64,000 nucleotides of DNA, from NCBI GenBank assembly GCA_964458035.1, contig CAYWFZ010000002.1, positions 484 to 64,483 on the forward strand, in the 5' to 3' direction. Made by a program: the position numbers and the translations under genes. Source of the DNA: an uncultured Muribaculaceae bacterium (lineage in GTDB: Bacteria > Bacillota_I > Bacilli_A > RF39 > UBA660). This document shows, in pieces, positions 1 to 64,000 of the stretch. The notes beneath the pieces are model-generated. The model was not told where the DNA came from. It saw nothing but the letters and a program-made list of their open reading frames with translations, and did not search any database. Numbering within the stretch: the first letter of the stretch is position 1; every line of letters begins with the position of its first letter.

Positions 1-299
1 TCTTCATATTTTGCTAAACTACTATCTTCTCCATTATAATCTCCATAATTACACTCTCTAAGTCTTTTATCTTGAATGATTTCTTTTACACCATCAAAAG
101 TATATTTTGCTGAATCAATCGCTCTTTGTAAATCAGAACAGAATACTACGTCAAATTTATTAATATCAACTTGATCCTTTAGAGCGATGCTTTGCTCTAT
201 ACCTTTTTCAGATAAAACTCCAGGTAACCATCCTGTTGACTTATGTTCTAAGTTATCAGTTGTTGTACCATGTACAAAATAAGTTATTTTAACTGCCAT
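1..299 (-). CDS. Histidine phosphatase (phosphoglycerate mutase-like) family protein, C-terminus outside window
   Basis: My own translation from the ATG at 299: MAVKITYFVHGTTTDN...DVVFCSDLQRAIDSA...LRECNYGDYNG. This is the family pattern, but with VHG where the canonical motif is RHG. The ORF runs off the window at position 1. Confidence 0.6.
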   Translation of the reverse strand, partial: MAVKITYFVHGTTTDNLEHKSTGWLPGVLSEKGIEQSIALKDQVDINKFDVVFCSDLQRAIDSAKYTFDGVKEIIQDKRLRECNYGDYNGEDSSLAKYE

Positions 300-338
300 A
301 ACTATTCCTCCTATTTCTCAATTATTTTAGCATAGATG

Positions 339-752
339 TTAAAACAAAACCATACCTTCACCTAAAGAAGCATCTTTTCTTGTAATAAATCCAAATCTTT
401 TATAAAAATCTTCTTTTCCAGATGATGCTCCTAAATAAGTTCTAATACTTGGATTTACTTTCTTATATTCCTTAACTTTTTCAAGCAACTTATTTATTAT
501 CTCTGTTCCAATCTTCATACCTTGATACTCTGGAAGCACCATGATATCTTGAATGTATAAAAACATTGTTTTATCTCCAATTATGCGTCCAAAACCAATT
601 AAATTATTACCATCATATAAAGTAACTGAATATAAAGTATTACTTAATGCCTCTTTAATCACTAGAGTATCTATTGTTCCCCATCCAACTGAGTTATATA
701 AATAATTAAATTCATCAACACTTATTTTATTTTCAACTATTTTAATATTCAT
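339..752 (-). CDS. GNAT family N-acetyltransferase
   Basis: 137 aa. Acetyl-CoA motif A-like 'VLPEYQGMKIGTEIINKLLE'. Typical GNAT length. Confidence 0.8.
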   Translation of the reverse strand: MNIKIVENKISVDEFNYLYNSVGWGTIDTLVIKEALSNTLYSVTLYDGNNLIGFGRIIGDKTMFLYIQDIMVLPEYQGMKIGTEIINKLLEKVKEYKKVNPSIRTYLGASSGKEDFYKRFGFITRKDASLGEGMVLF

Positions 753-763
753 GTATACTTTCC

Positions 764-1561
764 TTATCTTCTTAGAATCTTAAATCCATTCTCTTTAGAT
801 TCATCCCTATTTGCTTCCGAATCAAGATATTCAAACCTTAAACCTCTTGATTCTAATGCCTTAATCATTCTTAAAATATTTTCCCTCGGATAAGTATCCG
901 TACAATCTGGAACCGTCGGAACACAAGCTTGCAGATTAGATTCACTAAAAGGAATTAAGAAGTTTCTATCCTTCCACTTACCTCCTCTAACTTTATGTCC
1001 AGGGTTCAAACCAATCTCTGAAGCAACATCTAACTTATACCATTTATAACCTATTTTTACTGTATTAAAAGCATGACCTCCGCCCCATGGATCATTTGGA
1101 ATAGCAAGTAACTTAGTTGACTCAACTCCCATTACCTTACATAAACAATCAATTGCATCACTCATACCAGAACAAACAGCATCATGAAGCACTAATGCAC
1201 CATAAGCAGAATTTTTATAAGGACTTCCTCCATATACATTACTAGAGTTTTCAGCAAACTCACACTCTGTATACATAACATTTGCTAGCATATAATTATA
1301 AATATAAATTACTTTAGATAAATCCTTTTGTTCTTTTGAAATAACTGAAGAACCCATTAAATTATTATAGTCTTGGACAATTTCATTAACTCTTACACTT
1401 AATTCTTCCATCTGTCTTCTAGATATTGCAGCTAATCCTGGTTCAGATGAAACATGATCAACACTTGCATTATCAAACTTCGTTCTAAAAAATCTAAGTC
1501 TCCCATCTGGTATTCCATTTATTAAAGCATTAACATAAAACTGATTATTTGCTATAAACAT
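764..1561 (-). CDS. Transglutaminase-like (papain-fold) domain protein
   Basis: 265 aa. Cys...His...Asp arrangement 'AVCSGMSDAIDCLCKVMG ... GGGHAFNTVKI ... YKLDV', typical of the transglutaminase-like superfamily. Confidence 0.6.
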   Translation of the reverse strand: MFIANNQFYVNALINGIPDGRLRFFRTKFDNASVDHVSSEPGLAAISRRQMEELSVRVNEIVQDYNNLMGSSVISKEQKDLSKVIYIYNYMLANVMYTECEFAENSSNVYGGSPYKNSAYGALVLHDAVCSGMSDAIDCLCKVMGVESTKLLAIPNDPWGGGHAFNTVKIGYKWYKLDVASEIGLNPGHKVRGGKWKDRNFLIPFSESNLQACVPTVPDCTDTYPRENILRMIKALESRGLRFEYLDSEANRDESKENGFKILRR

Positions 1562-1584
1562 ACTTCCCCTCCTTTATATATATT

Positions 1585-2217
1585 TTATTTCTTCTTTACT
1601 AACACACATTTATTATTTTTAATTTCTTCTTCATATTTATCTTCACTCGTCTCATGACTAAATCTAACATTTATATTTATTATATCATCTATATTTACTA
1701 TTTTATAAAAATTTCCCTTATAATAATGAAACATATCAAACGCTCCACCAGATGCAACAAATACTTCTGTATTTCCGCTACATAAATAATGTTGTTCTTC
1801 ATAAATTTGATTCTCAAGAACTGTTCCATCTAAAGATTCGCCAAAGGTAAACATAAATATAAAGAGAGTCGGTAAAAAGAAAATAACACTAAAAACAATA
1901 CTACAAATAGACACAATTTTAATAAACAAACTTTCTTTAAATCCAATTATTAATAGTATAAATATAAAAGTTAAAATAAAATATAAATTCAAAGCATTTT
2001 TTGCTGTAATTATCAAAAGGAATAACATTACTAAAGAAGCTTTCTTATATTTAATGCTATCCCTATATTCTAATAACATAAATATATTTATTATAATAAA
2101 AAAATACATAATTATTTGATAGAGTATTCCCTTTATACTTATAAATGTAAAAACAACATTATTTAAGAATAATAGTATAGTTAAAATTAAAGAATAATAC
2201 TTAATTAATTTTTTCAC
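1585..2217 (-). CDS. Integral membrane protein, unknown function
   Basis: 210 aa. Several hydrophobic helices followed by a soluble C-terminal part. No recognisable motif. Confidence 0.5.
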   Translation of the reverse strand: MKKLIKYYSLILTILLFLNNVVFTFISIKGILYQIIMYFFIIINIFMLLEYRDSIKYKKASLVMLFLLIITAKNALNLYFILTFIFILLIIGFKESLFIKIVSICSIVFSVIFFLPTLFIFMFTFGESLDGTVLENQIYEEQHYLCSGNTEVFVASGGAFDMFHYYKGNFYKIVNIDDIININVRFSHETSEDKYEEEIKNNKCVLVKKK

Positions 2218-2275
2218 ATGTGCTCCTTCTTTCTAATTTAATCTAAAATGCGAAAAAAGAGATTAAATAATCTCT

Positions 2276-4168
2276 TTACCATGAGGAGCCTCCTCCTCCA
2301 CCAGATCCTCCCCCAGAGAATCCACCACCAGAGAATCCTCCAGAAGAAGTTCCACTACTAGTTTCAACAACTCTATCAACTGTTGAATCCATCGTAGAAG
2401 AAAGGAATAAATTAAAGTGATTTATAGAGAATGGTGAATTACTTTCATACCACTCAGGTTCTACTAGTGTCATACCTTCAAACTTCTTAATCCATTTATC
2501 TGATACACCTAAAACATAGGTAAATGGAAGTATACTATAAAAATAAGTAGGATCATCATTTACTAATGCCTCTAGTTTATCTTTTTCAGCAGATACTAAG
2601 AAGTTTCTAAATCCTTTTACACGTCCATACATTTCATTACCATATGGAGTTCTTTTAGACATATACCTAACAAAGAAACATACTACTAAAGTCATAACAA
2701 GACCAAATATAATCGCGATTAATGTTAAATTATTTGCACTAGCTGCATAATAAATTGGTAAATCACTTACCATAAATGCACCAATTATAATAGTTGGAAT
2801 TACTGCTATAATCTTAATAGCTACATGTATAGGAGAATACAATTCTACAGCTAATATAAGAACTAACATAGCTCCACAGAAAATAGCTACAAACACATCA
2901 CTAAATACTCCATAATCAAATGTTGGAATACTTACAGTTACAATTAAAGATAAAACTGCTAAAAGTACAGCATAAACTCTCATACTTGATGCTTTACTAT
3001 CATAAATTAATGCCTTATTCTTATAGTTATCAATATTTAATTTTATCTTTTCAATAGTTTTATAGAATTTATTGTATAAGTCATCTTTGGTAACTTCATT
3101 TTTACTTTTAAATAGCCCATCCATAAATAGTTTTTCATTACTATTATTTCCATCATACTCTTTTAGTTTAATTATTTTATAATTATTTTTATCAATTTCT
3201 ACAATCTTTAAATAACCTTTACTTGCTAAATATATGAGTAAAGAATTAGCATCTTTATCAGTTACACTTGTTTTATAAAAGTATGCTGTCTCTGCACTAT
3301 TGCATCCATTTGGTGGATAGAATTCAACAGTCTCAACTACTACATCATCTCTACCATATTTACTCCACATAAAGTATGCAAGTATAGCTGCAACAAGTGG
3401 AACTATAAACATTAATGGGAAAAGTAATGGTAACTTAATTCCTGCATTAACAAAATATCCTTCCGGAAGTTCACAACGTACAGTTAAGGCTTCTTCTCTA
3501 TCTAACTTCTTTTTTAATGAACCAACAATCTTATTTCCTTCAACTGTGTATTCTACATCATTGCTTCCAACTGTTCCATATTTACCACTAGAAAATCCTA
3601 ATTTACTTACATCGAATTCCTTTGGCATATTGATTGTAAATGTTACATTATTTATCTCTGTATCCCATTCGTCCCCTATAATATTAAAATATAATTCGTC
3701 AAAATCTTTACTACTATCTTTACCTAAATTATAACTATACTTCATGACATAATCATGTATACCCGTAATAGTTTGATTCTCTTCTCCTATTTTTATAACA
3801 CGATACCCAGAGTCATTACTAACTTCATACTCTTCACTTACACTTAAATCAGTTAATCGAGCACTGTTTTTAGTAACACTTCCATCATTTCTTTTAACAG
3901 TATTTCTTAAAGGTATTTTTCTAATAATGCCATGTCTTGGTTCTTTAAAGTTGGCTTTTATAGATTCTGTTATCTCTAAAATATTGTTTTCTTTAACATC
4001 AATTGAAACATCATATGCCTCTATTGTATACCTATAAATAAGTTTTGTTCTTGTTGTATTGGTATATATAACTTCATCATCTGCTTTTGCATTCATAAAT
4101 GGTATTGTTAATAAAATAGCAAAAACTATCAATAATAAACTTTTTAAACTCTTATATTTTTTTAACAT
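2276..4168 (-). CDS. DUF2207-type membrane protein
   Basis: 630 aa. Signal peptide, large extracytoplasmic domain, multiple TM helices and the characteristic Gly/Ser-rich tail 'GGFSGGGFSGGGSGGGGGSSW'. Confidence 0.7.
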   Translation of the reverse strand: MLKKYKSLKSLLLIVFAILLTIPFMNAKADDEVIYTNTTRTKLIYRYTIEAYDVSIDVKENNILEITESIKANFKEPRHGIIRKIPLRNTVKRNDGSVTKNSARLTDLSVSEEYEVSNDSGYRVIKIGEENQTITGIHDYVMKYSYNLGKDSSKDFDELYFNIIGDEWDTEINNVTFTINMPKEFDVSKLGFSSGKYGTVGSNDVEYTVEGNKIVGSLKKKLDREEALTVRCELPEGYFVNAGIKLPLLFPLMFIVPLVAAILAYFMWSKYGRDDVVVETVEFYPPNGCNSAETAYFYKTSVTDKDANSLLIYLASKGYLKIVEIDKNNYKIIKLKEYDGNNSNEKLFMDGLFKSKNEVTKDDLYNKFYKTIEKIKLNIDNYKNKALIYDSKASSMRVYAVLLAVLSLIVTVSIPTFDYGVFSDVFVAIFCGAMLVLILAVELYSPIHVAIKIIAVIPTIIIGAFMVSDLPIYYAASANNLTLIAIIFGLVMTLVVCFFVRYMSKRTPYGNEMYGRVKGFRNFLVSAEKDKLEALVNDDPTYFYSILPFTYVLGVSDKWIKKFEGMTLVEPEWYESNSPFSINHFNLFLSSTMDSTVDRVVETSSGTSSGGFSGGGFSGGGSGGGGGSSW

Positions 4169-4189
4169 CTAAAATCACCTATAATTATA

Positions 4190-5224
4190 TTATACATTTA
4201 TTTCTTTATTTTTGATAGTTAACTTCTTAATATTATTCACATCCTTTACTTCATGTTCGCTTTTCCATTTTAAAAATTCAAGTCTTTCTTCTTCTGTCTC
4301 AATCTCTTCATGGTAATAATGTTTTGTAAATTCTCCACAAGAACTTCCTATTTCTCTTCCTGGAGGAGAATAAACCTTTACTCTTAAATCCGGTATCTCA
4401 GTTATTAAAGTATTAATCCACATTTCTTCTTTTCTACTAGGTATCATTCCATTAATTGGATTAAATCTAATAAACTTAATTGTTATTTTATATTGTTTCA
4501 AAAGTTCAACTAACATCCTTAATTCTTCATCCGAATCATTTACCCCATCAATTAATGTATAGTGAATTTCAACAACATCATTTGTTCTATGATTATGAAT
4601 GTATTCACTCATTAACTCATCATTACTTAATATAACACTTCTATAATAACTTAAATAATCTAGTGCTTCCCTAACACTAACACATGTACTAGGAATAAGT
4701 TTAAATCTTTTTTCATCATCTGGTGTATGCATTGAAAAGTGAACTTTCAAAGGAATAGATTCACGATTCACAATATCAGCAAGTTTTGAAACATTATCAT
4801 TTGGCATCATCGTTGATATTGCATAACCAATATGTTCATAACCTAGTACTTCTTTTAAATAATACTCATGAGCTTTAACATACTCAATTAATTCTAAATT
4901 AAGTAAAGGTTCACCTACTCCCATAAAAGAAATAAGTAAATTTTTCTTATCCGTTATACGAATTCCTTCAATTGTTAAAGTTTCCATTAAACACTTAATA
5001 AAGTCACTTCCCAATATTTTTATCATTGGTCTTTTAACATTACTATTAGTTAAATGGCACATCTTACAACCTAAATTACAGAAATGATGTGTCGGTACAC
5101 ATACTACATCTTTATTTTCACGGTTGAAAAGTAACGTCATTTCAACAATTCTTTTATCCTCACTTTCAAATACTCTTTTTAAAGAGCCATCTTGTTTATC
5201 TCTAAATAAACCAATTGTTTTCAT
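4190..5224 (-). CDS. RlmN/Cfr-family radical SAM methyltransferase-like protein (N-terminally short form)
   Basis: 344 aa. 'VVCVPTHHFCNLGCKMCH' (CxxxCxxC plus an upstream Cys), 'FMGVGEPLLN', 'HFSMHTPDDEKRFKLIP', 'YTLIDGVNDS', 'IRFNP' and 'GSSCGEF' are collinear with RlmN/Cfr motifs as I remember them. Confidence 0.65.
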   Translation of the reverse strand: MKTIGLFRDKQDGSLKRVFESEDKRIVEMTLLFNRENKDVVCVPTHHFCNLGCKMCHLTNSNVKRPMIKILGSDFIKCLMETLTIEGIRITDKKNLLISFMGVGEPLLNLELIEYVKAHEYYLKEVLGYEHIGYAISTMMPNDNVSKLADIVNRESIPLKVHFSMHTPDDEKRFKLIPSTCVSVREALDYLSYYRSVILSNDELMSEYIHNHRTNDVVEIHYTLIDGVNDSDEELRMLVELLKQYKITIKFIRFNPINGMIPSRKEEMWINTLITEIPDLRVKVYSPPGREIGSSCGEFTKHYYHEEIETEEERLEFLKWKSEHEVKDVNNIKKLTIKNKEINV

Positions 5225-5316
5225 ATTTTCATCTCCCTAGCATAATACTAAGGCCGATGGTTTATAAAAATAAAATACAATTATTTTATATAGGTCATAT
5301 CTTTGATGATATAAAC

Positions 5317-5349
5317 ACAAAAAAATAGGTACTAAATTAAGTGCCTATT
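5317..5349 (-). terminator. Rho-independent terminator after the 5350-5661 gene
   Basis: Stem AATAGGTAC/GTGCCTATT (5324-5332 / 5341-5349, one G-U pair) with an 8-nt loop. On the minus strand it is followed by a U-run (plus-strand A-run 5319-5325). Confidence 0.6.
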
Positions 5350-5661
5350 TTAAATCTTTTTGTCAATATTTTCTAAATAGTAGACATTTTTACCTTTTGA
5401 CTTAGCATACTCAATTTCATCTCTAGTAGATTCACCAATGTAACCGCCCACATTAACAACATACATTGAATCTGCCATATCTATCTTTTTATAATGTGCA
5501 TTTTTAAGTCTTTCTATCTCTTCTTCATTATAAGAATCCTTATCATCACTAACAGGATAAGTACTACTTAAGACACATTTACCTTTAAGTTCTAAATCGA
5601 CAGCAACCCTCATCATTTCATTCTTAAACTTCAAACTACCACTTATTGCTATTACTTCCAT
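5350..5661 (-). CDS. Small nucleoside 2-deoxyribosyltransferase-like (Rossmann-like) protein
   Basis: 103 aa. 'IAISGSLKF...' at the N-terminus and 'MYVVNVGGYIGESTRDEIEYAKSKGKNVYYL' resemble the NDT-like/DUF4406 pattern. Weak, from memory only. Confidence 0.35.
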   Translation of the reverse strand: MEVIAISGSLKFKNEMMRVAVDLELKGKCVLSSTYPVSDDKDSYNEEEIERLKNAHYKKIDMADSMYVVNVGGYIGESTRDEIEYAKSKGKNVYYLENIDKKI

Positions 5662-5678
5662 ATATTCACCTAAATCTA

Positions 5679-6440
5679 TTATAACTCTCTAGAATTATAT
5701 AATTCTAAAACTTTCGTACTCCTCTTTGATACTCTAGCATATTTACTTAAAGCATCAATAATAATATCCTCATCATTACAAGGATGATAATATATATTTT
5801 CACTAGACATCGGTATCTTTTCACCAAATCCTTTAGAATCAAAAATCGAACCAACCACTACATCTTTTATACCATACGTTTTAATATACTTAATATACTC
5901 ATCAATATCTTCAATCGTAACACCTTCAATAACTGGTTTAATATATAAAACAACTGGTACTTCACTTATATGTTCAAAGTTTTTAAAGCGATTCTCTACC
6001 TCATCGGTACCTTCTTCAAATTCATCATGTCTACTTATAGTTGAACACGAAGTAAATATAACAAACTGTCCATAATATTTTACATAAGAAAGTGCACTCT
6101 CTAATAAAGAAAAATCTATTTCTTTTTTTGTAGATACTTGAACAACATTACCTGAGTGAATAAAATGTTCAATTAATTTTACTACTTCATACTTTGTAGC
6201 ATCAGAAAAACATTCCGAATAACATCCAAATGAAATTAAAGTATCTTTAGTTATCTTCAAATCTAAATCATTAATCATAGCTATTATTTCATCACTAGTT
6301 TTTGCATCAATGTTAGCACTACCATTGTTATAACCTAATTCATCTAAATAACAATATGAACAAGATGATGCACATCCTAAAGATAAATTAATAAAAAGTC
6401 TTTTATTATTCTTACTATATAAATAACCTGTATCTACCAT
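5679..6440 (-). CDS. Radical SAM protein (possibly SplB/COG1533-like)
   Basis: 253 aa. N-terminal 'LSLGCASSCSYCYL' CxxxCxxC cluster motif. 17-nt gap to the downstream 103-aa gene. Confidence 0.6.
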   Translation of the reverse strand: MVDTGYLYSKNNKRLFINLSLGCASSCSYCYLDELGYNNGSANIDAKTSDEIIAMINDLDLKITKDTLISFGCYSECFSDATKYEVVKLIEHFIHSGNVVQVSTKKEIDFSLLESALSYVKYYGQFVIFTSCSTISRHDEFEEGTDEVENRFKNFEHISEVPVVLYIKPVIEGVTIEDIDEYIKYIKTYGIKDVVVGSIFDSKGFGEKIPMSSENIYYHPCNDEDIIIDALSKYARVSKRSTKVLELYNSREL

Positions 6441-6506
6441 TTTATGCTCTCCAAAATAAACTACTTACTATTATAACAGAAATATACTTTCTCAATCAAA
6501 TAGATA

Positions 6507-6535
6507 TTGACTTAAATAAATAAGTATGATTAAAT
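6507..6535 (+). promoter_or_regulatory. Sigma-A-type promoter for the 6571 gene
   Basis: TTGACT (6507-6512), 17-nt spacer ending in TGa, then TTAAAT (6530-6535). Extended -10 architecture. Confidence 0.5.
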
Positions 6536-6570
6536 AACACAAGTGTGTATTATGAAAGGGAAATAACAAA

Positions 6571-7359
6571 ATGAAAAGTAAAAAAACAAGGAATGCTATA
6601 GCGTATATCTTATCAGCAAGCATTCTAGCAACAAATGCACTAAGTGCAAGCGCTAATACAACCGTTGAAGACGCTTACGAAGAAGCTTATGATGATTTAG
6701 AAACAAACAAAGATATTAAAGTTGGAACTACAATAATTGAAAATAATGATAAACCCAAAGTTTTAAAAGAAGTTATAAAAGAACTAGACGATTTAGAATT
6801 AGGAGACATCGTTACTGTTAATGGATGTGGATACTCATCTTCTGATGGTTTAGGAAGAAGTACTAAAGAATATAAGAATAGATTAATGGCTATTGTAAAA
6901 GTTAATGAAGGTTCTAACTATCCTTATGCATTAGCAAGAATTAACTACGATGGATCTATAAGTGATATCATTGGATGGTTTAAAGGAGAAGATATCAAAG
7001 CAAGATATGTTCAAAAAACCATTACTGAATATGCCGATATTGAAAAAACTATTATAGATACTGATGATATACCGGAATATGAGCCTAATACATGGGATTT
7101 CTTAAATGAATACTATGATTACATAGATGGTAAATCAATTCAAATTAAGTATATTTGGCCAGAAGTAGAAAGAGATTATGACGTGTCTTACACAGTACAG
7201 TTCCAAGATAATGTTCAAACACGCGAATTCTACAATGGTGACGAAATATTCTACTATGACTATGATTGGCAAAATGGTACTATCAAACATACTGAAAGTG
7301 CAAGAGACAAAATTGATGCTGAAGTTATTTTAAAATTAACTAAGGGAAAAGACTTATAG
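6571..7359 (+). CDS. Secreted protein, unknown function (paralog A)
   Basis: 262 aa. Signal peptide 'ILSASILATNALSASA'. Shares 'YEEAYDDLE...LGDIV.V.G.G.S..DG.G.S..E...YPYA.A...I.GWFK...YV....TEYAD' with the next gene. Confidence 0.6.
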   Translation: MKSKKTRNAIAYILSASILATNALSASANTTVEDAYEEAYDDLETNKDIKVGTTIIENNDKPKVLKEVIKELDDLELGDIVTVNGCGYSSSDGLGRSTKEYKNRLMAIVKVNEGSNYPYALARINYDGSISDIIGWFKGEDIKARYVQKTITEYADIEKTIIDTDDIPEYEPNTWDFLNEYYDYIDGKSIQIKYIWPEVERDYDVSYTVQFQDNVQTREFYNGDEIFYYDYDWQNGTIKHTESARDKIDAEVILKLTKGKDL

Positions 7360-7375
7360 ATATAAGTCTTTTTTA
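7348..7375 (+). terminator. Rho-independent terminator
   Basis: AAAGACTTA (7348-7356) / TAAGTCTTT (7363-7371) stem around the stop codon, followed by a T-run. Confidence 0.7.
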
Positions 7376-7404
7376 TTGACAAAAAAAGCTCCTTATGTTT
7401 TAAT
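7376..7404 (+). promoter_or_regulatory. Sigma-A-type promoter for the 7433 gene
   Basis: TTGACA (7376-7381), 17-nt spacer ending in TGt, then TTTAAT (7399-7404). RBS AAGGAGAA lies before the ATG at 7433. Confidence 0.5.
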
Positions 7405-7432
7405 AGCAGACGTAGAAAAAAGGAGAACGTTT

Positions 7433-8266
7433 ATGAAAAAATTTAAATTATTTACTTCTGTTGCACTATCATGTTTTATTCTAACTTCCCCACTACATGC
7501 AGAAGCAAAATTGAATATAGATGACCTTTATGAAGAAGCATATGATGATTTAGAAAAAGGTAAACCAATTGAAATAAAAACAGAAAGAATAAATAATAAT
7601 GAAATGCCTAAAATTGAAAAAGAAGTACTATCTTACGAAGAAGATATAGAGCTTGGAGATATTGTTGAAGTTTATGGGATTGGTAATTCTAAGACTGATG
7701 GAAGTGGTATATCATCACGCGAATTTAATGGTGATGCATTAGCAGTAGTTGGAATAAAGACTAATCAAGAATATCCATATGCCATAGCTAGTGTAAGTAA
7801 CACAGGTAATGTTGGTCACATAGTTGGTTGGTTTAAAGTGTCTAGTTTAAAATCAAGATATGTTGAAGTAACTACTACTGAATATGCTGATGCTATAAAA
7901 GAGATAATCTCATCAGATGGAATGATAATTCAAATTGGAATGATTTATCTTGAAGATGAAGATAGATACATACCTGAATATGCTGAAAGCTTTTATGCAG
8001 GTATTAAAGGTTATAGATTATATGACGATGAACATATGATAAAAATATCTTTTGACTTTCCAGAACCTAAGGAAGAATACGATTCAAGTAGTTTCTTAAT
8101 GTTTGATGGAGATGAAGAAGTAACAGAATATGTTAAAGATGGTGATTACTTCTATTACCGTTATAATTTAACAAATGGTGAAATCACTCATAAAGATAAA
8201 ATGCGAGACACTGTTAATGGTGATGCAAAAACATTAAGTAAAAAATTTAATATAATAAATGAATAA
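7433..8266 (+). CDS. Secreted protein, unknown function (paralog B)
   Basis: Track ORF 7376-8266 trimmed to the ATG at 7433, which has an AGGAG RBS. Signal peptide 'FTSVALSCFILTSPLHAEA'. Roughly 40-45% identical by eye to paralog A over the shared core. Confidence 0.6.
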   Translation: MKKFKLFTSVALSCFILTSPLHAEAKLNIDDLYEEAYDDLEKGKPIEIKTERINNNEMPKIEKEVLSYEEDIELGDIVEVYGIGNSKTDGSGISSREFNGDALAVVGIKTNQEYPYAIASVSNTGNVGHIVGWFKVSSLKSRYVEVTTTEYADAIKEIISSDGMIIQIGMIYLEDEDRYIPEYAESFYAGIKGYRLYDDEHMIKISFDFPEPKEEYDSSSFLMFDGDEEVTEYVKDGDYFYYRYNLTNGEITHKDKMRDTVNGDAKTLSKKFNIINE

Positions 8267-8294
8267 AGACTTATGATAATCATAAGTCTTTTTA
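8265..8294. terminator. Terminator hairpin between convergent genes
   Basis: AAAGACTTATG (8265-8275) / CATAAGTCTTT (8281-8291), then a T-run. It sits between the + gene ending at 8266 and the - gene ending at 8296. Confidence 0.65.
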
Positions 8295-8295
8295 T

Positions 8296-9090
8296 TTACT
8301 TTCTTGCTAACACTTTTCCATCTTGGCTAGGTGTTCCACCTTCAATTAACTTAACTAAACTTTTATAGTCTTCATAAGCGGCATTTAATTCCTCTGCACT
8401 TATCTCTGGGAACATTGAATAAAAACTAAAGTTAGACTCTGGTACTCCTAACTCCTGAGCCATAATTTTCTTATAATCAGGATCTAGTTCAAATCTGTGT
8501 AGAAGTTCCATAGTTTTATTTAAATGAAGTCGTGAATTTTCATATAAACCTTTTCTACTTGTAATATCTAAAAGTCTTCTTTCAACTGTAGTAAAACCTG
8601 TCTCTAAACAAAATAAATCACATAACTGAACAATATTATCATAAGGAGTTAACTCTACTGAATGCAAATAATCATTTATAAACTTATATCTATCTTCCCC
8701 ACTTACTGGATCAGCTGAATTATTAATATCATTATCAATAAATGAATGAGTTAAAGCAATTCCTGCTTCTATTTCATAGCCAGCTTCCATTAAATATTTA
8801 TATCCCTCTGTTGTATGTTTAGGATGATCTATCTTTCTTCCAATATCATGTACATAACCTAATGAAATTGCGTAATCTTCATCTAACTCTTCTACATCAG
8901 GAAATAGTTTAAAAAACTCCGTATAATTGCCACGATTATTATTTAAGTTTCTTGCAATTCTTCCGGCTGCTATACCAACAAATATACAATGTCTCACCCA
9001 TCTGTTTTCATAAGCATTTATGTCGCCACTTTTTCTTATAACATCCTTACATAATAGTTCTAATGCAACATCACTTTCTAACTTTTTCAT
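8296..9090 (-). CDS. HD-domain phosphohydrolase
   Basis: 264 aa. 'RHCIFVG...LGYVHDIGRKIDHPKH', the H...HD...D metal-binding pattern. Confidence 0.7.
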   Translation of the reverse strand: MKKLESDVALELLCKDVIRKSGDINAYENRWVRHCIFVGIAAGRIARNLNNNRGNYTEFFKLFPDVEELDEDYAISLGYVHDIGRKIDHPKHTTEGYKYLMEAGYEIEAGIALTHSFIDNDINNSADPVSGEDRYKFINDYLHSVELTPYDNIVQLCDLFCLETGFTTVERRLLDITSRKGLYENSRLHLNKTMELLHRFELDPDYKKIMAQELGVPESNFSFYSMFPEISAEELNAAYEDYKSLVKLIEGGTPSQDGKVLARK

Positions 9091-9213
9091 AAATTCACCT
9101 CTTGTGACATATAGTATAACACAACATTCTCTTTTTTACAAATAATTAATAACAAAAATGTACTTTTATTTAAATACTATCTTATAGTATAATAAGTGCC
9201 AAGGTGAAGTACA

Positions 9214-9675
9214 ATGAAAGAAAGAATAAAACATCTTAATGCAACTGTATGCTATTTGAGTATTAATAACGAAGTATTAATGATTAAATACAAAAAGAAA
9301 TGGGGACAAGTATATGCCCCACCCGGAGGAAAATTTGAGTGTGGCGAATCCCCTCTTGACTGTATAATTCGTGAATTTAAAGAAGAAACTAATCTTGAAC
9401 TTGTTAATCCCAAGCTTCAAGGATACTCATACTGGCACGATGAAGCAGAAGGAATTATATTTATCTTTGTAGCTAATGAATTTAAAGGTGAATTAAAGCG
9501 CGACTGTGAAGAAGGCACACTTGAATGGATAAAAGTAGAAAATTTAAAAGACATACATCAATTTGATCAAAATCGAGTATTTACTCCATATCTATTCAAG
9601 GATAATTTATTTGAAGGGAAATTCTTACTTGATAATAACTGCCAAGTATTAGATTATGAGATAAGGGAAATATAA
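9214..9675 (+). CDS. NUDIX hydrolase (MutT-like)
   Basis: 153 aa. Nudix box 'GGKFECGESPLDCIIREFKEETNLE'. Confidence 0.8.
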   Translation: MKERIKHLNATVCYLSINNEVLMIKYKKKWGQVYAPPGGKFECGESPLDCIIREFKEETNLELVNPKLQGYSYWHDEAEGIIFIFVANEFKGELKRDCEEGTLEWIKVENLKDIHQFDQNRVFTPYLFKDNLFEGKFLLDNNCQVLDYEIREI

Positions 9676-10226
9676 TGAAAAAAATAATGGTTGATATGGA
9701 CGATGTACTTACTGATTCTAACTTTGGTAAAATTTTAGAAGACTTTCTAGGCTACAAACCAGATTTTACTAAAACTGGATTTTATACACAAAATGCCTTA
9801 GGTGATAGAAAAGATGAATTCTTTAAAATATTTAAAGACATGGATATGTATGATGGCGCTACACTTATTAAAGATGTTTATTCTGTCTTAAAAAGATTAA
9901 GTAAAAAATATGAAATATATATAGTAACAGATTATATCTGGCCAGAGATTGTTGAACATGCTGGAAATAACTTAAGAAATAAATATAAATTTCTTTATAA
10001 AGAATTAGATTTTATTAATCCAAGAAACTTTATATTCTCCTGTAACAAATCCTTAATAAACTGTGATATTAAAATAGATGATAAAATATCTAATCTCGAA
10101 AATGCTGAAACTAAATTACTTTATACAGCTTATCACAATGGTAACATAAGTGATGATGAATTAAAGAATCAAGGTATTATAAGAGTAAATAACTGGAAAG
10201 AAATAGAAAGTATTTTAATGAAATAG
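9675..10226 (+). CDS. 5'(3')-deoxyribonucleotidase-like HAD phosphatase (NT5C family-like)
   Basis: 183 aa. 'MVDMDDVLTD' DxDxV nucleophile motif. Its start overlaps the Nudix stop (ATAATG), indicating translational coupling. Confidence 0.6.
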   Translation: MKKIMVDMDDVLTDSNFGKILEDFLGYKPDFTKTGFYTQNALGDRKDEFFKIFKDMDMYDGATLIKDVYSVLKRLSKKYEIYIVTDYIWPEIVEHAGNNLRNKYKFLYKELDFINPRNFIFSCNKSLINCDIKIDDKISNLENAETKLLYTAYHNGNISDDELKNQGIIRVNNWKEIESILMK

Positions 10227-10237
10227 AAAAAGAGAAT

Positions 10238-11239
10238 TTACGATTCTCTTTTTTTACATTTAAATGTAATAAAAACTGTATTAAAAAGTATAACTCCAAG
10301 AAGTAAAAGAATTAAATAATAATTATAAAGAAAAACATTTAGTTTATAAAATAAATTAATAACAAATAATAAAATCATCGCTACTAAAAAAGATATAACT
10401 AATGCCAAAACATTAAGTACACTTAATCTAACTAATATATTATTAGTTATAATATTTTTATTAAAACCTAAAGCTACTTCTAAAGTAATACTCTTATTTA
10501 AATCATATATAATATTCTTAGCAATAACAAATAAAACACTTATAAAAAGAATAAATACTATTATATTAAAAATTATTAATATTCTTATTTGCTGACTAAT
10601 ACGATTTGCAATAGCGATTTTTACATCAGTTACTCCTGTTAGCATTTTTATATTCACTAAATCTTTTTTTACTTTTTCTTCTTCGTCCCTTAGTTTGAAG
10701 ATATAATCGTATTCATTACTTTTTTTCATAATGTCATTAAATTTTTCTGAAGAGACACTTATATAATTAATGTGTGAACTTTCATTTATTTTATTTATTT
10801 TAAATTTATAAGTACCATCTTTTAAATTTAATATTAAATCGTGATTATTATAATCTAACACTTTAAACTCTTCTAAAGAATAATCTTTTAAATATAAATC
10901 TACTTGATTATTATTTAGTTTATTATCTTCAATGACAATTATTTTAGATTCTAACCTAACCTCTCTAATTAAATCATAGTAATCATTACAAGAATCAAAA
11001 AACACTACTCTTTTTACATCTGTTAACATTTTATTATTCTTAAGATTATCAATAATATCTTCATTTTGGTGAGTTGTCGCTAATGAATTATTAGCATAAT
11101 TTAATCTTTTTGTCTCTTGTAAATTAGATAATAAAACATTTAATACTAAAAGTCCTGCATACAAAGAAACTAATAGAATTACATATAGAAGAAAACTTTT
11201 TTTACGAACGAAACTTTTTATTACTAATTTATTTTTCAA
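10238..11239 (-). CDS. FtsX-like ABC permease-type membrane protein
   Basis: 333 aa. N-terminal TM, about 190-aa extracytoplasmic domain and a C-terminal bundle of about 4 TM helices. Overlaps the ATPase gene by 11 nt. Confidence 0.5.
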   Translation of the reverse strand: MKNKLVIKSFVRKKSFLLYVILLVSLYAGLLVLNVLLSNLQETKRLNYANNSLATTHQNEDIIDNLKNNKMLTDVKRVVFFDSCNDYYDLIREVRLESKIIVIEDNKLNNNQVDLYLKDYSLEEFKVLDYNNHDLILNLKDGTYKFKINKINESSHINYISVSSEKFNDIMKKSNEYDYIFKLRDEEEKVKKDLVNIKMLTGVTDVKIAIANRISQQIRILIIFNIIVFILFISVLFVIAKNIIYDLNKSITLEVALGFNKNIITNNILVRLSVLNVLALVISFLVAMILLFVINLFYKLNVFLYNYYLILLLLGVILFNTVFITFKCKKRES

Positions 11240-11900
11240 CTAATTTGCCCTCTTTTAATTCAAAAGTAACATCAGCATATTTAATTATTTCATTACTATG
11301 AGAAACAACTATTACGCATTTCCCTTCTTCACTTAATTGCTTAAGTATTTTAAATATTTTTGTTTCTGTTTTTTCATCTAAGTTACCTGTTGGTTCATCT
11401 GCAAGTATAATATTTGGATCATTTGCTAAAGCACGAGCAATTGCTACTCTTTGCTTTTCTCCTCCACTCATCTCTTTAGGGAAATGTTTTACTCTGTCAA
11501 CTAACTCTACTTTCTTTAATAAATCATTCGCTCTTTTATCAGCTAACTTAGAATATTCCTTATTTATCGTCATTGGAAACATTACATTTTCATGAGCTGT
11601 TAAATAGTTATCTAAAAAGAAATCTTGAAATATTATTCCTACATCATTATTTCTAATTAGCGATTTTTCTATATTGCTCATATTAGATAAACTTTTTTTA
11701 TTTATAATAACTTCACCTGAATCAAATGGTTCAATTCCATCTATAATACTAATTAAAGTAGACTTACCACTTCCTGAATGCCCCATAATAGCATAAAATT
11801 TACCATTTTCAAACTTAGCATTAACATTTCTTAAAACTGGTATTACATGTTCTTTAATTGTATACTTCTTTTCAATAGATTTTAATTCAACAGCAATCAT
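11229..11900 (-). CDS. ABC transporter ATP-binding protein
   Basis: 223 aa. Walker A 'GHSGSGKST', signature 'MSGGEKQR', Walker B 'ILADEPTGNLD'. Confidence 0.9.
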   Translation of the reverse strand: MIAVELKSIEKKYTIKEHVIPVLRNVNAKFENGKFYAIMGHSGSGKSTLISIIDGIEPFDSGEVIINKKSLSNMSNIEKSLIRNNDVGIIFQDFFLDNYLTAHENVMFPMTINKEYSKLADKRANDLLKKVELVDRVKHFPKEMSGGEKQRVAIARALANDPNIILADEPTGNLDEKTETKIFKILKQLSEEGKCVIVVSHSNEIIKYADVTFELKEGKLVEK

Positions 11901-13120
11901 TATTCTGCCTCCTTCATTAAATAATTCTCACTCTTCTTAAGAGATTTCTTTATAAATATAAAGTTTATTAATAAAGAAATAACATACACAATTAAGAAGG
12001 CAATTACATAACTACTTATAAACAATCTTGGTTGATACATAGCGTTTACAAAATAATCTTCAAAATAATTTATAATCACTTGGTATGCTATTAAAGACAA
12101 ACACATTGCAATTAAATTAGAAATAGTAGAAATGATTAATATGTCAGTAGTATAAATAATTTGAATATGTCTTGATGAAAATCCAAGTGACGAATATAAA
12201 CCTATTTCTTTAGAATTCATAACATTTCTCTTTTTTACATATGTTATAGTTACAAATATCATCACAATAAGAACAAAAGCAAGTGATGTATATGATATTA
12301 ATTTTAAATTAAATATAAACTCAGCATCCAAACCAGTCTTATCAGTATATTGATATCCTAATTTTGAAAGTTCCTCTTTTACGTAAGATACATTATAAAT
12401 ATTATCTACAATAACATCAGCAGATCCAATACTTCCTTTGTTAAGAATAGCTAAAGATCCATCATAGATTTCTTGTAAATCTTTTACTGGTGCAAAACAC
12501 ATGTAATGGGTTTCATTTATTAAGTCACTATCATATAATCCGACAATTTTAAAAGTTCTTGTTTTTGTTTTGCATTCTCTATCAAGAGAACACTCACTAT
12601 AAGGAAATTCAAAAGTAGTATTTAATAATTTATCTTTATCATAATACTTAGTTTCAAGAGTAATATCTCTTGAATCAGGATAAAAATTATAAGGACATAC
12701 AACTACACCTGTGTCTTCTTCAGAAAACTTAGTACCTTCTATAACTCTCGGTAAAACAGATTCATTTCCATATCTTAAACTAACTAATCCATCATATTCG
12801 TCATCTTTTAAAGAGGTAATTGCACTTGTATCTACAGAAGCATCATATGCAGCTTGTACATGATTTATTTTCAAAATAGAATCAAAGTCATACTTATACT
12901 CTTTTCCATTTATTAAATAATCATCCCTAATAGATTCCTTTGGAGCAATCATTATGGTCCTTCCATAAATATTTTTTTCTAAATCTTCTGATTGCATCTT
13001 TATATAGTTACTACCAAATAAAAAACCACCGACTAAAGCAAAAGAACAAAGAGTAAAAATAACAATCAATATCATATTTGCGTTATTTCGAAATAATTTT
13101 CTTATAATTAATCTAATCAT
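11900..13120 (-). CDS. FtsX-like ABC permease-type membrane protein
   Basis: Track ORF trimmed to the ATG at 13120 (MIRLIIRKL...), which has a GAGGAGG RBS. N-terminal TM, about 270-aa external domain and C-terminal TM helices. 1-nt overlap with the ATPase gene. Confidence 0.6.
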   Translation of the reverse strand: MIRLIIRKLFRNNANMILIVIFTLCSFALVGGFLFGSNYIKMQSEDLEKNIYGRTIMIAPKESIRDDYLINGKEYKYDFDSILKINHVQAAYDASVDTSAITSLKDDEYDGLVSLRYGNESVLPRVIEGTKFSEEDTGVVVCPYNFYPDSRDITLETKYYDKDKLLNTTFEFPYSECSLDRECKTKTRTFKIVGLYDSDLINETHYMCFAPVKDLQEIYDGSLAILNKGSIGSADVIVDNIYNVSYVKEELSKLGYQYTDKTGLDAEFIFNLKLISYTSLAFVLIVMIFVTITYVKKRNVMNSKEIGLYSSLGFSSRHIQIIYTTDILIISTISNLIAMCLSLIAYQVIINYFEDYFVNAMYQPRLFISSYVIAFLIVYVISLLINFIFIKKSLKKSENYLMKEAE

Positions 13121-13138
13121 ACTTACCTCCTCAATATA

Positions 13139-13169
13139 ATTAAGTTCACACACAAAGTGTGAACTTAAT
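13139..13169 (-). terminator. Strong hairpin (terminator/attenuator) between the small secreted-protein gene and the ABC genes
   Basis: Perfect 13-bp stem ATTAAGTTCACAC (13139-13151) / GTGTGAACTTAAT (13157-13169) with loop ACAAA. It lies directly after the stop at 13171 and about 20 nt before the permease RBS. Confidence 0.6.
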
Positions 13170-13170
13170 A

Positions 13171-13575
13171 TTACATATGATCTGGATCTAAATACCAATC
13201 ACCACTTATGAATGAATTAGATGTTTGATTTACCCAAATTGAATGCAGTCTTTCACTTCCATGACTATTTACATAATTTAGATGTATGTTATTATTAATA
13301 GAACTTGCATAAAAATATCTACGATCATAATTAACAACCCAACCGGAACTATTTTTTCTTTGAATAGTATTCTCAATCTTTACAGGACCATTTTCAATAA
13401 CTCTTGGATACAAAGTCGTATGAAAATAATTAGGTAAATTTTCTTGTAAAGTAACCATTTCTGATTTCCCTATACCAACCTGAGTCATTGCAGCATATGC
13501 TACTAACCCCATTGTATAAGAACCCACTACAATAGTCAACACTAAAACAAATAATTTAATCATTACCTTTTTCAT
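13171..13575 (-). CDS. Small secreted/membrane-anchored protein, unknown function
   Basis: 134 aa. N-terminal hydrophobic signal 'IKLFVLVLTIVVGSYTMGLVAYA'. No known motif. Confidence 0.5.
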   Translation of the reverse strand: MKKVMIKLFVLVLTIVVGSYTMGLVAYAAMTQVGIGKSEMVTLQENLPNYFHTTLYPRVIENGPVKIENTIQRKNSSGWVVNYDRRYFYASSINNNIHLNYVNSHGSERLHSIWVNQTSNSFISGDWYLDPDHM

Positions 13576-13629
13576 TAGTTCACCTCCCTCTATGATTTAT
13601 AACACTACTTAATAATAGTAAATCACTTC

Positions 13630-14346
13630 CTAAACTGTAATTGATACTCCTTTAGAATTATCATATACAGACGCTGCGGTACCAGTAAACTTAAACACAC
13701 CGCCGAATCCTGAAGAAGATATAGTGTATTTTCTGCTATTAGCACCACTAATTACTTTTTTAGCATGCTGATAACTTGCAAATACTGTACCTCCTTTACT
13801 TACTTTATAAGTTTGAGTTATCTTAATATCAGACCCAGACAACAAAAATGTTTGTCCAAATCCATTTGTAAACTTATCAATATTAGAAAATTTTCTTTCT
13901 TCTTTATCATTAATCACTTTTGTACTAGGCATATCTAACAAAATGACATTTTCAAACCTTGCTCCAATTACATCATTACTCCTAGTTGTTGGATTGTCAA
14001 ACCAATCAACAACCAATGTAATATAGTTTTCTAAACCTATAATATATTTTGATATTTTTAAATTTTTTTTAGTTCCATACACACTATCTTCCATAGGAAT
14101 AATTTCATCACCAAAATATTTAGTTACAACCAAATTGGGATTCATCATATGCACATCAAAATAGTAAAAATCATCTATCGTTACATACTCTTGATATCCT
14201 TCATAGTACATAGCAGTAAAAAAGTCATATTGTTCTTTTGTGAATGAAATATTATAATTATTTGTATAATATATTTCCTCAGCATGCACTGATATAATAC
14301 CTCCAAACATTATAATCAGCGCTAATGTTAATAAAATTCTTTTCAT
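13630..14346 (-). CDS. Secreted protein, unknown function
   Basis: 238 aa. Signal peptide 'LLTLALIIMFGGIISVHA'. Confidence 0.5.
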   Translation of the reverse strand: MKRILLTLALIIMFGGIISVHAEEIYYTNNYNISFTKEQYDFFTAMYYEGYQEYVTIDDFYYFDVHMMNPNLVVTKYFGDEIIPMEDSVYGTKKNLKISKYIIGLENYITLVVDWFDNPTTRSNDVIGARFENVILLDMPSTKVINDKEERKFSNIDKFTNGFGQTFLLSGSDIKITQTYKVSKGGTVFASYQHAKKVISGANSRKYTISSSGFGGVFKFTGTAASVYDNSKGVSITV

Positions 14347-14400
14347 AAATTCATCTCTTTTCTAACTTCATCGTACAATAAAGATTTCAAAAAGTCACGC

Positions 14401-14452
14401 CGGTTTTTCCGACATTTAAAAATGTCGGTAAAACCGACATTAACTGACATTT
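14401..14452. promoter_or_regulatory. Palindrome and repeated GACAT(T) motifs (candidate operator and/or terminator)
   Basis: CGGTTTTTCCGACATTT-AA-AAATGTCGGTAAAACCG (14401-14436, one mismatch) is followed by further direct copies 'CCGACATTA' and 'CTGACATTT'. This patch is locally GC-richer than its surroundings. It lies between the XRE gene stop (14455) and the next gene start (14346). Confidence 0.45.
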
Positions 14453-14454
14453 AT

Positions 14455-15528
14455 TTATTTAAAATATTTTTTATAATATTCATCAATAAAATGTTTATAT
14501 AATTCATCATTTTGAGTAAGAATTCTATCTGTTTCTAATCTTTTTAAATCATACGTACTTTTATTATAATGTAATTCATCAGAATGTATATAATACTGCC
14601 AAACCTCATAATAATCATTATATTCTTCTGAAGCGTAGAAAATTTCTGCATCAGGAAAGTATCCCATTTTTAAAGTAAAGTTCTTCATCTTCTTTTCATA
14701 ATTATAAGCATTGTTTTCAAATGCAAAATCTTTTAATATTTTATCAGGTATATTATGATCTTCAATAAATACTTTATCATCTGCGTCCTCTGTAATTGAT
14801 TTATCTTTTATAAAAATAAGACTATTATTCTCGTATTCTTTTACTATAGATAAATTAATTATTTCTTCATAATCAGCATATTCTACCAATATATAAAACT
14901 TGCCATTTTCTTTAAGCACAGTGTCATAATCGAAAAATTCATTATAATTATAATAATCTGTAATAAAGAAGTTATTACCTCCACCTATTTCTTGAATCAA
15001 CTCATCCTTATTTTCATCTTTGTACCTTAAAGTAATACTTTTTATTTCTTCATTATTTTTAGGATTAACAGATAAACTGAAGTACATATGTTCTTTTGAC
15101 ACAAAAAATATTCCTTCATTAGTCGAAAAATGTAAACTTTCACCAAAAATTTTATAAACTCTTACAGTATTATAAGAACAAATAAAATAATACAATAAAT
15201 ATGTCATAAACAACAAAAGAATTATTACTAATATAAAACATATTATTTTTCTAGATTTTCTCTTTTTATTTTTCTTTATAAATTTAGTGTTTCTATTTAT
15301 CTTTTCTTTTTTATTCAAACTTTCTTCGCCATTATAAAGGCAAGACATATTAACATTAAATAATTCAGATATCATTTGTATTTTTTCAAAACTCGGTTCC
15401 GTTTTACCATTTTCTATATCAGATAGGTTACTTCTACTTATGTGCATTTCTTTAGCCAATTGTTCCTGAGTTATATTTTTACTTTCTCGTAATTCCCTTA
15501 TGTATTTACCAATTTTTTCTTTGTCCAT
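14455..15528 (-). CDS. Membrane-anchored XRE-family HTH transcriptional regulator
   Basis: Track ORF trimmed to the ATG at 15528 (MDKEKIGKYIRELRESKNITQEQLAKEMHISRSNLSDIENGK = Cro/C1 HTH). One TM ('IICFILVIILLLFMTYLLYYFI'), then an external domain of about 230 aa. Confidence 0.75.
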   Translation of the reverse strand: MDKEKIGKYIRELRESKNITQEQLAKEMHISRSNLSDIENGKTEPSFEKIQMISELFNVNMSCLYNGEESLNKKEKINRNTKFIKKNKKRKSRKIICFILVIILLLFMTYLLYYFICSYNTVRVYKIFGESLHFSTNEGIFFVSKEHMYFSLSVNPKNNEEIKSITLRYKDENKDELIQEIGGGNNFFITDYYNYNEFFDYDTVLKENGKFYILVEYADYEEIINLSIVKEYENNSLIFIKDKSITEDADDKVFIEDHNIPDKILKDFAFENNAYNYEKKMKNFTLKMGYFPDAEIFYASEEYNDYYEVWQYYIHSDELHYNKSTYDLKRLETDRILTQNDELYKHFIDEYYKKYFK

Positions 15529-15551
15529 AAACCCAACCTTCCAAAACAATT

Positions 15552-16298
15552 TTAGAATGAACCACCATTAACATTAATGTTTTGTCCATTTATATAGCTA
15601 GCTTTATCTGATAGTAAAAACATTACTGTATTTGCAATATCTTCCGTTTCTCCAAGTCTTTTTAAAGGATTATTATTCTTTTGTTCTTCTATCTCTTCAT
15701 CTGTCCAACCTGATAAAGCAAGTGGTGTAATAGTTAAACTTGGGCTTACACAGTTAACTCTTATTTTATCATTTGCAAGTTCTAAAGCAGCAGATTTAGT
15801 AAAGTTAATTATGCCAGCAGCTGCTGCACAATAAGCACTAGCTTCTACACAAGGCATACTTCCAAGTCTTGATGCTATATTAACAATTGCTGAATCATTT
15901 CCTTCTTTAAGTAAAGGAATTGCATATTTAGTAACCATCACTTTACCAATAAAGTTAACATCTACTACTCTTTTATAATCAACCATATCTGCACTTTCAA
16001 TAAATGAATCAACATTAGTTCCAGCATTATTAACTAAATAATCAAGTTTTCCATACTTCTCTTTTATATGCATCATCATATCATATACTTCTTTTTCATT
16101 ACTAATATCGGCCTTTAAACATTTATACTTATTACTTATCTTATCAAATTCAGTCTTTACTTCATTTGCTTGTTCTTGATTATGTCCATAATTAACAAAG
16201 ACAAAACAACCACTTTCTAATAATTTTTTTACTATTTCCTTTCCAATACCTGATGTACCACCAGTAACTAAAGCAACTTTTTCTTCCATTATATTCAC
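15552..16298 (-). CDS. Short-chain dehydrogenase/reductase (FabG-like fold)
   Basis: 248 aa. 'VTGGTSGIGKEI' and 'NNAG'. The active-site stretch reads 'SAYCAAAAG', so the YxxxK lysine is Ala. Confidence 0.75.
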   Translation of the reverse strand: MNIMEEKVALVTGGTSGIGKEIVKKLLESGCFVFVNYGHNQEQANEVKTEFDKISNKYKCLKADISNEKEVYDMMMHIKEKYGKLDYLVNNAGTNVDSFIESADMVDYKRVVDVNFIGKVMVTKYAIPLLKEGNDSAIVNIASRLGSMPCVEASAYCAAAAGIINFTKSAALELANDKIRVNCVSPSLTITPLALSGWTDEEIEEQKNNNPLKRLGETEDIANTVMFLLSDKASYINGQNINVNGGSF

Positions 16299-16331
16299 AT
16301 CCTTAAAAAAATTATAACATAAAAAAAGAAA

Positions 16332-17228
16332 CTATAGTTTCTTTTCTAAGTATTTTCCCTTAAGTATATTAAACTCTCTTAAAGATTTTTCTTTATCATT
16401 TACTGTATCAAGTATTTTCTTTACTACATATAAATCTTTATTATATCCACCTTCAATATCTTTATAACCATAAATAAATTCATCACTCATAAATGAGCGC
16501 CAATCCATACCATATTCTCTTTGTAAGGCTAACCTAGCTTCACTTGATGCTCTTAAAGTAGCTGGTAACCATGGATGACGATAATTCTCATCTATTCTAC
16601 GATTCAACTCTTTAATTAAATCATCTATACTATCTGAATGATATGGGTATGTATTTCCGTCTGCTGCTATTTCACCATGTAATGAACCTAAAAAATTTAC
16701 ACTATCTAATATGGCTTTCTCAGCATCAACATTTGGAAATTTTTCTTTAATAAAATCTATTCCATTTTTTATTGAAAATAATACAGCATTTTCTTCAAAA
16801 GGAAGATATCCTTTATTTCTTTTATAATAAACATCAAAGAAATATCTAATATAAAGTACCATTTGAGTTTCTAAACCATCTTGTAAGGTAAAGCCTTCTT
16901 TAGGCACTCCATCCCACATACTTCTTCCCTCTTCAAAATGACGATATTCATTACCAGCCATTAGAGTTAGTATACCAAAAAACTCATCAGCACCAATTTC
17001 ATTTTCTGATAAGTAATATAGTAAATAATCTAAATTACTTAGATTTAAAAATATACGATGTTCTCCCGTATCGGGATGACGATTATACCAAGCTCCAGCA
17101 TTTCTTAGACCCTCTGAGTCCCCATTTTCTATAAATATTCTTTTAAAATTATTATCTCTAACACTTAAGTAATCTAAGTAATCACTCAAATATCGCCTAA
17201 TTGTATTTTCATCAATTATAAATCCCAT
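16332..17228 (-). CDS. Hypothetical protein
   Basis: 298-aa ORF with no overlapping competitor. No motif recognised. Confidence 0.5.
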   Translation of the reverse strand: MGFIIDENTIRRYLSDYLDYLSVRDNNFKRIFIENGDSEGLRNAGAWYNRHPDTGEHRIFLNLSNLDYLLYYLSENEIGADEFFGILTLMAGNEYRHFEEGRSMWDGVPKEGFTLQDGLETQMVLYIRYFFDVYYKRNKGYLPFEENAVLFSIKNGIDFIKEKFPNVDAEKAILDSVNFLGSLHGEIAADGNTYPYHSDSIDDLIKELNRRIDENYRHPWLPATLRASSEARLALQREYGMDWRSFMSDEFIYGYKDIEGGYNKDLYVVKKILDTVNDKEKSLREFNILKGKYLEKKL

Positions 17229-17284
17229 AATTTCACTCCTTAAGAATATATTCTAAGGCATTTATTTTATAAAGTCAAAAGAAA

Positions 17285-17986
17285 TTATCTTTTTTCAAGT
17301 GCATAATCAACTATAGCATCAATATGTGCTTGTGTTGTATCAAAAAGTGGTACAGATACATCTCCATCTTTAAGTAACATTTCAATTTCTGTACAACCAA
17401 GGATTACACCTTCAATCCCCTCTTCTTCAATCATTTTATTTATGACTGAGATATAATATTCTTTTGAAGTTTGCTTTATCTCTCCCTTACATAATTCATC
17501 AAAAATAATTCTATCTATTTCATCAATTTCAGCCTCTTCTTTAGGAACAACTGCATCTATTCCATTGCTTTTTATTCTATTTCTTAAAAAATCTTCAGTC
17601 ATAGTGTATTTAGTACCAATTAAACCTACCTTTTTTATGCCTTTTTTATGGACCACTTCACTTACTGTATCTGCAATATGTATAAGCGGAATACTTATAC
17701 TTTCCTCTACTTTATCTGCAACCTTATGAATTGTATTAGTTGCAATAACGATATAGTCGGCTCCTGCACTTTCTAAAGTTTTAGCAACTGATGATAAAAT
17801 ATCACCTATCTCATCCCATTTGCCATCAAGCATTCTACTTCTTATTTCTTGAAAGTTAACATTATATATTAATAATTTAGCACAAGTTAAATCACCACAT
17901 ATTTCATTAACTTGCCTATTGATTCTTTCATAATAATGGAGACTTGATTCATAACTCATTCCACCAATTATTCCAATTGTTTTCAT
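17285..17986 (-). CDS. Aspartate/glutamate racemase family protein (RacX/YgeA-like)
   Basis: 233 aa. 'MKTIGIIGGMSYESSLHYYERIN', 'IATNTIH' (Thr where many members have the first catalytic Cys) and 'LGCTEI'. Confidence 0.75.
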   Translation of the reverse strand: MKTIGIIGGMSYESSLHYYERINRQVNEICGDLTCAKLLIYNVNFQEIRSRMLDGKWDEIGDILSSVAKTLESAGADYIVIATNTIHKVADKVEESISIPLIHIADTVSEVVHKKGIKKVGLIGTKYTMTEDFLRNRIKSNGIDAVVPKEEAEIDEIDRIIFDELCKGEIKQTSKEYYISVINKMIEEEGIEGVILGCTEIEMLLKDGDVSVPLFDTTQAHIDAIVDYALEKR

Positions 17987-18035
17987 ATATTACCTCATTT
18001 CTAATTTAAGTATATATTATATTCATGAAATAAAA

Positions 18036-18061
18036 ATGAAAAAAACTACATATTGTAGTTT
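18036..18061 (-). terminator. Rho-independent terminator closing the 20228-18060 operon
   Basis: Stem AAACTACA/TGTAGTTT (18043-18050 / 18054-18061) overlapping the stop codon. On the minus strand it is followed by a U-run (plus-strand A-run 18039-18045). Confidence 0.55.
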
Positions 18062-18503
18062 AGACTTCTAAAGTGATAATTTCTTTATCTATTGTTTTTA
18101 ATTCATTTTCTATTTTTGATTGCATATTCTTTGCATTTAGAAAATCGACACCACGTGATTCTGTTCTCATTTTTAATAATTCGTCATTAATATGCAAGTA
18201 AACTATTAAATCAGCATCAAGTATAACAGTTCCAAAAAGTGGCATTCCTGGAACAATCTTTAACTTAGTTCTACCAAGATTATCCATAAATTCACCAATT
18301 TCTTCTGTCCAAGGATCTGAACAAACATAATCACTTTCTTCCTTAGTTAATAATGGAAATAATAACTTATCCATATCTGCTCCAATCCCCATATTTTTAA
18401 TTAAAGTTGATTTACCTGTACAAGTAGTTCCAACTACACATATTCTCTTATCCTTATTGGCATCAATTATACTCTTTAATTTTAATTCTAAATTTGTATT
18501 CAT
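18060..18503 (-). CDS. Small P-loop NTPase/kinase-like protein
   Basis: 147 aa. Walker A 'VVGTTCTGKSTL'. Size is typical of nucleoside/nucleotide kinase-like proteins. Confidence 0.5.
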   Translation of the reverse strand: MNTNLELKLKSIIDANKDKRICVVGTTCTGKSTLIKNMGIGADMDKLLFPLLTKEESDYVCSDPWTEEIGEFMDNLGRTKLKIVPGMPLFGTVILDADLIVYLHINDELLKMRTESRGVDFLNAKNMQSKIENELKTIDKEIITLEV

Positions 18504-18537
18504 CTTATCACTTCTTTCTTAAAACTTATAGGAGTTA

Positions 18538-19089
18538 TCACAATATATCTTTATAATCACTCATTTTATCTATAACAGCATCTATTTTTTTAAATTTATC
18601 TGTTTTCATCATTTCGCTTACAGACAATGCAAGATTATCATAATATACACAATCATGTTTATGAGTAAATTCACATTCCTTTAATTTCCTTTCATGTAAA
18701 ATATGACCAAGTTCAGAATTCTCATCTAAAACATAATACATTCTTGGTGGAAAAAAATCTGGTATGCTTTCTCTGATTTCTGCTAATGTAAGTGGAGATT
18801 CAAATAAAGATAAAGACTTTATTGGTACAGCACATATATCACGTGCATCAATATACTTATCTACTCTTTTTAAAGTTTCAGGATAATTCTTAAACTCATT
18901 TCTTCTTTTATCAAGTCTAATAGGTACACCTAAATACATTACACCAATTACCATTCTCTTATTTGATGATAGATAAAGATAAGCTTTAGTTTCTTCAGAA
19001 CAAAACCTTTTACGATATTCATACTTTTTCATTCCATATAAGATAGGTTTAAAATACTCCGGTTTAAAACTTAAAAATATTTCTTTCAT
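18538..19089 (-). CDS. ASCH/PUA-like domain protein
   Basis: 183 aa. N-terminus 'IFLSFKPEYFKPILYGMKKYEYRKRF...AYLYLSS...VIGVMYLG' follows the ASCH beta-barrel pattern. Confidence 0.45.
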   Translation of the reverse strand: MKEIFLSFKPEYFKPILYGMKKYEYRKRFCSEETKAYLYLSSNKRMVIGVMYLGVPIRLDKRRNEFKNYPETLKRVDKYIDARDICAVPIKSLSLFESPLTLAEIRESIPDFFPPRMYYVLDENSELGHILHERKLKECEFTHKHDCVYYDNLALSVSEMMKTDKFKKIDAVIDKMSDYKDIL

Positions 19090-19102
19090 TTCTTCCCCTT
19101 TA

Positions 19103-19852
19103 TTATTTATGCATACATATTTTCTTTAATGGACATGCATCACAATTTTTATTTGTACAAAAATCCACTCCAATTGTCCATAAATATTGATCTACGAGTG
19201 ATGGATTAACACCCATATTTTTAGATGCTTTAACCCATACATCACTTAACTCTTTTATTTTTGTTTCTGATAAATCTGACTCATTAACTACACCTAATAA
19301 ATAGCTTATTTCTATATCGTGTCTATCAATTGGAATATCACTAATTGTATACTTACCCACTGCATCTGCTATAAGTCTTTTTAAAAGTCCACCAGTTTTT
19401 TGTCCAAAAGATTTAGTAGAATCAACAAAGTCACTTAACTCATCATAACTTTCAATATTATTAATATGAGTCTTTATATCACTTTCTTTAGCTAAAAACT
19501 CACTAAGTTTCAACCATTTAGTTTTAGCAACCCTAGGATACCTCACATGTATACTATTTCTTATAATGTCATCAAGCATATCTGGATTTTTTAAAACATA
19601 ACTAGGATTAAATATATTTGGGAATTTTTTATATGTCTTAATTAGATTATCATGATAATAGCTTGACTTCATTCCATAATCTAACATACACGAGTAAAAG
19701 ACATAAATAAAGTATTCTTTACTTCCATACTTTATAGTGTCTGGGTATGTTACTAAAGCCTTTGATAATTCATTCTTAAAATAATCTTTAAATATTTCTA
19801 TTGCTAACTCTGCTTTATCTAAATTATAGAAAACATCACTCTTTATAATCAT
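19103..19852 (-). CDS. HhH-GPD superfamily DNA glycosylase-like protein with a C-terminal Cys cluster
   Basis: 249 aa. 'FGQKTGGLLKRLIADAVG...IPIDRHDIEISYLLGV' parallels EndoIII 'GVGRKTANVVL...VDTHVFRV.NRLG'. The C-terminus 'CTNKNCDACPLKKIC' resembles an EndoIII-type 4Fe-4S loop. Confidence 0.55.
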   Translation of the reverse strand: MIIKSDVFYNLDKAELAIEIFKDYFKNELSKALVTYPDTIKYGSKEYFIYVFYSCMLDYGMKSSYYHDNLIKTYKKFPNIFNPSYVLKNPDMLDDIIRNSIHVRYPRVAKTKWLKLSEFLAKESDIKTHINNIESYDELSDFVDSTKSFGQKTGGLLKRLIADAVGKYTISDIPIDRHDIEISYLLGVVNESDLSETKIKELSDVWVKASKNMGVNPSLVDQYLWTIGVDFCTNKNCDACPLKKICMHK

Positions 19853-20228
19853 AGTCCCACAAACTTAACTTTCCGTTAATAGGTATTGGTTCAATTTGTT
19901 TTACATCTTCAATTTTAAAACCATAACCTACCCATTCTCTATCATTTATAACACTTGAATAAACTAAACTATTTTCCTCTTTTAACATATCTCTTGCTTC
20001 ATCATCTATAAGTACACAATCAGTTATTTTAGCTTTTGCTATTATCGCCCCACTTGGATATTCTAAATTATAACATTTATATTTTTCCATAGCTTTTTTA
20101 TTAACACCTTTACCAGCATGAATCAGTATCTCTCCTCTATACTTTGTTTTCCAAGTTCTAAACTCATAACACTTAATTCCTGCAGCTATTAAAGATGCAA
20201 AAGGTTGTTTTATAGTTATTACCTTCAT
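19836..20228 (-). CDS. ASCH domain protein
   Basis: 130 aa. 'MKVITIKQPFASLIAAGIKCYEFRTWKTKYRGEILIHAGK' is a classic ASCH N-terminus. Overlaps the glycosylase-like gene by 17 nt. Confidence 0.75.
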   Translation of the reverse strand: MKVITIKQPFASLIAAGIKCYEFRTWKTKYRGEILIHAGKGVNKKAMEKYKCYNLEYPSGAIIAKAKITDCVLIDDEARDMLKEENSLVYSSVINDREWVGYGFKIEDVKQIEPIPINGKLSLWDYDYKE

Positions 20229-20319
20229 GACTTCACCTCATAAATATATTTTAGCATGATTTATCTATACAATAAAGTTTGTTTTTGATACAATATAAAA
20301 CTAAAGAAACGGGATATTT

Positions 20320-21048
20320 ATGATACTACATAATAATTTAAACAATAAAAATATAAAACATATATTCTTAGATATCGATGGAACTTTAACAAGATGGATA
20401 AATGTTGAAGTCTTCTTAAAAAAATCTTGTGAAGCTATTGGTTTACCATATAAAAGTGAATTTTTAAGTATGCTATTTAAAGCTATGAAAATGAATGAAC
20501 TTGAAGCAATTATATCTGGTAGACTTGATGAAAGAGAATATGAACTTTTTCTAGCAACATATATAGATGACTTAGGTTTATATAAACTTAAAGGAAAAGA
20601 CTTAAAGAACAAAATGTTTGAACTTGAAGCAAAAGAGACATTTATCATGAGTGATGTTATCCCAACACTTCAAGAGTTAAAGAAAGAATATCTTCTTTAT
20701 TGCTATACAAATTGGTATTATCGCCAAGCATGTAAAAAACTAGATTACCACAATATTGGTGGGTATTTTGAAAGTATTTATGCAGCTGATAGATTCTATT
20801 TAAAATTTACTAAAGTTGGATTTGATTATATTTTAAGAAAGCTACATGCAAATCCTGATGAAATAGTGATGATTGGCGATGCCGAATCAGATATTAATCC
20901 ACCAGCTAAACTAGGTATTAAGACAATTTATCTAAATTATGACTTAATCCCAGAATGCATTAGTGAACAAGAAAGAAGAATAATAGATGTATCTTCTGCA
21001 AGTATAACAGAGTTCTCTGACATTGCAAAAATACTTGCAAGAAAATAA
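20320..21048 (+). CDS. HAD-superfamily hydrolase
   Basis: 242 aa. 'IFLDIDGTLT' motif I and 'IGDAESDI' motif IV. Confidence 0.75.
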   Translation: MILHNNLNNKNIKHIFLDIDGTLTRWINVEVFLKKSCEAIGLPYKSEFLSMLFKAMKMNELEAIISGRLDEREYELFLATYIDDLGLYKLKGKDLKNKMFELEAKETFIMSDVIPTLQELKKEYLLYCYTNWYYRQACKKLDYHNIGGYFESIYAADRFYLKFTKVGFDYILRKLHANPDEIVMIGDAESDINPPAKLGIKTIYLNYDLIPECISEQERRIIDVSSASITEFSDIAKILARK

Positions 21049-21081
21049 CAACCTCATGATATAATTAAGTAAGGTGATAAC

Positions 21082-21660
21082 ATGGAGAAATCTGTTTATA
21101 GTAATGGTCTTTTTGAATTTGTAGAAACAGAAGAAGAACATTTAGTAAATAATAATAAAACAACACTTAAAAGAACTTTTGTTAGACGTTCTCCTGGAAT
21201 AAGAGCGCTTATAATTAATAAAGATGATAATAAAAAAATTCTTTTATCAAAAGAATTTAGATATGAACTAGATAAATGGGATTATCGTCTTCCTGGAGGA
21301 AAAGTATTTGATTCACTTGAAGATTATAAAAAATCTCTAGAAAAAGGCGACATTTTAAACCACGTTGAAGAAACTGTACCAAAAGAAGTGCTAGAAGAAG
21401 TTGGAATAATAGTTAAAGATAAAAAACTCATAAAAGTATCTCATGCTGGTTCTTCAGTTGTATGGGATTTATATTATTATGAAATAAATGATTATGAAAT
21501 TTCTTATGATGGTCCCAAATTAGAAGAAAATGAATTTGTTGATGGATATGTTTGGAAGACATATGATGAAATAATTGAAATGTGCACTAAACATGAAATT
21601 AATGAAGATCGTACAGTTGGTGTACTTCTAAGTTACATACTAAATAAGAAGGATATTTAA
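21082..21660 (+). CDS. NUDIX hydrolase (atypical, expanded Nudix box)
   Basis: 192 aa. 'LPGGKVFDS...(insertion)...VPKEVLEEVGI'. Confidence 0.6.
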   Translation: MEKSVYSNGLFEFVETEEEHLVNNNKTTLKRTFVRRSPGIRALIINKDDNKKILLSKEFRYELDKWDYRLPGGKVFDSLEDYKKSLEKGDILNHVEETVPKEVLEEVGIIVKDKKLIKVSHAGSSVVWDLYYYEINDYEISYDGPKLEENEFVDGYVWKTYDEIIEMCTKHEINEDRTVGVLLSYILNKKDI

Positions 21661-22115
21661 TCCTTCTTTATTTTTAACCAAGTATTCATTCCTTTTTTCG
21701 TAACATGAAATGGTTTTATTTTAACAAGCTCACCAATAAATATTAAAGTAGCATATTTAGATTCTCTCTTCTCTTGCCAAAAAATATCATCAACACATAA
21801 GAATTCATTATAATCATGTTTTATTTTTTCTATATCATAATTATCTAAATCAAAGAACGTAACATCTTTTATTTTAAAGTATGCTAACACTCCTCCACCA
21901 GACTTTTTAACAAACACTATATCATCTTTCGTAATACTTCTATATGGAAGTATTTTCTTTTTGCTAAATCTCGATTCTATTGTTTTCTTTCCCTCAAGCA
22001 TGTAGGTTAAACATGGTTCTGAAAATACTCCTAAATGTAAACAACTAGTTTTAATTAGTTCTAGTTCTGCTTTGGATACTTGCATCTTTATACCATCAAT
22101 TATTTCATTATACAT
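21657..22115 (-). CDS. ASCH domain protein
   Basis: 152 aa. 'LEGKKTIESRFSKKKILPYRSITKDDIVFVKKSGGGVLAYFKIKDV'. Its stop overlaps the convergent Nudix stop within TTAA (21657-21660). Confidence 0.55.
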   Translation of the reverse strand: MYNEIIDGIKMQVSKAELELIKTSCLHLGVFSEPCLTYMLEGKKTIESRFSKKKILPYRSITKDDIVFVKKSGGGVLAYFKIKDVTFFDLDNYDIEKIKHDYNEFLCVDDIFWQEKRESKYATLIFIGELVKIKPFHVTKKGMNTWLKIKKD

Positions 22116-22119
22116 ATAT

Positions 22120-23013
22120 TCATTTCCTTCTCTTAATTACATCATCATCTTCAAGTTCCCCAATTAATAAAGAAGAAGCTGGATTATGATTTTTCATATT
22201 TTTAGAAACTAATGTTTCATCAAAATTAGCATAGCAGTACTTACAAAAGTGACTGCAAGTATTATAAACACCAATATCAACCATCTCAACACAATAACAC
22301 TTGTTTTCCTTTCTTGTCTTCTGTCTTTTAAACTTTTTACCAGTAAGAAAGTAAGCTAATTCAGATGACATACATTCTCCTTTAATAAATCCGTATTCGA
22401 CTAATGTTTCATCTTCAAAACAAGTTTGAACAGTCATTCCGTGACACTCAGCAGCTTTTGAAAAAGACTCACCAATTTCCTTAAAATCATCAGACGTAAA
22501 TTTTCTAAAGTTAAGATACTTCATATTCTTTCTCACATTTTTATAGTCATCTATAAAAGAGACAATTATATGTTTAACATAACCATCAAGTAATTCAGTT
22601 ATTTTGTTTATTGCTTTCTTATGATAGTCTAAAGTATATACATCACTTATAAATATTGGATCATATCTTAGATAGACATTTTCAGGACCAATTAAATCAG
22701 ATATTTTCTTTATTGCATCAATTATCTCATTTTTATCTGGTAATCCGGGCTCAATATCTTTTCTATAAGGTGTTAAAGTCACATGAAATATAATTGGCTT
22801 GTTAATAAGCATAAGTTTATCAACAATTGGTATGGGATTTTTTGTACAAAATAGAATCGCATCGACATCTTCAAAATAAATTCTACTTACTAAGTGTCTA
22901 TTAAAAGGATTTCTAACATCAATAAAACCTTCTTCGTACCTACCCATAAACCAAGGAGTAAAGTGAGCAACTATATCGCATCTTCCACTAACAAAAAGAA
23001 TCATAAGCACCAC
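22120..23013 (-). CDS. DUF1848 family protein (radical-SAM-like C-terminal Cys triad)
   Basis: 297 aa. 'IVAHFTPWFMGRYEEGFIDVRNPFNRHLVSRI' matches the DUF1848 N-terminus as I remember it. 'YNTCSHFCKYCYANF' is a CxxxCxxC motif. Confidence 0.6.
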   Translation of the reverse strand: MVLMILFVSGRCDIVAHFTPWFMGRYEEGFIDVRNPFNRHLVSRIYFEDVDAILFCTKNPIPIVDKLMLINKPIIFHVTLTPYRKDIEPGLPDKNEIIDAIKKISDLIGPENVYLRYDPIFISDVYTLDYHKKAINKITELLDGYVKHIIVSFIDDYKNVRKNMKYLNFRKFTSDDFKEIGESFSKAAECHGMTVQTCFEDETLVEYGFIKGECMSSELAYFLTGKKFKRQKTRKENKCYCVEMVDIGVYNTCSHFCKYCYANFDETLVSKNMKNHNPASSLLIGELEDDDVIKRRK

Positions 23014-23050
23014 CTACAATTATTATAGATGTATTGCTTATGATTGTAAA

Positions 23051-24397
23051 TTATTTACTTTCTTGAAAACTTAATAATTTATAATATTTCCAAGCTAAGT
23101 CACGTAATACTAATTTATTTATATAATCTTCTGTTATTACTCCATTTTGTATACCATTCTTTATTTGTTTAAAGGCATTTTCATAATCTGTTACAATGAG
23201 TAAATCATTGCCAGCAAGAAGTGCATCGACATATCTATTGCTAACAGAAGTTGTTGCTCCCATATCCAAGTCATCTGTCATAATTACACCCGTAAATCCT
23301 AAGTTTGATCTTAAAAGATTATGAACTGGTCCAGATAAACTTGCAGGATTTGCATCAATACTTGAGAATGTATTATGACTAACTAAAACTGCTTCAGCAC
23401 CTGCTTCAATTCCAGCTTTAAAAGGCATTATATTATTATTAACTATCTCATCATATGTGGTTGTGTCGGTTGATCCCGAAGTATGCGTATCTTTATTTTC
23501 TCCATATCCTGGAAAATGTTTTAATACATATGAAACATCTGTTCCTTTAGAGGCATATATAACTGTATCAGCATATTTACTTGTTATATCTACTCCATAA
23601 CCAATTGTTCTATTATATATGTAAGAGTTAGTATCAGTAGACATATCAACAACAGGAGCTAAATTAACATTTATATGTAAGGAAGATAATAGCTTACTTT
23701 TATCCTTAGTATCTGCCATTATGGCGTCCCATCCACCATTATCATATATTTCTTTAGAACTCTTATATGGTTCATCTCTCAAATTAGGATTAGTACTAAT
23801 TCTATTTACCTTTCCTCCCTCTTCATCTACTGCTGTTAAGAGTGGTATTTTACTATTCTTATTTAAAGAATCAACCATATCTATTACTGCTTCTTTTGCT
23901 TTATCTTTAAAATCTTTCTCAAAGAACACATATCCTCCAACTTTATAGTTACTTGCGTCCCCTCCGGGATATCTAATAAGTAAGAGTTGACCTATCTTTT
24001 CATCTAAACTTAGACTCATAAGCGTATTATAAGCTTGAGTATAAAATTTAGAAAATATTCCATTATCATTCCACTTACTTAAATCATTGGCTTCAGCATT
24101 TACAAGTTTTTCTGCACTTACAATATTAACATCCAAATTACTTGCATTCTTGTTTAGTACTCCAGTATATTCTAAAATAACTTGATCTCCAATATTTAAA
24201 TCATCATTACTTTTAAAAGTATAGATAAAATCATCCATATCTTTAAATACCATAAAATCATCTTGCTTTGATATAACAGTACCCGTTATTTTACCATAAT
24301 TAGACTTTTCTAACTTCTGTACTTTTATTACAATTATAATGAGTAATAAAAGTGCAGCAATAACACCAAGAATGGGAATTATTTTTTTCTTCATCAT
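23051..24397 (-). CDS. Membrane-anchored glycoside hydrolase family 3 (beta-N-acetylhexosaminidase-like)
   Basis: 448 aa. N-terminal TM, 'GQLLLIR', 'AVDEEGGKVNR', 'KHFPGYG' and 'MTDDLDM'. Confidence 0.8.
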   Translation of the reverse strand: MMKKKIIPILGVIAALLLLIIIVIKVQKLEKSNYGKITGTVISKQDDFMVFKDMDDFIYTFKSNDDLNIGDQVILEYTGVLNKNASNLDVNIVSAEKLVNAEANDLSKWNDNGIFSKFYTQAYNTLMSLSLDEKIGQLLLIRYPGGDASNYKVGGYVFFEKDFKDKAKEAVIDMVDSLNKNSKIPLLTAVDEEGGKVNRISTNPNLRDEPYKSSKEIYDNGGWDAIMADTKDKSKLLSSLHINVNLAPVVDMSTDTNSYIYNRTIGYGVDITSKYADTVIYASKGTDVSYVLKHFPGYGENKDTHTSGSTDTTTYDEIVNNNIMPFKAGIEAGAEAVLVSHNTFSSIDANPASLSGPVHNLLRSNLGFTGVIMTDDLDMGATTSVSNRYVDALLAGNDLLIVTDYENAFKQIKNGIQNGVITEDYINKLVLRDLAWKYYKLLSFQESK

Positions 24398-24459
24398 CCA
24401 TCACCTATTTAATATTATTCACTTACTTTTTATATATGAAAAGAAAAAGATAGAATTAT

Positions 24460-24927
24460 CTATCTTCTAGGAAAACGTGCTTGCCTCATCGCTTCATCTA
24501 TTTTGGCATTATGATTTGCCATAATTTCTCTAAATTCATCACCCTTAACATGAAAATTAACATTTACTCTCGAGTTATGTCCATTAAACACATAAATTCC
24601 ATCGCGGGATTTTGTTGGATGATCTTTTATACAAGCATACTCTCCAACACCATAATCATCACTTGGTAAGAATTTTTCAAGTAACGCATCACTTATCTCT
24701 CGTGTAATAAGATCAGCATAGACATAAGAAATACCCATATCGAATCCACGTCCAAATACTTCTCTTCCACTTTGCATAATAGTAATATCAACAACCATTC
24801 TATTATTGCTGGAAGAAAAATCCATTGTACCATAGATTGTATCTTCATCTTGCATAAACTTTTCCAAATATTCAACCATTACAGCTGAATTTTTTTTAGC
24901 AACTTCTAAGGCTTGTTCTCTTTTCAT
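24460..24927 (-). CDS. Hypothetical cytoplasmic protein (candidate nuclease inhibitor/immunity)
   Basis: 155 aa with no signal peptide. Its start overlaps the nuclease stop by 4 nt (ATGA). Confidence 0.35.
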   Translation of the reverse strand: MKREQALEVAKKNSAVMVEYLEKFMQDEDTIYGTMDFSSSNNRMVVDITIMQSGREVFGRGFDMGISYVYADLITREISDALLEKFLPSDDYGVGEYACIKDHPTKSRDGIYVFNGHNSRVNVNFHVKGDEFREIMANHNAKIDEAMRQARFPRR

Positions 24928-25640
24928 GCCTCTTCACTCTCCCCTGTTTTATAATCAATTTTTACACCATCTTGCACATTATAAATATATATATTAAACT
25001 TAATACCTTCACCATTATCTTCAATAGACTTAGCTTCCATATTTATACCACTAGCAAGCAAATCATCATCTTTATATACTGGCGTAACTCGATAAAGTAC
25101 ATGATTATTAGTCTCTTTTATATATTTAGCAACCATATTTTCATATTCAAGCATTATTCCTGTATTGGCATTTCTTGTACAAGTTATTAAGTTCTTTTCA
25201 TTGGCATTTTCACCAGTAAGTTGGTATCCAATTAAATGACATCTATTATATAGATACTTTCCACTTATAAAATCATACTTTACTGTATGCCATCCACTCG
25301 GTTTAACAGAGCCAATCTCTCCTCTTTCCTCAGTTGGCATTAAATCAACACCAATTGAGGCCATCGCGATACCAGCTCTACCTAGAGAATCAAGGTCACT
25401 ATAGAATTCATAAGATCTTGTAACTAAATCATCTTCTAAAAACTCAGGTTCATTATTATTTATTACAACATAATTGTTTGTTCCATCATATGGTGCAACT
25501 GACTGAATAGATTCCGAATAGATAATTGGTTTTTCATTATTATCTTCTTTATAGACGCTATTGTATACTAAAACACATACTGCACAAACAAAGACAAAAG
25601 CTAAGCTCCCGCTTTTCTTCTTCATCTTAATAAGAGTCAA
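24924..25640 (-). CDS. Secreted DNA/RNA non-specific endonuclease (Endonuclease_NS_2-like)
   Basis: 238 aa. Signal/anchor 'SLAFVFVCAVCVLV'. 'SLGRAG...GWHTVKY...YNRCHLIGYQLTGENANEKNLITCTRNAN' is the pattern of Gram-positive secreted nucleases. Confidence 0.65.
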   Translation of the reverse strand: MTLIKMKKKSGSLAFVFVCAVCVLVYNSVYKEDNNEKPIIYSESIQSVAPYDGTNNYVVINNNEPEFLEDDLVTRSYEFYSDLDSLGRAGIAMASIGVDLMPTEERGEIGSVKPSGWHTVKYDFISGKYLYNRCHLIGYQLTGENANEKNLITCTRNANTGIMLEYENMVAKYIKETNNHVLYRVTPVYKDDDLLASGINMEAKSIEDNGEGIKFNIYIYNVQDGVKIDYKTGESEEA

Positions 25641-26160
25641 CGCTTTCTACTTCATAACTTCTTACACTAGATGCATAGTCACCACAGAAACTAACTGTTT
25701 GTTTCCATTTATCATATTTATCTAAATTTCCAATATATAAAACTTCACTACCAACAACATAACCATCTCCATCTATAAATGAGTATGTTACATTAATTGA
25801 ATCACTTAAAAAATCTGCTTTTTTATATTTATCTCTATCAGTTAATAAAACTTTAGTTGATAAAACATAACAGTTATCTTTTTCATCATATCTACTATCT
25901 TCAACAGTTACTCGAATTCCTGCATTATCAAGCTCTACTGTATTCTCATCAATCTTAGTAAATTCAGTTTGCTCTGATGCCATAAATAATACAACTACCA
26001 TAAATGCAATTGGCACAATAACTGTAAGTGCTACAACTACGACAGCAGCGATTATTAAAGCAGCTATAAGTCCTCTATTAGTTTTTTTAGGTACATAAGC
26101 ACTTTCTTGTTTTACTTCACTTACTACCTCTTCTTGTTCTTGTTTTTTTGTTCTTGCCAT
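25627..26160 (-). CDS. Membrane-anchored protein, unknown function
   Basis: 177 aa. Charged N-terminus, a single TM 'LIAALIIAAVVVVALTVIVPIAFMVVVLFMA' and an external domain. Overlaps the nuclease gene start by 14 nt. Confidence 0.5.
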   Translation of the reverse strand: MARTKKQEQEEVVSEVKQESAYVPKKTNRGLIAALIIAAVVVVALTVIVPIAFMVVVLFMASEQTEFTKIDENTVELDNAGIRVTVEDSRYDEKDNCYVLSTKVLLTDRDKYKKADFLSDSINVTYSFIDGDGYVVGSEVLYIGNLDKYDKWKQTVSFCGDYASSVRSYEVESVDSY

Positions 26161-26238
26161 AAATTTCCACCTCTTAATAATATTTTAGATTTATTTAATA
26201 AAAAATACAAGTAAAGTGTAAAGAATATGCTTATAAAT

Positions 26239-26267
26239 ATTCACTTCTTAACATATTATGATATATT
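26239..26267 (+). promoter_or_regulatory. Candidate promoter of ldh
   Basis: Extended -10 TGaTATATT (26259-26267). The -35 is poor (ATTCAC, 26239-26244). Confidence 0.35.
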
Positions 26268-26283
26268 AAAATTAGGTGATAAT

Positions 26284-27192
26284 ATGAAAAATAAAGTTGT
26301 TATAATCGGATGTGGAAATGTAGGTATGTCTTACGCCTATGCTTTAGTTAATCAAACTACATATGTTGACGAATTAGTTCTAATTGATATTAATAAAGAA
26401 AGAATTATTGGTGAAGTAGATGATTTATGTCATTGCCTTCCTTACTGTCCAAGCAAAATAAACATCAAAGCTGGTGACTATGAGGATTGCAAAGATGCGA
26501 GAATTGTCGTAATAGCCGCTGGAGCTAATCAAGCACCGGGCGAAACAAGAATGGATCTTATCAATAAAAATAGTAGTATATTTAAAGATATTGTATCTAA
26601 AGTAATGGCATCACACTTTAATGGAATATTTGTTGTAGCAACAAATCCCTTAGATGTAATGACTTATCTTACACTTAAGTATTCAGGATTACCTAAATCA
26701 CAAGTAATTGGTTCTGGTACAACTCTAGATACAGCAAGATTAAGATATATGATAAGTGAGCACGTTAACATATGTCCTAAAAACATTGAAGCATATGTAA
26801 TTGGCGAACATGGAGATTCAGAATTTGTTCCATGGAGTAATGCTACAATTGGTCTAACAAGCATAAATGATTTTTTAACAAAAGAAGAAATGGAAAAAAT
26901 TGAAAAAGATGTAAGAGAATCAGCTTATAAAATAATAAAAAGAAAGGGTGCAACATACTATGGAATTGGTGCTTCCCTTGTAAGAATTACTAATGCAATA
27001 TTAGAAGATAAAAACATTATTCTTTCTGTTTCCGCTTATGATGAAGAAAATGATGTTTGTATATCTACTCCAGCAGTAGTAGGAGCATCGGGCGTTAAGA
27101 AAAAAATATTCATACCATTGTCAAGTGAAGAAACAAAAAAATTAGAAAACTCAATATCAGTAATTAAAAACGCGATAAACTCAATAAAATAA
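26284..27192 (+). CDS. ldh: L-lactate dehydrogenase
   Basis: Track ORF trimmed to the ATG at 26284, which has an AGGTGA RBS. 'KVVIIGCGNVGMSYAYAL', 'GANQAPGETRMDL', 'GSGTTLDTARLRY' and 'IGEHGDSEFVPWS' are canonical L-LDH motifs. Confidence 0.9.
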   Translation: MKNKVVIIGCGNVGMSYAYALVNQTTYVDELVLIDINKERIIGEVDDLCHCLPYCPSKINIKAGDYEDCKDARIVVIAAGANQAPGETRMDLINKNSSIFKDIVSKVMASHFNGIFVVATNPLDVMTYLTLKYSGLPKSQVIGSGTTLDTARLRYMISEHVNICPKNIEAYVIGEHGDSEFVPWSNATIGLTSINDFLTKEEMEKIEKDVRESAYKIIKRKGATYYGIGASLVRITNAILEDKNIILSVSAYDEENDVCISTPAVVGASGVKKKIFIPLSSEETKKLENSISVIKNAINSIK

Positions 27193-27215
27193 AGTACACA
27201 CAAGTGTACTTTTTA
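27191..27215. terminator. Bidirectional terminator between ldh and the convergent histidine kinase gene
   Basis: AAAGTACAC (27191-27199) / GTGTACTTT (27204-27212), flanked by A- and T-runs. Confidence 0.7.
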
Positions 27216-28409
27216 TTTGATATACCTGATAATAAATTCGCATCCCTTACCAATTTCACTTTTAACTTTAATTCTACCATTATCCGCCTCAATTATCTCT
27301 TTAGCAAGAGAAAGCCCTATTCCAAATCCATTATCATTATCATTTAACTTATAAAATCTTTCAAATATCTTTTTTATATTTTTCTTTTCAATACCTGCTC
27401 CAAAATCTTTTATACTTACCTCAGTGAATACATCAGTTTGATATGCACTTATTAACACCCTTTTCCCCTCTGGTGAATGTTCAATCGAATTTTTAATAAT
27501 ATTAGTTAAAGCTTCAATTTCCCATTTTTTATCTCCTTTAATGAGTGTTTCATCTGGACAATCAAGTTTAATATCAACATTCTTTAAATCAGCTAACATA
27601 GAAACATTTTTTATAGATTCACTTATAACTTCTCGCAAATTAATATTTTCATGTTTTAACTTAACTGTATTTGTATCAAATTGAGATAACTTTAAAATAT
27701 TATAAACCAAGAAATTAATATTAATTATGTCTCTTTTAATATCCATAATAAATTCGCATCTTACTTCTCTATCCATTTCTGGATTATCTATAATATTATC
27801 AAGTGCAATACTAATAGAAGTAAGTGGTGTTTTAAGTTGATGTGATATGTCAGATAAAGAATTCTTTATACTAACCTTATCGTTTAATGAATTATCTGCG
27901 CTTTCTTTTAACATTACCATTGTCTTGTATATTTCATTCTGTAAAATAGATAAAGCACCTTCACTGTTAGAAATCATATCTAACTTATAATTCTTCTTAT
28001 TAATCTCTTCAACATAATATATTAATCTTTTAATATTTTTATTATTCTTAGATATAAACACGTTTAATACAATTATTAAAATCACTAATAAAAAAAATAT
28101 AAATACTGCATCATATAAATAAAGTTTATTTAATATTCTTTTGCCATATAAACTTATTTGATCATTATAAATATCTATGCCATAAGAGTTTAAAAACGCA
28201 TCATCTATATTTTCTTTACTCAATATATCTATTATTTCTTGATCAGTTATTTCTGGATATTTTTCTCTTACATTATTAATAATGTTTGATACTACCATAT
28301 TAGTTGATTCATTAAATCTATTTATTTGCTTATTAGTAAAAACAAAGATAAAAGATACAGAAATAATAAATACAATAATAAAAGTTATATTAATTCTTTT
28401 TCTATTCAT
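27213..28409 (-). CDS. Sensor histidine kinase
   Basis: 398 aa. Two TM helices, H-box 'SDISHQLKTPLTSI', and an ATPase domain with N, G1 and G2 boxes ('NIIKNSIEHS', 'DFGAGI', 'GFGIGLSLAKE'). Confidence 0.85.
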   Translation of the reverse strand: MNRKRINITFIIVFIISVSFIFVFTNKQINRFNESTNMVVSNIINNVREKYPEITDQEIIDILSKENIDDAFLNSYGIDIYNDQISLYGKRILNKLYLYDAVFIFFLLVILIIVLNVFISKNNKNIKRLIYYVEEINKKNYKLDMISNSEGALSILQNEIYKTMVMLKESADNSLNDKVSIKNSLSDISHQLKTPLTSISIALDNIIDNPEMDREVRCEFIMDIKRDIININFLVYNILKLSQFDTNTVKLKHENINLREVISESIKNVSMLADLKNVDIKLDCPDETLIKGDKKWEIEALTNIIKNSIEHSPEGKRVLISAYQTDVFTEVSIKDFGAGIEKKNIKKIFERFYKLNDNDNGFGIGLSLAKEIIEADNGRIKVKSEIGKGCEFIIRYIK

Positions 28410-29040
28410 GATCTATTCGATACCCGATTCCTTTAAGTGTTTTTATAATATCCGTATCTAGCTTCTCTCTTATTCTTTTCATATATACAGTAATGGTATT
28501 GTCATTTACATCATTTCCCGTCCACTCCCATATATGTTCAAGTAAACTATCTCGTGTAACTACTTTATCTATATTACTAAAAAGTAAATTAAGTATCTTA
28601 AGTTCTAAACTAGATAGATTAACTTCTTTTCCATTTTTATATACAACCATTTTATTTGCATCATACATGATATCTTTAATAGTAATAACGTTTGTACTTT
28701 TATCATTTAATATTCTTTTTATTCTGGCAATTAACTCTCTTGTCGAAAAAGGTTTAGTTATATAGTCACTTGCTCCCATTTCTAAGCCACCTACTATATC
28801 ATCTTCTGAATCTTTAGCAGTCAAGAAAATTGTTTTAATATTCTTAACATAATTTTTATAAAAGTCAAAACCATTTCCATCAGGTAAAGAGACATCTAAA
28901 ATAATCAAGTCTGGATTTTTATTTAAACATTCCAAAGCAGAAGAACAAGTTGAAGCTAAAATAACATCATAGTTATTTTGATTTAAAGCATACATTAATC
29001 CTTTAGCTATTTTTTCATTATCTTCAACCAACAAAATCAT
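28402..29040 (-). CDS. OmpR-family response regulator
   Basis: 212 aa. Receiver domain 'ILLVEDN...LIILDVSLPDGNG...LTAKD' plus a winged-helix C-terminus 'TVYMKRIREKL...IKTLKGIGYRI'. Confidence 0.9.
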   Translation of the reverse strand: MILLVEDNEKIAKGLMYALNQNNYDVILASTCSSALECLNKNPDLIILDVSLPDGNGFDFYKNYVKNIKTIFLTAKDSEDDIVGGLEMGASDYITKPFSTRELIARIKRILNDKSTNVITIKDIMYDANKMVVYKNGKEVNLSSLELKILNLLFSNIDKVVTRDSLLEHIWEWTGNDVNDNTITVYMKRIREKLDTDIIKTLKGIGYRIDHE

Positions 29041-29098
29041 AGAATACCTCCCTAAGATTTATTATATCAAATAAAGAGGGATATTACTCCCCCTTAAG

Positions 29099-31786
29099 TT
29101 AAATATTATCATTTCTAATGGTTTCAATTGTATTTTGTTTACTTATCTTATTTATTGAGTATTTCATAATTACAGTTATTAAAATTAGTACTGCAACAAT
29201 AGAAATGATTACTGCCTTAAATGGATAAATATAATCAAAATCCAAGTCTCCACCAACTAATGCACGATAAATTAAATACGAAAGCAAACTACCAATTGGA
29301 ATACCAATAATTAATGATTTAAAGCCATAGAAAATACTTTCTAGACTAACCATCTTATTAAATTCATGTTTAGTCATACCTACACTTTTTAGAGTTGCAA
29401 ATTCACGAGCACGTAATTCAACACTAGTTGTGATCGTATTAAATATATTAGTTATACCAATAAGAGCAATAACAATTATAAATCCATAAAGGAATATAGC
29501 TACCAATGTGAAAAGTGACTTACTTTCCCTTCTCTGTTTTTCAAAATTAGATACATGATAGTCATTTGCATTAACTAAAACTTTTTCAACTTCATCTTGA
29601 AATTTATCAGGATTTTCTACATCAAGAATCATCTCATAATAATTATCATTAGGTTTAAATTTAGAAATAGTTTCCTCACTTACAATCATGATAGATTGAC
29701 TATAGAAAATATTTTCTTGCCCAAATGGTTTTTTATCGGTAACATATCCAATCTCGATATCTCTGTCTTCCCAGCATGCATCTGGATCCTTATCATCACA
29801 TTCATCATTGTATATATAACCTTCTAGTTTATCTCCAACTTTATAATCAAAAATATCTACTTCATGTGATGTATTGGTACCATTTTTTTCATCATAAGAG
29901 AATACTAAAGTAGTATTTATATTTATAGCTTTATCTTTAACATCTTCATATTTTAGTCCTAAACTATCTATATACTTTCGATATTGATAATCACCTAAGC
30001 TTAGTAAAGAAACTCCCCAAGTCTTACGGTCATCACTCATTATATCTTTTACATAGTCTCCTTCATATTTAAGATACTCATCAGTAAATTTTGGATTTTC
30101 TATAGAATAATTAGAAGACGTATTAATCGCATAATTTTTAATACCATCAATATTCAAAATATCTTTTGCTATAGCATCTGATTTTTTCTTATCATTAATT
30201 TTATAATTTAAACTAATATTATAACTGACATTTTTAAAACTTAAATCAACTGATTTAAATGCTAACATCATAAATGAGTAAAGAGATATAAATACTGCAA
30301 CACAGACAACTATTGATATGACAGTTGTACGATATTTTTTATTATTTCTTTTTAGATTCTTATAAGAAACATCTCCGCCTATTCCAAATAACTTCTTTAT
30401 TATTTTAGGAGACTTAATTTTCTTCGATTTGATTTTAATATCATCACTGTTACGTATCGCAGATATTGGTGAAATCTTACTTGCTTTTCTAGCACTTCTA
30501 ACTGCTGATAAATATATAGTAATAGCACCTAAAATTATAGATAAAATAATCGAACCAACAGACACTTTAAAGATTAAGTCAACACCTATAGAATCTCCAA
30601 TTATAAAAGATGAGACTTTAATTAATACATATGATGCAAAAATACCTGACAAAATACCAATTGGGATAGCAATAAGTCCCAAAACAAATGCTTCATAGAG
30701 TACATTTTTCTTAATCTGTTTTCTCGTTGCTCCAATACTTGCAAGCATTCCATATTGTTTAGTTTTTTCTGTTATTGAAATATTAAAACTATTCTTTATA
30801 CAGTAAATTGATGTAACCATAATTATTAAAGTAACTATAGCAGCAACTGTATAAAGAGCTTTCATTGATGAATCATTTAAATTTTGATATTCTAAAGATA
30901 TTAAGTAGGTATTAGTATTAACTACATCATATCGAGCTTTTTCCATCTCACTTTCAAAAGTTTTCAAAAACTTCTTATATTCATCTTCAGATTCATAAAC
31001 CATTGATGTCATACCTTTTTTATAAATGTCTTTATCAACACCTAAAATATTTGCTGTTACATAATATGGCTCATCTAAATATTTATTCTTATATCTTACA
31101 TACGCTGTATACATTGATTCGTTTGTATCATCTAAACATGTAATAAAAGTATACCCCGGAGCCGAGTAAGGTTCAACCGCATAACTAGGTCTTTCAATTA
31201 TTCCAACAATTTTATATTCTTTATCATATTCCTTCTTAAAATGTTCTAAATCCGCATGATATGGACTTGATTGATCTAGTGGATAATCTTCATCATTTTC
31301 TAAACGTTTACCAATACCTAATTTAATTGTATCACCAACATTTAAATTTACTCGTCCATTAGTTCTCAAATGTTTGGAAATAACTATTTCATTACTGGTT
31401 TGAGGAAGTCTTCCTTCTAAAATATTAAGTTTTACCATTTTATCTAAGGCCTTAAAATCATAAGCTTTAACATAGACAAAAGGTTTATCTTCATTCTTTA
31501 TTCCATCTAGTTTTGAATATCCAATTTCTTTAGAGAAATAAACATCTTCTATATATCGATTATTTTTAAATTTTTCTACATCATTTGATAAAACATGATC
31601 AAAAGCAACATGATAATCACCTGATCTTCTTTTTTCAAATTCTAGCATAGAGCTTTTAAAACTTATAACAAGGCCTGATAAAGCTGTTATAAGTGCAACT
31701 GATAGTATAATACCAACTATTGTAACAATTGTCCTTTTTTTATTTAATACTAAATTCTTCTTAGTAAGTTTGTTAAGCAAGTTCAT
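29099..31786 (-). CDS. Large FtsX-domain ABC transporter permease
   Basis: 895 aa. Two FtsX-type TM bundles separated by large external domains. Confidence 0.8.
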   Translation of the reverse strand: MNLLNKLTKKNLVLNKKRTIVTIVGIILSVALITALSGLVISFKSSMLEFEKRRSGDYHVAFDHVLSNDVEKFKNNRYIEDVYFSKEIGYSKLDGIKNEDKPFVYVKAYDFKALDKMVKLNILEGRLPQTSNEIVISKHLRTNGRVNLNVGDTIKLGIGKRLENDEDYPLDQSSPYHADLEHFKKEYDKEYKIVGIIERPSYAVEPYSAPGYTFITCLDDTNESMYTAYVRYKNKYLDEPYYVTANILGVDKDIYKKGMTSMVYESEDEYKKFLKTFESEMEKARYDVVNTNTYLISLEYQNLNDSSMKALYTVAAIVTLIIMVTSIYCIKNSFNISITEKTKQYGMLASIGATRKQIKKNVLYEAFVLGLIAIPIGILSGIFASYVLIKVSSFIIGDSIGVDLIFKVSVGSIILSIILGAITIYLSAVRSARKASKISPISAIRNSDDIKIKSKKIKSPKIIKKLFGIGGDVSYKNLKRNNKKYRTTVISIVVCVAVFISLYSFMMLAFKSVDLSFKNVSYNISLNYKINDKKKSDAIAKDILNIDGIKNYAINTSSNYSIENPKFTDEYLKYEGDYVKDIMSDDRKTWGVSLLSLGDYQYRKYIDSLGLKYEDVKDKAININTTLVFSYDEKNGTNTSHEVDIFDYKVGDKLEGYIYNDECDDKDPDACWEDRDIEIGYVTDKKPFGQENIFYSQSIMIVSEETISKFKPNDNYYEMILDVENPDKFQDEVEKVLVNANDYHVSNFEKQRRESKSLFTLVAIFLYGFIIVIALIGITNIFNTITTSVELRAREFATLKSVGMTKHEFNKMVSLESIFYGFKSLIIGIPIGSLLSYLIYRALVGGDLDFDYIYPFKAVIISIVAVLILITVIMKYSINKISKQNTIETIRNDNI

Positions 31787-31788
31787 TA

Positions 31789-32460
31789 TTAATCCTCCTT
31801 AACGATTTTACCATCTTCAATTTTTATAATTCTATCAGCAGAAGATGCAATATCCAAATTATGTGTAATCATTACAATTGTTTGATGATACTTTTTGTTA
31901 GATATCTTAAGCAAATCAACTATCTCATCACTTGCTTTAGAGTCTAAGTTTCCAGTTGGTTCATCAGCTAAGATTATTGCTGGATTAGTAATCATTGCTC
32001 TTCCAATGCTTGTTCTTTGTTGTTGACCACCTGAAAGTTCATTTGGTAAATGTTTTCTTCTGTCCATCAAACCAAGAGAATCAAGCAATTCATCTAATCT
32101 CTTTTTATCAACTTTTCTTCCATCGAGTTCCATTGGTAAAGTGATATTTTCTTCTACATTAAGAATAGGTATTAAATTATAAAATTGATAAATTAATCCA
32201 ACTTGTCTTCTTCTAAATATTGCTAGTTTATCATCATTCATATCATAGATATCATTACCATCTATATAGACTTTACCACTAGTTGGTCTATCAACTCCAC
32301 CAATTAAATGTAAAAGTGTTGATTTACCTGAACCCGATGCACCAACTATTGCAACAAATTCCCCCTTCTTAACAGAAAATGATACATTATCAAGTGCTAC
32401 AACTTCATTTTCTCCCTTTCCATATATTTTAGTTAATCCTTCAACTTTTAATAAATCCAT
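31789..32460 (-). CDS. ABC transporter ATP-binding protein (MacB/BceA-like)
   Basis: 223 aa. 'GASGSGKST', 'LSGGQQQR' and 'ILADEPTGNLD'. Confidence 0.9.
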   Translation of the reverse strand: MDLLKVEGLTKIYGKGENEVVALDNVSFSVKKGEFVAIVGASGSGKSTLLHLIGGVDRPTSGKVYIDGNDIYDMNDDKLAIFRRRQVGLIYQFYNLIPILNVEENITLPMELDGRKVDKKRLDELLDSLGLMDRRKHLPNELSGGQQQRTSIGRAMITNPAIILADEPTGNLDSKASDEIVDLLKISNKKYHQTIVMITHNLDIASSADRIIKIEDGKIVKED

Positions 32461-32526
32461 AATATTCCTCCTTGAACACTATCATTATAAATTATCTAAA
32501 GTGACAACTAAGTGACTTTTATTAAA

Positions 32527-35500
32527 TTAATGATTATTATGTAAAGAAAGAGTTTTATATTCTAAATCTCTAGATAAAGTACTATTATGTTCTAGTCTTA
32601 GTTTAAGATAGCCTAAGACATTAATTAATTCATCCCACTCATCATCAGTTAACAAACTTGCATCAGTTACACCAAATATTTCTTCTATTTTTTTTACAGT
32701 TTTAGGTGGAATATCAGTTCCAACACTAGCTAAAATATTTCTAACATCTTCTCTACTTGCTGAATCAATTCTAAAATAATCCTTATACTTTTCTCTTATT
32801 AAATCATATGTAATAAACTTATTTGGTCGAACTCTTGCAAAGGGCCCTTTTCTTCTAATTTTGTCAAAATATCTACGATAATTTTTCTCACTTACAAGAC
32901 CAAATTCTTCATTATGTTTATAATAATATTCTAATACCTCTTCATAAGAAAATTCCTTAGCTTTCGTTATACCTTGTTTATACTTGAGTACAGAAACAGT
33001 AAACTCTCTTATTATTTCACTTACAGAAGAATCACTAAGTTCTGGATGATAATTCTTTACTATTTCACTCTGTGGTAACCTTTTTTCATAATAAAGGAAA
33101 CATAGTTCATAAGCTAAATCTTGATTACCATAGTATGGTATATCCGTATTTCCTGCATAACTCCAAAAATAATCAAAATCAATACCTGTTTTAATACCTT
33201 TCTGTAAGTCACTTAAGTGCATTCTTATTTTTTGCATTAATAGAGTAAATTGATGTGCTGAAAAGCCAAATTTCTTTTCGATCTTTGTTTGAGGTACCTT
33301 ATCTTTATACATCATCTTTAATATTTCACGATCTTCTAAAATAAAATATTTAAGATATGGTTTAATATCAATTTTATATATTACATCCCCTTTTATTTCA
33401 TTATTTAAATATTTCTTTATTGTAACAATACTTTTATATAATCTCTTTCTAGCAATTGGTTCTCTTATTTCATACTTTAAAGCAATATCTGAAATTTTTA
33501 AGAACTCTTCTCCATATAAACCATAAGCATCAATCACTATATTTTTATCTTCCTTACTTAATGGAAGCCTTTTATTTCTTAAAACACTTTCAAGTTCGCA
33601 TCTGTCAATAAAGTCAATCGCCGTCTTAAGTAAACCTATTTTATGGGCTGCTACATGTTCTTTAGCATGTCTAACATAAGAACCAACATTTCTGCTCACT
33701 CCAATTATTGGACCAATATCAATCGGATAATGTTTCTTACCTGTTTCATTATATGAATTCTTTATTCCATAATAAAGAGAAAGAATAAGTTTTTCCCTTT
33801 CAGTTAAGACATTTACTGAAGGGTGCTCATTTATAGCTTCTATAACATCATCTTTAGTTATTTCAACTTGTTCAATCGATAACTTATTAGCAAGATTATA
33901 AAGTCTTCTAACATAATTGCGAACTACTTCTAAATCAACTCCTGTAATCAAAGAAGTTTCATTCGTATTTCTTACTCTTATAAATACCTCCAAAACAGAT
34001 TTTACATCTTCACCATATTTGGCACTACTTAAAACACTTTTTAAAAACTCCTCAGAATAATTCTTTTGTGTACTTGTTATACCAAAGCGATAATAGTCCA
34101 TTACTGAGACTGCATATTTAACTAATTCAGCTACACGTCTAGGAGTAAAGTCTTCGTCATTCTCATACTTTAAAGAAATACTTTCATAAGTCATATCTTC
34201 AAGGAAGAACATTTTTGCAACACTTAAATGTGGTTCGCCTAAAGGTAAATTATCATCCATTAAAACTTCACGATAAATTTTCTTATCAAAGTAATATTGC
34301 CCAATTCCTAAATAAGTATTTATAGCAGTGTTTTTTGATCTTCTAAAATCTCTTTCTGTTATATCTTCATCTTCATTCAAATAAAGAGACATTTCTCTTA
34401 TCGTCATACGAGACGTAAACACTCCATAGTATAGATCAAGTAAATTAATTTCACGTTCCTCTAAAGTCTCTAAAAGTTCATCTCTAACTGATACATATTT
34501 TTCCTTTGTAAAATTATCATTTTTGTAATCCTCAACATTAAATAAAATCAAGAATAATTTATTGATAGCAGAACGATTAGGATTTACTTCTGATTCATCT
34601 ATACTTTTATCTTTTTTAAAAACATAATAATTCAAAAAATCCTTCTGTTTTTCTGTGAATAAATCTTGATTCTCTAAAAATATAGGATAGAGATGAGACA
34701 AGGATATGTCATGAACCCTATATCCATAAAGTGAATAATTCACATCTCTTTCAATATATTCTTTATTTTGAATATTTTTTCTTTGTGGGTATGCAACATC
34801 AGGTTGATAGCAATTGGGAATGCCATAAAACTTCTTTACAATACCCAATAAATAATCATTTACAGGCACATGATTTTCATCAAGTAGTTTAAGTACATCA
34901 TCAAGTGTCTTATCATTAAAGTACTCACGTATAATCTCTTTATAATCAAAAAACTCAGTAATATCAGAGTCTATTTCTAAATTATATATTTTATTTTTAT
35001 AATGTCCAAATAAATTATTTTTAAATAAATAAAAGTGTGGATCAGAATAGCTATCATGAATAAGCTTTTTTATTTTTTCAAAGCATGCCTCAACATATGA
35101 TTTATCTTCATCTATTTCTAATGCAACATAATCAGGATCGAACTCCATTTTACCAAGTAATATTTCATTTAAAATAAATTGATCTTTTTCCTTAAAATTA
35201 TCTTTTAAGAAAAAATACATTATATAGTTCTCTATTTGGCAAGGTTCTACTTTTATTTTATCGTAATTATAATTTTTTTTAACTTCATCTAGATATTCTT
35301 TTTTTAAATAACCATCATCAGTAAACATTTTCCTAACAGTACTTTTTATACTTCCTTCAACTTGACGTACTCTTTCTTTAGTAATACCTAAGTATTCACT
35401 CATTTCTTCTAGTGTTTTCGTTCTTTTATTTAATACACGATGATACAGTATTAAATATTCATAATCGGACAGTTTAATCTTTAACGTTTTTAAGATTTCT

Positions 35501-36177
35501 TCAACAACTATTTTATTAAGCAAATCATCAATAGAAGTATTTTCCCCTGTAATAAAATCTCCTAAAGTATCTTTATCTGCATCAGAGCTATCAACCGGAG
35601 CATCTAACCATGCAGCTTCAAATTTATAGTCTTCTTCTATCTTGCTTAAAGTAAGATCACTTATTTTAAGTATTCTACAAATTTCACTTCTAGATGGTAC
35701 TTCTTCTCCAGTTTTTTCATATTTATTCATAAATTTTTTATATCTTGTCATAGCCTCTTCAAGATACGCAGGTCTTCTTATAAGTCTTTGATTGTTATAA
35801 CGATAATAACTTATTTCTTTTTGTATTTGATATTCAGCATGAGTAGAAAAAGCAGTACCTCTATTAATATCGAAAGTTTCAACAGCTTTAATAAGACCAA
35901 TAATACCCGATTGTATATAATCAAGTTTCTCTTCTGCACGTAAGACATTCCCTAGCCCAAAAACTTTTGAAATTACCAAATTAATATTTTTATTAACTAT
36001 TAAATCTTTAATCTCGGCATTACCACTAAAATACTCCTGTAACATTTCATCATTTTCTTCACGAGTAGCAGTTTTATATCTTTTAATGATTCTTAAGAAA
36101 TCATTTAAACAACTATCTGATAAAAAATCATCATAATCAATATTTTGTACGTCTGAATTAAATTTATCCATAGACAT
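32527..36177 (-). CDS. Giant sigma-70 family protein: N-terminal sigma2-sigma3-sigma4 core plus a roughly 930-aa extension of repeated sigma4-like HTH modules
   Basis: 1216 aa. Region 2 is 'LVISKVFG...YIQSGIIGLIKAVETFDINRGTAFSTHAEYQIQKEI'. Region 4 is 'LSDYEYLILYHRV...TLEEMSEYLGITKERVRQVEGSIKSTVRKM'. Later segments repeat the pattern, e.g. 'LTEREKLILSLYYGI...' and 'LEEREINLLDLYYGV...TIREMSLYL'. Confidence 0.7.
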   Translation of the reverse strand: MSMDKFNSDVQNIDYDDFLSDSCLNDFLRIIKRYKTATREENDEMLQEYFSGNAEIKDLIVNKNINLVISKVFGLGNVLRAEEKLDYIQSGIIGLIKAVETFDINRGTAFSTHAEYQIQKEISYYRYNNQRLIRRPAYLEEAMTRYKKFMNKYEKTGEEVPSRSEICRILKISDLTLSKIEEDYKFEAAWLDAPVDSSDADKDTLGDFITGENTSIDDLLNKIVVEEILKTLKIKLSDYEYLILYHRVLNKRTKTLEEMSEYLGITKERVRQVEGSIKSTVRKMFTDDGYLKKEYLDEVKKNYNYDKIKVEPCQIENYIMYFFLKDNFKEKDQFILNEILLGKMEFDPDYVALEIDEDKSYVEACFEKIKKLIHDSYSDPHFYLFKNNLFGHYKNKIYNLEIDSDITEFFDYKEIIREYFNDKTLDDVLKLLDENHVPVNDYLLGIVKKFYGIPNCYQPDVAYPQRKNIQNKEYIERDVNYSLYGYRVHDISLSHLYPIFLENQDLFTEKQKDFLNYYVFKKDKSIDESEVNPNRSAINKLFLILFNVEDYKNDNFTKEKYVSVRDELLETLEEREINLLDLYYGVFTSRMTIREMSLYLNEDEDITERDFRRSKNTAINTYLGIGQYYFDKKIYREVLMDDNLPLGEPHLSVAKMFFLEDMTYESISLKYENDEDFTPRRVAELVKYAVSVMDYYRFGITSTQKNYSEEFLKSVLSSAKYGEDVKSVLEVFIRVRNTNETSLITGVDLEVVRNYVRRLYNLANKLSIEQVEITKDDVIEAINEHPSVNVLTEREKLILSLYYGIKNSYNETGKKHYPIDIGPIIGVSRNVGSYVRHAKEHVAAHKIGLLKTAIDFIDRCELESVLRNKRLPLSKEDKNIVIDAYGLYGEEFLKISDIALKYEIREPIARKRLYKSIVTIKKYLNNEIKGDVIYKIDIKPYLKYFILEDREILKMMYKDKVPQTKIEKKFGFSAHQFTLLMQKIRMHLSDLQKGIKTGIDFDYFWSYAGNTDIPYYGNQDLAYELCFLYYEKRLPQSEIVKNYHPELSDSSVSEIIREFTVSVLKYKQGITKAKEFSYEEVLEYYYKHNEEFGLVSEKNYRRYFDKIRRKGPFARVRPNKFITYDLIREKYKDYFRIDSASREDVRNILASVGTDIPPKTVKKIEEIFGVTDASLLTDDEWDELINVLGYLKLRLEHNSTLSRDLEYKTLSLHNNH

Positions 36178-36232
36178 TTCTCCAATTGTTTGTATTTTAC
36201 CAAATAAATACTCAATTGTCTTTAAAATTTAT

Positions 36233-36264
36233 GAAAAAAGAATTAACATCTATAATGTTAATTC
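36233..36264 (-). terminator. Rho-independent terminator closing the 39028-36250 operon
   Basis: Perfect 10-bp stem GAATTAACAT (36240-36249) / ATGTTAATTC (36255-36264) spanning the stop codon. On the minus strand it is followed by a U-run (plus-strand A-run 36234-36239). Confidence 0.7.
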
Positions 36265-37599
36265 CTTTTTCTTTATACATTCATGATTTATTTTACCTGT
36301 ACCTAAATAGTTTAAATCAACTCCTAAAGTTGTTTCTAACCAGTTTAGATATTCCCTAACATATCTATCAATATCGACATTCTCATATTCCCCAGTCTTA
36401 TGAGCAAAATCAAGATTTAAATGTTGAAAAAAATTTAAATATATTCCATCAGGATCATTCATACGTACATTTTGTTTTAATTTTCTAATATCTAAATCAA
36501 ATATTTTTCTTTCCATTCTTGTAACTGAAGTCATCTCTGATAAATCTGTTAAATATGGATCTTCTAAACCACTTAAATCAATTACATCAGAAATATACTT
36601 GCGTATTCCCATTCTTTTATTAATAAGTCTCTCCATTTCAAGAGCATCAACAACTGTTACATCTGACATAGACACATTAGTATAATTTTCTCCAAATATT
36701 TGTAACTTATCCCGATTAGTAGTTTGATTTAATAACTTAATCTTTATTTCATCATTTATTTCTTCATAATCAGAAAATTGGTCTACTGTTGGATAAACAC
36801 CAAATTTAGATGCAAAATTTATATGACTCCAAGTTAACTTATCGGCAGTTCCATAACCACCTGTATAAATATACTCACCATCTCTAGTAATATCATTAAT
36901 TCTAATAGGAAATGGCCTTATAACCATATCAGCATAAAGAAGTCTTCTTGGAGAAACACCTGCCTCTTGAAGCATATTAGAAACTGAAATATTTCTTGAA
37001 GTCACATTAGGATGTTCTCCACTAAAATTTAATGATAAATCACATCCTTGAGCTCCCTCGAACAAAACTGTTTCATCTTTACTATCTAAATGTTTATATA
37101 ATAAATCTAACCAATCTGCATTTTTTAAAACTACCGCATTTTTATACCCTTTAAAAAATTCAAGTTCAGGATTTCTTATTATCTTATCTTGGTTACATGC
37201 AGCACACCCATGATAAGTTGAACCACTTTTAATAATTCTCTTTTCCCGCATTTTATGCTCTTCAGTTACTAAAGGAACTAGTTCATGAACATATATCTTG
37301 CGGTTACCTAAGAAGTGTTCATGTTCATCATATTCACGCTTAAATTCTTCCATATCAATTACTGAACTAGGACCAATAAATAATTCAACGTCTCTATTTA
37401 CTGAAGCAACGGGAATGTTTCTAAAAAGGTGAGATACTCCATATTCATCGACAAATGTATGCCCTGCATTAGGCATCGAGTTTGTAAGACTTGCTCCAAC
37501 CGAATATATGGGATTAGTAGCAATCTCACCACACACCTTCGCCTTACCACAAGACCCCGCTTCTCCATCAAAAACACATATTATATTATTATTAACCAT
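36250..37599 (-). CDS. Divergent adenylosuccinate synthetase (PurA)-like enzyme
   Basis: Track ORF trimmed to the ATG at 37599, which has a GGGAGGG RBS. 'NAGHT' and 'FEGAQG' are kept in the PurA order. The other PurA motifs are altered: 'GEAGSCGKAK' (vs GDEGKGK), 'GSTYHGCAAC' (vs GTTGRGIGP), 'SVTRMERK' (vs TTGRRRR), 'HLNLD' and 'GTGK'. Confidence 0.65.
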   Translation of the reverse strand: MVNNNIICVFDGEAGSCGKAKVCGEIATNPIYSVGASLTNSMPNAGHTFVDEYGVSHLFRNIPVASVNRDVELFIGPSSVIDMEEFKREYDEHEHFLGNRKIYVHELVPLVTEEHKMREKRIIKSGSTYHGCAACNQDKIIRNPELEFFKGYKNAVVLKNADWLDLLYKHLDSKDETVLFEGAQGCDLSLNFSGEHPNVTSRNISVSNMLQEAGVSPRRLLYADMVIRPFPIRINDITRDGEYIYTGGYGTADKLTWSHINFASKFGVYPTVDQFSDYEEINDEIKIKLLNQTTNRDKLQIFGENYTNVSMSDVTVVDALEMERLINKRMGIRKYISDVIDLSGLEDPYLTDLSEMTSVTRMERKIFDLDIRKLKQNVRMNDPDGIYLNFFQHLNLDFAHKTGEYENVDIDRYVREYLNWLETTLGVDLNYLGTGKINHECIKKKELTL

Positions 37600-37614
37600 A
37601 AACCCTCCCAAGAT

Positions 37615-38283
37615 TTAAATATTATCCCAAATCCTTTTATATTGTTTAATTTGACTCTCTAAACTAATTTGTGCAGCTGGATGAAAGACTGGAACAATTA
37701 TATAGTTATCTAACTTTATAATTGGATACTTCTCAATTGATTTAGTTAGATTAGATTCTAAAGGAAACCCATATATCTTAGACAAAGCTAAAAGTGGGTA
37801 ATACCCAAGAGTAACTATAACTTTTGGTTCAACTATTTCAATTTGTCTTCTTAAAAAACTAGAACATGCACATGTCGAATATTTTAAATCTATATTATTA
37901 CCACGATAATTTGTGCCATTTCTTGCACACATTATGGCATTAGTTATAAATATCCTACTTTCATCCATTTCTTTATTAGTCATTTTTAAAAACTTAAATA
38001 GATTCTTCTTAGTTAAACTTTTCTCTTCATCAATTAAATATTCCCAACTCTCACCATTTTTATATCTTTTATATAATATTTCCATATCTTTATATGGTCC
38101 CCAATCTTGACCAATAATCATTACATCAGCATCTAAGTGATTTAACCAATCAGTCCAAATGGAAGGAACTAAAAAAGCCATATCAGTAGAATAAAAGTTA
38201 ATCAAAGATTTACTCTGTAAATGCAAACACTTATCACATTTACTTATATCTCTTACTAAAGATTTAAATTCATCACTTTTCAT
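37615..38283 (-). CDS. Uracil-DNA glycosylase superfamily protein (family-4-like, altered motif A)
   Basis: 222 aa. 'CDKC' at the N-terminus, 'IIGQDWGP' in the motif A position, 'FITNAIMCAR', 'IEIVEPKVIVTLG' and 'VFHPAAQ' (motif B). Confidence 0.6.
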   Translation of the reverse strand: MKSDEFKSLVRDISKCDKCLHLQSKSLINFYSTDMAFLVPSIWTDWLNHLDADVMIIGQDWGPYKDMEILYKRYKNGESWEYLIDEEKSLTKKNLFKFLKMTNKEMDESRIFITNAIMCARNGTNYRGNNIDLKYSTCACSSFLRRQIEIVEPKVIVTLGYYPLLALSKIYGFPLESNLTKSIEKYPIIKLDNYIIVPVFHPAAQISLESQIKQYKRIWDNI

Positions 38284-39028
38284 CTAGTACACTTTCATCT
38301 AATTCAATAAATCCGCCTCTACTCCAAAGCCATAAAGGTGTATGAATATCTATTGGCTTATAAGGTGTCCCCTTAAGTGCATTCTTCCATGCTTCAATTA
38401 CTAATTCTTGAACATCACTTCTATTCATTTCATCATCACTTATAAGACCGAGCTTATGAGTAGCCTTAATTACATGTGTATCAGGCGCAACCGTTAAACA
38501 TTCAGGATTAACATAAACAGTATCTGTATATTGCATTATTACATAAAGCCAATAATTTACAAGTTTAGTTCCACTTAAATAAGGAAATGCTTTTTTATAT
38601 TTCAAGATAAAATCTCGTATTTTATTAACGTCATTACCTTCGCTTTTAAAAAGAATACGTATATCGCCATCAAATAAATCAGTTATTGTTTGACATAATT
38701 TAATCCATATTTCAGTCTGTTTATTTTTTTGTAAGGCAACTTTATATTTCACTAAAGCACTCTGTACTTCTTCAAAACTTCTTTTTAAAACTTCTTCCGG
38801 CTTAAAAAGAAATGATGTTTCTGGATCATGCGCCGTTTTATTGGCTCCTTCCCATAAAGTATAAGAATTCCTTTGATAATTTAATGCCATAGGTAACGTG
38901 AAATATAAATAATTTTCTAAAGAGGATTTAGAATAATGAGGATTTTCATCCTCTGGCATTACTTCTCCACCCAACATACCTTTTTTATGCATTGCCATTA
39001 ATATCTCGCATTTCTTTATAATATCCAT
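38273..39028 (-). CDS. HhH-GPD superfamily DNA glycosylase-like protein
   Basis: 251 aa. 'LSGTKLVNYWL...VAPDTHVIKATHKLGLI' parallels EndoIII 'GVGRKTANVVL...VDTHVFRVSNRLG'. Paralogous pattern to the 19103-19852 protein. 11-nt overlap with the downstream UDG-like gene. Confidence 0.5.
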   Translation of the reverse strand: MDIIKKCEILMAMHKKGMLGGEVMPEDENPHYSKSSLENYLYFTLPMALNYQRNSYTLWEGANKTAHDPETSFLFKPEEVLKRSFEEVQSALVKYKVALQKNKQTEIWIKLCQTITDLFDGDIRILFKSEGNDVNKIRDFILKYKKAFPYLSGTKLVNYWLYVIMQYTDTVYVNPECLTVAPDTHVIKATHKLGLISDDEMNRSDVQELVIEAWKNALKGTPYKPIDIHTPLWLWSRGGFIELDESVLDEK

Positions 39029-39054
39029 AACATATCACCTAACAACATTATAGC

Positions 39055-39080
39055 ATAAAAATAAGTGCATATATGCACTT
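39055..39080 (-). terminator. Rho-independent terminator after the 39083-40462 gene
   Basis: Perfect palindrome AAGTGCATATATGCACTT (39063-39080). On the minus strand it is followed by a U-rich run. Confidence 0.7.
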
Positions 39081-39082
39081 AC

Positions 39083-40462
39083 TTAACGTAATTCTTTTTT
39101 TGAATTCACTGGTACCTCATAAACTTTATCAGATGTAGCAATATAATCAAGTAACTCATCAAAAGTTAAATAATCAGGAATATCAAGAAGCTCATAAAGA
39201 GTCTCACCAGGAGCCATACAAGCTGTATATCTTCCTATTAATCTTTCAAAAGAATCAAATTTATAAATACCTTCACTATTAGAAAATGGAACACCCATTA
39301 AACAAGCATTTTCAAATTCATCCAAATAAACAACAAATGTTTTAAATTGAACTTTAGAGTTACTATCTAGACTTTGATTAACAAATACTGTTGCTTGATA
39401 TCCAAGTCTTTTTAAAGTAGTTAAAATAAACTTAGCAAATTCTATATTAGTACCATAAGATTTAGAAAGCGTTTCTTCAAACGGAGATACACGATATCTT
39501 CTTTCAATATCATATGGATTTTTATGAAGTTCATTCTTTTCATCAAACCAACCATATGCAAAATTAGAATTCATATAATCTAGTATATCTTGAGGAGTTT
39601 TTACATGTTTATAAGAAGCGGCAGACATCTTTACTCCTAAATCAGAGCCACAATAATTTACAGTTCTAACTATTAAAAATTTTTCTATCATTTTTCTATA
39701 TTCTGGATTTCTTAAAAGTAAATCAAAATTATATCTATTTTTTAAAGGCATCTTCTTCTTTTCCATCTTTTCAACAGCTAAAGGTGATTCATAAACATTA
39801 AAATCATTATTTAAAACTGTATAATCATCTTCTGTTGCAGGAATCTTAGGTACTTTTGACGATAGCAAATAATTAACCATAAAATAACTAAGTAAATATC
39901 CTGAATATCTAGGAGAACCAATTGTATGTTGACCATTACCCTCATTATAAAGATAAGCTATATTTGGTATTTCTTTTCTACGCCCTACAATTCTTCTTAA
40001 AAAAGCACTTTTACTCTTTTCCTTACTATTTTGTAATGCACTTCTTTCACCCGATAAAGTCTGTGCAATTCCCTCATCTAACCACAAAGGACGTTCAAAA
40101 CTATCAGCATAAATTGATGCATATATAATATGACTATACTGATGAACTATTTTATTAACAACACTAGTTAAATTCTTGTTATTAAGCATTTGTTTAACGT
40201 ATACACCAATTCCCTTATTGGAGTAAGATCCTTCAGCATATTCTTCATACTTCTTCTTAGTCTTCTTAGCTTCATCCTTTAAATCTTCTAAATCAGCAAA
40301 TAAAGTAACTTTTACCGGTCTATAGTCTGATACATTAAAAAAACTTCGAACTAAACTTGCTTTTTCCGAAACCATTTCCAATATACTTTCTAAATATGGT
40401 CTAAATTCGTCACTACCCTGTATAGTGAAATATTCATTACTTATATTTGCCATATAATTCAC
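39083..40462 (-). CDS. Two-domain protein: gluzincin-like N-domain with HQxxH, transglutaminase-like C-domain lacking the Cys
   Basis: 459 aa. 'VHQYSHIIY...(about 20 aa)...LDEGIAQ' follows the HExxH...E pattern with E replaced by Q. The C-terminus 'YGTNIEFAKFILTTLKRLGYQATVFV' resembles 'G.C..FA.....R..GIPAR' without the Cys. Confidence 0.35.
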   Translation of the reverse strand: MNYMANISNEYFTIQGSDEFRPYLESILEMVSEKASLVRSFFNVSDYRPVKVTLFADLEDLKDEAKKTKKKYEEYAEGSYSNKGIGVYVKQMLNNKNLTSVVNKIVHQYSHIIYASIYADSFERPLWLDEGIAQTLSGERSALQNSKEKSKSAFLRRIVGRRKEIPNIAYLYNEGNGQHTIGSPRYSGYLLSYFMVNYLLSSKVPKIPATEDDYTVLNNDFNVYESPLAVEKMEKKKMPLKNRYNFDLLLRNPEYRKMIEKFLIVRTVNYCGSDLGVKMSAASYKHVKTPQDILDYMNSNFAYGWFDEKNELHKNPYDIERRYRVSPFEETLSKSYGTNIEFAKFILTTLKRLGYQATVFVNQSLDSNSKVQFKTFVVYLDEFENACLMGVPFSNSEGIYKFDSFERLIGRYTACMAPGETLYELLDIPDYLTFDELLDYIATSDKVYEVPVNSKKELR

Positions 40463-40477
40463 CTATTATAATTATAA

Positions 40478-40510
40478 CAAATAAAAGAGAATAAATCTCA
40501 CTTTATTCTC
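40478..40510 (-). terminator. Rho-independent terminator after the 40498-41598 gene
   Basis: GAGAATAAA (40487-40495) / TTTATTCTC (40502-40510) overlapping the gene end. U-run on the minus strand. Confidence 0.65.
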
Positions 40511-41598
40511 ATATTTAGCAATTTTTTTACTCTTTTTTTAAATTTTACTCTTGCAGAAGTAACCTTATAAGTTCTAAGTTCTTTCATAAATACATCATAT
40601 AGTGAATTAAACTCTTGTAATATACCTGCATATTCTTCTTCTGTAATAAGTTCTTTTTTCAAATAGTCGTATAGTCTTTTATTAACAAAATCTTTTAAAA
40701 ATTTAGATATTTTAATAAAACTTTTAGTATCAATCCCATGTCCTTCAACATATTGTTTATAAGCCTTATCAATTTTTGTTAGCAACTCCAAATAAGCACT
40801 TTTATACTCATACTTATCAAATTCATCCATTACAGCAATTGGATTTCTAATACTTTCAGAAATAAATATATTATTTGGTAAGACAGAAGATTTTTTACCT
40901 ATCCTACTTGCTTCAAGTAAACCTTTATTATGTAAATAATTCTTATCCATCCAGTTATCACTTGATAAACTAAATGCTGAAACAAACATTTGAAAGAATG
41001 TAAGTAAATCATCTGTAGGAGAAAGAAAGTATTTATCATCATTATGATCATAATATCTAAATAAATCATCTATTATAAAGTCTGGCTCATTTCTCTTTTT
41101 TACAACAGCTACAGCTAGTAATTGTGCTAAACTATCTGCCATATAATACCCTGGTGTATATTCATGTCCATCTGTATCACATTTAAAAAAACCTGAATAA
41201 TTAGAAACATCATATATATCTGCATCTAAAAAGGCATTTCTTTTAAAATAAGAGCCATATACGTTATTAAAAATAACCATTAAAGCATGCCACAATTCAT
41301 GTGAGAAAATAACTTCTATATATTTTATATCTCCATTATATTCACTAGTTCCATACATTTTGATATCTGTTAAACCATCACTTGAAAACCTTGTATGTCC
41401 ATGAACTTTCTCATTTAAATCTTCATCTTTATAATTCCAATCTCGTATTTCTAGTGACTTTATTCTATCTAACACTTTTTCATTAAATAATTCTGTAATC
41501 ATTCTATCAGAATCTCCAAATAGCATACTGATATTATCGCCTAATATTTGTTGAAAAAGCGTATAATCTTTATTAGTCGAAACATTTATAGTATCCAT
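40498..41598 (-). CDS. Putative zinc metallopeptidase-like protein (HExxH)
   Basis: 366 aa. 'VIFSHELWHALMV'. No signal peptide. Confidence 0.4.
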   Translation of the reverse strand: MDTINVSTNKDYTLFQQILGDNISMLFGDSDRMITELFNEKVLDRIKSLEIRDWNYKDEDLNEKVHGHTRFSSDGLTDIKMYGTSEYNGDIKYIEVIFSHELWHALMVIFNNVYGSYFKRNAFLDADIYDVSNYSGFFKCDTDGHEYTPGYYMADSLAQLLAVAVVKKRNEPDFIIDDLFRYYDHNDDKYFLSPTDDLLTFFQMFVSAFSLSSDNWMDKNYLHNKGLLEASRIGKKSSVLPNNIFISESIRNPIAVMDEFDKYEYKSAYLELLTKIDKAYKQYVEGHGIDTKSFIKISKFLKDFVNKRLYDYLKKELITEEEYAGILQEFNSLYDVFMKELRTYKVTSARVKFKKRVKKLLNMRIK

Positions 41599-41643
41599 AA
41601 TAATCCCCCTTAAAAAAATAATACACCTATTATAGCATATTTT

Positions 41644-42300
41644 TTATTTTTGTGCTTGAATCCATTTTATATCTTCAATAGCTTTATCAACATTGAAGAA
41701 TCCATTACCTACTGGATAATACACCGAGTAAAAATCAAATTCTTCTCCATTGATGTTTTTTACAAACTTTTTCTTTCGAACATTAGATACACTTATGCGT
41801 TCATCTAGCATTATTGAACTTACCTGATTGCCAAATAATACAATGGCCTTTGGTTTAATAATATTAAACTCATATTCTAAGTATTTTTTATATTCTAAGA
41901 ATACTGAATCTGGAAGTGGTCTTGCATCTACTTGTGTACACTTTCCTAAGTTAGTTATAAAAAATTTATGTTTTTTTACATTGTCATATACAAGGCGAGA
42001 AAAATCATAATCCCATTCAGATCCTTTTTTTTCGCGTATACTTGCATATATATCATCATCTAATAAATCTAAGTCATGAAAAAGTGTCCATATATTTTTA
42101 GTGCCTATCCAAGGATGTTTTGGACCCTTCCAGCTTTTATCAGCAGCTATATTTCTTCTCGTTGGATTCATAAAAACAAAACAAATATCAGGGTGATCTT
42201 CACATCCACCATTGTAGATTGAATCAAGTTCTTTATCACCATATTTTTTCTGTAAACGATCATATACTTTATATAAATCATCCATTATTTTATATTTCAT
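41644..42300 (-). CDS. Uracil-DNA glycosylase superfamily protein
   Basis: 218 aa. 'ICFVFMNPT' (motif A position, MUG/SMUG-like xxNPx), 'FFITNLGKC', 'IKPKAIVLFG' and 'YYPVGNG' (motif B position). Confidence 0.55.
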   Translation of the reverse strand: MKYKIMDDLYKVYDRLQKKYGDKELDSIYNGGCEDHPDICFVFMNPTRRNIAADKSWKGPKHPWIGTKNIWTLFHDLDLLDDDIYASIREKKGSEWDYDFSRLVYDNVKKHKFFITNLGKCTQVDARPLPDSVFLEYKKYLEYEFNIIKPKAIVLFGNQVSSIMLDERISVSNVRKKKFVKNINGEEFDFYSVYYPVGNGFFNVDKAIEDIKWIQAQK

Positions 42301-42324
42301 AATACCACCTACCTAAATTATATC

Positions 42325-42360
42325 ATAAAAAAAGATTACATATTTTTTAAAGTAATCTTT
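42325..42360 (-). terminator. Terminator hairpin after the 42336-42869 gene
   Basis: AAAGATTAC (42331-42339) / GTAATCTTT (42352-42360) with a 12-nt loop. U-run on the minus strand. Confidence 0.5.
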
Positions 42361-42869
42361 TCATCTCTTTCGTATTTTATTTCTCCCACTAATATCTTAT
42401 ATAGTAACTTGAATGCTCCATCAAATGACACATCATAACCTGTTACAAACTCGTCAACTTTCATTCCTTGAGTTTTAACATAAAAATCATCTAATTTAAG
42501 ATGGTCTTCAATACTCCATATTATGCGAAAATGTGTATAACAACTTATAAGTTCAATTATATAATGAAGTATTTGCGATAATCCATCCATTCTATTCTCA
42601 ACTTGATTCTTATCTAAAGCAGCCATTATATCAAAAAGACTTGATTCATCGCTTAACCCCAACGCTTTTCTATATATAAAAACTTTATCAAGTAAATAAA
42701 CTCTTAAAGCCTCTAATTCCATTTTTAATCTGTCTTCATTACTTGTTAGTTCTTCATAACCATTTTCCCTTAAAAAATTGGCTATTTTATATCGAATATC
42801 TTCTGTTTCAATATTAATCTCTGTTATTACCTCGTCCATAAAGCACCTCACAAAATCATATTCTAACAT
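42336..42869 (-). CDS. Hypothetical protein
   Basis: 177-aa ORF, predicted helical. No motif recognised. Confidence 0.5.
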   Translation of the reverse strand: MLEYDFVRCFMDEVITEINIETEDIRYKIANFLRENGYEELTSNEDRLKMELEALRVYLLDKVFIYRKALGLSDESSLFDIMAALDKNQVENRMDGLSQILHYIIELISCYTHFRIIWSIEDHLKLDDFYVKTQGMKVDEFVTGYDVSFDGAFKLLYKILVGEIKYERDEKITLKNM

Positions 42870-42885
42870 AAGATTAAATAATCCA

Positions 42886-42913
42886 CAATAAAAAGGATAC
42901 CAAGTATCCTTTT
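42886..42913 (-). terminator. Terminator hairpin after the 867-aa gene
   Basis: AAAAGGATAC (42891-42900) / GTATCCTTTT (42904-42913). Confidence 0.6.
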
Positions 42914-45515
42914 ATCTTCCTCTTTCACCCTTTTTTGGTGGAGGTAATACTTCTTCAGCGTAGTAAGAAGCAATTACATTTAAGTCTTCTGGTCCATAGT
43001 TAGTCAAATATGGAATTAAGTAACCCATAGTGAACTCTTTACCAGTTACTTTTATACCATCTTCATGTAAAACAAATAATGAATCACACTTATAAGCATT
43101 AAATAAATCATAATATAAGAAATAATCTAGTACAGTATAATCAGTTCCAGCTACTTGTAAATCTAAAATGCTTGTATCATCTACATAACGAGAATACATG
43201 TATTTATTAGAATCTCTAAATCTTGGATTATATTGAATATCTAAATATGTTACTGTAGGCTGAATAGTTTCTTCTGGAACTTCTTCTTTCTCTTTTATTT
43301 CCCCATCTTTAGATGCTACAATTTCTGCTCCCCTATCTGGAGTTCCAAATGGTTTGACACCAGTTTCTATTGATGTACCATCCATTTCATATTTGTCCAA
43401 GTTTCTCAATACATCTAAAAGTTTTGAGTTTTCTTCTTTTGTTCCTTTATAATCAGTTAAACCAAAATGAGCTGCTATAGCTGAAATATTATCCGGGCTA
43501 GTAATATTACCACCACTCATTAATGCTTCAATCAAATCATTTCCACGATATGAAACATCTCTTAAGTCTGGAATTAAAACATCATCTTCTGTTATATAAT
43601 CTAAGCAGTAAGACTCTGGGTTTACTCTTGCAGCCTTTTTGCCAGTATCAGCAGGCTTGCTTTCTTTTTTATTAGTACTTTCATCAGGGGCAAGATCTCC
43701 TTTAGCTGATGCAAATCCTTCAACATTTCCTTTATCACCAATATTAAACGTTCTTACTTTACTCTGATCATATTTAGGTTCAGCTTTTCTAGATATATCA
43801 AGTATATCTAAGCTAGATAAATCTTTATTTCCAGTTACAGGAGTTTGATATGCCTGCATTTGCTTTTCTCTTTCTTCAGCAGCTTCAATAGCTTTTATAG
43901 CTAAATCAATCGAGTCAGAAAAAGTTTTTAAACTCTCTCCACTAGTAGATTTTACCTCATCTTCTCGAGTTTGAGACCCTTGTTCTTCCTTTTCTTCTTC
44001 ACCATATAAACTACCAAATTGTTCTTTAGCTTTTATTTCTTGATATTCTTGTAAAGCATCATTATATTTTGCAACATCTTCAGGATTAGCACCATTTAAT
44101 ACACTAAATAAAGATGCACCCAACTGACTTGTATAGTCTTTACTAGCAAAAGTCTCATCTCTACTTATTGCATCTTTACCAGTTAAAGTTTCTAATGCAC
44201 GGTCCATATCCTCTTCAGTTCTATAGTTTGAAGGGAAATTATTACCTCTACTAATTATTTCTTCTAACTCAGCTTTTCTTTCCTCAATTTTTCTTTTAGC
44301 ATCTAAATTAGCTTGCTCGACTCTCGAATCAATTATAGAAGGTTTTAAAACACCATTTTCGCGATCTCTTAATACTTGTTCATAATCTTCTTTACTTTTC
44401 TTTGCTAATTCTTCAAGTCTTTTTTCTTCCTCTGATTTTTCTAAAACATATGGATTTTCTTGAGGTTTCTTTTCTTCTAAAGCTTGGTCTATCTGACGAC
44501 TCATAAACAATGCCTCAACATCTAATTCCTTACCAAAAATATTTTCAACTTCTTCATTAATTGAACTATATCTTAAACAATCAGCTATATTAACATTCCA
44601 TTCTTGAAGTTTTGATTTTGTCATATCAACTAAGTGTTCCATTACAAAGTCATAGTCTTCTTCAAGTACACGTGCTAAGATATTTCTAAGTGCCACATAT
44701 TTATTTTTAGTATTATTGAAGTAATCACGAGATAAACTTCCATCGGGCATCATGATATCATTTTTTTCAATAAGAACAGTCACTACTGTTTTAATTGCTT
44801 CATATACTGCATTTGCAACCAAAGATGGAGCAGTAATTCCATCACTTCTAACTTGTTCATAACCATACCAAGAACCAGTTATCTTATACATTGGATGAAC
44901 TTCCATCGTGCTACTAGATAATACATCATCCATATCATCTAAAAATTTTAACATATTAGGTAAATCAGCAGATTTACATCTCAATTTAATTGGTGCACTA
45001 TAACCTAGACAGACAAATCTTGTTGAAGGAGTAACTATTCTAAATTCCTTCAATCCTTCTTTACGCATTCCTTCATATAAAGTTTTTAAAACATAAATAA
45101 AATTTTCTGGTAAAGTTTTTATAATAAATTCATGTTCCATCTCTTTATAGTCATTATCTTGATTAATTCCCGATTGATCATAAACAACTTGTCCACATTC
45201 AAATATTTGCTTTCTTATCTTACGATAGAATATACCACCCATTTTAACCTGGTCAGCTTTATCTAATTTCAAAAATTCAGACTTACCATGACACTTATCA
45301 AAACACATATTAAGCATCATCAAGTTCATAAACTTTTCATTATCATCAGGATCTACCTTACCTGCACAAGCAGAATCAGTTTCTATACAAGCCATAAGAG
45401 AAGTTTTCTGATTATAAAAAGGACTATCAGATTTAATATATCCCTCAACCAAAGAACTAATTAATTCTTCATTTATAACCACTTTCGTATTATTTCTAAA
45501 TTCATTCAATTCCAT
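42912..45515 (-). CDS. Large hypothetical protein with a central E/K-rich low-complexity region
   Basis: 867 aa. Globular N-domain (about 340 aa), then an acidic/coiled-coil linker of about 250-300 aa, then a globular C-domain. No catalytic motif recognised. Confidence 0.55.
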   Translation of the reverse strand: MELNEFRNNTKVVINEELISSLVEGYIKSDSPFYNQKTSLMACIETDSACAGKVDPDDNEKFMNLMMLNMCFDKCHGKSEFLKLDKADQVKMGGIFYRKIRKQIFECGQVVYDQSGINQDNDYKEMEHEFIIKTLPENFIYVLKTLYEGMRKEGLKEFRIVTPSTRFVCLGYSAPIKLRCKSADLPNMLKFLDDMDDVLSSSTMEVHPMYKITGSWYGYEQVRSDGITAPSLVANAVYEAIKTVVTVLIEKNDIMMPDGSLSRDYFNNTKNKYVALRNILARVLEEDYDFVMEHLVDMTKSKLQEWNVNIADCLRYSSINEEVENIFGKELDVEALFMSRQIDQALEEKKPQENPYVLEKSEEEKRLEELAKKSKEDYEQVLRDRENGVLKPSIIDSRVEQANLDAKRKIEERKAELEEIISRGNNFPSNYRTEEDMDRALETLTGKDAISRDETFASKDYTSQLGASLFSVLNGANPEDVAKYNDALQEYQEIKAKEQFGSLYGEEEKEEQGSQTREDEVKSTSGESLKTFSDSIDLAIKAIEAAEEREKQMQAYQTPVTGNKDLSSLDILDISRKAEPKYDQSKVRTFNIGDKGNVEGFASAKGDLAPDESTNKKESKPADTGKKAARVNPESYCLDYITEDDVLIPDLRDVSYRGNDLIEALMSGGNITSPDNISAIAAHFGLTDYKGTKEENSKLLDVLRNLDKYEMDGTSIETGVKPFGTPDRGAEIVASKDGEIKEKEEVPEETIQPTVTYLDIQYNPRFRDSNKYMYSRYVDDTSILDLQVAGTDYTVLDYFLYYDLFNAYKCDSLFVLHEDGIKVTGKEFTMGYLIPYLTNYGPEDLNVIASYYAEEVLPPPKKGERGR

Positions 45516-45571
45516 ATAATCACCTAGATTACCTTATTATAAGATTATTATATCATTAATTAATTAATATT

Positions 45572-45604
45572 AAAAGAAAAAAAGAGTTTAATTATAAACT
45601 CTTT
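45572..45604 (-). terminator. Terminator hairpin after the 74-aa gene
   Basis: AAAGAGTTTA (45581-45590) / TAAACTCTTT (45595-45604). U-run on the minus strand. Confidence 0.6.
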
Positions 45605-45812
45605 TATTTAAATCAAGTCCTAACAATTGTAATTTAATTGTAATCTGCTTAATCTCATTATCTTTTAAGCCAAATTCTTTTAATTTTTTTCTATTTAAAA
45701 CCCAAAGATTCTCGATTGTAACTATTTCATTTTTCTTAAGTATTTCAACAATCTGTTTATCTAAATCTAATATTCCAATATCTTTTTCTATATAAATATT
45801 TTTCTTATGCAT
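45588..45812 (-). CDS. Stand-alone RNA polymerase alpha-subunit C-terminal-domain (alpha-CTD, HhH)-like protein
   Basis: 74 aa. 'ILDLDKQIVEILKKNEIVTIENLWVLNRKKLKEFGLKDNEIKQITIKLQLLGLDL' aligns with the B. subtilis RpoA CTD pattern '[22 protein letters not shown]...L..V.NLGRKSLEEVK.KL.ELGL'. Confidence 0.55.
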   Translation of the reverse strand: MHKKNIYIEKDIGILDLDKQIVEILKKNEIVTIENLWVLNRKKLKEFGLKDNEIKQITIKLQLLGLDLNKRVYN

Positions 45813-45874
45813 AGTTACACCGTCCCCAAAATTAATTTCAATAATATTATATCACACTTTTCATAATCAAGGTA

Positions 45875-45903
45875 AGAAAAAAAGTAAGAAAAATTTTCTT
45901 ACT
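45875..45903 (-). terminator. Terminator hairpin after the 478-aa gene
   Basis: AGTAAGA (45883-45889) / TCTTACT (45897-45903) within the palindrome AGTAAGAAAAATTTTCTTACT. Confidence 0.6.
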
Positions 45904-47335
45904 TAATTTTAAGCTGTTCAAATGAAGATGTATCAAATATAGCTCTACTAGTAACATCTCCTAAAGCATTTTGAACATTTAAAGCTGTATTTTTAACAAT
46001 TGCTTCATAGCTTGATACTAATGCTTCCATTCCCTTTTGATCATAAGCATGTGTTATTTCATTTAGTGCTGCAACATTTAAAGATTTTGAATCCATTAAG
46101 GCCTTCAACGCATAGGCGGCAAAAAGTGGTGTGACTTCTCCCTTTGCATTGCCATTAACAATATCAAGTATATGTTCTGTTTCTTCGGGATATTTACTTA
46201 CTAATTCTTTTCCATATACACTTAGTCTGCTAAATGATCCGCCTAAAAGTTCTTCTTTGCGAACAATTTGGCTATTAAGTGCTCTAACTTCTTCTTCTAT
46301 TTTGTGTTTGACATCCCTTATATCAAAGCTCTTTCTACGCATCGAAACTTTAACAAAATTAACAACCCTTTGCTCAACCGATTCATCGATATTAGCAGTT
46401 GGTGAAACAAATTGTTCGGCAAATCCACGAAGTCCAACACTTTCAAGTTCTTCAAGAATCCTACCAAACTTTTGCTTAACCCCACTTATTTTTTCTAGTT
46501 CTGCTTCATCTCTTTCAATACTGCTCTCTAAAGAATCTATTTCTCTACTGTTCTTTATACTACTTAAAAAGTTTTTATTTAAATCACTCAGACGAAGTTT
46601 ATCCCTTGAAAGTCTATCACGCACAATAACTTCTTTATCATTTTCCGATGTACCAATAATAAACACAGCATCCATAAACTCTCTTACTAAATTTTCATTA
46701 TCTTTAATAATATCTAAATACTCTAAAAATCTTTCGTCTGTGCGAATCTTTTCCTCATTATCAACGGTGTAGTGCTTCTTTCTATTGAAAAACACCGTAA
46801 GTTCATGAGTTAAATCTGGTTGCTTTTTTAAATCATATATCAAATCTACTGCTGTCTTCTCATTGCCATTAATATTAAACTCTTTAACATAATCGACATT
46901 TGCTTGATCTAATACACTTGAGCATATCGCGATTATTTGACTAGCACTATTAAGATTATTATTCATAAATTGAACATAATGATCAAAATTACGCATCGTT
47001 ATAGCTTTTCTAATCTCAGTATATCTATTGAATGTTACAGTAAATGCCTTTAATTTTACCTTTTCGAATTCACTTAATTCTTCACCAGATAATAATTTTT
47101 CTTCTAAAGCTCCCATTCTATTTTTTAAATCCATTAACTTGTTATCAATAAAAGGCACTAAATTATCTATGGATTTATCATTATCATAACATTGCTTTAG
47201 CAATCTAAATTCAGCAATGTACTTTAAGGTTTTTAAAAGATCAATTAATACCTGTTTATCTTTAGGAGATACATTATCAATCCCAATTGATTTAATAGAT
47301 TGAAGTAATTCACGATAAGAACCAATACTAGCCAT
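45899..47335 (-). CDS. Hypothetical helical/coiled-coil protein
   Basis: Track ORF trimmed to the ATG at 47335 (MASIGSY...), which has a GGGAGAGGA RBS. 478 aa with no recognised motif. Confidence 0.5.
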   Translation of the reverse strand: MASIGSYRELLQSIKSIGIDNVSPKDKQVLIDLLKTLKYIAEFRLLKQCYDNDKSIDNLVPFIDNKLMDLKNRMGALEEKLLSGEELSEFEKVKLKAFTVTFNRYTEIRKAITMRNFDHYVQFMNNNLNSASQIIAICSSVLDQANVDYVKEFNINGNEKTAVDLIYDLKKQPDLTHELTVFFNRKKHYTVDNEEKIRTDERFLEYLDIIKDNENLVREFMDAVFIIGTSENDKEVIVRDRLSRDKLRLSDLNKNFLSSIKNSREIDSLESSIERDEAELEKISGVKQKFGRILEELESVGLRGFAEQFVSPTANIDESVEQRVVNFVKVSMRRKSFDIRDVKHKIEEEVRALNSQIVRKEELLGGSFSRLSVYGKELVSKYPEETEHILDIVNGNAKGEVTPLFAAYALKALMDSKSLNVAALNEITHAYDQKGMEALVSSYEAIVKNTALNVQNALGDVTSRAIFDTSSFEQLKIK

Positions 47336-47456
47336 TTTCGTCCTCTCCCTCATCTAAATCAAGGTCGACTTCATCATGACTTTCTAATGAAGCAATAAGT
47401 TCATCCATTTCTTCTAATACTTCAAATGTTTCTGTCATTTCACTGTTATCTTCCAT
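47328..47456 (-). CDS. Candidate 42-aa highly acidic micro-protein
   Basis: My own translation: MEDNSEMTETFEVLEEMDELIASLESHDEVDLDLDEGEDENG. An AGGTGA RBS lies 5 nt upstream. The stop overlaps the start of the 478-aa gene (ATGGCTAG). Not in the supplied ORF track (below its size cutoff). Confidence 0.35.
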   Translation of the reverse strand: MEDNSEMTETFEVLEEMDELIASLESHDEVDLDLDEGEDENG

Positions 47457-47525
47457 AACCGTCACCTATTATAATTCTACCATATATAAACAAATTTAAA
47501 CATAAAAAAAGCCATTAACTTTACA

Positions 47526-48398
47526 TTAACGACTTTGCCCCTTTTCTTGAGCATTTTTTATGACTATTTCTATTTTTTCTAAAATAAGTGCACACATCTT
47601 TCCATTTGGTCCAGCATCACATTTATATTCATTCACTACACTTTTAATACATTCAGCTGAAACTTCATCTAACATCTTATCATTAAGAAGTGGTAAAAGG
47701 TAAGAATAATCACCCATATCAAATATTGCATGAATAAACATCTTTAAGAATAAACCGCCCTCATCATACGCCATAAAATCTGAAAAATGAATATAACCAT
47801 AAGAGAATAATTTCAATATAATATCTTTTGTTAGTACATCATTAAACATCGGTTCATTATCAAATAAAGAATAAATATTTGAAACAATAAAATCCATTAT
47901 TTCATCAATACAGATTAAAGATTCATATGAAACCTTCCCTTTAGCCGAAATAATATCTTGAATTAATACAAGAAGAAGAGCATATTCTTCACCATTTGCT
48001 TTACTTAAATTCCCAAATAAAGTATTAATAATATCATAAAAAGCCTCATCATTAATGTTCTTTTTAAGTAAAGCAATACTAAGAAGTACAAAAAAACATC
48101 TACGAGTTAAAAATATTTTATATATTGGTGTATTTAAATAATACTCATCACAATTGATAAACTCTTCTAAATAAACCATAAATTCATCATCATCAATATT
48201 ATGTTTAAAAAAAGAATCTAAATTTTCGGAAATAGATATATTAATATCAATACTTCTATTATTAATCGCGGACTTTAATAACATTATATCAGTATCTGTT
48301 ACATTATCAGCCATAATAATACGTTTAAGATTAACTAATGCATCAAAATCCATATTAACCCCTTCTTCGTAGGGCATATTATAGTATTCTTTTGTCAA
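47526..48398 (-). CDS. Hypothetical protein
   Basis: 290-aa ORF, helical. No motif recognised. Confidence 0.5.
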   Translation of the reverse strand: MTKEYYNMPYEEGVNMDFDALVNLKRIIMADNVTDTDIMLLKSAINNRSIDINISISENLDSFFKHNIDDDEFMVYLEEFINCDEYYLNTPIYKIFLTRRCFFVLLSIALLKKNINDEAFYDIINTLFGNLSKANGEEYALLLVLIQDIISAKGKVSYESLICIDEIMDFIVSNIYSLFDNEPMFNDVLTKDIILKLFSYGYIHFSDFMAYDEGGLFLKMFIHAIFDMGDYSYLLPLLNDKMLDEVSAECIKSVVNEYKCDAGPNGKMCALILEKIEIVIKNAQEKGQSR

Positions 48399-48466
48399 TT
48401 TGTCAAAGTAATCATTTACTTTACTTGAAAAAAATACTATAATTTTATTATAGGAGGATGTGTATT

Positions 48467-49129
48467 ATGGATAATATTACAAATCTTGTTGAAGAAGCTT
48501 TCACTACTATTGAAGAGTTTGAAAAGTTTATGTATACAAATCATTTAGAAAAATATATTACAACAAAAGAATTTGCCGCATCTATGTTAGCCAAAATATC
48601 ATATGTTGAATCTATGACTAGAATTGGCGCAATTACAGAAGAAAACTTAAATGATGCAATCGGACATTTAAATTCAGTAATAAATAAAGTAGCAGAAATA
48701 AAAGCAGCTTTTACAAATGGACATAATATTGAGTTAATTGTTGACGATGATGGCAATTATGTTGCAAAAGAGATTGATGAAAAAGAAACCTTAACAAGTT
48801 TTTCAGATTATCAACCAATTGAATCATCTGCTGTAAAAATAACAAATTATAATCCAGAAGTTACACCAATAAATCAACCTTTAGGTGAAGAAATAGTTAC
48901 ACCTATTGTTATTGAAGATGTAAAAGATGGTGAAGATGTTTTAAATAGTGGACAAAATCATGCAACAATACCAGAAATACTTGATGATACTAATGTTCCC
49001 GCACAAGAAACACCAAAAGAAGAAAACTTTTCTGATGCACTTGATATAAAAGCAATTGAAGATTTTATTAATCAAGGTGGCGTAAACGGAATAGAATCTC
49101 AAGAACCTAGTTCAGGATTAACATTATAA
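48467..49129 (+). CDS. Hypothetical acidic protein
   Basis: Track ORF trimmed to the ATG at 48467, 8 nt after a TAGGAGGA RBS. 220 aa with an acidic, proline-containing C-terminal half. Confidence 0.5.
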   Translation: MDNITNLVEEAFTTIEEFEKFMYTNHLEKYITTKEFAASMLAKISYVESMTRIGAITEENLNDAIGHLNSVINKVAEIKAAFTNGHNIELIVDDDGNYVAKEIDEKETLTSFSDYQPIESSAVKITNYNPEVTPINQPLGEEIVTPIVIEDVKDGEDVLNSGQNHATIPEILDDTNVPAQETPKEENFSDALDIKAIEDFINQGGVNGIESQEPSSGLTL

Positions 49130-49158
49130 AAAAAGGATTTATAAAAATCCTTTTTATT
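49127..49158. terminator. Bidirectional terminator
   Basis: AAAAGGATTT (49131-49140) / AAATCCTTTT (49145-49154), flanked by A- and T-runs, between convergent genes. Confidence 0.7.
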
Positions 49159-50113
49159 TTGTCTCTTTTTTCATATTTTCAAGTATTTTAATCTCATTCA
49201 AATATAATTCATAATTTTGCTTACTTTTCTTAGCAATTACTTGTAAAATCATTCCTGTAATCCAAAGTAATATAGCAATAGTTACTAAAAAACACGAAAA
49301 TATTAAACTTGGAAATTTAAGTACTACCCCTGTATCAAAATAATCAACAAATGGTGGTATTCCAATAATTATACCGATAATTAAAAGAATAGATGCAAAT
49401 ATATTAAAGAAAAGTGCTGGGCGATATTCTTTAAATAAAGAACCAATTGTCTTTAAAACTTTAAATCCATCCGAAATAGTATTTAATTTAGAAACACTTC
49501 CATCTGGTCTATCACGATATTGAACAGGTACTTCAACTAACTTATAGTTTTTATCAACAGCATGAATCGTCATTTCTGTTTCTATTTCAAAGCCCTTTGA
49601 TAATACTGGGAACCCCTTAACAAAGTCTTTTGAAAATGCACGATATCCAGTCATTATATCTTTGACATTATTTTTGAATATAAAATTAATTAATTTTCTA
49701 ACTAAGACATTACCAAAATTATGAAACATTCTTTTGTTTTCTTGAAAATAAGTACTAGATAACCTATCTCCAATAACCATATCAGCTTTACCATTTAAAA
49801 CTAAATCACACATTTCACGAGCTGATTCAGCTGGATAAGTATCATCACCATCAATCATAAGATAACAGTCGGCTTCAATCTCTCTAAACATACTTCTTAT
49901 TACATTACCTTTACCTTGACGATACTCGTATCTTACTTCTGCTCCAGCAGAACTAGCAATTTCATCCGTTCCATCATTAGAATTATTATCATAAACATAT
50001 ATTGTTGCTTCAGGTAAAGCTTTCTTATAATCTTTTACTACTTTTTCAATTGTTTTTGATTCATTATAACAAGGAATCAATACAGCTATACTACTTTTTT
50101 TCAACATTTTCAC
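49154..50113 (-). CDS. Family 2 glycosyltransferase (GtrB/DPM1-like, polyprenyl-phosphate sugar synthase type)
   Basis: 319 aa. 'VLIPCYNES' and 'DGDDTYP' (DxD), plus two C-terminal TM helices. Confidence 0.8.
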   Translation of the reverse strand: MKMLKKSSIAVLIPCYNESKTIEKVVKDYKKALPEATIYVYDNNSNDGTDEIASSAGAEVRYEYRQGKGNVIRSMFREIEADCYLMIDGDDTYPAESAREMCDLVLNGKADMVIGDRLSSTYFQENKRMFHNFGNVLVRKLINFIFKNNVKDIMTGYRAFSKDFVKGFPVLSKGFEIETEMTIHAVDKNYKLVEVPVQYRDRPDGSVSKLNTISDGFKVLKTIGSLFKEYRPALFFNIFASILLIIGIIIGIPPFVDYFDTGVVLKFPSLIFSCFLVTIAILLWITGMILQVIAKKSKQNYELYLNEIKILENMKKETK

Positions 50114-51932
50114 CTCTTACATAATTTAATAATAACACAGTTAGAACTGGAAGTGCAAAAATATATGGCATTGTATATCTAAAATATGTATTAGCTGGTC
50201 CTATGAAACAGAATATAAGTGTTCCAATTAAAGGCAATAAACTTATTAAATACTTCTTATTTTTAGAGTTAATTACATAGACGACTAATATAAGAACAAA
50301 CCATGTATTTAAAGCAATATTCGATATAGCCCCTATTATAGGTATATAAGGGAAAAAGTTAGCATACCCATCTAGAATCCCTCTTAAGAAAGATAACTTA
50401 TTATAATGGTAATCAAGTAAATTATTCTCATTTACTCTTGTCGTATATTTGGTATATATATACCAATTGTGCTCATCAGGATAGAAAAATCCAAATGTAT
50501 TATTTAAAGTTGCATCTATATAAACATCAGGATACTTTTTTAATCCCTTAAACCAAACTTTAAAATATTCACCTAAATCTTCGTCGGTTGTATATTTATT
50601 ATATTCATTCTTAACTGCATCTGCTAACTTTGGATTATATCTTTCGGCAAGCGTCGAATAATTTAAAATCTTATCAATTCGCCTAATATCCTCTTCAGTA
50701 TAAAAATTAGGATGTTCTTTTACTAATCTTGCAGTCTGTTGAAAAGGTACACTTAACATCTCTCTTTTAGATCCATCGCTTATTCCAAGAGATGGAACAA
50801 GTATATTATCAAAAGCATAAATAGAAATAAAGAACGCTAAAAAGCAAGACAATAACTTAATAAAGTTCTTCTTAGAATAAAACATAAGAGGAATCATCGT
50901 TAAAAGAATTACATATACACCATTATGTCTAAAAAGACTTGCAAATAGCATTACAAAGTATAACTTAGTTAGATATGAGTAACTTAAATCCTCATTTCTT
51001 TTTTTCTTTAATACATCAAACACAAATAAAACAAATAGAATAATAAATGCCGTATAAAGAGTATCTTTAACTGCTGAAACTGAATATATTAAGTACATTG
51101 GAACAACTAAATACATTAAAAGTACTACCAGCCTACTTTTACTCTTTATTCCACTTTTATGCATATATTTAATTGTATAAGCAAATACTCCCGAATAAAT
51201 AAGTGATTGAATTAAAGTATACAAAAATAACCCAAAATTATCATTAATTAAAAATCTACCTATATCAATACAAAAGCCAATCATATATGTTTGAAAAACC
51301 GGATGATGAGCTGTCATTAATACATTTGGATCTCTTTGAATAACCCAATCTATATATTTAGTATGTTCATTATAATACATCTTTATCTGAAATGATGGAT
51401 CAGGAGATAATACAATTGGATAAAAAGCTATAATATAAATAAGTACAACAAAGAATATAGTTACAAAAGATGTTCTAAATGGATACTTTTCAAAATAATC
51501 CAAGTATTTGCATATATATTTATTCTTAAACTTAATATCTTTATTTTTATACTTTTCTATTAAATCATCTAACATTGAAAATAAATGTATAAAAAGATAA
51601 CTATACCCTACTAGCTTAGCTATACTAAGTAATATTGTTGCAAAATTTAAAAATATTAATTTATAACTTCCATAAGTTTCATAGCCTTCCCCAATTATCA
51701 TAAACAAAGCAAAAAGAATCGATAATGCCCACTTAAGCTTAGTAACTTTATGAAATTTATAATGTGTAAAAAAGTAAAAACACACAAGTGTCACGATAGA
51801 TAAAGCAAAAAACTTTGTCTCATATAAAACAGATATTTTTAAAGTACTTAAATCACTTAATAAATTAACATTTAGTAACAATGCAACACCTATTAATACA
51901 GAGAACAAAAATACTCCTATCTTTTTTTTCAT
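50091..51932 (-). CDS. Polytopic membrane protein, possible GT-C-type glycosyltransferase
   Basis: 613 aa with at least 10 TM helices. 23-nt overlap with the downstream GT2 gene. Confidence 0.45.
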   Translation of the reverse strand: MKKKIGVFLFSVLIGVALLLNVNLLSDLSTLKISVLYETKFFALSIVTLVCFYFFTHYKFHKVTKLKWALSILFALFMIIGEGYETYGSYKLIFLNFATILLSIAKLVGYSYLFIHLFSMLDDLIEKYKNKDIKFKNKYICKYLDYFEKYPFRTSFVTIFFVVLIYIIAFYPIVLSPDPSFQIKMYYNEHTKYIDWVIQRDPNVLMTAHHPVFQTYMIGFCIDIGRFLINDNFGLFLYTLIQSLIYSGVFAYTIKYMHKSGIKSKSRLVVLLMYLVVPMYLIYSVSAVKDTLYTAFIILFVLFVFDVLKKKRNEDLSYSYLTKLYFVMLFASLFRHNGVYVILLTMIPLMFYSKKNFIKLLSCFLAFFISIYAFDNILVPSLGISDGSKREMLSVPFQQTARLVKEHPNFYTEEDIRRIDKILNYSTLAERYNPKLADAVKNEYNKYTTDEDLGEYFKVWFKGLKKYPDVYIDATLNNTFGFFYPDEHNWYIYTKYTTRVNENNLLDYHYNKLSFLRGILDGYANFFPYIPIIGAISNIALNTWFVLILVVYVINSKNKKYLISLLPLIGTLIFCFIGPANTYFRYTMPYIFALPVLTVLLLNYVRGENVEKK

Positions 51933-51996
51933 GATTTGCCTCCACTTCTATTGTTAAGTATACTATTAAAACCTCTATAAAACAATACTTATGAAT

Positions 51997-52025
51997 TTGC
52001 AAAAAAATAAAAAATATGGTATTAT
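51997..52025 (+). promoter_or_regulatory. Sigma-A-type promoter for the 52050 gene
   Basis: TTGCAA (51997-52002), 17-nt spacer ending in TGg, then TATTAT (52020-52025). Confidence 0.5.
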
Positions 52026-52049
52026 CATACGCATGAAAAGGGGATTAAT

Positions 52050-52769
52050 ATGGAAATTTATAAGATAAATAATATAAATAACTTCTTAAAAGAAGGAAAA
52101 ACAAATGCTGCCGAAATAATTGGATTAAAAGCAACTATTGAAAATTACATAGCTAACTTCTTTGCTCCAAGTTTAAACATAAGATTAGATATGAATCTTA
52201 ATGTACTAGTTCAAGGTGAATATAAAGCTGTTTTCTTTGATCAAATGGCTCTACTTCGCCCATTAGCCGAAATGCTAGATATCAATTTAACATATGTTAA
52301 ACCTGAAGAGTTAATTGACTATTTAACTGTTAGATTACAAAATAAAATAAGTGAATTAAAAAGTATCACAAGAGAAGAAGAACTTATTGTTAAGTTCCCA
52401 CATATAAGTGGTATATATCATACAAAAAAAGAACATATAGAAACATCCGTTGCTCTTGAACAAGGTTGTAAAACAATTAAACCAGCTTTTGAAGCAGAAC
52501 GAGTTAAAGCTAAAAATTTAAAGGATGCAGGTATAACAAGAAATGAACACACAAACAACTTAATTGAAGCTTATTCATTTAGTTTAGCGGGATTCTTATA
52601 CACATACTATTTCGAATTAGAAAGAATCATAAGATATCTTGATTTCTTAAGAAATAATATAAGCCAAGCAATGATGCCAGTATCTTTAACAGACTCTCTT
52701 GATGAAAAAAAGATAAATGAATATATAAAAGGCATTAAAGCAAATCAAAAAGAAAGAGGATTAAAATAA
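52050..52769 (+). CDS. Hypothetical protein
   Basis: 239-aa ORF with a GGGGA RBS. No motif recognised. Confidence 0.5.
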   Translation: MEIYKINNINNFLKEGKTNAAEIIGLKATIENYIANFFAPSLNIRLDMNLNVLVQGEYKAVFFDQMALLRPLAEMLDINLTYVKPEELIDYLTVRLQNKISELKSITREEELIVKFPHISGIYHTKKEHIETSVALEQGCKTIKPAFEAERVKAKNLKDAGITRNEHTNNLIEAYSFSLAGFLYTYYFELERIIRYLDFLRNNISQAMMPVSLTDSLDEKKINEYIKGIKANQKERGLK

Positions 52770-52779
52770 TCCTCTTTTT
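52754..52779. terminator. Bidirectional terminator
   Basis: AAGAGGATTA (52754-52763) / TAATCCTCTT (52767-52776), then a T-run. Lies between convergent genes. Confidence 0.6.
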
Positions 52780-52782
52780 CTA

Positions 52783-53775
52783 TTAAAAGAAATCATACAT
52801 ATCTAATTTGCGTCTCTTTAATACCTCTTCATTTGCAGTAATAATAGCTTTTCCTTTACAACAATATACATCATCAATTAAAAATCCTTCTTTTTCACTA
52901 AATATTTGAGGATATTTAGATTTATCATGATAAACATCATCACTGATATTTCTTGAACCCTGTAAATAACCAGCAACTAATACTCCACCATCAGTTAAAT
53001 GTGGTTTTATCTCATCCACCACATATTTTTTAAATGTCTCAAGACGCATTCTAAGCCTTTTTTTATCGATAAATGTTGAAGTAAATTCAAATATGTTAGA
53101 TAAATACATAAAATAATATTCATCTAAACACTCACCTAAATCCATGACATCTTTATCTAAAAATCTAACATGTAAATTCTCTGTATCGACTAAAGCTTCA
53201 TCTAAAGCATCTATATAATAACCTAAATAAGAATCCCCATTTCCTACTGTGCTGTTTTGCACTGGGAAATGAAATAAACTATCAAATTGTTGAAATAATA
53301 TAGAAGACTTTGCATTAGTTATTTTAAGTCCTTGCTTTTGCATTATTTTATAAATAGATTCAAAATAATATAAAGTTTCGGGACTTAAAAAATTTCTACA
53401 TTCTTTAAAAATATCATAAGAAAGAATTTCATCACCACAATGATCTCCCGCAAGAAATTTTAAAAACATCTCTTTTCCCAAATGTGACTTCCAAAAGGCA
53501 AGTTTCAATTCAGCTACTCTTTTTGATAAAACATTAGTGTCAAAACAAGTAATATCACGAGCGCCATTCACGATTAAATCAAGTAAAAAGTCTCCACTAC
53601 CAGTAACAGTTAAAACGGACTTCCCATTAATATAATCTTGATAACTGTGAAACAGACTACACGCATCTTCTGTATTAAAAGGATAAACTGGTGCAACACC
53701 TTCAAATTCTTTTACTCCCTTATAGTCGCCTTCTATTAATTTTATTGACTTTTCTATCTCTTCTTCTACTGTCAT
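52783..53775 (-). CDS. Class I SAM-dependent methyltransferase-fold protein (DUF3419/BtaA-like?)
   Basis: 330 aa. 'VLTVTGSGDFLLDLIVNGARDITCFDTN' is a Rossmann SAM-binding-like motif. The family assignment is tentative. Confidence 0.4.
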   Translation of the reverse strand: MTVEEEIEKSIKLIEGDYKGVKEFEGVAPVYPFNTEDACSLFHSYQDYINGKSVLTVTGSGDFLLDLIVNGARDITCFDTNVLSKRVAELKLAFWKSHLGKEMFLKFLAGDHCGDEILSYDIFKECRNFLSPETLYYFESIYKIMQKQGLKITNAKSSILFQQFDSLFHFPVQNSTVGNGDSYLGYYIDALDEALVDTENLHVRFLDKDVMDLGECLDEYYFMYLSNIFEFTSTFIDKKRLRMRLETFKKYVVDEIKPHLTDGGVLVAGYLQGSRNISDDVYHDKSKYPQIFSEKEGFLIDDVYCCKGKAIITANEEVLKRRKLDMYDFF

Positions 53776-53825
53776 AAATGCACCTCACAAATTAATGTAT
53801 ATTCTAAAACAAATAATCTATATAA

Positions 53826-54332
53826 TCAATATAATTTTTTTCTGAAATATCCATTAAAAGCTACCTTAGCATCATTAACAACAATAAAAGAATCTTTATC
53901 TAATGATCTAATTAATTTAATACACTCTCTATATCTTTTTTTACTAATACTCAAATAAAGTATTTTTTTATTATCAATAGTTTTAAGAACAGATACCCCA
54001 AAATTACTACTTCTAATAGTTAAAATGTCTTTTGTGTCTATTGATGATGAAATAACTTGAATGTTATAAATACCATCTATTAAAATCTCATTTACAAGTG
54101 TACCTAAGTAAGTCCCAGTTGCATATCCTAAAGAATAGAATATCGCGATAAGAAAACTATTATCATAATTGACTAAAGCAGCTCTAGCCGCATAAAACCA
54201 AATTAGCACCTCAACAAAAGCTATTATCGAAGAAACTACTTTGTTTCCTTTAACGACAAACATTGTTCTTAATGTTCCTAAAGTAACATCTATTATTCTC
54301 GATATAAATATATTAAAACAAGCAAGTACCAT
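53826..54332 (-). CDS. UPF0316/DUF2179 family membrane protein
   Basis: 168 aa. 'ISRIIDVTLGTLRTMFVVKGNK...' N-terminal TM region plus a C-terminal DUF2179-like domain. Confidence 0.6.
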   Translation of the reverse strand: MVLACFNIFISRIIDVTLGTLRTMFVVKGNKVVSSIIAFVEVLIWFYAARAALVNYDNSFLIAIFYSLGYATGTYLGTLVNEILIDGIYNIQVISSSIDTKDILTIRSSNFGVSVLKTIDNKKILYLSISKKRYRECIKLIRSLDKDSFIVVNDAKVAFNGYFRKKLY

Positions 54333-54397
54333 ACCATCACCATTATTATTATGTACCCAAATAAGAAAAATACATATACTATCTTAGGAGGTACGAT

Positions 54398-54793
54398 ATG
54401 TTATTTGAATTTGATACAAACATCTTTGATATAAAAAATACAAAAGAGATATATGACCCAAAAGAAGGGCTAACTAAAGGAAATATGTTCCCAGATCTTT
54501 ATAGTCAATATAAAAACTATGAACCAGAGGTATTTATACCAAAAAATGAAAGAGAAGCATTGCTAGACAAAATATATATGTTATGTTTTGCCATAAATGA
54601 TTTAAATTTATACTTAGATATGCATCCAAATGATGAGCCGGCTTATAATTTATTCAAAAAATATTGCTTAATGTATGAAAAATGTACTCATGAATATGAA
54701 AATAAATATCAAGTATTAGAACTTAATCATGATACTTTAGGCACATACACTTGGACAAGTAATCCATGGCCATGGGAGGGACAGAATGTTTAA
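54398..54793 (+). CDS. Spore coat protein CotJB with an N-terminal CotJA-like segment
   Basis: 131 aa. 'IYDPKEGLTKGNMFPDLYSQY' is CotJA-like. 'FAINDLNLYLDMHPNDEPAYNLFKKY' is the CotJB signature. Confidence 0.7.
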   Translation: MLFEFDTNIFDIKNTKEIYDPKEGLTKGNMFPDLYSQYKNYEPEVFIPKNEREALLDKIYMLCFAINDLNLYLDMHPNDEPAYNLFKKYCLMYEKCTHEYENKYQVLELNHDTLGTYTWTSNPWPWEGQNV

Positions 54794-55343
54794 ATATGAT
54801 AAAAAATTGCCATATCCTATTAATATTAAGAAAAAGGATTTAAAGATGGCTAAAGCTATTTTAACTATGTTAGGTGGTTCTAACTCAGAACTTGCTGCAG
54901 CACTAAGATATTACTCACAAAAATTCACTATGCCTGACGAATATGGTTCTGCACTTTTAAATGACATTGCAACAGAAGAATTAGGTCACATTGAAATGAT
55001 TGCTACAATGGTTACAATGTTGACTAAAGGTGCAACTATCGATGAAATTAAAGAATATGGACTTGAAGACTACTACAGTGAACATGGCTTATCAATTTAC
55101 CCAGTAAATGCATCGGGTTCTCCATTTACTATAACGTTCGTTGCAGTTACTGGAGACCCTATTGCTGATATAAGTGAAGACATGGCAGCTGAACAAAAAG
55201 CAAGAGCAGTATATGAAAATTTAATTGATTTAGCAACAGATAAAGAAGTAATTAATCCACTACTTTTCTTACGTCAGCGAGAGATTGTTCACTTTAATAG
55301 ATTTAAAGAATTATACGATTTATATAAAGAAATGGGCTATTAA
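54786..55343 (+). CDS. cotJC: Spore coat protein CotJC (manganese catalase family)
   Basis: 185 aa. 'GGSNSELAAALRYYSQ...ATEELGHIEMIATMV...AAEQKARAVYE'. 8-nt overlap with the upstream gene. Confidence 0.85.
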   Translation: MFKYDKKLPYPINIKKKDLKMAKAILTMLGGSNSELAAALRYYSQKFTMPDEYGSALLNDIATEELGHIEMIATMVTMLTKGATIDEIKEYGLEDYYSEHGLSIYPVNASGSPFTITFVAVTGDPIADISEDMAAEQKARAVYENLIDLATDKEVINPLLFLRQREIVHFNRFKELYDLYKEMGY

Positions 55344-55356
55344 AAGCCCTTTTTCT
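55334..55356 (+). terminator. Terminator of the cotJ operon
   Basis: GGGCT (55334-55338) / AGCCC (55345-55349), then TTTTT. Confidence 0.5.
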
Positions 55357-55412
55357 ATTGAATAATAACTTGTTTACATATATAATAAATTAAAAAAATT
55401 AAAGGAGAAATT

Positions 55413-56399
55413 ATGGATAGTATTAATAAAGACCCATTTGCAACAGTAATAAACTACAAACCAACAAGTGATGATATAACAGTGTTAGAAGTTATTAATC
55501 GTGCCATATGCTATAAAAATGAAAAAAACGAAAAAAACAGAACTTTTTTAAATAGCATCATAGAAAAGAGTAACATTGATGATAACTTAAAGATGCGATT
55601 ATGTTATATAATTAATTTTCTTTCAATATCATGCAAAGAAACTGATGAATCCTACTCTCTTACACTTGAATCGACGCAAACTGGATTAAGTATATACTTA
55701 GTATTTGAATTAAAAAAGAATTGGTCATCTCCAAAAATAAAGTTATCCTGTGAAACAAATGAATTAGAAAGTATTATTGCAGAAATATTCTCTTCCAATG
55801 CATCGATTGAAGAATTTACAGATATATGTAACTTTAATCTTCTTTATAACTATGACAAAGATTATACTATTAAAGTAAATTCACTACCAGTTGAAATAAA
55901 ACTAGAAAAAAATAAAATAAGTATGAAAGAAAAAGAAGCATATAGATTTAATGAAGGTATATTTGATTTGTATCCTGGGAGCCATTCAATAACTCTACAT
56001 GATATTTATGGTAGTGACAATGAAGAAACACTAATAGCGATAAGAGGAAATTTACTTTTCTTTCTAAGTAATAGTTATGTTAAAAAAAGTGATGTTCCTC
56101 CTCAATTAATGAGTTACGATTGTACTAACATAGATGAGGCGAAAGAACTATTTGGCTCTGTAAATTATTATCACGATTATGAAGATAATGAACTTGATCA
56201 AAAATACTTTATAGAAGTTAATCTAGAATTAAAAGAACTAAAAGGAATAAGAAGGTTTAATCTAATTGAAAATAACTTCTACAAAATTTATTTTAACGAT
56301 GGAAGCACACTTGAAGTTCCAACAAATAAAATTTTTAAAATAGGTAAAAAACCTAACCAAAAAGAAACACTTGCTGAAAAAGCACTTGGATTAAAATAA
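55413..56399 (+). CDS. Hypothetical protein
   Basis: 328-aa ORF with an AAGGAGAA RBS. No motif recognised. Confidence 0.5.
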   Translation: MDSINKDPFATVINYKPTSDDITVLEVINRAICYKNEKNEKNRTFLNSIIEKSNIDDNLKMRLCYIINFLSISCKETDESYSLTLESTQTGLSIYLVFELKKNWSSPKIKLSCETNELESIIAEIFSSNASIEEFTDICNFNLLYNYDKDYTIKVNSLPVEIKLEKNKISMKEKEAYRFNEGIFDLYPGSHSITLHDIYGSDNEETLIAIRGNLLFFLSNSYVKKSDVPPQLMSYDCTNIDEAKELFGSVNYYHDYEDNELDQKYFIEVNLELKELKGIRRFNLIENNFYKIYFNDGSTLEVPTNKIFKIGKKPNQKETLAEKALGLK

Positions 56400-56431
56400 A
56401 AATAATTGGATATTCTCCAATTATTTTTTTG
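56398..56431. terminator. Bidirectional terminator
   Basis: AATAATTGGA (56401-56410) / TCCAATTATT (56416-56425), then a T-run. Confidence 0.7.
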
Positions 56432-56894
56432 TAAAAACTAATAATTTACTTAATATATAATTAGCAATAGTTACAACTACTTGACTAACTACTTTACCTA
56501 TTACATCACTTAATCCCATAAGTGAAACTATTACAAACATGATAGCCATATCCATTAGTAAACTTGCAACTCTTGATCCAACAAACTTAGATAATTCACT
56601 GAAGATTTTTTTATTCTTGCTCTTAAACACAAATATACGATTTGTAACATAAGCAAACGCTACTGCAAATACCCAAGAAATAATATTAGCTATTTGTAGT
56701 TCAAGTTCAATAGTTGGATCAAGTATTGTTCTTGTTGCAATAAAATATGTAACTAAACTAACAACTGTAGTAAGAAGTCCAACTATTAAATAATTCCATA
56801 TTTCTGGATTCTTATAATATATTCCCCAGCCCCAGTTCCAAAACTTAACAAAAGGATTTTTATCATGTCCTTTAATAATTAACTTTTTTTCCAT
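56421..56894 (-). CDS. GtrA family membrane protein
   Basis: 157 aa with 4 TM helices. 'VGLLTTVVSLVTYF...TNRIFVFKS' is the GtrA-like pattern. Confidence 0.7.
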   Translation of the reverse strand: MEKKLIIKGHDKNPFVKFWNWGWGIYYKNPEIWNYLIVGLLTTVVSLVTYFIATRTILDPTIELELQIANIISWVFAVAFAYVTNRIFVFKSKNKKIFSELSKFVGSRVASLLMDMAIMFVIVSLMGLSDVIGKVVSQVVVTIANYILSKLLVFTKK

Positions 56895-56918
56895 AATCTT
56901 AACCTCTAACTAATTATA

Positions 56919-56947
56919 TCAAAAATAAAAGGAATTATAAATTCCTT
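56919..56947 (-). terminator. Terminator after the P-type ATPase gene
   Basis: AAAGGAATT (56927-56935) / AATTCCTTT (56939-56947). U-run on the minus strand. Confidence 0.6.
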
Positions 56948-56961
56948 TCAATTATTTAATA

Positions 56962-59484
56962 TCAAGTTCTTTTATTAATTATTAGTTTCTTTATCATATC
57001 TACTGGAACAACACTAAAACCTAAAAGTAAAATAAATATAAACTCTTTTGGTAAAAGACCATAAGTTCTAAATAAACTACCACCAAAATATATTAAATAT
57101 ATTTGGGCTAAAAATATTCCACCAATAATAACTAAGAACACTTTATTTTTTAAAATACCAGAAAATATATTTATTCTTGTAGTTCTTGCATTAAAAGCAT
57201 TAAAAATACTTAAGAATATGAATAATGAAAAGAAAGCTGTCATATAGTACATCTCATCACTTCTAATAAATAACTTAAATACATCGAGTTTTAAAAACAA
57301 TACAAGTAAAATGGTAGAATAAAGACCAATTAATATAATAGTTCGATACATATATTTATTTAGTATATTTTCACTTTTTTCAACTGGACGTTCATTCATA
57401 TATCTTTTTAAAGGAGCTTCATAAGAATAAGCAAGACCAGCAAAAGTATCCATAATCATATTAATCCATAACATTTGCATTACAGTAACAGGAGTTGTAA
57501 CGCCAATAAAAGGTCCAACTAAAGATAAAAACAAGGCACAGATATTCATCGTAAGCTGAAATATAATAAATTTTCTAATTGATTTAAAAATAGTTCTTCC
57601 ATAAAGAATGGCATTTGCTATACTTGATATATTATCATCAAGTATTACTATGTCAGCAGCGTACTTAGCAACCTCTGTTCCTGACCCCATTGCAAAACCA
57701 ACATTTGATTTTTTTAAAGCCGGCGCATCATTTACTCCATCGCCTGTCATACCAACGACAATATCATTTTTTTCAAGTACTGATGATATTCTACTTTTAT
57801 CCTTTGGAAGTGCACGAGCTATTACCTTAATATTAGAATAATTTCTGACTATAAAATCATCATCAATTTTCTCTAAATCATCGTGGGTTAAAACAAGGGA
57901 ATTAGAATCAAGCATATCAAGTTCACTTGCTATACACTTAGCAGTATTAACATCATCTCCCGTTATCATTATTAAATCTATTCCTGCATTTTTTATTTCT
58001 TTTATAGCGGATGGAGCCTCACTTCTAATATCATCCCTAATTAAAATAAAACCGAGTAGTATATTATTATAAACATCACATATTACTCGTATACCTCTCT
58101 TAGTATAATTAAGTATTATATCATTAACATGTTTTTTATCTGTTAAGTATCTTCTATCACCATTTTTATCCATAAAGAAGCGACACTTAGAAAGCAATAC
58201 TTCACTAGCACCCTTATAATACTCACATCCATTACTTAATTTAACATAAGAGTATTTTATTGACGAGTTAAAGTTAGTCTTTTTATCGACATTAAGTTTC
58301 TTTTCATGTTTACCAACAAAAGTTAGTATTGCTTTATCAGTTGCATTACCAGAACTTATTTTATTTTCTTCAAAATAAGAATCATTATTATAAAGCAAAG
58401 ATTCACTAAATCTTTCCCGAACATCACTCTTCATCTCTGATAAATTATTATAATGCGTATCTTCTGCATCAACTACTCCAATTACACTTAGCTTACCCTT
58501 AGTTAAAGTACCAGTCTTGTCAGTAAGTAAAACTTTGATTGACCCACTTGTTTCAATACCAACAGGTTTTCTTACTAAAACATTACTTTTTAACATTCTT
58601 TTCATATTTGATGAAAGCACTAAAGCAAGCATCATTGGTAATCCTTCTGGAACACATACAATGATAATCGTAACAGCTAATGTAACTGTGTGGATTATAA
58701 TATCTATTACTTCTCTTGGATTAGATAAAATATCCAAAATAATATTCATATCAAAATTATTACTGATAAATAAAACATTGAATACATAAGATAAAGATGC
58801 AAGTATTGCCCCAATATAACCAATTCTAGAAACTACTTTAGCTAGTTTCCTTAAACGTATTTTCATTGGTGAATCAGGTACTTTTTCACTTAGTTCCTTA
58901 GCAATATTTCCATATATTGTATTAACTCCAACATTTTTTACTTTCATGATACATTTGTCACTTAATATGACACTGCCCTTAAATAACTTAGACTTTACCC
59001 CTTTTCTTACCTCTTTTGCTTCCCCATTAATACTTGCTTCATCTACTCCAGCTTCTCCTGATACAACTACCCCATCAGCTGGTACTAGCTCACCTGACTC
59101 CAAATATACTAAATCATTAACTACTAAATCATCAGATTTTATAGAAGTTAATTCACCATTTCTTTTTACTCTAACAAGTGTATTTTCATATTCACTTTGA
59201 AGTCTAGAAAAAGCTTTATTAGATCCATACTCGCTTAATGAAGAAATAAGAGATGATAAAAGTATTGATATTAACATACCAAGTGTCTCATACCAATCTG
59301 CATCACTAAACATAAGTACAAACCTTATAGCTAAAGCAATAAGCATAATTTTAATAATTGGATCTCCTAAGGCATCTATAAACAACTTAATAAACTTGTT
59401 TTCATTCTTTAAATTAACATTATTACTTCCATACTTTTTTCTTGATTCAACTACTTCTTCATCTGTTAAGCCATTCAAGTTCAA
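56962..59484 (-). CDS. P-type cation (Ca2+-type, P2) transporting ATPase
   Basis: 840 aa. 'DKTGTLT', 'MITGDD', 'TGDGVNDAPALKK', the 'VPEGLP' TM4 motif, and about 10 TM helices. Confidence 0.9.
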   Translation of the reverse strand: MNLNGLTDEEVVESRKKYGSNNVNLKNENKFIKLFIDALGDPIIKIMLIALAIRFVLMFSDADWYETLGMLISILLSSLISSLSEYGSNKAFSRLQSEYENTLVRVKRNGELTSIKSDDLVVNDLVYLESGELVPADGVVVSGEAGVDEASINGEAKEVRKGVKSKLFKGSVILSDKCIMKVKNVGVNTIYGNIAKELSEKVPDSPMKIRLRKLAKVVSRIGYIGAILASLSYVFNVLFISNNFDMNIILDILSNPREVIDIIIHTVTLAVTIIIVCVPEGLPMMLALVLSSNMKRMLKSNVLVRKPVGIETSGSIKVLLTDKTGTLTKGKLSVIGVVDAEDTHYNNLSEMKSDVRERFSESLLYNNDSYFEENKISSGNATDKAILTFVGKHEKKLNVDKKTNFNSSIKYSYVKLSNGCEYYKGASEVLLSKCRFFMDKNGDRRYLTDKKHVNDIILNYTKRGIRVICDVYNNILLGFILIRDDIRSEAPSAIKEIKNAGIDLIMITGDDVNTAKCIASELDMLDSNSLVLTHDDLEKIDDDFIVRNYSNIKVIARALPKDKSRISSVLEKNDIVVGMTGDGVNDAPALKKSNVGFAMGSGTEVAKYAADIVILDDNISSIANAILYGRTIFKSIRKFIIFQLTMNICALFLSLVGPFIGVTTPVTVMQMLWINMIMDTFAGLAYSYEAPLKRYMNERPVEKSENILNKYMYRTIILIGLYSTILLVLFLKLDVFKLFIRSDEMYYMTAFFSLFIFLSIFNAFNARTTRINIFSGILKNKVFLVIIGGIFLAQIYLIYFGGSLFRTYGLLPKEFIFILLLGFSVVPVDMIKKLIINKRT

Positions 59485-59538
59485 ATCACCTTTTTCTTTC
59501 TTAATAAATCTATATGTTTAAAACTACGCATTTATTAA

Positions 59539-59566
59539 CAAAAGAAAAAGACTTAACTTAAGTCTT
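59539..59566 (-). terminator. Terminator after the 626-aa gene
   Basis: AAGACTTA (59548-59555) / TAAGTCTT (59559-59566). On the minus strand it is followed by a U-run. Confidence 0.55.
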
Positions 59567-61438
59567 CTTAACAAAATAGATACTAGGTCCTAGATAATGA
59601 TTTGCTTTATAATTCTTCGGAATATACAACTGTTTAGCATCATTACTTATAATATTAGAAACTTTATTGTCATCTCTTGCTGTTATATAGTCAACTTCAT
59701 ATTCTTCTCCGTCAGCTGTTATAAATCTAAATTCATAAGGTTTTTCGGCATAGATATTTTTTATAACTACATATGCATTTTCTGTAACTTGATAACTAGT
59801 TTCTTCACCCGTTAAAACATTTTTCATAAATAATGTTCCACTACCTTGATTAACACTATTAATCTTCGAATATACTTCTATCGTATAATTAGGTTCAAGC
59901 GTCATAATTATCTTTTCTTTATTATCACCTAGATCTTCTTTTTTAGTGTTTATAACTTCATAATTATCAACAATAAATTCTTCTACTCTAAAATGTGGTA
60001 TTGCTAAATCACTTTCAGAAGAGGCATAATTTACTTTTCCATCTTTATAAACTATATATTTCTTTACTCCTGTTAAATTATTACCAGATGCATCATAAAA
60101 TTCAAAGTTAGTTAACTTATAATCTCTTTTTAACTCTAATACGGTAGATAAATCATGATAAGAAAATCTAGCATTAGTATAACTCTTTTTAATTTCTTCC
60201 CACCATCCATATAAAATATCAAATGGTCTATCTTCTTCCCACATCGATATAGTTGTAGGTATACTTGCATTTGGTCTTTGAAATTCTGCAATTGATTCAA
60301 TTTCTACCCCAACATCACTAGCCAAATCTAACTCATACTGAATGTTCTTAAGCATCGCTCCCTTATAATAATTCATAATACTTACTCTATCTGAATTAGC
60401 AAATATTTTTCTTAAATAACCTTCGATTAATACCTTTTCATCAGTAGTAAATTTATCCCCTTCTAAGTAAGATTCATTGTACCAATAAGGTAAAACATTA
60501 ACTATACGCAAATTAGCTGATGCCGCATAAGTATATATTTGTTCAAGTGTATTAGAATAATCTGCTAAAACACCTAATATATTAGCATCATACCCATCTA
60601 TAACATAAGGTTCAATATCTAAAACAAGACCTTTAATCTTTTCATTTTCTAAAGCACCGTTGTTATAATCAATTACTAAATCCACTTTTTCTTTTAAAAC
60701 TTCATAGTTATTATAATATTCTGGTCTCCCTTCTAAACTATATGTATCAATTCCTACACTATTTAAAGAAGATACAACATTTTTTAATTGTTCTGTTGGT
60801 AATGAATGTGTATGAATTGATTGATAAAGAGATGTAACATTAAGTTCTTCTAATAAATCAATCGTTTCATCAAAATTAGATGGATTTAAAGCAATAGTTT
60901 CCCAACTGTAAATAGAATTATTTACGAGTTCAACTTCTTCGTTAATAGATTCAACTGTCTTATCTTTAGCTGTTACTACTAAATTACAAACTATACTTTC
61001 ATTTATATCTTCTACCATTGCTCTAGTTAATGTTACTTTTATACTACCACTTTCAGTATGCAAAGCCTTAACTAAACTAGGATAATCATATGTAACTTCA
61101 TAATATTCTTTAAAGCTACCATTAATAACACAGTTAGTTTGAATCTCTGCATCATAATTTTTAGAGTTATTACTTACATCAAATCTAAGTACTGAATAAT
61201 CTCCTACACTCTTTAAAACTGATGTGCTAAACTCAATATTTTTACCCTCATTTGTAATAATAGATGAGCTTAAATCAACTCCATCTACTACTGCTTTAGT
61301 AAACTTAATATCAAAATTACCTTCACCAATACCAATTCCACCATTAATCACGAGTGTTGATGAAACAGCAGCAAAACCTATCACGATAAATAAAACTATT
61401 AGAGATATAAGTGTTTTCTTCTTCAAATTCATCGCCAC
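59558..61438 (-). CDS. Secreted/anchored large protein, unknown function (possible TIM-barrel glycosidase-like central domain)
   Basis: 626 aa with an N-terminal TM/signal 'LISLIVLFIVIGFAAVS'. 'GLVLDIEPY' hints weakly at a GH-like barrel. Confidence 0.45.
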   Translation of the reverse strand: MAMNLKKKTLISLIVLFIVIGFAAVSSTLVINGGIGIGEGNFDIKFTKAVVDGVDLSSSIITNEGKNIEFSTSVLKSVGDYSVLRFDVSNNSKNYDAEIQTNCVINGSFKEYYEVTYDYPSLVKALHTESGSIKVTLTRAMVEDINESIVCNLVVTAKDKTVESINEEVELVNNSIYSWETIALNPSNFDETIDLLEELNVTSLYQSIHTHSLPTEQLKNVVSSLNSVGIDTYSLEGRPEYYNNYEVLKEKVDLVIDYNNGALENEKIKGLVLDIEPYVIDGYDANILGVLADYSNTLEQIYTYAASANLRIVNVLPYWYNESYLEGDKFTTDEKVLIEGYLRKIFANSDRVSIMNYYKGAMLKNIQYELDLASDVGVEIESIAEFQRPNASIPTTISMWEEDRPFDILYGWWEEIKKSYTNARFSYHDLSTVLELKRDYKLTNFEFYDASGNNLTGVKKYIVYKDGKVNYASSESDLAIPHFRVEEFIVDNYEVINTKKEDLGDNKEKIIMTLEPNYTIEVYSKINSVNQGSGTLFMKNVLTGEETSYQVTENAYVVIKNIYAEKPYEFRFITADGEEYEVDYITARDDNKVSNIISNDAKQLYIPKNYKANHYLGPSIYFVKKT

Positions 61439-61476
61439 CTATCGTATTATAATTATAGCATATCAAGTATCAATTA

Positions 61477-61506
61477 CAAAAGAAAAAGACTTAAACTTAA
61501 GTCTTT
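61477..61506 (-). terminator. Terminator after the bPH-domain gene
   Basis: AAAGACTTA (61485-61493) / TAAGTCTTT (61498-61506). Nearly identical to the hairpin at 59539-59566. Confidence 0.6.
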
Positions 61507-61940
61507 TATACTTTATCTATATAGTTAATTCCTCTTTCAACTACATCTGCTTCAATATAATCACGTAATAGTTTTCTTACTTCTCCACACTTTTTAATAT
61601 TTTTTATTTCAATTACCCTTCCAGCTTGATAAGATCTAGAGTGACTATCAACTTTAACTGTAATAGTTCCAACTCCAAACATTCTTTGCCACAAAGTTTC
61701 TCTCATATCAGGGTCTTTTAATAAATATAGTTCAACTGTATCTGTATGTCTGCTAAAAAATCCCTTTGTTATTAAAAGTTCATCTTTACTTATTTGATAC
61801 TTAGTAAAATTCATATGAAGCGTTGTAAGTATTGTTCCTAAAAATCCAGCAGGTTGTCCTTCCCAAGCAAAACCAAAGTCAGGATTCTCAACAGTTGTGC
61901 TTCTCTTTTCATCTATTATTGTTTGTTTATCTTTTCCCAT
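61506..61940 (-). CDS. Bacterial PH (bPH_2/YdbT-like) domain protein
   Basis: 144 aa. 'YQISKDELLITKGFFSRHTDTVELYLLKDPDMRETLWQRMFGVGTITV'. Confidence 0.6.
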   Translation of the reverse strand: MGKDKQTIIDEKRSTTVENPDFGFAWEGQPAGFLGTILTTLHMNFTKYQISKDELLITKGFFSRHTDTVELYLLKDPDMRETLWQRMFGVGTITVKVDSHSRSYQAGRVIEIKNIKKCGEVRKLLRDYIEADVVERGINYIDKV

Positions 61941-61989
61941 AACATCGACCTCATATTTATTTTATCATAATATAGTTCGTACTAAAACA

Positions 61990-63510
61990 TCATTTTTTAC
62001 TTTTTCTTGGAACATATGTATAAGACTTAGCAATACTTTCTACTGTATCTTGACTAGCATGATAGAAATCATTCATCTTTTCAAAATCAGGTGTAATCCC
62101 ATTTATTTCTGGACTACTAGAATATCTCTTCTTAAATAGTTTTAACATATTGGCATATGTAGAATTATAAATTAACTGAGAATACTCATTTGTATGAAAT
62201 AAATTACTAGAAGAATAACAATAAAACTTGTATCCATCACTATCTTTAAAAGCATACACCTTCTTTTTTATTCCATATTCATCAATTGCTCTAATTATTT
62301 GGACTTTTTTGAATCTGTGTGATAAATATTTATAGAATAATCTTTCACCATACTCTTTAAAATCTATCGTAGTTAAAGAAGCACTTTCAAATAAAACACT
62401 TTCCTTAATTCTTAAATCATCATCCGCTACACTTAAATATCCAGAGGTTATAATATAATCTAAATAAACACATACATCTTCAAATTTAGATATATTATTT
62501 TCTAAAAAGAAATCATCAAGTAACTTATGTAAAATCTTCTCATTCTTTTTATTTTTATAATTAAGAATATCAAGCATTAAACAAAATGCAAAGAATGATA
62601 ACAAAACAGCAGGAATAGTTGAAAGTGAATACACTAAATCAGACTTTTCTTTGTCAAATGAATTAGAAAGTTCTTCTATCTTATCTTTTTCTTGTTTATA
62701 AAACTCTTCTAAAGCTACTACATCAATTGATGGATCTCCTAAATTATTTAAATAGTCTACATTATACTCATCATCATTTGTTTGAAATAAACCTTTAAAA
62801 GTATTTTCAAGTTCAAAAAGAAAAGTAGATATTTTTCTTATCTTCATTGTTCCATCACCATTTATTATATCTAAATCATTTAAATCACTTTTTGAAAGAT
62901 ATAATAAATTCGTTGGATCATAGTAATAATATTCTCCATCATAATAAACTGCTGTAATTGCATGATTACCCACTATAAGCTCAAATGGTCCAGGAATATA
63001 AGGGAGATTAACTCCTTTTTCATCATCTTTCTTTTCGTCAGTTGCTTGTTTAATATCTTTTTGATAATCAAATAATTCTATTTCTACATTACCTATCGGA
63101 TAATAACAATTAAATACACTAGAATCATATCCTTTGGCTTCATATAAATCTCTTAACATATTTGCATTATTTAAACAAACAGATTTTCCCATTATGCAAG
63201 CCATACCAAAATTAGAAAGAAGTATTTTATTATCCCTGTTAAAAGCAAAGTCATGATCACTTGATAAATATCCATTCCATAAAGCATAATTAAAATAATC
63301 AAATATCATTTTTGGATCATCAATTTCTTTTTCGTCTAAAAAATCACTGAAGTCTTCGACAATCTCTTTATACTGATTAACCTCTTTATTATAGATTATT
63401 CCTTGAATTGCACCAGCACTTTGCAAAGATAATGCTAAAATCAAATAATATGCAGCTGATACAAGTACATGATCTTTTATTTTAACTTTCCATTTATCTA
63501 CCCTTTTCAT
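61990..63510 (-). CDS. Membrane protein with a transglutaminase/papain-like domain
   Basis: 506 aa with an N-terminal TM and a mid-protein TM. Candidate Cys...His...Asp triad: 'GMACIMGKSVCLNNANMLRDLYEAKGY ... GNHAITAVYYDGEYYYYDPTN'. Confidence 0.4.
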   Translation of the reverse strand: MKRVDKWKVKIKDHVLVSAAYYLILALSLQSAGAIQGIIYNKEVNQYKEIVEDFSDFLDEKEIDDPKMIFDYFNYALWNGYLSSDHDFAFNRDNKILLSNFGMACIMGKSVCLNNANMLRDLYEAKGYDSSVFNCYYPIGNVEIELFDYQKDIKQATDEKKDDEKGVNLPYIPGPFELIVGNHAITAVYYDGEYYYYDPTNLLYLSKSDLNDLDIINGDGTMKIRKISTFLFELENTFKGLFQTNDDEYNVDYLNNLGDPSIDVVALEEFYKQEKDKIEELSNSFDKEKSDLVYSLSTIPAVLLSFFAFCLMLDILNYKNKKNEKILHKLLDDFFLENNISKFEDVCVYLDYIITSGYLSVADDDLRIKESVLFESASLTTIDFKEYGERLFYKYLSHRFKKVQIIRAIDEYGIKKKVYAFKDSDGYKFYCYSSSNLFHTNEYSQLIYNSTYANMLKLFKKRYSSSPEINGITPDFEKMNDFYHASQDTVESIAKSYTYVPRKSKK

Positions 63511-63569
63511 TTCTTTAATCCCCTCTTTTTAAGGGCATATTATAGCATACAAAAAAGAATTAGACAAAC

Positions 63570-64000
63570 TTATGGAATATATAGAATTTGACCTATACTT
63601 AATGTATTTGATGTCATATTATTTAGTTTCTTAACTGCATCAACACTTGTATTATATTTTTTAGCTATACCATACAAAGTATCACCACTCACCACTTTAT
63701 ATGTTTTAACACTTGATACAGGTATTTTTAATACTTGATTAATACTTAAACTATTGGAAGTCATATTATTTAATTTCTTTATCGCATCAACTGATGTGTT
63801 ATATTTTTTAGCAATCGCGTATAATGTATCTCCTGACTTAACTGTATAAGTATTTGACTCTGTTGGCGCTTGAGAAGTAGAACTATTAGGTATCTTTAAC
63901 ACTTGATTCAAATTTATTGTATTGCTACTAAGATTATTTAATGCTTTAAGCTCATTAACAGTTACATTAAACTTCTTAGCAATACTATATAAAGTATCTC
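63570..64000 (-). CDS. LysM-repeat peptidoglycan-binding protein, N-terminus outside window
   Basis: Repeated 'Y.V.SGDTLY.IAKKYNTSVDA.KKLNNMTSN.LSI.Q.L.IP' units. The reading frame stays open upstream of the track's TTG start through position 64000 (...DTLYSIAKKFNVTVNELKALNNLSSNTINLNQVLKIP). Confidence 0.8.
   Translation of the reverse strand, partial: DTLYSIAKKFNVTVNELKALNNLSSNTINLNQVLKIPNSSTSQAPTESNTYTVKSGDTLYAIAKKYNTSVDAIKKLNNMTSNSLSINQVLKIPVSSVKTYKVVSGDTLYGIAKKYNTSVDAVKKLNNMTSNTLSIGQILYIP

Follow-up and report, generated by a model that had tools for sequence, protein, structure and literature searches.

Here, we identified a conserved, previously unnamed family of about 1200-amino-acid sigma-70-type proteins, one member of which is encoded by the 64,000-nucleotide stretch of DNA analysed (hereafter the window). 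In this protein, residues 24–292 form a complete RpoD/RpoS-like, non-primary sigma core, and the tail that follows is a fixed array of four-helix helix-turn-helix (HTH) domains of the sigma region-4 fold, eight of them clear and as many as eleven in all, an architecture about which we have very little doubt. An earlier note on the sequence had proposed a complete core followed by an iterated region-4-like array rather than a gene fusion, and this proposal is supported by family conservation, purifying selection, profile comparisons and structure prediction combined with Foldseek. As that note also supposed, a sigma factor with an iterated region 4 appears to be undescribed: Pfam, NCBIfam, PADLOC and PHROG contain no model for the tail, none of the family members examined bears a functional name (source names read only "hypothetical protein"), and the full-text literature searched returned nothing. 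The protein is probably an alternative sigma factor, with extra DNA contacts made by its basic central modules or with a tail that works as a regulatory scaffold; this function is inferred, in the absence of RNA polymerase-binding, DNA-binding or expression data.

Gene context and family

The reading frame described in the earlier note is uninterrupted, and its own ribosome-binding site (GGAGA in the note, GGAGAA here) was located (Table 1). The strong upstream terminator reported at 36,233–36,264 was likewise detected, with slightly wider limits. The announced length of 1216 aa holds when counted from the first ATG; however, GGAGAA is separated from this codon by 2 nt, against 8 nt for the second ATG (36,171), and the corresponding MDK... 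start is the one used by gene callers and orthologues, so that the second ATG is probably the true start and the product 1214 aa long. The promoter layout is kept 5' of orthologues L001, L003 and L006 (GACA/GACT, 17 nt, TGATA(A/G)AAT, then CAATTGGGG). The gene had been described as monocistronic, which stands for the 5' end, where the upstream terminator and its own promoter isolate it, but not for the 3' end, because the interval from the stop codon to the ABC gene downstream yielded no terminator. No conserved neighbour hinting at a regulon was found across the loci compared.

Table 1. Features of the sigma-like gene and of its product, ordered from 5' to 3' of the gene (positions in the window, residues counted from the first ATG).
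Feature	Position	Strand	Residues	Description and evidence
Terminator of upstream gene	36233..36271	(-)		Hairpin + T-run; upstream gene adenylosuccinate-synthetase-like; scan
Promoter, housekeeping-type	36194..36222	(-)		-35 AAGACA, 17-nt spacer, extended -10 TGgTAAAAT; promoter scan + sequence
Ribosome-binding site	36178..36183	(-)		GGAGAA, 8 nt 5' of ATG at 36171
Whole ORF, stop codon included	32527..36177	(-)	1-1216	Uninterrupted; 1216 aa from first ATG
Sigma core	35302..36108	(-)	24-292	Regions 1.2-like, 2, 3, 4, RpoD/RpoS type; NCBIfam + Pfam
Genuine region 4	35308..35514	(-)	222-290	LSDYEYLILYHRV...TLEEMSEYLGITKERVRQVEGSIKSTVRKM; Pfam
Module M1	35047..35238	(-)	314-377	Nearest copy of region 4; hhalign to region 4 P 3e-9 / 2e-10; four-helix unit in AF2 model
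Region X	34501..35043	(-)	379-559	Helical; AF2 helices
Module M2	34306..34500	(-)	560-624	LEEREINLLDLYYGV...
Module M3	34087..34260	(-)	640-697	C-terminal invariant D-YRFGI motif; hhalign to region 4 P 7e-6, to M7 1e-8
Module M4	33868..34062	(-)	706-770	hhalign to M3 P 2e-8, M7 4e-8, region 4 6e-5
Module M5	33634..33834	(-)	782-848	LTEREKLILSLYYGIKN...; hhalign to M6 P 1e-8, region 4 1e-4
Module M6	33394..33582	(-)	866-928	Conservation equal to sigma region 2; PDB profile, AF2 + Foldseek
Module M7	33196..33360	(-)	940-994	Invariant PYLKYF motif just N-terminal; hhalign to M3 P 2e-8, region 4 2e-5; in AF2 fragment
Module M8	32974..33138	(-)	1014-1068	Invariant GIDFDYFW...PYYGN motif just N-terminal; hhalign to M3 P 6e-6, M6 6e-6, region 4 8e-3
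C-terminal tail	32530..32973	(-)	1069-1216	Helical; final ~20 aa disordered, unconserved; hhalign, AF2

The tail alone is matched by 14 clusters at 90% identity and by 236 clusters at 50% identity, 147 of the latter with E < 1e-30, and no phage or plasmid match was found for it. The survey of homologue length and distribution suggested in the earlier note recovered 106 full-length members of about 1200 aa (at least 1100 aa, median 1198), each with a single significant sigma-2 match, which begins between residues 12 and 76. The members all belong to uncultured, low-GC Bacilli of the gut, in MAGs that carry the label Erysipelotrichales or "Tenericutes"; one MAG carries three divergent paralogues (27–31% identity) on three contigs, although MAG binning can be wrong, and two sigma-like ORFs were seen within one locus. 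A comparison was made with the relative L013, which comes from an independent assembly of another sample, is 88% identical and of equal length without indels, and has the same synteny. Against this relative, dN/dS amounts to 0.13 in the core, 0.15 in the tail and 0.087 in M5–M8, and every one of the module positions is itself conserved throughout the family. Conservation and selective constraint are as strong in the array as in the sigma core.

Sigma core

Pfam Sigma70_r2 (aa 61–115, 27.9 bits for a cut-off of 24) and Sigma70_r4 (aa 236–274, 34.5 bits for a cut-off of 24.1) were both found in the N-terminal part, while the NCBIfam RpoD/RpoS/SigBFG models align over aa 24–292, with contiguous alignments for TIGR02997 (103 bits), RpoD_Cterm (101 bits) and RpoS (92 bits). 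The complete core that had been placed at about residues 45–285 is therefore confirmed, and the failure to match a region 2 profile, which would have refuted it, did not occur. Region 3 is present, the RpoD_Cterm, RpoS and SigBFG models being contiguous across aa 57–283; Pfam Sigma70_r3 was undetected in the window protein but is above or near threshold in distant family members, where Pfam r1_2, r2, r3 and r4 are all detectable. The family consensus displays a canonical region 2 (IQEGNIGLI.AIE.YD..G.AFSTYA..WI), and the core-binding motif of region 2.1/2.2 is retained throughout the family, as is region 4. Region 4 contains the TKERVRQVE recognition helix, in which the -35-reading positions are kept (KERVRQ), presumably equivalent to E585, R586, R588 and Q589 of sigma70 (E. 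coli numbering). The -10-reading residues are unlike those of sigmaA. In the subclade of the window protein, the region 2.3 aromatics are altered (FSTHAEYQIQ versus FSTYA..WI in the family), thus promoter melting could be atypical. Binding to core RNA polymerase and promoter-specific initiation by this N-terminal part are predicted rather than demonstrated, since no biochemistry is available and the conservation of, and purifying selection on, the core-binding motifs provide only indirect support.

The alteration of the melting residues raises the question of whether initiation has been lost, leaving a protein derived from a sigma factor that keeps the sigma fold but binds DNA, organises the chromosome or acts as a repressor. 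The size and repeat content, not known from or found in any characterised sigma factor, and a housekeeping-type rather than an autoregulated promoter would agree with this explanation, which we nonetheless consider improbable: purifying selection acts on the core-binding motif and region 4 as it does on the remainder of the protein, regions 1.2, 2, 3 and 4 can all be detected in distant members, and such conservation of the polymerase-binding surface would not be expected without polymerase binding.

An even less credible proposal is that of a primary (housekeeping) sigma of a reduced-genome lineage with a lineage-specific tail. The best partial matches are indeed to RpoD/SigA-family models, region 1.2 is found in distant members and the -35-reading residues are sigmaA-like. 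However, the cut-offs of the curated RpoD models are 3–6 times above the scores obtained (the RpoD/SigA-family model TIGR02997, 103 versus 384.5 bits; RpoD_Cterm, 101 versus 354; the RpoD equivalog NF006666, 89 versus 572), and the -10-reading residues differ from those of sigmaA. In addition, a single essential copy per genome, as expected of a primary sigma, is at odds with the three paralogues of one MAG, subject to the binning caveat above, and with the locus encoding two sigma-like ORFs, and adjacency to dnaG is absent from every locus examined.

The core is closest in organisation to group 2 and 3 sigma factors (RpoS, SigB/F/G, FliA/WhiG), with which it shares an N-terminal 290 aa comprising regions 1.2-like, 2, 3 and 4 in order, as well as conserved core-binding and -35-reading motifs. 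Those proteins stop a few residues past region 4 (240–370 aa), whereas the window protein continues for 930 aa with 8–11 extra region-4-fold domains and remains far under every curated equivalog cut-off. An ECF (group 4) sigma with a C-terminal extension was ruled out on the presence of region 3 and, in relatives, of region 1.2.

Array of region-4-fold modules

Profile–profile comparisons (hhalign) built on a 100-sequence family alignment connect the eight tail modules with each other as well as with region 4 of the same protein (P 1e-10 to 1e-3). With the family region 4, P ranges from 3e-9 to 5e-4 for M1–M7 and is 8e-3 for M8; the best P in the reversed-profile control was 0.2. For M2, absent from the profile data in Table 1, P is 1e-6 with the M2 profile as query and 4e-5 with region 4 as query, and 1e-8 and 6e-8 with M5 and M6, respectively. 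All six region-4-like segments listed in the earlier note (aa 566–1066) are backed by these comparisons. Its weaker candidates fared unequally, as residues 325–373 turned out to be the strongest copy (P 3e-9) and 722–765 are robust, but 505–545 remain weak. The latter fall in region X, which probably holds two degenerate modules, at about 424–482 (P 2e-4 to T2, in the C-terminal tail) and 491–547 (P 9e-5 to M4). T2 itself matches M6 (P 2e-6), and residues 1144–1187 are probably a last, degenerate module. The three weaker units may be further region-4 copies.

Comparison with external references points to the same fold. Against PDB profiles, M3 matches KorA and region 4 of WhiG, SigF and FliA (E 6e-5 to 2e-2), M6 matches region 4 of SigA and RpoS (E 5.5e-4 and weaker) and M7 matches HTH proteins, homeodomains and SigF. 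In Pfam, M5 scores 18.9 bits with Sigma70_r4, below threshold, and the tails of distant members give matches above the gathering threshold for Sigma70_r4_2 and HTH_28. The AlphaFold2 (AF2) model of the tail (pLDDT 77) shows a recurring four-helix pattern, with its last 18 residues below 50. M6–M7 is the only part modelled separately (pLDDT 88), the fold of the other modules being inferred from the AF2 helix pattern and profile links. When this fragment was submitted to Foldseek, each of the top 50 PDB matches was a sigma region 4 (50/50), with 57–69 aligned columns, rmsd mostly of 2–3 Å and TM scores of 0.62–0.80 against isolated region-4 chains. The best superpositions were with 1rio_H (TM 0.80, rmsd 2.0 Å), 4g6d_A (TM 0.77) and 1ku7_A (TM 0.71). 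Because the domain is short, all E-values are weak (0.02 and above), and the support therefore comes from the uniform match list and the TM scores. With the whole tail, sigma factors were top-ranked in the PDB and in the viral library alike. The absence of any sigma-4 or HTH fold past residue 290 or so, which would have invalidated the earlier note, is contradicted by the PDB-profile and M6–M7 Foldseek matches.

An assembly or annotation artefact, in which genes were fused or chance helical similarity was read as repeats, could be invoked from the window protein alone, for which Pfam yields one sub-threshold match past residue 290 and BLASTP self-comparison places the repeats close to noise. 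This explanation is refuted by more than 100 independent full-length homologues of the same length and domain order, by the indel-free relative L013 and the dN/dS of the tail, by the flat reversed-profile control and by a structure search returning uniformly sigma region 4. The internal repeats that the earlier note expected are thus visible in profile–profile but not in BLASTP comparisons; these routine tools being almost blind to them, its reading of the pattern outran them.

Large sigma-70-family proteins with extra sequence do exist, such as MzaA of the MZA anti-phage system and the large phage sigma factors of phrog_351, whose sigma parts match the core of the window protein (PADLOC MzaA, 59.8 bits; phrog_351, 134 bits). 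In these profiles, however, most of the extra sequence is N-terminal of the sigma part, and residues 305–1216 have no match to either.

Possible roles of the tail

The recognition helices of M4, M5 and M6 have family mean charges of +3.0, +3.7 and +4.2, comparable with the +3.2 of the true region 4, and in M6 the residue aligned to sigma70 R588 in the PDB profile alignment is an arginine. As whole modules, M1, M3 and M4 have family mean net charges of 0.0, -1.4 and 0.2, and the pI is 5.5 for the protein and 5.7 for the tail. DNA binding by every module is thus excluded, several being neutral or negative. The strongest conservation is in the inter-module linkers (YRFGI, PYLKYF, GIDFDYFW, PYYGN), a pattern no less suited to a protein–protein or architectural role than to DNA reading. 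The roles suggested in the earlier note (multivalent DNA binding, autoinhibition, a tether) are hypotheses, and only their relative likelihood is assessed below.

Our leading explanation, to which, mechanism included, we give slightly less than an even chance, is that of a conserved sigma family whose region-4 array makes extra DNA contacts. Since all module positions can be aligned across the family, region 4 would have been duplicated serially, giving rise to the array, before diversification of the family. The N-terminal part would bind core RNA polymerase and read the promoter, with sigmaA-like -35 but different -10 determinants. Because region 4 sits on the -35 element and the array would emerge from its C-terminal end, DNA upstream of the promoter would be within reach. 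M4–M6 would most likely provide the extra contacts, hence a far longer stretch of DNA would be read than by an ordinary sigma factor, and the neutral or acidic M1–M3 could serve as a spacer or docking surface. Binding of tail modules to -35-like DNA or to the beta-flap tip remains an inference for which the charge of the M4–M6 helices is the only evidence.

Real region 4 domains bind the beta-flap tip, anti-sigma factors and activators. The array could accordingly be a cis-acting regulatory or docking scaffold that binds proteins instead of reading DNA, and either masks regions 2 and 4 until a signal is received, in the manner of the C-terminal extensions of ECF41/42-type sigma factors, or recruits partner regulators to the polymerase. 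We regard this possibility as less likely than the leading explanation, although several observations favour it: the most invariant residues are the aromatic motifs in linkers and at module edges, the tail is acidic overall with M1–M3 neutral or negative, and conservation of each module position across the family is expected of specific protein interfaces. There is also an established precedent in the C-terminal regulatory domains fused to ECF sigma groups. In ECF41, ECF42, ECF56/SnoaL_2 and OrbS, a polypeptide fused directly after region 4 is believed to modulate the sigma factor in cis (papers on such sigma factors include PMC7730460 and PMC9023288), an analogy that holds at the level of the concept. 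ECF sigma factors lack region 3, which the window protein has, and each extension consists of one non-HTH sensor domain (about 100–200 aa), whereas the long array seen here derives from region 4 itself. The scaffold is weakened by M4–M6 recognition helices as basic as that of DNA-binding region 4, by the R588-aligned arginine of M6, by the lack of a conserved partner gene nearby, and by known cis-inhibitory extensions being single, small, non-HTH domains, compared with about 10 HTH copies.

For the reading in which the array contacts DNA, a structural parallel is offered by tandem HTH arrays with extended DNA targets (Myb R1R2R3, Pipsqueak Psq repeats, paired/POU domains, the two-HTH protein 2lvs), which also combine three- or four-helix HTH units with short linkers; module profiles weakly match homeodomains and 2lvs. 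These arrays comprise 2–4 units and do not form part of an RNA polymerase initiation factor, unlike the 8–11 sigma-4-type units carried here by a sigma factor, whose DNA binding has not been shown. In its most extended and more doubtful form, a single polypeptide would recruit RNA polymerase and, by means of several functional copies of region 4, read DNA for tens of base pairs past the -35 element, or else several repeated -35-like boxes. If true, this would represent a mode of bacterial promoter recognition absent from everything searched, and would combine the roles of sigma factor, activator and architectural protein in lineages that may be poor in regulators.

Gene limits and the sigma core

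The earlier note had described, on the minus strand, a 1216-aa ORF (32527..36177) in which a complete sigma core precedes a tandem array of region-4-like modules. The ORF is real and runs without interruption, and the G+C content across the window (23-31% in 2-kb bins) shows no break in composition at the giant sigma gene. Its Shine-Dalgarno sequence GGAGAA (36183-36178) is separated by 2 nt from the first ATG and by 8 nt from the second (36171), and the second Met is the start used in orthologues and in database gene calls. Because both the spacing and these starts point to the second ATG, the product most likely comprises 1214 aa. The gene had also been taken to be monocistronic, which stood on the 5' side only. 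There, the upstream gene ends in a terminator and a promoter follows (see table), and the upstream regions of orthologues from other assemblies display the same layout of terminator, GACA-type -35, extended -10 and CAATTGG(A/G)G; as this layout recurs, the giant sigma gene has its own housekeeping-type promoter. On the 3' side, no terminator was detected in the 66 nt that precede the downstream ABC-transporter gene, so that read-through into this gene, the first of a BceAB/BceRS-like module (27213-32460, minus strand), cannot be excluded.

The claim of a complete sigma core was borne out. Sigma70_r2 (aa 61-115) and Sigma70_r4 (aa 236-274) exceed their Pfam gathering scores, aa 24-292 align contiguously to the NCBIfam models of RpoD/SigA, RpoS and SigB/F/G, and regions 1.2 and 3 are also detected by Pfam in distant family members. 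The family consensus is canonical in both region 2 (IQEGNIGLI.AIE.YD..G.AFSTYA..WI....IR.P) and region 4 (L.P.EYYILYYR......KTLEEIA..FGITRERIRQ.E). With regions 2, 3 and 4 all present, the protein belongs on sequence grounds to the sigma-70 family. It does not qualify as an RpoD/SigA equivalog, because the NCBIfam models reach no more than 60-103 bits where the curated cut-offs are 234-779, and because the gene is not single-copy; nor is it an ECF sigma, given the presence of region 3. No canonical sigA was found within the 64-kb window. In the subclade to which the window belongs, the region 2.3 aromatics are altered (FSTHAEYQIQK) and the region 4 motif KERVRQ is retained, whose residues we take, by mapping onto E. 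coli sigma70 positions, to be those reading the -35 element.

Region-4 modules in the tail

In the window protein itself, a BLASTP self-comparison gave only marginal pairs (bit scores <=24), Pfam searches of ten tail segments returned a single sub-threshold Sigma70_r4 match (in M5) and nothing more, and hhalign with a shallow 14-sequence alignment pointed to the right places with P of only 1e-3 to 0.09. A full-length alignment of 100 family sequences (median identity 25%) was needed for a clear hhalign signal. Queried with the family's own region-4 profile (aa 222-290), it yielded the tail modules M1-M8 listed in the table, which also match one another in register (P 1e-8 to 1e-4); the reversed-profile control scored no higher than 14 (P 0.2), versus 23-64 in real pairs. 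Two loose subtypes can be distinguished, one (M2, M5, M6) with the signature L..E..IL.LYYG and the other (M3, M4, M7) with an HTH of the ..SY.EIA.. type. Units at about 424-482, 491-547 and 1144-1187 may represent three more degenerate copies.

Searches outside the family led to the same fold. The M6 profile, built from 22 diverse members, matches region 4 of SigA, RpoS and RpoD in the PDB (best E 5.5e-4), with the alignment beginning precisely where region 4.1 starts ('LS.RE..VL'), and that of M3 matches KorA and region 4 of WhiG, SigF, RpoE and FliA (E 6e-5 to 2e-2). M7 matched generic HTH proteins, and the whole-tail profile gave only weak homeodomain and SigF matches among PDB sequences (E >=0.05). 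In the tails of distant relatives, Sigma70_r4_2 (up to 40 bits) and HTH_28 exceed the Pfam gathering scores.

AlphaFold2, run on the tail alone (residues 286-1216, 12 sequences), predicted an all-helical chain with a mean pLDDT of 77, in which a unit of a short helix followed by helices of ~10, ~7 and ~19 residues recurs about every 75 residues. Foldseek placed sigma factors first in the PDB and in a viral library for this 931-aa model, a ranking that is suggestive only, as no E-value fell below 0.007 (non-significant) and TM was about 0.07-0.2. This first list might have suggested tandem whole sigmas, a possibility that was rejected: the region 2 profile found no second copy in the tail, and the repeat unit is therefore region 4 and not a whole sigma. 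For a separate model of M6-M7 (aa 858-996, pLDDT 88), the top 50 PDB matches consisted entirely of region 4 domains from SigA, sigmaS or ECF sigmas. Where the match is an isolated region-4 chain, the alignments span 57-69 columns with an rmsd mostly of ~2-3 A and target-normalised TM of 0.62-0.80 (for example 1rio_H 0.80, 4g6d_A 0.77 and 1ku7_A 0.71). The E-values are weak (>=0.02) because the domain has only about 65 residues, and for this predicted structure the argument is carried by the uniform match list and the TM scores. The finding is real, and the structural interpretation advanced in the earlier note is supported.

Features of the giant sigma gene, its tail modules and its neighbours (nt, window positions; aa, protein residues)
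Feature	Position	Strand	Evidence or remark
Upstream-gene terminator	nt 36271-36233		18-pair hairpin with T-run
Giant sigma promoter	nt 36222-36194		AAGACA, 17 nt, TGgTAAAAT
M1	aa 314-377		P 3e-9 vs region 4
M2	aa 563-622		P 4e-5 vs region 4
M3	aa 646-693		P 7e-6 vs region 4
M4	aa 706-770		P 5e-4 vs region 4
M5	aa 812-843		P 1e-4 vs region 4
M6	aa 873-927		P 5e-5 vs region 4
M7	aa 959-994		P 2e-4 vs region 4
M8	aa 1022-1055		P 8e-3 vs region 4
Divergent adenylosuccinate-synthetase-like protein	nt 36250-37611	-	PF00709 only 69.8 bits, partial
UDG-superfamily protein	nt 37615-38283	-	Upstream cluster
ABC ATPase	nt 31789-32460	-	BceAB/BceRS-like module
895-aa FtsX/MacB-type permease	nt 29099-31786	-	BceAB/BceRS-like module
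OmpR-type response regulator	nt 28402-29040	-	BceAB/BceRS-like module
Histidine kinase	nt 27213-28409	-	BceAB/BceRS-like module

Conservation of the tail and genomic context

A survey of homologues established that the tail is conserved throughout the family. Residues 290-1216 alone, used as query, retrieved 14 clusters at 90% identity, all of 1169-1234 aa with the exception of one fragment. When residues 286-1216 (alignment A2) were used in an exhaustive profile search, 236 representatives at 50% identity were recovered, 147 of which had E < 1e-30, and the tail profile begins nearly always at residue 275-320 of the match. Each of the 106 members with 1100 aa or more has a single significant sigma-2 match, whose start falls at residues 12-76; these members have a median length of 1198 aa (interquartile range 1178-1214). 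Six longer relatives have an extra C-terminal ~250 aa without any additional Pfam domain. An 88%-identical relative, obtained in an unrelated sequencing run, agrees in neighbouring genes and in length and shows no indels, with Nei-Gojobori dN/dS of 0.13 in the core, 0.15 in the tail and 0.087 in modules M5-M8. Family-wide length and domain order, the absence of indels and the low dN/dS exclude a fusion artefact or decaying sequence. A mobile-element origin of the tail was likewise rejected, as it had no match in phage and plasmid collections.

Every member examined derives from a metagenome assembly or a MAG with the label Erysipelotrichales, Bacilli, Firmicutes or 'Tenericutes'; none bears a functional name, 'hypothetical protein' being the only source name seen. 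MAG CANDHX01 ('Tenericutes') encodes three paralogues (loci L007, L010 and L012) that are mutually 27-31% identical, each located at a contig end. The family may break assemblies, and its copy number in MAGs may therefore be underestimated. At another locus (L009), a small 229-aa ORF (12880-13569) about 4 kb downstream of the giant sigma gene resembles only the region 2 part of the family's sigma and may be a conventional sigma paralogue.

No conserved partner gene was found over 13 compared loci, where neighbours vary, and there is thus no operon-based functional clue. Directly upstream in the window lies a co-directional cluster (36250-47353, minus strand) that is conserved in the 88%-identical relative (L013, 1-5912) and does not adjoin sigma homologues elsewhere. 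The L013 counterpart of 41644-42300 also gives a weak UDG match, and several ORFs of 250-870 aa in the cluster have no Pfam, NCBIfam or PADLOC match. The PurA-like and UDG-like combination suggests nucleotide/DNA-modification chemistry or an unrecognised defence cluster. Several large ORFs of the window, 506-867 aa long (2276-4168, 42912-45515, 50091-51932, 59558-61438 and 61990-63510), had no NCBIfam match at E <= 1e-5, and that at 42912-45515 had no Pfam match either; current family libraries give poor coverage of this lineage. By far most of the ORFs with 100 aa or more lie on the minus strand, and 29 of the 32 two-kb bins have a negative GC skew, which agrees with a single replichore being read against the given strand. 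The 64 kb contain no tRNA genes.

Possible roles and significance

The analysis shows the domain architecture and how it is conserved and selected, as well as the promoter; functions can only be ranked, in the absence of functional data. The N-terminal 290 residues would act as a non-primary sigma. Sigma activity is inferred from the conserved core-binding and -35-reading motifs, and the non-primary role from the equivalog scores and paralogy, which argue against a housekeeping one. Region 4 of a holoenzyme is positioned over the -35 element with its C-terminus pointing away from the polymerase, and a tail continuing from there would be placed to reach upstream DNA. The central modules may make extra DNA contacts, with M1-M3 as a spacer or docking surface. 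The tail could instead be a protein-interaction or cis-regulatory scaffold, which fits its overall acidity (pI 5.7) and the fact that its most invariant residues are the aromatic linker motifs YRFGI, PYLKYF, GIDFDYFW and PYYGN. The present analyses cannot separate the two readings; we prefer the one with additional DNA contacts made by the central modules because of the family recognition-helix charge of M4 (+3.0), M5 (+3.7) and M6 (+4.2), compared with +3.2 in the true region 4 and only +0.5 in M1, and of the M6 arginine that is aligned with sigma70 R588 and retained.

To our knowledge, sigma factors have been described with a single region 4, and a search of the full-text literature found none described with a repeated one. 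PADLOC and PHROGs matches are confined to the sigma core. MzaA and phrog_351 are, like the giant sigma, large sigma-family proteins, but their extra sequence is mostly N-terminal of the sigma part and unrelated to its tail. ECF sigmas with C-terminal extensions offer an analogy for a sigma with a fused modulator, and Myb and Psq repeats for tandem HTH arrays, although neither shares the architecture. We found this architecture described nowhere, in a family that is sizeable and entirely uncultured.

Regulation of initiation depends centrally on what region 4 contacts, namely the -35 element, the beta flap, anti-sigmas and activators. A region 4 multiplied about tenfold under strong selection therefore points to a use of its fold, in DNA reading or protein docking, outside current models of initiation, and truncations at the module boundaries listed above would allow a direct test. 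Uncultured gut Bacilli contain a presumably polymerase-associated protein family (236 clusters at 50% identity) that has so far remained unannotated because routine domain searches see only its first 290 residues.

What the first reader, a model, noticed from the sequence alone, without database searches (positions are those of the whole stretch)
36233..39080. Terminator-bounded operon: HhH-GPD glycosylase-like, atypical UDG-family and divergent PurA-like genes
Strong hairpins at 39055-39080 (end of the upstream gene) and 36233-36264 delimit one minus-strand unit of three tightly coupled genes:
- 38273-39028 is an EndoIII-like HhH protein with the Lys/Asp pattern ('SGTKLVNYWL...PDTHVIKATHKLG').
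- 37615-38283 has the UDG family-4 layout: CDKC, FITNAIMCAR and VFHPAAQ, but 'GQDWGP' in place of the usual motif A. It overlaps the first gene by 11 nt (ATGAAAAGTGA).
- 36250-37599 is PurA-like and starts 15 nt after the UDG-like stop, with a GGGAGGG RBS.

I do not recognise a pairing of two DNA-glycosylase folds with a nucleotide-ligase/synthetase fold (PurA chemistry: activation of a purine 6-oxo group, then amino-acid addition) as a described pathway.

It could be a base-excision plus nucleotide-salvage or conversion module for a damaged or modified purine. It could be a DNA-modification system. It could also be a defence module against phages with non-canonical bases: UDG-superfamily glycosylases acting on modified phage bases (Brig1) and a phage PurA homolog (PurZ, 2-aminoadenine synthesis) are both known precedents for these folds in phage-host conflict.
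Basis: partly seen in the sequence, partly recalled or inferred. Interest (0 to 1): 0.8.

Follow-up and report, generated by a model that had tools for sequence, protein, structure and literature searches.

The report
Glycosylase pair plus chromosomal PurZ-like gene
The three genes are real and probably transcribed together in this gut bacterium, but they are a lineage-specific juxtaposition rather than a conserved pathway; the notable part is that the "PurA-like" gene carries the sequence signatures of phage PurZ (the enzyme that starts 2-aminoadenine synthesis) while sitting in a bacterial chromosome.

Summary
Three minus-strand genes (38273-39028, 37615-38283, 36250-37599) lie between two significant hairpins, with an 11-nt overlap and a 15-nt gap.

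- **Gene identities.** Gene 2 is a family-4-like Fe-S uracil-DNA-glycosylase variant (motif A is GQDWGP). Gene 1 has no Pfam match, but its predicted fold is HhH-GPD; the best structural match is the nucleotide glycosylase QNG1, followed by EndoIII and MutY. Gene 3 is not an ordinary PurA. It has Ser in place of Asp13, an NFxQ motif instead of TKLD, and a PurZ-type Asp loop. Its best matches are the PurZ models and structures.
- **Host.** The window is a chromosome of an uncultured gut member of the Bacilli, not a phage.
- **Conservation.** The trio is kept only in one clade of about 7 species. UDG1 is lost in one of these and truncated in another, and all but the window carry an extra gene before PurZ-like.
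- **Partners elsewhere.** Across 85 loci, the conserved partner of PurZ-like is a Ppx/GppA-type phosphatase (37 loci), which the window lacks. The HhH-like/UDG pair recurs more widely, in both gene orders.
- **Defence.** No defence-system match was found.

Verdict: this is a real transcription unit but not a conserved three-gene system. The chromosomal PurZ-type family is a worthwhile lead.

The parts
39059..39084 (-). Terminator-like hairpin directly after the stop codon of the upstream 459-aa gene. It marks the 5' boundary of the unit.
   Evidence: 11-bp stem, 4-nt loop, -11.5 kcal/mol, z = -3.6, followed by a U run.
39047..39055 (-). Extended -10 promoter element TGCTATAAT, 19 nt upstream of the p251 start codon.
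   Evidence: Read directly from the sequence. This is a consensus match only, and the promoter scan as a whole was not enriched over shuffles.
38273..39028 (-). p251: an HhH-GPD-superfamily N-glycosylase-like protein from an unnamed family with no Pfam model. K155 and D183 are invariant.
   Evidence: No Pfam, PHROG, NCBIfam or PDB-sequence hit. The database holds 3432 homologues at E <= 0.001; the 120 best, at 68-98% identity, carry no Pfam domain and, where a source names them, are called hypothetical. The AF2 model has pLDDT 85.8. Foldseek's top hits are QNG1/DUF2419 (E 6e-4, TM 0.55-0.59), then NTHL1, MagIII, Mig and MUTYH.
37615..38283 (-). UDG1: a family-4-like uracil-DNA-glycosylase-superfamily protein with four invariant Cys (Fe-S ligand pattern), motif A GQDWGP and motif B HPAAQ.
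   Evidence: Pfam UDG 3.6e-12. NCBIfam Arch_udg and UDG_fam4 hits fall far below their cut-offs. PDB 4ZBX, a family-4 UDG, matches at 8.5e-9.
36250..37599 (-). PurZ-type (Ser-type) member of the adenylosuccinate-synthetase superfamily, carrying a family-specific insertion of about 100 aa.
   Evidence: Pfam PF00709 at 69.9 bits; phrog_1211 at 6.4e-37. NCBIfam PurZ scores 133.7 bits, above archaeal PurA at 117 and TIGR00184 at 77, and all are below their cut-offs. The best PDB match is phiVC8 PurZ 6FM1 at 6e-37. Of 133 full-length nearest cluster representatives, 128 have Gly-Ser at the Asp13 position.
36233..36271 (-). Strong hairpin enclosing the PurZ-like stop codon. It marks the 3' boundary of the unit.
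   Evidence: 18-bp stem, -18.5 kcal/mol, z = -7.8, with 0 of 200 shuffles as good.
41644..42300 (-). UDG2: a second UDG-superfamily gene. It lies outside the transcription unit but belongs to the same loose neighbourhood.
   Evidence: Pfam UDG 8.1e-7; PDB 1UI0 and 4ZBX at about 4e-5. It lies within 10 kb of PurZ-like in 10 of 85 loci and directly downstream of it in L059 and L068.

Best explanation
In this genome the three genes form one promoter-to-terminator transcription unit on the chromosome of a low-GC, uncultured gut member of the Bacilli.

**A composite unit, not one pathway (inferred).**
- Genes 1 and 2 are a recurrent pair. p251 is an HhH-GPD-fold glycosylase that keeps a Lys/Asp pair. 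UDG1 is a family-4-like Fe-S UDG variant.
- This pair most likely acts in base excision: UDG1 removes uracil or a similar deaminated base, and p251 removes another lesion and/or cleaves the abasic site through its lysine. These activities are inferred, not shown.
- Gene 3 belongs to a bacterial, chromosomal clade of the PurZ-type branch of adenylosuccinate synthetases. From its motifs it most likely uses ATP and aspartate to convert a 6-oxopurine nucleotide to the N6-succino adduct. The Ser-for-Asp13 signature favours a guanine nucleotide, (d)GMP, over IMP. This too is inferred.
- Elsewhere this enzyme normally works with a Ppx/GppA-type phosphohydrolase encoded about 20 nt upstream. That partner could supply the monophosphate from guanosine polyphosphates, by analogy with MazZ and DUF550 in Z-phages. 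This is inferred.

**How the tight junction arose (shown).**
- In the window's clade the Ppx-like partner is absent from the locus.
- PurZ-like came to lie behind the glycosylase pair.
- The tight 15-nt junction exists only in the window. All six clade relatives that were sampled carry a ~229-aa gene immediately upstream of PurZ-like, between it and UDG1 (or p251 where UDG1 is missing); in the sixth (L088) that gene is inferred from a 720-nt gap only.
For: **Host and context**
- The surrounding genes are chromosomal housekeeping genes: ABC/FtsX, P-type ATPase, GH3, LDH.
- Homologues come from MAGs labelled 'uncultured Bacilli' or 'Tenericutes', including a 1.5-Mb circular chromosome.
- No relative was found in IMG/VR viral contigs.

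**Unit boundaries**
-.

**PurZ-type identity**
- GSCGK against PurA GDEGK; LNFFQ against PurZ LNFAQ/LNFCN and PurA TKLD; a T(T/S)VT loop.
- 128 of 133 full-length nearest cluster representatives are Gly-Ser type, and none has xKxD.
- Literature: Ser replaces Asp13 in 100% of phage PurZ, while Asp is kept in 99% of PurA (PMC12884076). The residues of the PurZ pocket are listed in PMC8342488.

**Conserved Ppx/GppA-like partner**
- It lies immediately upstream in 37 of 85 loci.
- It matches Pfam PF02541 and the GppA structure 6PC0 at 4e-12.
- It also precedes the short 385-aa PurZ-like variant in L212.
- It is absent from the window.

**The trio is limited to one clade**
- Members are the window, L004, L006, L007, L008, L079 and L088.
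- UDG1 is missing in L079 and truncated in L007.
- An extra 229-aa gene lies upstream of PurZ-like in five relatives and is absent from the window. L088 has a 720-nt gap of matching size.

**The p251-UDG1 pair recurs**
- p251 lies within 8 kb of UDG1 in 17 of 80 UDG1 loci.
- It is directly adjacent in 8 of these, 4 in each gene order.
Against: - No activity of any of the three proteins was tested.
- p251's best structural match is QNG1, which acts on a free nucleotide rather than on DNA. The base-excision role of p251 is therefore uncertain.
- PurZ-like lies directly beside UDG1 (L080), UDG2 (L059, L068) or one gene from p251 (L024, L053) in arrangements unrelated to the window's. That is more than a purely accidental neighbourhood predicts.
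- The clade arrangement persists down to about 50% PurZ-like identity in L088, so it is old rather than a fleeting accident.
Confidence: 0.6

Rival explanations
1. The three genes, with UDG2, are a functional purine-base module. PurZ-like makes 2-aminoadenine (Z) or another non-canonical purine nucleotide. The glycosylases then police DNA or the nucleotide pool for that base, or for A or G, either to maintain the host genome or against phages. This is essentially the first reader's idea.
For: - PurZ-like lies next to UDG-superfamily or HhH-like genes in about 8 different arrangements across 15 of 85 loci. After the Ppx-like gene, and leaving aside the multi-copy ABC-ATPase and LysR-type families, UDG2 and p251 are its most frequent neighbours.
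- The trio is kept in a clade down to 50% PurZ-like identity.
- p251 resembles a nucleotide N-glycosylase, QNG1.
- The UDG Pfam domain is reported to co-occur with PurZ-network domains in dZ-modified phage contigs (bioRxiv 10.1101/2025.10.22.683976).
Against: - 70 of 85 PurZ-like loci have none of the three families within reach.
- In 10 of 13 assemblies that hold both UDG1 and PurZ-like, the genes are not adjacent.
- Inside the clade, UDG1 is lost in L079 and truncated in L007 while PurZ-like stays intact.
- p251 is found in 577 species-level loci, against 91 for PurZ-like.
- PADLOC gave no meaningful hit.
- No DatZ-, MazZ- or DpoZ-like neighbour recurs.
Confidence: 0.2
2. The PurA-like gene is simply this lineage's working adenylosuccinate synthetase (IMP to succinyl-AMP) for purine salvage, descended from the short archaeal/PurZ-type branch. 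On this view its position next to DNA-repair genes has no meaning.
For: - The family is widespread and appears once per locus, in variable housekeeping contexts, across more than 85 species of small-genome gut Bacilli.
- His41, Gln224 and the phosphate-binding residues are conserved.
- No canonical purA was seen in 3.2 Mb of sampled sequence from these genomes. This is weak evidence, because only about two genome equivalents were sampled, clustered around three anchor genes.
Against: - Asp13, kept in 99% of PurA, is Ser here, as in all phage PurZ (PMC12884076).
- The GTP-specific TKLD motif is replaced by the ATP-type NFxQ.
- NCBIfam PurA equivalog scores fall far below their cut-offs, and one NCBI record names a homologue as hypothetical protein.
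- The family was detected in far fewer species than p251, 91 against 577, which suggests an accessory gene.
- No purB was seen in the same sample.
- The conserved partner is a Ppx/GppA-family (exopolyphosphatase / guanosine-pentaphosphate) phosphatase, which has no role in IMP-to-AMP conversion.
Confidence: 0.25
3. The unit is an anti-phage defence or DNA-modification island acquired horizontally.
For: - UDG-fold (Brig1) and PurA-fold (PurZ) proteins do appear in phage-host conflict.
- A unique 1216-aa sigma-like gene is inserted immediately downstream in this genome only.
Against: - The only PADLOC hit was a sub-threshold one (E 0.006, 14 bits) to an unrelated REase model.
- GC content is flat at 0.26-0.29 across the window.
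- The genes are syntenic with housekeeping genes in related genomes.
- All three families are vertically widespread in the lineage.
- No relative of the PurZ-like gene was found in viral contigs.
Confidence: 0.04

Closest known systems
PurZ (N6-succino-2-amino-2'-deoxyadenylate synthase of Z-genome phages phiVC8 and S-2L; PDB 6FM1, 7ODX; NCBIfam NF038379)
   Same: - It is the best profile and structure-sequence match.
- Ser stands at the PurA-Asp13 position.
- MPNAGHT is identical.
- GS(T) and TSR substrate-pocket residues are shared.
- The T(T/S)VT aspartate loop is shared.
- The LNFxQ adenine-binding motif implies ATP as the phosphate donor.
   Different: - Identity is only 25-29% over the alignment.
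- The score of 133.7 bits is below the 300-bit cut-off.
- There is an insertion of about 100 aa between the core and the Asp loop.
- The gene is encoded in bacterial chromosomes, with no DatZ, MazZ or DpoZ nearby.
- Its usual partner is a Ppx/GppA-like phosphatase.
- It is absent from IMG/VR.
Short archaeal-type PurA (Pyrococcus horikoshii, PDB 2D7U and 5K7X; NCBIfam NF003295)
   Same: It is the second-best match (2e-35 against PDB; 117 bits) and shares the compact core architecture of PurZ-type proteins.
   Different: By the literature, PurA enzymes keep the catalytic Asp and use GTP (PMC12884076). The window protein has Ser and an ATP-type motif.
Family-4 uracil-DNA glycosylases (Sulfolobus tokodaii 4ZBX, Thermotoga 1L9G, Thermus 1UI0)
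   Same: - UDG1 aligns over motif FITN..C, the Cys ligands and HPAA.
- Four invariant Cys fit the [4Fe-4S] ligand pattern.
   Different: - Motif A is GQDWGP, not GE(A/G)PG. The Gln-Asp is reminiscent of family-1 GQDPYH (from my own knowledge).
- Scores fall far below the family-4 cut-offs, at 32 against 125 bits.
HhH-GPD superfamily: QNG1/DUF2419 queuosine-5'-monophosphate glycosylase and EndoIII/NTHL1/MutY DNA glycosylases
   Same: - The predicted all-helical two-domain fold matches these proteins, with Foldseek probability about 1.0 and TM 0.40-0.59.
- An invariant Lys (SGTK) and Asp (PDTH) fit the EndoIII-style pattern.
   Different: - There is no sequence-profile match to PF00730, PF10343 or any PDB chain.
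- Lys-Asp spacing is 28 residues, against 18 in EndoIII (from my own knowledge) and 32 in QNG1 (K199 and D231, named in the PDB titles).
- The substrate is unknown.
MazZ/DUF550-PurZ gene pairs of Z-phages (a dGTP to dGMP supplier next to PurZ)
   Same: A nucleotide phosphohydrolase gene is tightly coupled to a PurZ-type gene: the Ppx/GppA-like gene lies about 20 nt upstream in 37 of 85 loci (PMC8342488).
   Different: - The phosphohydrolase has a different fold: ASKHA Ppx/GppA rather than the all-alpha MazG type.
- Its substrate has not been tested.
- The pair is absent from the window itself.

Membership tests
Adenylosuccinate synthetase PurA (EC 6.3.4.4) | Match to Pfam PF00709 above the gathering score | tested here: met
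   69.9 bits against a cut-off of 27, but only residues 41-143 align strongly.
Adenylosuccinate synthetase PurA (EC 6.3.4.4) | Catalytic Asp13 in the GDEGKG P-loop | tested here: not met
   The P-loop is GSCGKAK, with Ser at the aligned position. Asp is kept in 99% of PurA (PMC12884076).
Adenylosuccinate synthetase PurA (EC 6.3.4.4) | GTP-specific (N/T)KxD guanine-binding motif | tested here: not met
   YLNFFQHL aligns with E. coli LTKLDVL.
Adenylosuccinate synthetase PurA (EC 6.3.4.4) | NCBIfam equivalog score (TIGR00184, NF002223) | tested here: not met
   77 bits against a cut-off of 395, and 53.6 against 402.
PurZ (succino-amino-deoxyadenylate synthase) | Ser replacing PurA Asp13 | tested here: met
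   S16 is invariant in the family and aligns with S23 of S-2L PurZ.
PurZ (succino-amino-deoxyadenylate synthase) | ATP/dATP pocket residues N305, F306 and Q308 (S-2L numbering) | tested here: met
   N389, F390 and Q392 align with them.
PurZ (succino-amino-deoxyadenylate synthase) | NCBIfam NF038379 cut-off | tested here: not met
   133.7 bits against a cut-off of 300, although it is the top-scoring model.
PurZ (succino-amino-deoxyadenylate synthase) | Phage genome context with DatZ, MazZ/DUF550 or DpoZ | tested here: not met
   The context is chromosomal. No such neighbours recur in 85 loci, and there is no relative in IMG/VR.
PurZ (succino-amino-deoxyadenylate synthase) | Activity: dGMP + Asp + ATP gives dSMP | not testable with these tools
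   This needs an enzyme assay.
UDG family 4 | UDG-superfamily profile match and alignment to solved family-4 enzymes | tested here: met
   Pfam UDG 47 bits against a cut-off of 24.3; 4ZBX at 8.5e-9.
UDG family 4 | Four Cys ligands of the [4Fe-4S] cluster | tested here: met
   C16, C19, C119 and C140 are invariant in 5 orthologues. C119 and C140 align with the corresponding Cys of 4ZBX.
UDG family 4 | Motif A GE(A/G)PG | tested here: not met
   The motif is an invariant GQDWGP. The family-4 consensus is recalled from my own knowledge.
UDG family 4 | TIGR00758 or NF040953 cut-off | tested here: not met
   32.2 bits against 125.3, and 47.1 against 250.
HhH-GPD DNA glycosylases (EndoIII-like) | Sequence-profile match (PF00730) | tested here: not met
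   No Pfam family at E <= 0.01. No PDB chain at E <= 10 with the family profile.
HhH-GPD DNA glycosylases (EndoIII-like) | HhH-GPD fold | tested here: met
   The AF2 model (pLDDT 85.8) matches NTHL1, MagIII, Mig, MUTYH and OGG1 with probability 0.9-1.0. This rests on a predicted structure only.
HhH-GPD DNA glycosylases (EndoIII-like) | Catalytic Lys after the hairpin and Asp about 20 residues later, placed in the active site | tested here: inconclusive
   K155 and D183 are invariant, but their position in the pocket was not checked residue by residue.
QNG1 / DUF2419 queuine-salvage glycosylase | Pfam Q_salvage match; activity on queuosine-5'-monophosphate | tested here: not met
   It is the top fold hit (E 6e-4, TM 0.55-0.59) but gives no profile hit. 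No tgt or queuosine genes appear among the recurrent neighbours. Activity was not tested.
Known anti-phage defence systems (PADLOC-DB 2.0) | Match of any component to a defence-system model | tested here: not met
   Nine proteins were scanned. The only hit was a 14-bit match (E 0.006) to a REase model. Brig1 postdates this library and was not tested.

The most novel reading that the evidence does not exclude
Gut Bacilli carry a chromosomal two-gene module, made of a Ppx/GppA-like phosphatase and a PurZ-type synthetase, that makes 2-aminoadenine (Z) nucleotides in a cell rather than in a phage.

On this reading, the UDG-superfamily and HhH-like glycosylases that repeatedly sit beside it, including the window's operon, handle the consequences for DNA or the nucleotide pool. 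Natural Z-DNA has so far been reported only in phages (PMC13128860).
Probability: 0.12. Interest if true: 0.9.

Novelty: new variant of a known kind. Interest (0 to 1): 0.45.

Why it matters
PurZ is the committed enzyme of 2-aminoadenine DNA, and natural Z-DNA is so far known only from phages.

A family with the PurZ sequence signatures is vertically widespread in the chromosomes of more than 85 species of uncultured gut Bacilli and is tightly coupled to a guanosine-polyphosphate-type phosphatase. This leaves two possibilities:
- a cellular route to Z-type nucleotides, or
- evidence that the Ser-for-Asp13 signature does not by itself predict Z synthesis.

The second possibility would matter for the thousands of phage genomes now predicted to be Z-DNA from PurZ homology alone.

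Two further points may be of use:
- p251 defines a large family with no Pfam model (577 species-level loci) in the HhH-GPD superfamily.
- UDG1 defines a family-4-like UDG with a family-1-like Gln-Asp motif A.

The three-gene operon itself is ordinary: a lineage-specific juxtaposition.

Tried and rejected
- **Phage origin.** I first suspected a phage window because of the low GC and the giant sigma-like ORF. I rejected this: there is no megablast hit to phages, the surrounding genes are cellular housekeeping genes, and relatives lie in bacterial MAGs.
- **Defence system.** PADLOC was negative.
- **Riboswitch clue.** Rfam gave no family hit in the window, and only two tRNAs in seven Ppx-PurZ-like loci.
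- **Is the extra 229-aa gene of relatives a degenerate Ppx-like gene?** hhalign probability was 0.2%, so no. The window holds no remnant of it.
- **Are p251 and the neighbouring 256-aa 'GYGQKT...PLDRHD' protein paralogues?** BLASTP was not significant, and the 256-aa protein has no Pfam hit.
- **Canonical purA or purB in the same genomes.** tblastn with E. coli PurA and PurB against 3.2 Mb of fetched loci found only the PurZ-like genes and no purB. I judged this uninformative because only about two genome equivalents were sampled, clustered around three anchor genes.
- **Literature search for a purine reconstruction of RF39.** This was unproductive.
- **Literature search for bacterial PurZ-like proteins.** Nothing was found beyond archaeal relatives.

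Full report
**1. Observation**

The ORF list and the sequence confirm three co-directional minus-strand genes.
- p251 lies at 38273-39028 (251 aa).
- UDG1 lies at 37615-38283 (222 aa) and overlaps p251 by 11 nt.
- A 449-aa PurA-like gene starts at the ATG at 37599, 15 nt after the UDG1 stop and behind GGGAGGG.

The two hairpins are real and better than shuffled sequence.
- The first spans 39084-39059: 11 bp, -11.5 kcal/mol, z = -3.6.
- The second spans 36271-36233: 18 bp, -18.5 kcal/mol, z = -7.8. It encloses the stop codon, and the terminator scan also lists it.

An extended -10 box, TGCTATAAT (39055-39047), sits between the first hairpin and the p251 start. The three genes are therefore a plausible single transcription unit.

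**2. Host and context**

The window has 26-29% GC throughout and no near match to any phage record. Its other genes include MacB/FtsX ABC transporters, a P-type ATPase, a GH3 hydrolase, LDH, a non-specific endonuclease, a Mn catalase and a family-2 glycosyltransferase. Homologues of all three genes come from gut MAGs labelled uncultured Bacilli, Tenericutes or Mycoplasmatota, and from Candidatus Onthousia and Ventrenecus. They include a 1.5-Mb circular chromosome. This is a bacterial chromosome.

**3. The PurA-like gene is PurZ-type**

- Pfam assigns it to Adenylsucc_synt.
- The best-scoring specific models are PHROG 1211, the PurZ family (6.4e-37), and NCBIfam PurZ (133.7 bits). These score ahead of archaeal PurA (117 bits) and bacterial PurA (77 bits). 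All are below their curated cut-offs.
- The best solved structures by sequence are phiVC8 PurZ (6FM1 and related entries, 6e-37), then Pyrococcus PurA, then S-2L PurZ and PurZ0.

I aligned the protein with phiVC8, S-2L and Bacillus-phage PurZ, with Gordonia-phage PurZ0 and with E. coli PurA. The comparison shows:

| Feature | Window protein | PurZ | PurZ0 | E. coli PurA |
|---|---|---|---|---|
| P-loop | GSCGKAK | GSTGKG | GSEAKG | GDEGKG |
| NTP-base motif | YLNFFQ | FLNFAQ / FLNFCN | HLSMAD | LTKLD |
| Aspartate loop | TSVTR (TTVTK in relatives) | TTVTK | TTVTN | ATTGR |

It also carries an insertion of about 100 residues that none of the others has.

The S-2L structure paper names Y21-S23, N49, A50, S131, T132, Q190, T205, R240, V241 and N305, F306, Q308 as pocket residues. 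Nearly all are identical or conservatively replaced here.

A recent survey reports Ser at this position in 100% of phage PurZ and Asp in 99% of PurA (PMC12884076).

I ran an exhaustive HMMER search of 1.84 billion cluster representatives. Among the 133 full-length best hits, 128 have Gly-Ser at that position, 111 have an NFxQ-like motif, none has xKxD, and 119 have T[TS]VT. The protein sits inside the Ser-type radiation.

No relative was found in IMG/VR. More distant 'GSC'-type relatives also lie in contexts that look cellular rather than viral.

**4. The two glycosylase-like genes**

*UDG1.* It matches Pfam UDG (3.6e-12) and, weakly, the family-4 models. It aligns with the S. tokodaii family-4 UDG (4ZBX, 8.5e-9) across FITN..C, the Cys ligands and HPAA. 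Five orthologues keep C16, C19, C119, C140 and GQDWGP invariant. It is a family-4-like Fe-S protein with an unusual motif A.

*p251.* It has no Pfam, PHROG, NCBIfam or PDB-sequence match. It belongs to a very conserved family: 3432 homologues at E <= 0.001, the 120 best at 68-98% identity, with no Pfam domain on record and named hypothetical where a source names them, and 577 species-level loci. An AlphaFold model (pLDDT 85.8) matches the queuine-salvage nucleotide glycosylase QNG1/DUF2419 best (E 6e-4, TM 0.55-0.59). NTHL1, MagIII, Mig, MUTYH and OGG1 follow. The HhH-GPD fold is supported. Whether the substrate is DNA or a free nucleotide is open.

**5. Is the trio conserved?**

*Seen from the PurZ-like side.* I examined 85 loci at 47-78% identity.
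- The one strongly conserved neighbour is a ~298-aa Ppx/GppA-family protein ending about 20 nt upstream. It is present in 37 loci, plus 2 at a distance.
- Its family assignment rests on Pfam PF02541 and the H. pylori GppA structure 6PC0 at 4e-12.
- It also precedes a short 385-aa PurZ-like variant in L212.
- The window has no copy.
- UDG1 lies within 1.2 kb of PurZ-like in 4 loci, UDG2 within 10 kb in 10 loci, and p251 within 10 kb in 8 loci. Seventy loci have none of the three.

*The window's arrangement.* The order p251-UDG1-PurZ-like followed by the ABC transporter recurs only in one clade: L004, L006, L007, L008, L079 and L088.
- UDG1 is missing in L079 and reduced to 74 residues in L007.
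- Five of these relatives carry an extra 229-aa gene directly upstream of PurZ-like. It follows UDG1 where UDG1 is present, and p251 in L079. L088 has a 720-nt gap of the same size between UDG1 and PurZ-like.
- The window lacks this gene entirely, so the tight 15-nt junction is found in the window alone.

*Seen from the UDG1 side.* I examined 80 loci.
- PurZ-like is adjacent in 4.
- Thirteen assemblies appear in both lists. The two genes are adjacent in 3, lie 10 kb apart in 1, and are on different contigs in 9.
- p251 lies within 8 kb of UDG1 in 17 of 80 loci. It is directly adjacent in 8 of these, 4 upstream (overlapping or 20 nt away) and 4 downstream.
- The glycosylase pair is therefore the more conserved sub-unit.

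*Neighbours of p251.* They are otherwise variable: UDG1 in 11 loci, a 256-aa protein with HhH-like motifs in 11, UDG2 in 10, PurZ-like in 9, an NTPase_I-T in 6, plus DHH, ASCH and DUF3795 proteins. This suggests a loose nucleic-acid and nucleotide maintenance neighbourhood.

**6. A residual signal**

PurZ-like lies directly beside glycosylase-like genes in arrangements unrelated to the window's.
- L080: Ppx-like, PurZ-like, UDG1.
- L068: Ppx-like, PurZ-like, UDG2.
- L059: PurZ-like, UDG2, with a 1-nt gap.
- L024 and L053: PurZ-like, a methyltransferase, p251.

My rough estimate is as follows. Three families within +/-10 kb of a given gene in a 1.5-Mb genome gives about 4% per independent context. 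I observed about 8 arrangements in perhaps 60 independent contexts. That is above chance, but it is not corrected for shared ancestry. The estimate is an inference, not a computed test.

A preprint reports the UDG Pfam domain among domains that co-occur with the PurZ network in dZ-modified phage contigs. That keeps the link worth testing.

**7. Mechanism**

*Shown:*
- the anatomy of the unit;
- the fold and family assignments;
- the PurZ-type signature;
- the conservation pattern.

*Inferred:*
- UDG1 and p251 act in base excision.
- PurZ-like uses ATP and aspartate on a 6-oxopurine nucleotide. The Ser signature and the guanosine-polyphosphate-type partner favour (d)GMP.
- The Ppx-like partner supplies the monophosphate, by analogy with MazZ and DUF550 (PMC8342488).

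*Not resolved:*
- whether these genomes also hold an Asp13-type purA or a purB (one search was uninformative);
- whether any Z nucleotide is made.

**8. Comparison and novelty**

The PurZ-like protein works like PurZ by every sequence criterion I could test. It fails the curated score and the phage-context criteria, so I do not file it as PurZ. UDG1 fails the family-4 motif A and score criteria. p251 is HhH-GPD by predicted fold only. No defence-system model matches.

In the papers I could search, natural Z-DNA is described as exclusive to phages, and cellular PurZ relatives are mentioned only for archaea. I found no description of this bacterial family.

The operon as such is an ordinary lineage-specific juxtaposition of new variants of known kinds. 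The chromosomal PurZ-type/Ppx-like module is the part that deserves follow-up.

Noticed in passing
window 32527-36177 (-): A 1216-aa ORF has an N-terminal sigma-70-like region (r2 and r4; phrog_351 at 1.2e-38) followed by about 900 residues that match nothing. It lies between PurZ-like and the ABC transporter in this genome only; all syntenic relatives go straight from PurZ-like to the ABC ATPase.
   Followed up: partly
L011, L039, L064, L068, L080 and others, about 9070-9970 (+); 37 of 85 PurZ-like loci: A ~298-aa short Ppx/GppA-family phosphatase (catalytic domains only) ends about 20 nt before the PurZ-like start. It is the true conserved partner of the PurZ-like gene and is absent from the 64-kb window.
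   Followed up: yes
L212 10432-11589 (+): A short 385-aa PurZ-like variant (DGQAGSCGKGK) lacks most of the family's ~100-aa insertion. It is again preceded by the Ppx-like gene, with an 8-nt gap, and lies 3.7 kb from a p251 homologue.
   Followed up: partly
window 41644-42300 (-): A second UDG-superfamily gene, UDG2, has FMNPT where motif A would be and YYPVGNG (no His) where motif B would be. It is 60-85% identical across the lineage and lies directly downstream of PurZ-like in L059 and L068.
   Followed up: partly
L004, L006, L007, L008 and L079, about 9295-9985 (+): A 227-238-aa protein with no Pfam match lies directly upstream of PurZ-like in five clade relatives, after UDG1 where that gene is present. 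The window has no trace of it.
   Followed up: yes
window 39083-45515 (-): A block of unknown proteins (459 aa; 366 aa with an HELWH metalloprotease-like motif; 177 aa; 867 aa) surrounds UDG2. It is syntenic in the window's clade. None has a Pfam, PHROG, NCBIfam or PADLOC match.
   Followed up: partly
window 22120-23013 (-); L045 11391-12275 (+): A DUF1848 protein (4.9e-84) is encoded 13 kb from the unit. In L045 the ORF directly downstream of PurZ-like may be a DUF1848 protein too, judged by eye from its N-terminal sequence and length (294 aa); it was not scanned against Pfam or aligned.
   Followed up: no
L020 5164-6129 (+): An adenosine deaminase (Pfam A_deaminase at 4.8e-60) is encoded about 230 nt downstream of PurZ-like in one genome. 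Adenosine deaminases convert 2,6-diaminopurine nucleosides to guanosine (from my own knowledge). This is a single case.
   Followed up: no
L074 11416-11919 (+); L200 5462-5959 (+): A Cys-rich DUF3795 protein (~165 aa) lies directly downstream of PurZ-like in 3 loci. A similar DUF3795 protein is adjacent to p251 in 3 other loci.
   Followed up: no
L198 6772-7542 (+) and 10 other p251 loci: A 256-aa protein with HhH-like motifs (GYGQKT ... PLDRHD) and a C-terminal Cys cluster lies next to p251 in several genomes. It has no Pfam hit and no significant BLASTP similarity to p251.
   Followed up: partly

Follow-up and report, generated by a model that had tools for sequence, protein, structure and literature searches.

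A PurZ-like member of the adenylosuccinate-synthetase superfamily encoded on the chromosomes of uncultured gut Bacilli

In the synthesis of 2-aminoadenine (Z), which takes the place of adenine in DNA, the committed step falls to PurZ (N6-succino-2-amino-2'-deoxyadenylate synthase, EC 6.3.4.25), and the Z pathway is, to our knowledge, the sole known natural pathway that swaps a canonical DNA base. A 64,000-nucleotide stretch of bacterial DNA (hereafter referred to as the window) encodes a protein, here called PurX, with a PurZ-type active site, and raises the question of what such an active site does on a bacterial chromosome. Its presence there is surprising, as reports of Z metabolism to date all concern phages: natural dZ-DNA is described exclusively from phages (PMC13128860), and the PurZ-group proteins described before are all from phages, save four archaeal sequences (PMC12884076). 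Our literature searches found no description of a bacterial PurZ clade. A sequence-only reading of the gene had recognized a PurA-like enzyme with altered substrate loops and a large insertion, and had proposed a different nucleotide and/or amine substrate. Here we describe the gene, its predicted active site, its family and its genomic setting, and weigh the functions that these features suggest.

The PurX gene and its neighbours

The mechanical open reading frame (ORF) spans 36250..37611 on the minus strand and encodes 453 residues from a TTG start. Because a GGGAGGG motif precedes an ATG at 37599 and relatives begin with MVNNN, the 449-residue ATG form is the likely coding sequence (Table 1); residue numbers follow the 453-residue ORF, and those of the ATG form are smaller by four. 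The gene called at 36250–37599 is real, as indicated by its matches to PF00709 and PHROG 1211 and by 529 homologs; the family comprises over 500 clusters. The NCBI annotation of one family member reads "hypothetical protein". A terminator-like hairpin at the stop codon suggests that the operon, which is rich in glycosylase-fold proteins, ends with PurX.

Table 1 Features of the PurX locus in the window
Feature	Position	Strand	Description
PurX (PurZ-like enzyme) coding sequence	36250..37599	-	449 aa from ATG; from ORF list, homolog starts and Shine–Dalgarno
Shine–Dalgarno-like GGGAGGG	37603..37609	-	3 nt upstream of ATG; read from sequence
Terminator-like hairpin	36233..36271	-	18 pairs then T-rich tail; overlaps PurX stop; pattern match only
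P-loop GEAGSCGKAK (residues 16-25)	37537..37566	-	Ser20 at PurA Asp13 site = S-2L Ser23
NAGHT (residues 48-52)	37456..37470	-	catalytic His, base/phosphate contacts; = S-2L N49-T53; 119-121/121
SGSTYHGC (residues 129-136)	37204..37227	-	nucleotide 5'-phosphate/base loop; = S-2L G130-S131-T132
Arg146	37174-37176	-	partner of SGSTYHGC loop; R in 121/121
EGAQG (residues 185-189)	37045..37059	-	Gln188 = S-2L Gln190 = PurA Gln224; Gln in 121/121
RPFPIRI (residues 232-238)	36898..36918	-	Arg237 = S-2L R240, Ile238 = V241; both 121/121
LTWSHIN (residues 259-265)	36817..36837	-	common to phage PurZ (phiVC8 ELTWEQL), absent from PurA
Family-specific insertion, ~90 residues (268-357)	36541..36810	-	just before aspartate loop; predicted four-helix subdomain
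Aspartate loop SEMTSVTRMERKIF (residues 358-371)	36499..36540	-	= S-2L Y272-L278 loop (tip TTVT) + R280
LNFFQ (residues 392-396)	36424..36438	-	at place of PurA TKLD; N393/F394/Q396 = S-2L N305/F306/Q308
c13, family-4-type UDG-superfamily	37615..38283	-	222 aa; upstream operon partner; stop 15 nt before PurX ATG
c4, HhH-GPD glycosylase fold	38273..39028	-	251 aa; overlaps c13 start by 11 nt
Co-oriented, tightly spaced cluster beyond c4	39083..45515	-	intergenic gaps 35-54 nt
c9	39083-40462	-	459 aa; cluster member
c8	40498-41598	-	366 aa, with HELWH; cluster member
c3, UDG-like	41644-42300	-	218 aa; PF03167 E 8e-7
c42	42336-42869	-	177 aa; cluster member
c15	42912-45515	-	867 aa; cluster member

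The upstream partner c13 matches PF03167 (E 3.6e-12) and the Sulfolobus UDG 4zbx (E 8.5e-9), and also adjoins PurX in a distant locus (L091). The fold of c4 is assigned from its AF2 model (pLDDT 87.9) and Foldseek alone, which ranked the queuine-salvage nucleotide glycosylase DUF2419 first (E 1e-4), followed by EndoIII, OGG and MutY; profile comparison did not identify c4 as an EndoIII relative (hhalign probability 1%). This gene lies at most two genes from PurX in two distant loci (L032 and L060), and c3 immediately follows PurX in two others (L063 and L075). The gene order of the cluster is repeated in loci L004–L014, L090 and L183–L187. The window also encodes a giant sigma-like protein with an N-terminal match to MzaA, the sigma factor of MZA defence (PADLOC 3.8e-17; NCBIfam); as this gene is absent from all syntenic relatives of the locus, we regard the association as incidental.

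Superfamily membership and fold

PurX belongs to the adenylosuccinate-synthetase superfamily. It matches Pfam PF00709 with 69.8 bits (cut-off 27, E 2.4e-19) and the PurZ family PHROG 1211 with an E-value of 6.8e-37, and its top match is the NCBIfam PurZ model NF038379 at 133.7 bits, which is below the curated cut-off of 300, so that PurX is not a PurZ equivalog by the NCBI standard. The canonical PurA models all score far under their cut-offs (TIGR00184, 76.9 bits versus 395.6; PRK01117, 53.5 versus 402; the archaeal PurA model PRK04293, 117.3 versus 368). A sequence search of the PDB ranked PurZ first.

Foldseek matched the AF2 model of PurX (pLDDT 86.9, pTM 0.87) with a probability of 1.0 to 43 PurA/PurZ chains. 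The top PDB folds, namely phiVC8 PurZ (6tnh), Pyrococcus horikoshii PurA (5k7x/2d7u), S-2L PurZ (7odx) and PurZ0 (7vf6), gave target-normalised TM-scores of 0.78–0.87, whereas the long PurA structures reached only 0.59–0.69; the top viral folds were phage PurZ-type proteins. The short archaeal PurA (PH0438; PRK04293), at 0.84–0.87, shares with PurX the same deletions relative to long PurA, but its sequence match ends at residue 239, before the PurZ-type loop. Sequence identity is 24% to E. coli PurA and only about 27–29% to PurZ over the core.

PurX has every generic catalytic element of the superfamily. Shared with canonical PurA (EC 6.3.4.4; E. coli 1ADE; TIGR00184) are the P-loop lysine, NAGHT, the GxT loop, EGAQG and the dimer arginine (R143 in E. 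coli, R146 in PurX). K23, H51 and R146 are invariant in a 43-sequence alignment (A3), and the latter two in all 121 family members used for the conservation counts given throughout. The NAGHT and FEGAQG motifs, reported as retained when the sequence was first read, do occur, at residues 48–52 and 184–189.

The active site is of the PurZ type

We compared the PurX active site with that of S-2L PurZ, whose residue roles are taken from PMC8342488. The altered P-loop GEAGSCGKAK was confirmed, with Ser20 (121/121) occupying the position of the catalytic Asp13 of PurA. This aspartate is kept in 99% of 251 PurA-clade sequences and replaced by serine in 100% of 147 phage PurZ-group sequences (PMC12884076). 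The dGMP base pocket of S-2L PurZ (G22/S23/N49/A50/T132/Q190) corresponds to G19/S20/N48/A49/T132/Q188 of PurX, each in 119–121 of the 121 members, and the phosphate binders R146'/T205/R240 correspond to R146/T204/R237, each in all of them, as are G130, S131 and T132 of the nucleotide loop. V241 of the phage enzyme, which is placed to clash with a ribose 2'-OH (PMC8342488), is replaced by I238 throughout the family, and the loop that follows is at least as long as the PurZ-specific loop insertion A242–W250. We found no counterpart of S-2L R244 (I241 in PurX), and the adenine-stacking Pro336 site is variable in the family (A69 P25 S9 K7). L259, W261 and N265 of the LTWSHIN motif are invariant in the alignment A3.

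The aspartate loop, aligned to 7odx and 6fm1, has T361, V363, T364, E367 and R368 each in 121 of 121 members; in the S-2L enzyme, the TTVT tip and R280 contact aspartate and Ser23 (PMC8342488). E367 stands where S-2L PurZ has Pro279 and other PurZs have V or K. Farther along the chain, N393 and F394 are invariant, Q396 occurs in 115 members with Glu in the other 6, and their equivalents in S-2L PurZ bind the adenine of (d)ATP (PMC8342488). Relative to canonical PurA, TKLD has become LNFFQ and TTGRRRR has become T[T/S]VT[K/R]MER[K/R].

These correspondences bear on how the loops are to be read. GSTYHGCAAC (residues 130–139) and SVTRMERK (residues 362–369) are present as the sequence-only reading described them, but its view that the loops are uniquely rewritten, and so point to a novel substrate, does not stand: they are the PurZ forms GSTGKG, GSTxxG, TTVTKxxRR and LNFxQ/N. 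An 'NLD' at residues 399–401 had been taken for the guanine-specifying aspartate, and this was a misalignment. PurA TKLD aligns with N393-F394-F395-Q396, which places E. coli Asp333 at Gln396; site 399 varies (G49 S24 D23 E13 N8), and D401 occurs in only 77 of 121 members. As the guanine-specifying aspartate is not retained, the predicted phosphate donor is an adenine nucleotide rather than GTP. As the loops are essentially PurZ loops, the simplest substrate prediction is that of PurZ itself (dGMP, aspartate and ATP or dATP). The most likely substrates of PurX are accordingly a guanine nucleotide (probably dGMP), aspartate, and ATP or dATP, although the prediction of deoxy specificity rests on a single Val-to-Ile site and the PurZ-like loop.

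Family and phylogeny

Serine occupies the Asp13 position in 142 of 146 aligned sequences, most of which are the nearest library representatives. In a neighbour-joining tree (100 bootstraps) of a 50-taxon subset of the 146, which holds no Asp-type archaeal PurA, the PurX family and short bacterial relatives (P0123 and P0125–127) form a clade with a bootstrap of 100, and this clade groups with PurZ, leaving PurZ0 outside, in 85 of the 100 replicates. Among named proteins, the nearest to PurX is the 'PurA' of Bacillus phage vB_BpsS-140. PurZ0, from Gordonia phage Archimedes (7VF6) and from Arthrobacter and Microbacterium phages, shares the Ser-type P-loop, the short architecture and the fold (target-normalised TM-score 0.78), but has LSMAD/ITMID at the LNFFQ site.

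Short Ser-type bacterial relatives (P0123, P0125, P0126 and P0129; 361–393 aa, 36–48% identity) carry the motifs GSCGKGK, RPFPIRISN, LSW..IN, TTVTK..RR.F and LNF.Q.L as PurX does. Unlike PurX, they lack residues 273–350 or 282–335, and have K or P at the E367 site. The contexts of P0123 and P0129 are cellular, and the contig of P0125 is uninformative.

We considered whether PurX could be the housekeeping PurA, that is, a highly divergent, insertion-bearing short enzyme of archaeal type that supplies AMP from IMP where a reduced genome lacks the canonical enzyme. PurX is chromosomal, its genomes are about 1.5 Mb, its family is under strong purifying selection (mean top-residue frequency outside the insertion, 0.84), and it has the full generic catalytic set. 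Canonical purA and purB were found neither in the window nor in 1.4 Mb of related flanks, a result that applies to these stretches and not to the whole genomes; in so short a sequence, about one purA match would be expected by chance. However, the serine at the Asp13 site in every member, the change of Asp333 to glutamine, the low scores against TIGR00184 and the archaeal model, and the nesting within the Ser-type clade of the neighbour-joining tree all speak against this explanation. So does the patchy occurrence of PurX, which, unlike an essential gene, is found at 8 of 64 loci of close relatives with a common upstream gene. Judged from its sequence, PurX is not a divergent housekeeping PurA, and we consider such a role quite unlikely. 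The earlier claim to this effect, which likened the changes to those parting PurZ from PurA, is borne out by the Ser and Gln replacements, the conserved S-2L substrate contacts, the placement of the family inside the Ser-type (PurZ) radiation in that tree, and best sequence and fold matches to PurZ and short archaeal PurA rather than to long bacterial PurA.

A helical insertion before the aspartate loop

PurX differs from PurZ (S-2L 7ODX; phiVC8 6FM1/6TNH), with which it shares the fold, the Ser for the catalytic Asp, the full dGMP pocket, the TTVT tip, the R280 equivalent, the N/F/Q triad and the ELTW motif, in having a helical insertion of about 90 residues and a C-terminal segment of about 14 residues. 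Alignment gaps run from residue 268/269 to 357/358 against the phiVC8 and Acinetobacter-phage PurZ, PurZ0 and E. coli PurA, and from 273 to 350 against the nearest short bacterial relatives. The sequence-only reading was right that extra residues are present here, but the first ~19 that it assigned to them (YTGGYGTADKLTWSH...) are not extra, because they align with PurZ (...GGHYPDQEELTWEQ). In the AF2 model, the block (pLDDT about 87–96) contains helices at residues 287–296, 299–312 and 320–333, and a fourth (261–270) begins just before it. Y273, Q304, E325, E327, R328, K332, Y339 and D356 are invariant in the family, and a Pfam search detected no domain in the region. The insertion may act as a lid, or as a regulatory or interface element, that modulates closure of the mobile aspartate loop, with whose invariant glutamate it co-occurs: the 367 site has Glu in the insertion-bearing P0121, P0124 and P0128, and K, P and K in the short P0123, P0125 and P0126, respectively.

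By comparison of the sequences, the family-unique features of PurX are the insertion, the invariant Glu367 and the loss of Pro336; as they lie by the aspartate site, the amine substrate or the regulation could be altered. PurX might then be a PurZ-derived ligase with a changed substrate, acting on the ribonucleotide GMP (or a different 2-amino-6-oxopurine nucleotide) or accepting some other amine in place of aspartate, in which the insertion and Glu367 reshape the amine site and the product passes to salvage or base exchange with the neighbouring glycosylase-fold proteins. The sole invariant family-specific changes do cluster at the aspartate loop (E367, and residues 268–357 with E325/E327/R328/K332), and Glu367 tracks the insertion. 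The nearest fold to c4, moreover, is a queuosine-5'-monophosphate glycosylase, a nucleotide N-glycosylase rather than a DNA repair enzyme, and UDG-fold genes recur beside PurX in unrelated contexts. Yet the TTVT tip and R368, the PurZ contacts of aspartate and Ser23, are invariant, the 2'-gate residue is an even bulkier Ile, and c4 is not dedicated to PurX, because its family is much larger (3432 matches versus 529). We regard a changed substrate as unlikely.

PurX is a chromosomal accessory gene

In uncultured low-GC gut Bacilli, PurX is a chromosomal accessory gene and does not belong to a Z-genome cassette of a phage. Pfam/PHROG sweeps of 58 ORFs identified ABC transporters, LDH, CotJ/Mn-catalase and a cation ATPase in the window, and no phage structural or replication genes around PurX; a tRNA search of the window found no tRNAs. 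We retrieved 80 of the 111 genome loci found, all of them from uncultured gut Bacilli/'Tenericutes' MAGs and including a closed 1.52-Mb chromosome, with metK, prfB, pflB and murC/ddl among the flanking genes. Relatives down to 55% identity have PurX in the same chromosomal arrangement, together with an ABC transporter, a two-component system and ldh, and PurX stably adjoins housekeeping-type genes within the clade of the window.

That PurX is the PurZ of an integrated Z-genome phage or other mobile element is effectively refuted by these observations, together with the searches of viral sequences, even though earlier PurZ-group proteins are nearly all from phages (PMC12884076) and a phage protein is the closest named relative. 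A 15-kb megablast query matched none of 50,697 phage genomes, and a scan of 2.9 million IMG/VR viral contigs with the family alignment gave 64 pattern matches and no relatives. Homologs of DatZ, MazZ/DUF550 and DpoZ were absent from the window and from within 10 kb of PurX at 90 related loci, except for one weak PolA-type match at locus L042, which we take to be the cell's own polymerase. The dutZ and dmtZ genes that PurZ0 phages carry (PMC12884076) are likewise absent at the PurX locus.

Two neighbours were examined as candidate pathway partners and set aside. The distant homolog P0128 is preceded by an HD-domain protein, considered as a DatZ analogue, which gives only a weak HD match (E 0.004) and has no similarity to phiVC8 DatZ. 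At 35 of 90 loci whose flanks are otherwise different, all of one PurX subclade, PurX is preceded at a distance of about 20 nt by a Ppx/GppA-family gene (~300 aa), which was considered as a MazZ-like supplier of (d)GMP; the window has no such gene. In the reverse test, PurX was downstream of the Ppx/GppA-family gene at only 8 of 64 loci, the downstream gene being variable; as the test failed, we treat the linkage as positional.

PurX might also be an anti-phage or stress effector that responds to a signal by depleting dGMP/dGTP and (d)ATP or by flooding the cell with Z nucleotides, with the insertion as its sensor or regulator. This would suit a patchy gene in a variable chromosomal spot, with an MzaA-like sigma protein and glycosylase-fold genes beside it in the window, and S-2L PurZ is itself also a dATPase (PMC8342488). 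Against this, PADLOC-DB 2.0, searched with PurX and eight neighbours, holds no PurX model and gave PurX no match beyond noise (a REase model, E 0.0064); the sigma-like gene is missing from all syntenic relatives, the neighbourhood in the clade of the window is stable and of housekeeping type, and the insertion contains no recognizable sensor-type domain. We consider an effector role very doubtful.

Proposed function and implications

On balance, and with odds that we put slightly better than even, the active-site correspondences and the tree favour PurX as a cellular, chromosomal member of the PurZ (Ser-type) branch that probably works like phage PurZ. Such an enzyme would, as a dimer, bind a guanine mononucleotide, probably 2'-deoxy-GMP, and phosphorylate its O6 with the γ-phosphate of ATP or dATP, not GTP. 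The amino group of L-aspartate would then displace the phosphate to yield N6-succino-2-amino-(deoxy)adenylate, which an adenylosuccinate lyase could turn into a 2-aminoadenine (Z) nucleotide. A further step, in which gut Bacilli make Z deoxynucleotides through PurX, Z enters cellular DNA partly or conditionally, and the UDG- and HhH-GPD-fold glycosylases handle the bases, we regard as unlikely; if true, it would make these bacteria the first cellular organisms with Z metabolism.

The presence on bacterial chromosomes of a large and conserved family, so far unannotated, that keeps the PurZ active site intact but stands without the phage helper genes would mean one of three things: cells produce Z nucleotides for their own ends, in DNA, salvage or defence; phage PurZ was drawn from cells, which serve as its evolutionary reservoir; or the PurZ active site serves a related, novel reaction tuned by the inserted subdomain. 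Proteins of the PurX type are now labelled 'hypothetical' or are liable to be miscalled 'adenylosuccinate synthetase', and such a miscall would give a distorted picture when the metabolism of reduced-genome gut bacteria is reconstructed.

Gene boundaries and family assignment

The PurX coding sequence probably begins at the ATG at position 37599, as the sequence-only reading had it, because this codon follows a GGGAGGG and the closest homologs begin with MVNNN. Residue numbers below follow the longer reading frame from the TTG; 4 is subtracted for the ATG form. In a sequence scan, a long hairpin overlaps the stop codon and is followed by a T-rich tail. PurX aligns with Adenylsucc_synt (PF00709; E 2.4e-19), the first comparison proposed for it, and its strongest family matches are PurZ models, with PHROG 1211 at E 6.8e-37. 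Its scores lie far under the curated cut-offs of NCBIfam NF038379 'succino-amino-deoxyadenylate synthase PurZ' (133.7 bits versus 300), the archaeal PurA model (117.3 versus 368) and the bacterial TIGR00184 (76.9 versus 395).

Genes of the cluster containing PurX, in cluster order, followed by other features (window positions except for L103)
Feature	Position	Strand	Length	Remarks
c15		-	867 aa	
c42		-		
c3	41644-42300	-		UDG-like
c8	39083-41598 (with c9)	-	366 aa	HELWH (HExxH) motif
c9	39083-41598 (with c8)	-	459 aa	weak Peptidase_MA_2 match (E 0.03)
c4	38273-39028	-	251 aa	predicted glycosylase fold
c13	37615-38283	-		family-4-type UDG
PurX, ORF listing	36250..37611	-	453 aa	from TTG
PurX, probable CDS	36250-37599	-	449 aa	from ATG
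Sigma-70-like protein	32527-36177	-	1216 aa	between PurX and ABC transporter
HD-motif protein	L103 488-1090		200 aa	upstream of P0128

Active site

The residues of PurZ from the Z-genome phage S-2L that contact dGMP, aspartate and dATP were listed by Czernecki et al. (PMC8342488). We mapped them onto PurX through a HMMER alignment with chain 7odx_A, in which the chain index equals the S-2L number plus 6, and counted residue conservation in 121 family members. The mapped positions show a PurZ-type ligase active site that is intact and strongly constrained.

Ligand-contacting residues of S-2L PurZ and their PurX counterparts
Role	S-2L PurZ	PurX	Conservation among 121 members
dGMP base pocket	G22, S23, N49, A50, T132, Q190	G19, S20, N48, A49, T132, Q188	119-121 each
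Phosphate binders	G130, S131, R146', T205, R240	G130, S131, R146, T204, R237	121 each
Clash with 2'-OH	V241	I238	121
Asp-loop tip	T273-T276 (TTVT)	T361, T/S362, V363, T364	T361, V363 and T364, 121 each; position 362, T 94 and S 27
Beside Ser23	R280	R368	121
Adenine 6-amino binders	N305, F306, Q308	N393, F394, Q396	121, 121, 115

The motifs first picked out by eye, NAGHT (48-52), FEGAQG (184-189), GEAGSCGKAK, GSTYHGCAAC and SVTRMERK, are all present. The 'NLD' (399-401) taken to hold the guanine-specifying Asp does not occupy that place: L-T-K-L-D of PurA (adenylosuccinate synthetase) falls opposite L-N-F-F-Q, and Asp333 therefore corresponds to Gln396. Within the family, position 399 is variable and D401 occurs in 77 of the 121 members.

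Three S-2L residues differ. Pro279 is replaced by Glu367 throughout the family (121/121), Pro336 by A, P, S or K, and Arg244 by Ile241 in PurX. Glu367 is present in the insertion-bearing homologs P0121, P0124 and P0128, whereas the short relatives P0123, P0125 and P0126 have K, P and K at this position, which suggests that Glu367 and the insertion may act together.

Inserted subdomain and predicted fold

Alignment gaps relative to PurZ, PurZ0 (the form in Gordonia phage Archimedes), PurA and short relatives bear out the insertion of about 90 residues. It spans residues 268/269-357/358 against PurZ of phiVC8 and an Acinetobacter phage, PurZ0 and E. coli PurA, and residues 273-350 against the closest short bacterial relatives. 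The segment YTGGYGTADKLTWSH, originally counted into the insertion, instead aligns with a PurZ-specific loop (phiVC8 GGHYPDQEELTWEQ).

In an AlphaFold2 model built from 43 family sequences (pLDDT 86.9, pTM 0.87), the insertion is predicted to form a helical subdomain (helices 261-270, 287-296, 299-312 and 320-333; block pLDDT about 87-96). The top Foldseek matches in the PDB are phiVC8 PurZ (6tnh), Pyrococcus horikoshii PurA (5k7x and 2d7u), S-2L PurZ (7odx) and PurZ0 (7vf6), with target-normalised TM-scores of 0.78-0.87, whereas long PurAs reach only 0.59-0.69; among viral models, phage PurZ-type proteins rank first. Given these rankings, the modelled PurX core is the 'short' PurA/PurZ architecture with one new subdomain. 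A viral PurA/PurZ fold in BFVD, A0A8S5LEH3 (Myoviridae sp. ctBDS4, 452 aa; TM-score 0.67, 18% identity), is close to PurX in length and may carry an independent insertion.

Family size and phylogeny

In the protein database PurX has 529 relatives, and the best 120 run the full length (447-488 aa) at 52-96% identity; NCBI labels one family member 'hypothetical protein'. Scanning 1.84 billion cluster representatives in full with HMMER returned 1422 matches. Known phage PurZs score 68-70 bits against the PurX query, below every one of the best 150 of these 1422 representatives (at least 88 bits). In an alignment of full-length best matches and reference sequences, Ser occupies the Asp13 position in 142 of 146.

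Placement relative to PurA and PurZ, which the sequence-only reading had called for, comes from a neighbour-joining tree of 50 taxa and 324 columns, with E. coli PurA as root and 100 bootstraps: PurX branches with PurZ, leaving PurZ0 outside (bootstrap 85). The family core is supported at 94, the union of the family with the short bacterial relatives P0123 and P0125-127 at 100, and the insertion-bearing forms at 62; among named phage proteins, 'PurA' of Bacillus phage vB_BpsS-140 lies nearest. Since the tree was built from distances and contains no Asp-type archaeal PurA, this placement is suggestive. A published PurZ phylogeny (PMC12884076) comprised 147 phage sequences and four archaeal ones of Ser/Gly type, and missed the bacterial Ser-type clade because no more than two PurA homologs were taken from each prokaryotic phylum.

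Within the short bacterial Ser-type clade, only P0127 (372 aa) has Asp as its catalytic residue (GDCGKGK). As NADH also replaces NAGH and the Asp loop is disrupted, this copy may have degenerated or neofunctionalised.

Cellular setting

The window is bacterial chromosome of 23-31% G+C, encoding ABC transporters, LDH, Mn-catalase/CotJB, a P-type ATPase and two-component systems. With one genome scanned for each GTDB species, 111 PurX loci emerged; the best 80 of these all lie in uncultured gut MAGs of 'Bacilli', 'Tenericutes', 'Mycoplasmatota' or 'Firmicutes'; some PurX-bearing MAGs are, implausibly, labelled 'Muribaculaceae'. Carriers include Ca. Onthousia, Ca. Ventrenecus and OZ006970.1, a closed chromosome of 1.52 Mb, and flanking genes include metK, prfB, pflB and murC/ddl. 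No family member was found in IMG/VR. A search of the window, and of 90 related loci out to 10 kb from PurX, for homologs of DatZ, MazZ/DUF550 and DpoZ, the helper proteins of phage Z-genome cassettes, found none of them; its only hits were a weak match of PolA type in L042, taken as the cell's own polymerase, and a Dut-like match in L036. The housekeeping flanks and these absences, with the cellular contexts of P0123 and P0129 among the short Ser-type relatives, indicate that the PurX family is cellular; the P0125 contig is uninformative on this point.

Across window positions 1-64000, most genes are on the minus strand, and negative GC skew prevails. Small genes of 'house-cleaning' type comprise two NUDIX, two HAD, two ASCH, a DUF1848 and a non-specific endonuclease; in L001, PurX stands in a comparable array (NUDIX, NT5C, dUTPase_2, AAA_18 kinase, NADAR). 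The N-terminal ~300 residues of the giant sigma-70-like protein match sigma regions 2-4, PHROG 351 and the MZA anti-phage sigma factor MzaA (PADLOC 3.8e-17), and a ~900-residue uncharacterised extension follows; this gene adjoins PurX only in the window and is absent from all syntenic relatives. The HD-motif protein of L103 (Pfam HD, E 0.004, below cut-off), a single case on a 2.8-kb contig, accompanies P0128, the most divergent insertion-bearing homolog (39% identity), and has no detectable similarity to phage DatZ.

Glycosylase-fold neighbours

In the window's lineage, PurX is the last gene of a tightly spaced, co-oriented cluster: c4 and c13 overlap by 11 nt, and 15 nt separate the c13 stop from the PurX ATG. 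The order holds in relatives down to 55% PurX identity and survives both the absence of c8-c9 (L187) and the fragmentation of c13 (L183-186). Much of this conservation may be plain synteny among related species. In distant loci with other flanks (L063, L075, L091, L032 and L060), c3, c13 or c4 lies one or two genes from PurX.

For c4, we found no Pfam match and no PDB sequence match. Its AF2 model (pLDDT 87.9) adopts a HhH-GPD glycosylase fold, best matched by the queuosine-5'-monophosphate (queuine-salvage nucleotide) glycosylase DUF2419 and then by EndoIII, OGG and MutY; an 'APDTHV' motif aligns with EndoIII 'AVDTHI'. Homologs number 3432, in Bacilli and Erysipelotrichales MAGs, the best 120 being about 70% identical, and on its model c4 represents a glycosylase-fold family that is widespread and unannotated. 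In PurZ0 phages, PurZ0 is paired with DmtZ, a dNMP N-glycosidase/transferase, and c4 beside PurX is conceivably a functional parallel. The c4 family is far larger than that of PurX (3432 versus 529 matches), and c4 is thus not dedicated to PurX.

The two UDG-superfamily paralogs, c3 and c13, are divergent; c13 carries both GQDWGP, a family-1-like motif, and HPAAQ, a family-4-like one, and in the mouse-gut relatives L183-L186 it is reduced to fragments of 48-82 aa beside an intact PurX. The proteins encoded by c8 and c9 are both uncharacterised.

A Ppx/GppA-like neighbour

In 35 of 90 loci, all within one PurX subclade, the gene about 20 nt upstream of PurX belongs to the Ppx/GppA family and encodes ~300 aa. 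MazZ supplies dGMP to phage PurZ, and we considered this gene as a MazZ analogue; the candidate was rejected, as only 8 of the 64 metagenome loci that could be evaluated in a reverse search have PurX downstream of it. In the remainder, the downstream spot holds unrelated genes that differ between genomes. The linkage is therefore positional, and PurX, occupying the spot in so few loci, is an accessory gene in a variable position. The spot resembles a variable insertion site in behaviour. The Ppx/GppA-family protein itself (L018-L091, L105-L182) is very conserved, with NMGGKTTE replacing the usual DxGGGSxE motif.

Discussion

PurX would use ATP or dATP to phosphorylate O6 of a guanine mononucleotide and then substitute aspartate, yielding N6-succino-2-amino-(deoxy)adenylate, which adenylosuccinate lyase would turn into (d)ZMP. 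Deoxy specificity is likely but not secure, as read from the gate Ile and the PurZ-type loop. The insertion enters the chain directly before the mobile Asp loop, carries the invariant E325/E327/R328/K332, and could serve as a lid, regulatory or interface element.

Natural dZ-DNA has been reported only from phages (PMC13128860), and we found no description of a bacterial PurZ clade in the PurZ and Z-DNA literature searched. PurZ chemistry is already known; what is new is a large, unannotated, cellular and chromosomal clade around PurX, its inserted subdomain and its occurrence without phage helper genes. Candidate purposes are Z incorporation into DNA, a role in nucleotide salvage or base exchange, and manipulation of the nucleotide pool in defence; a cell that metabolises Z or carries it in its own DNA would be the most novel case and is improbable.
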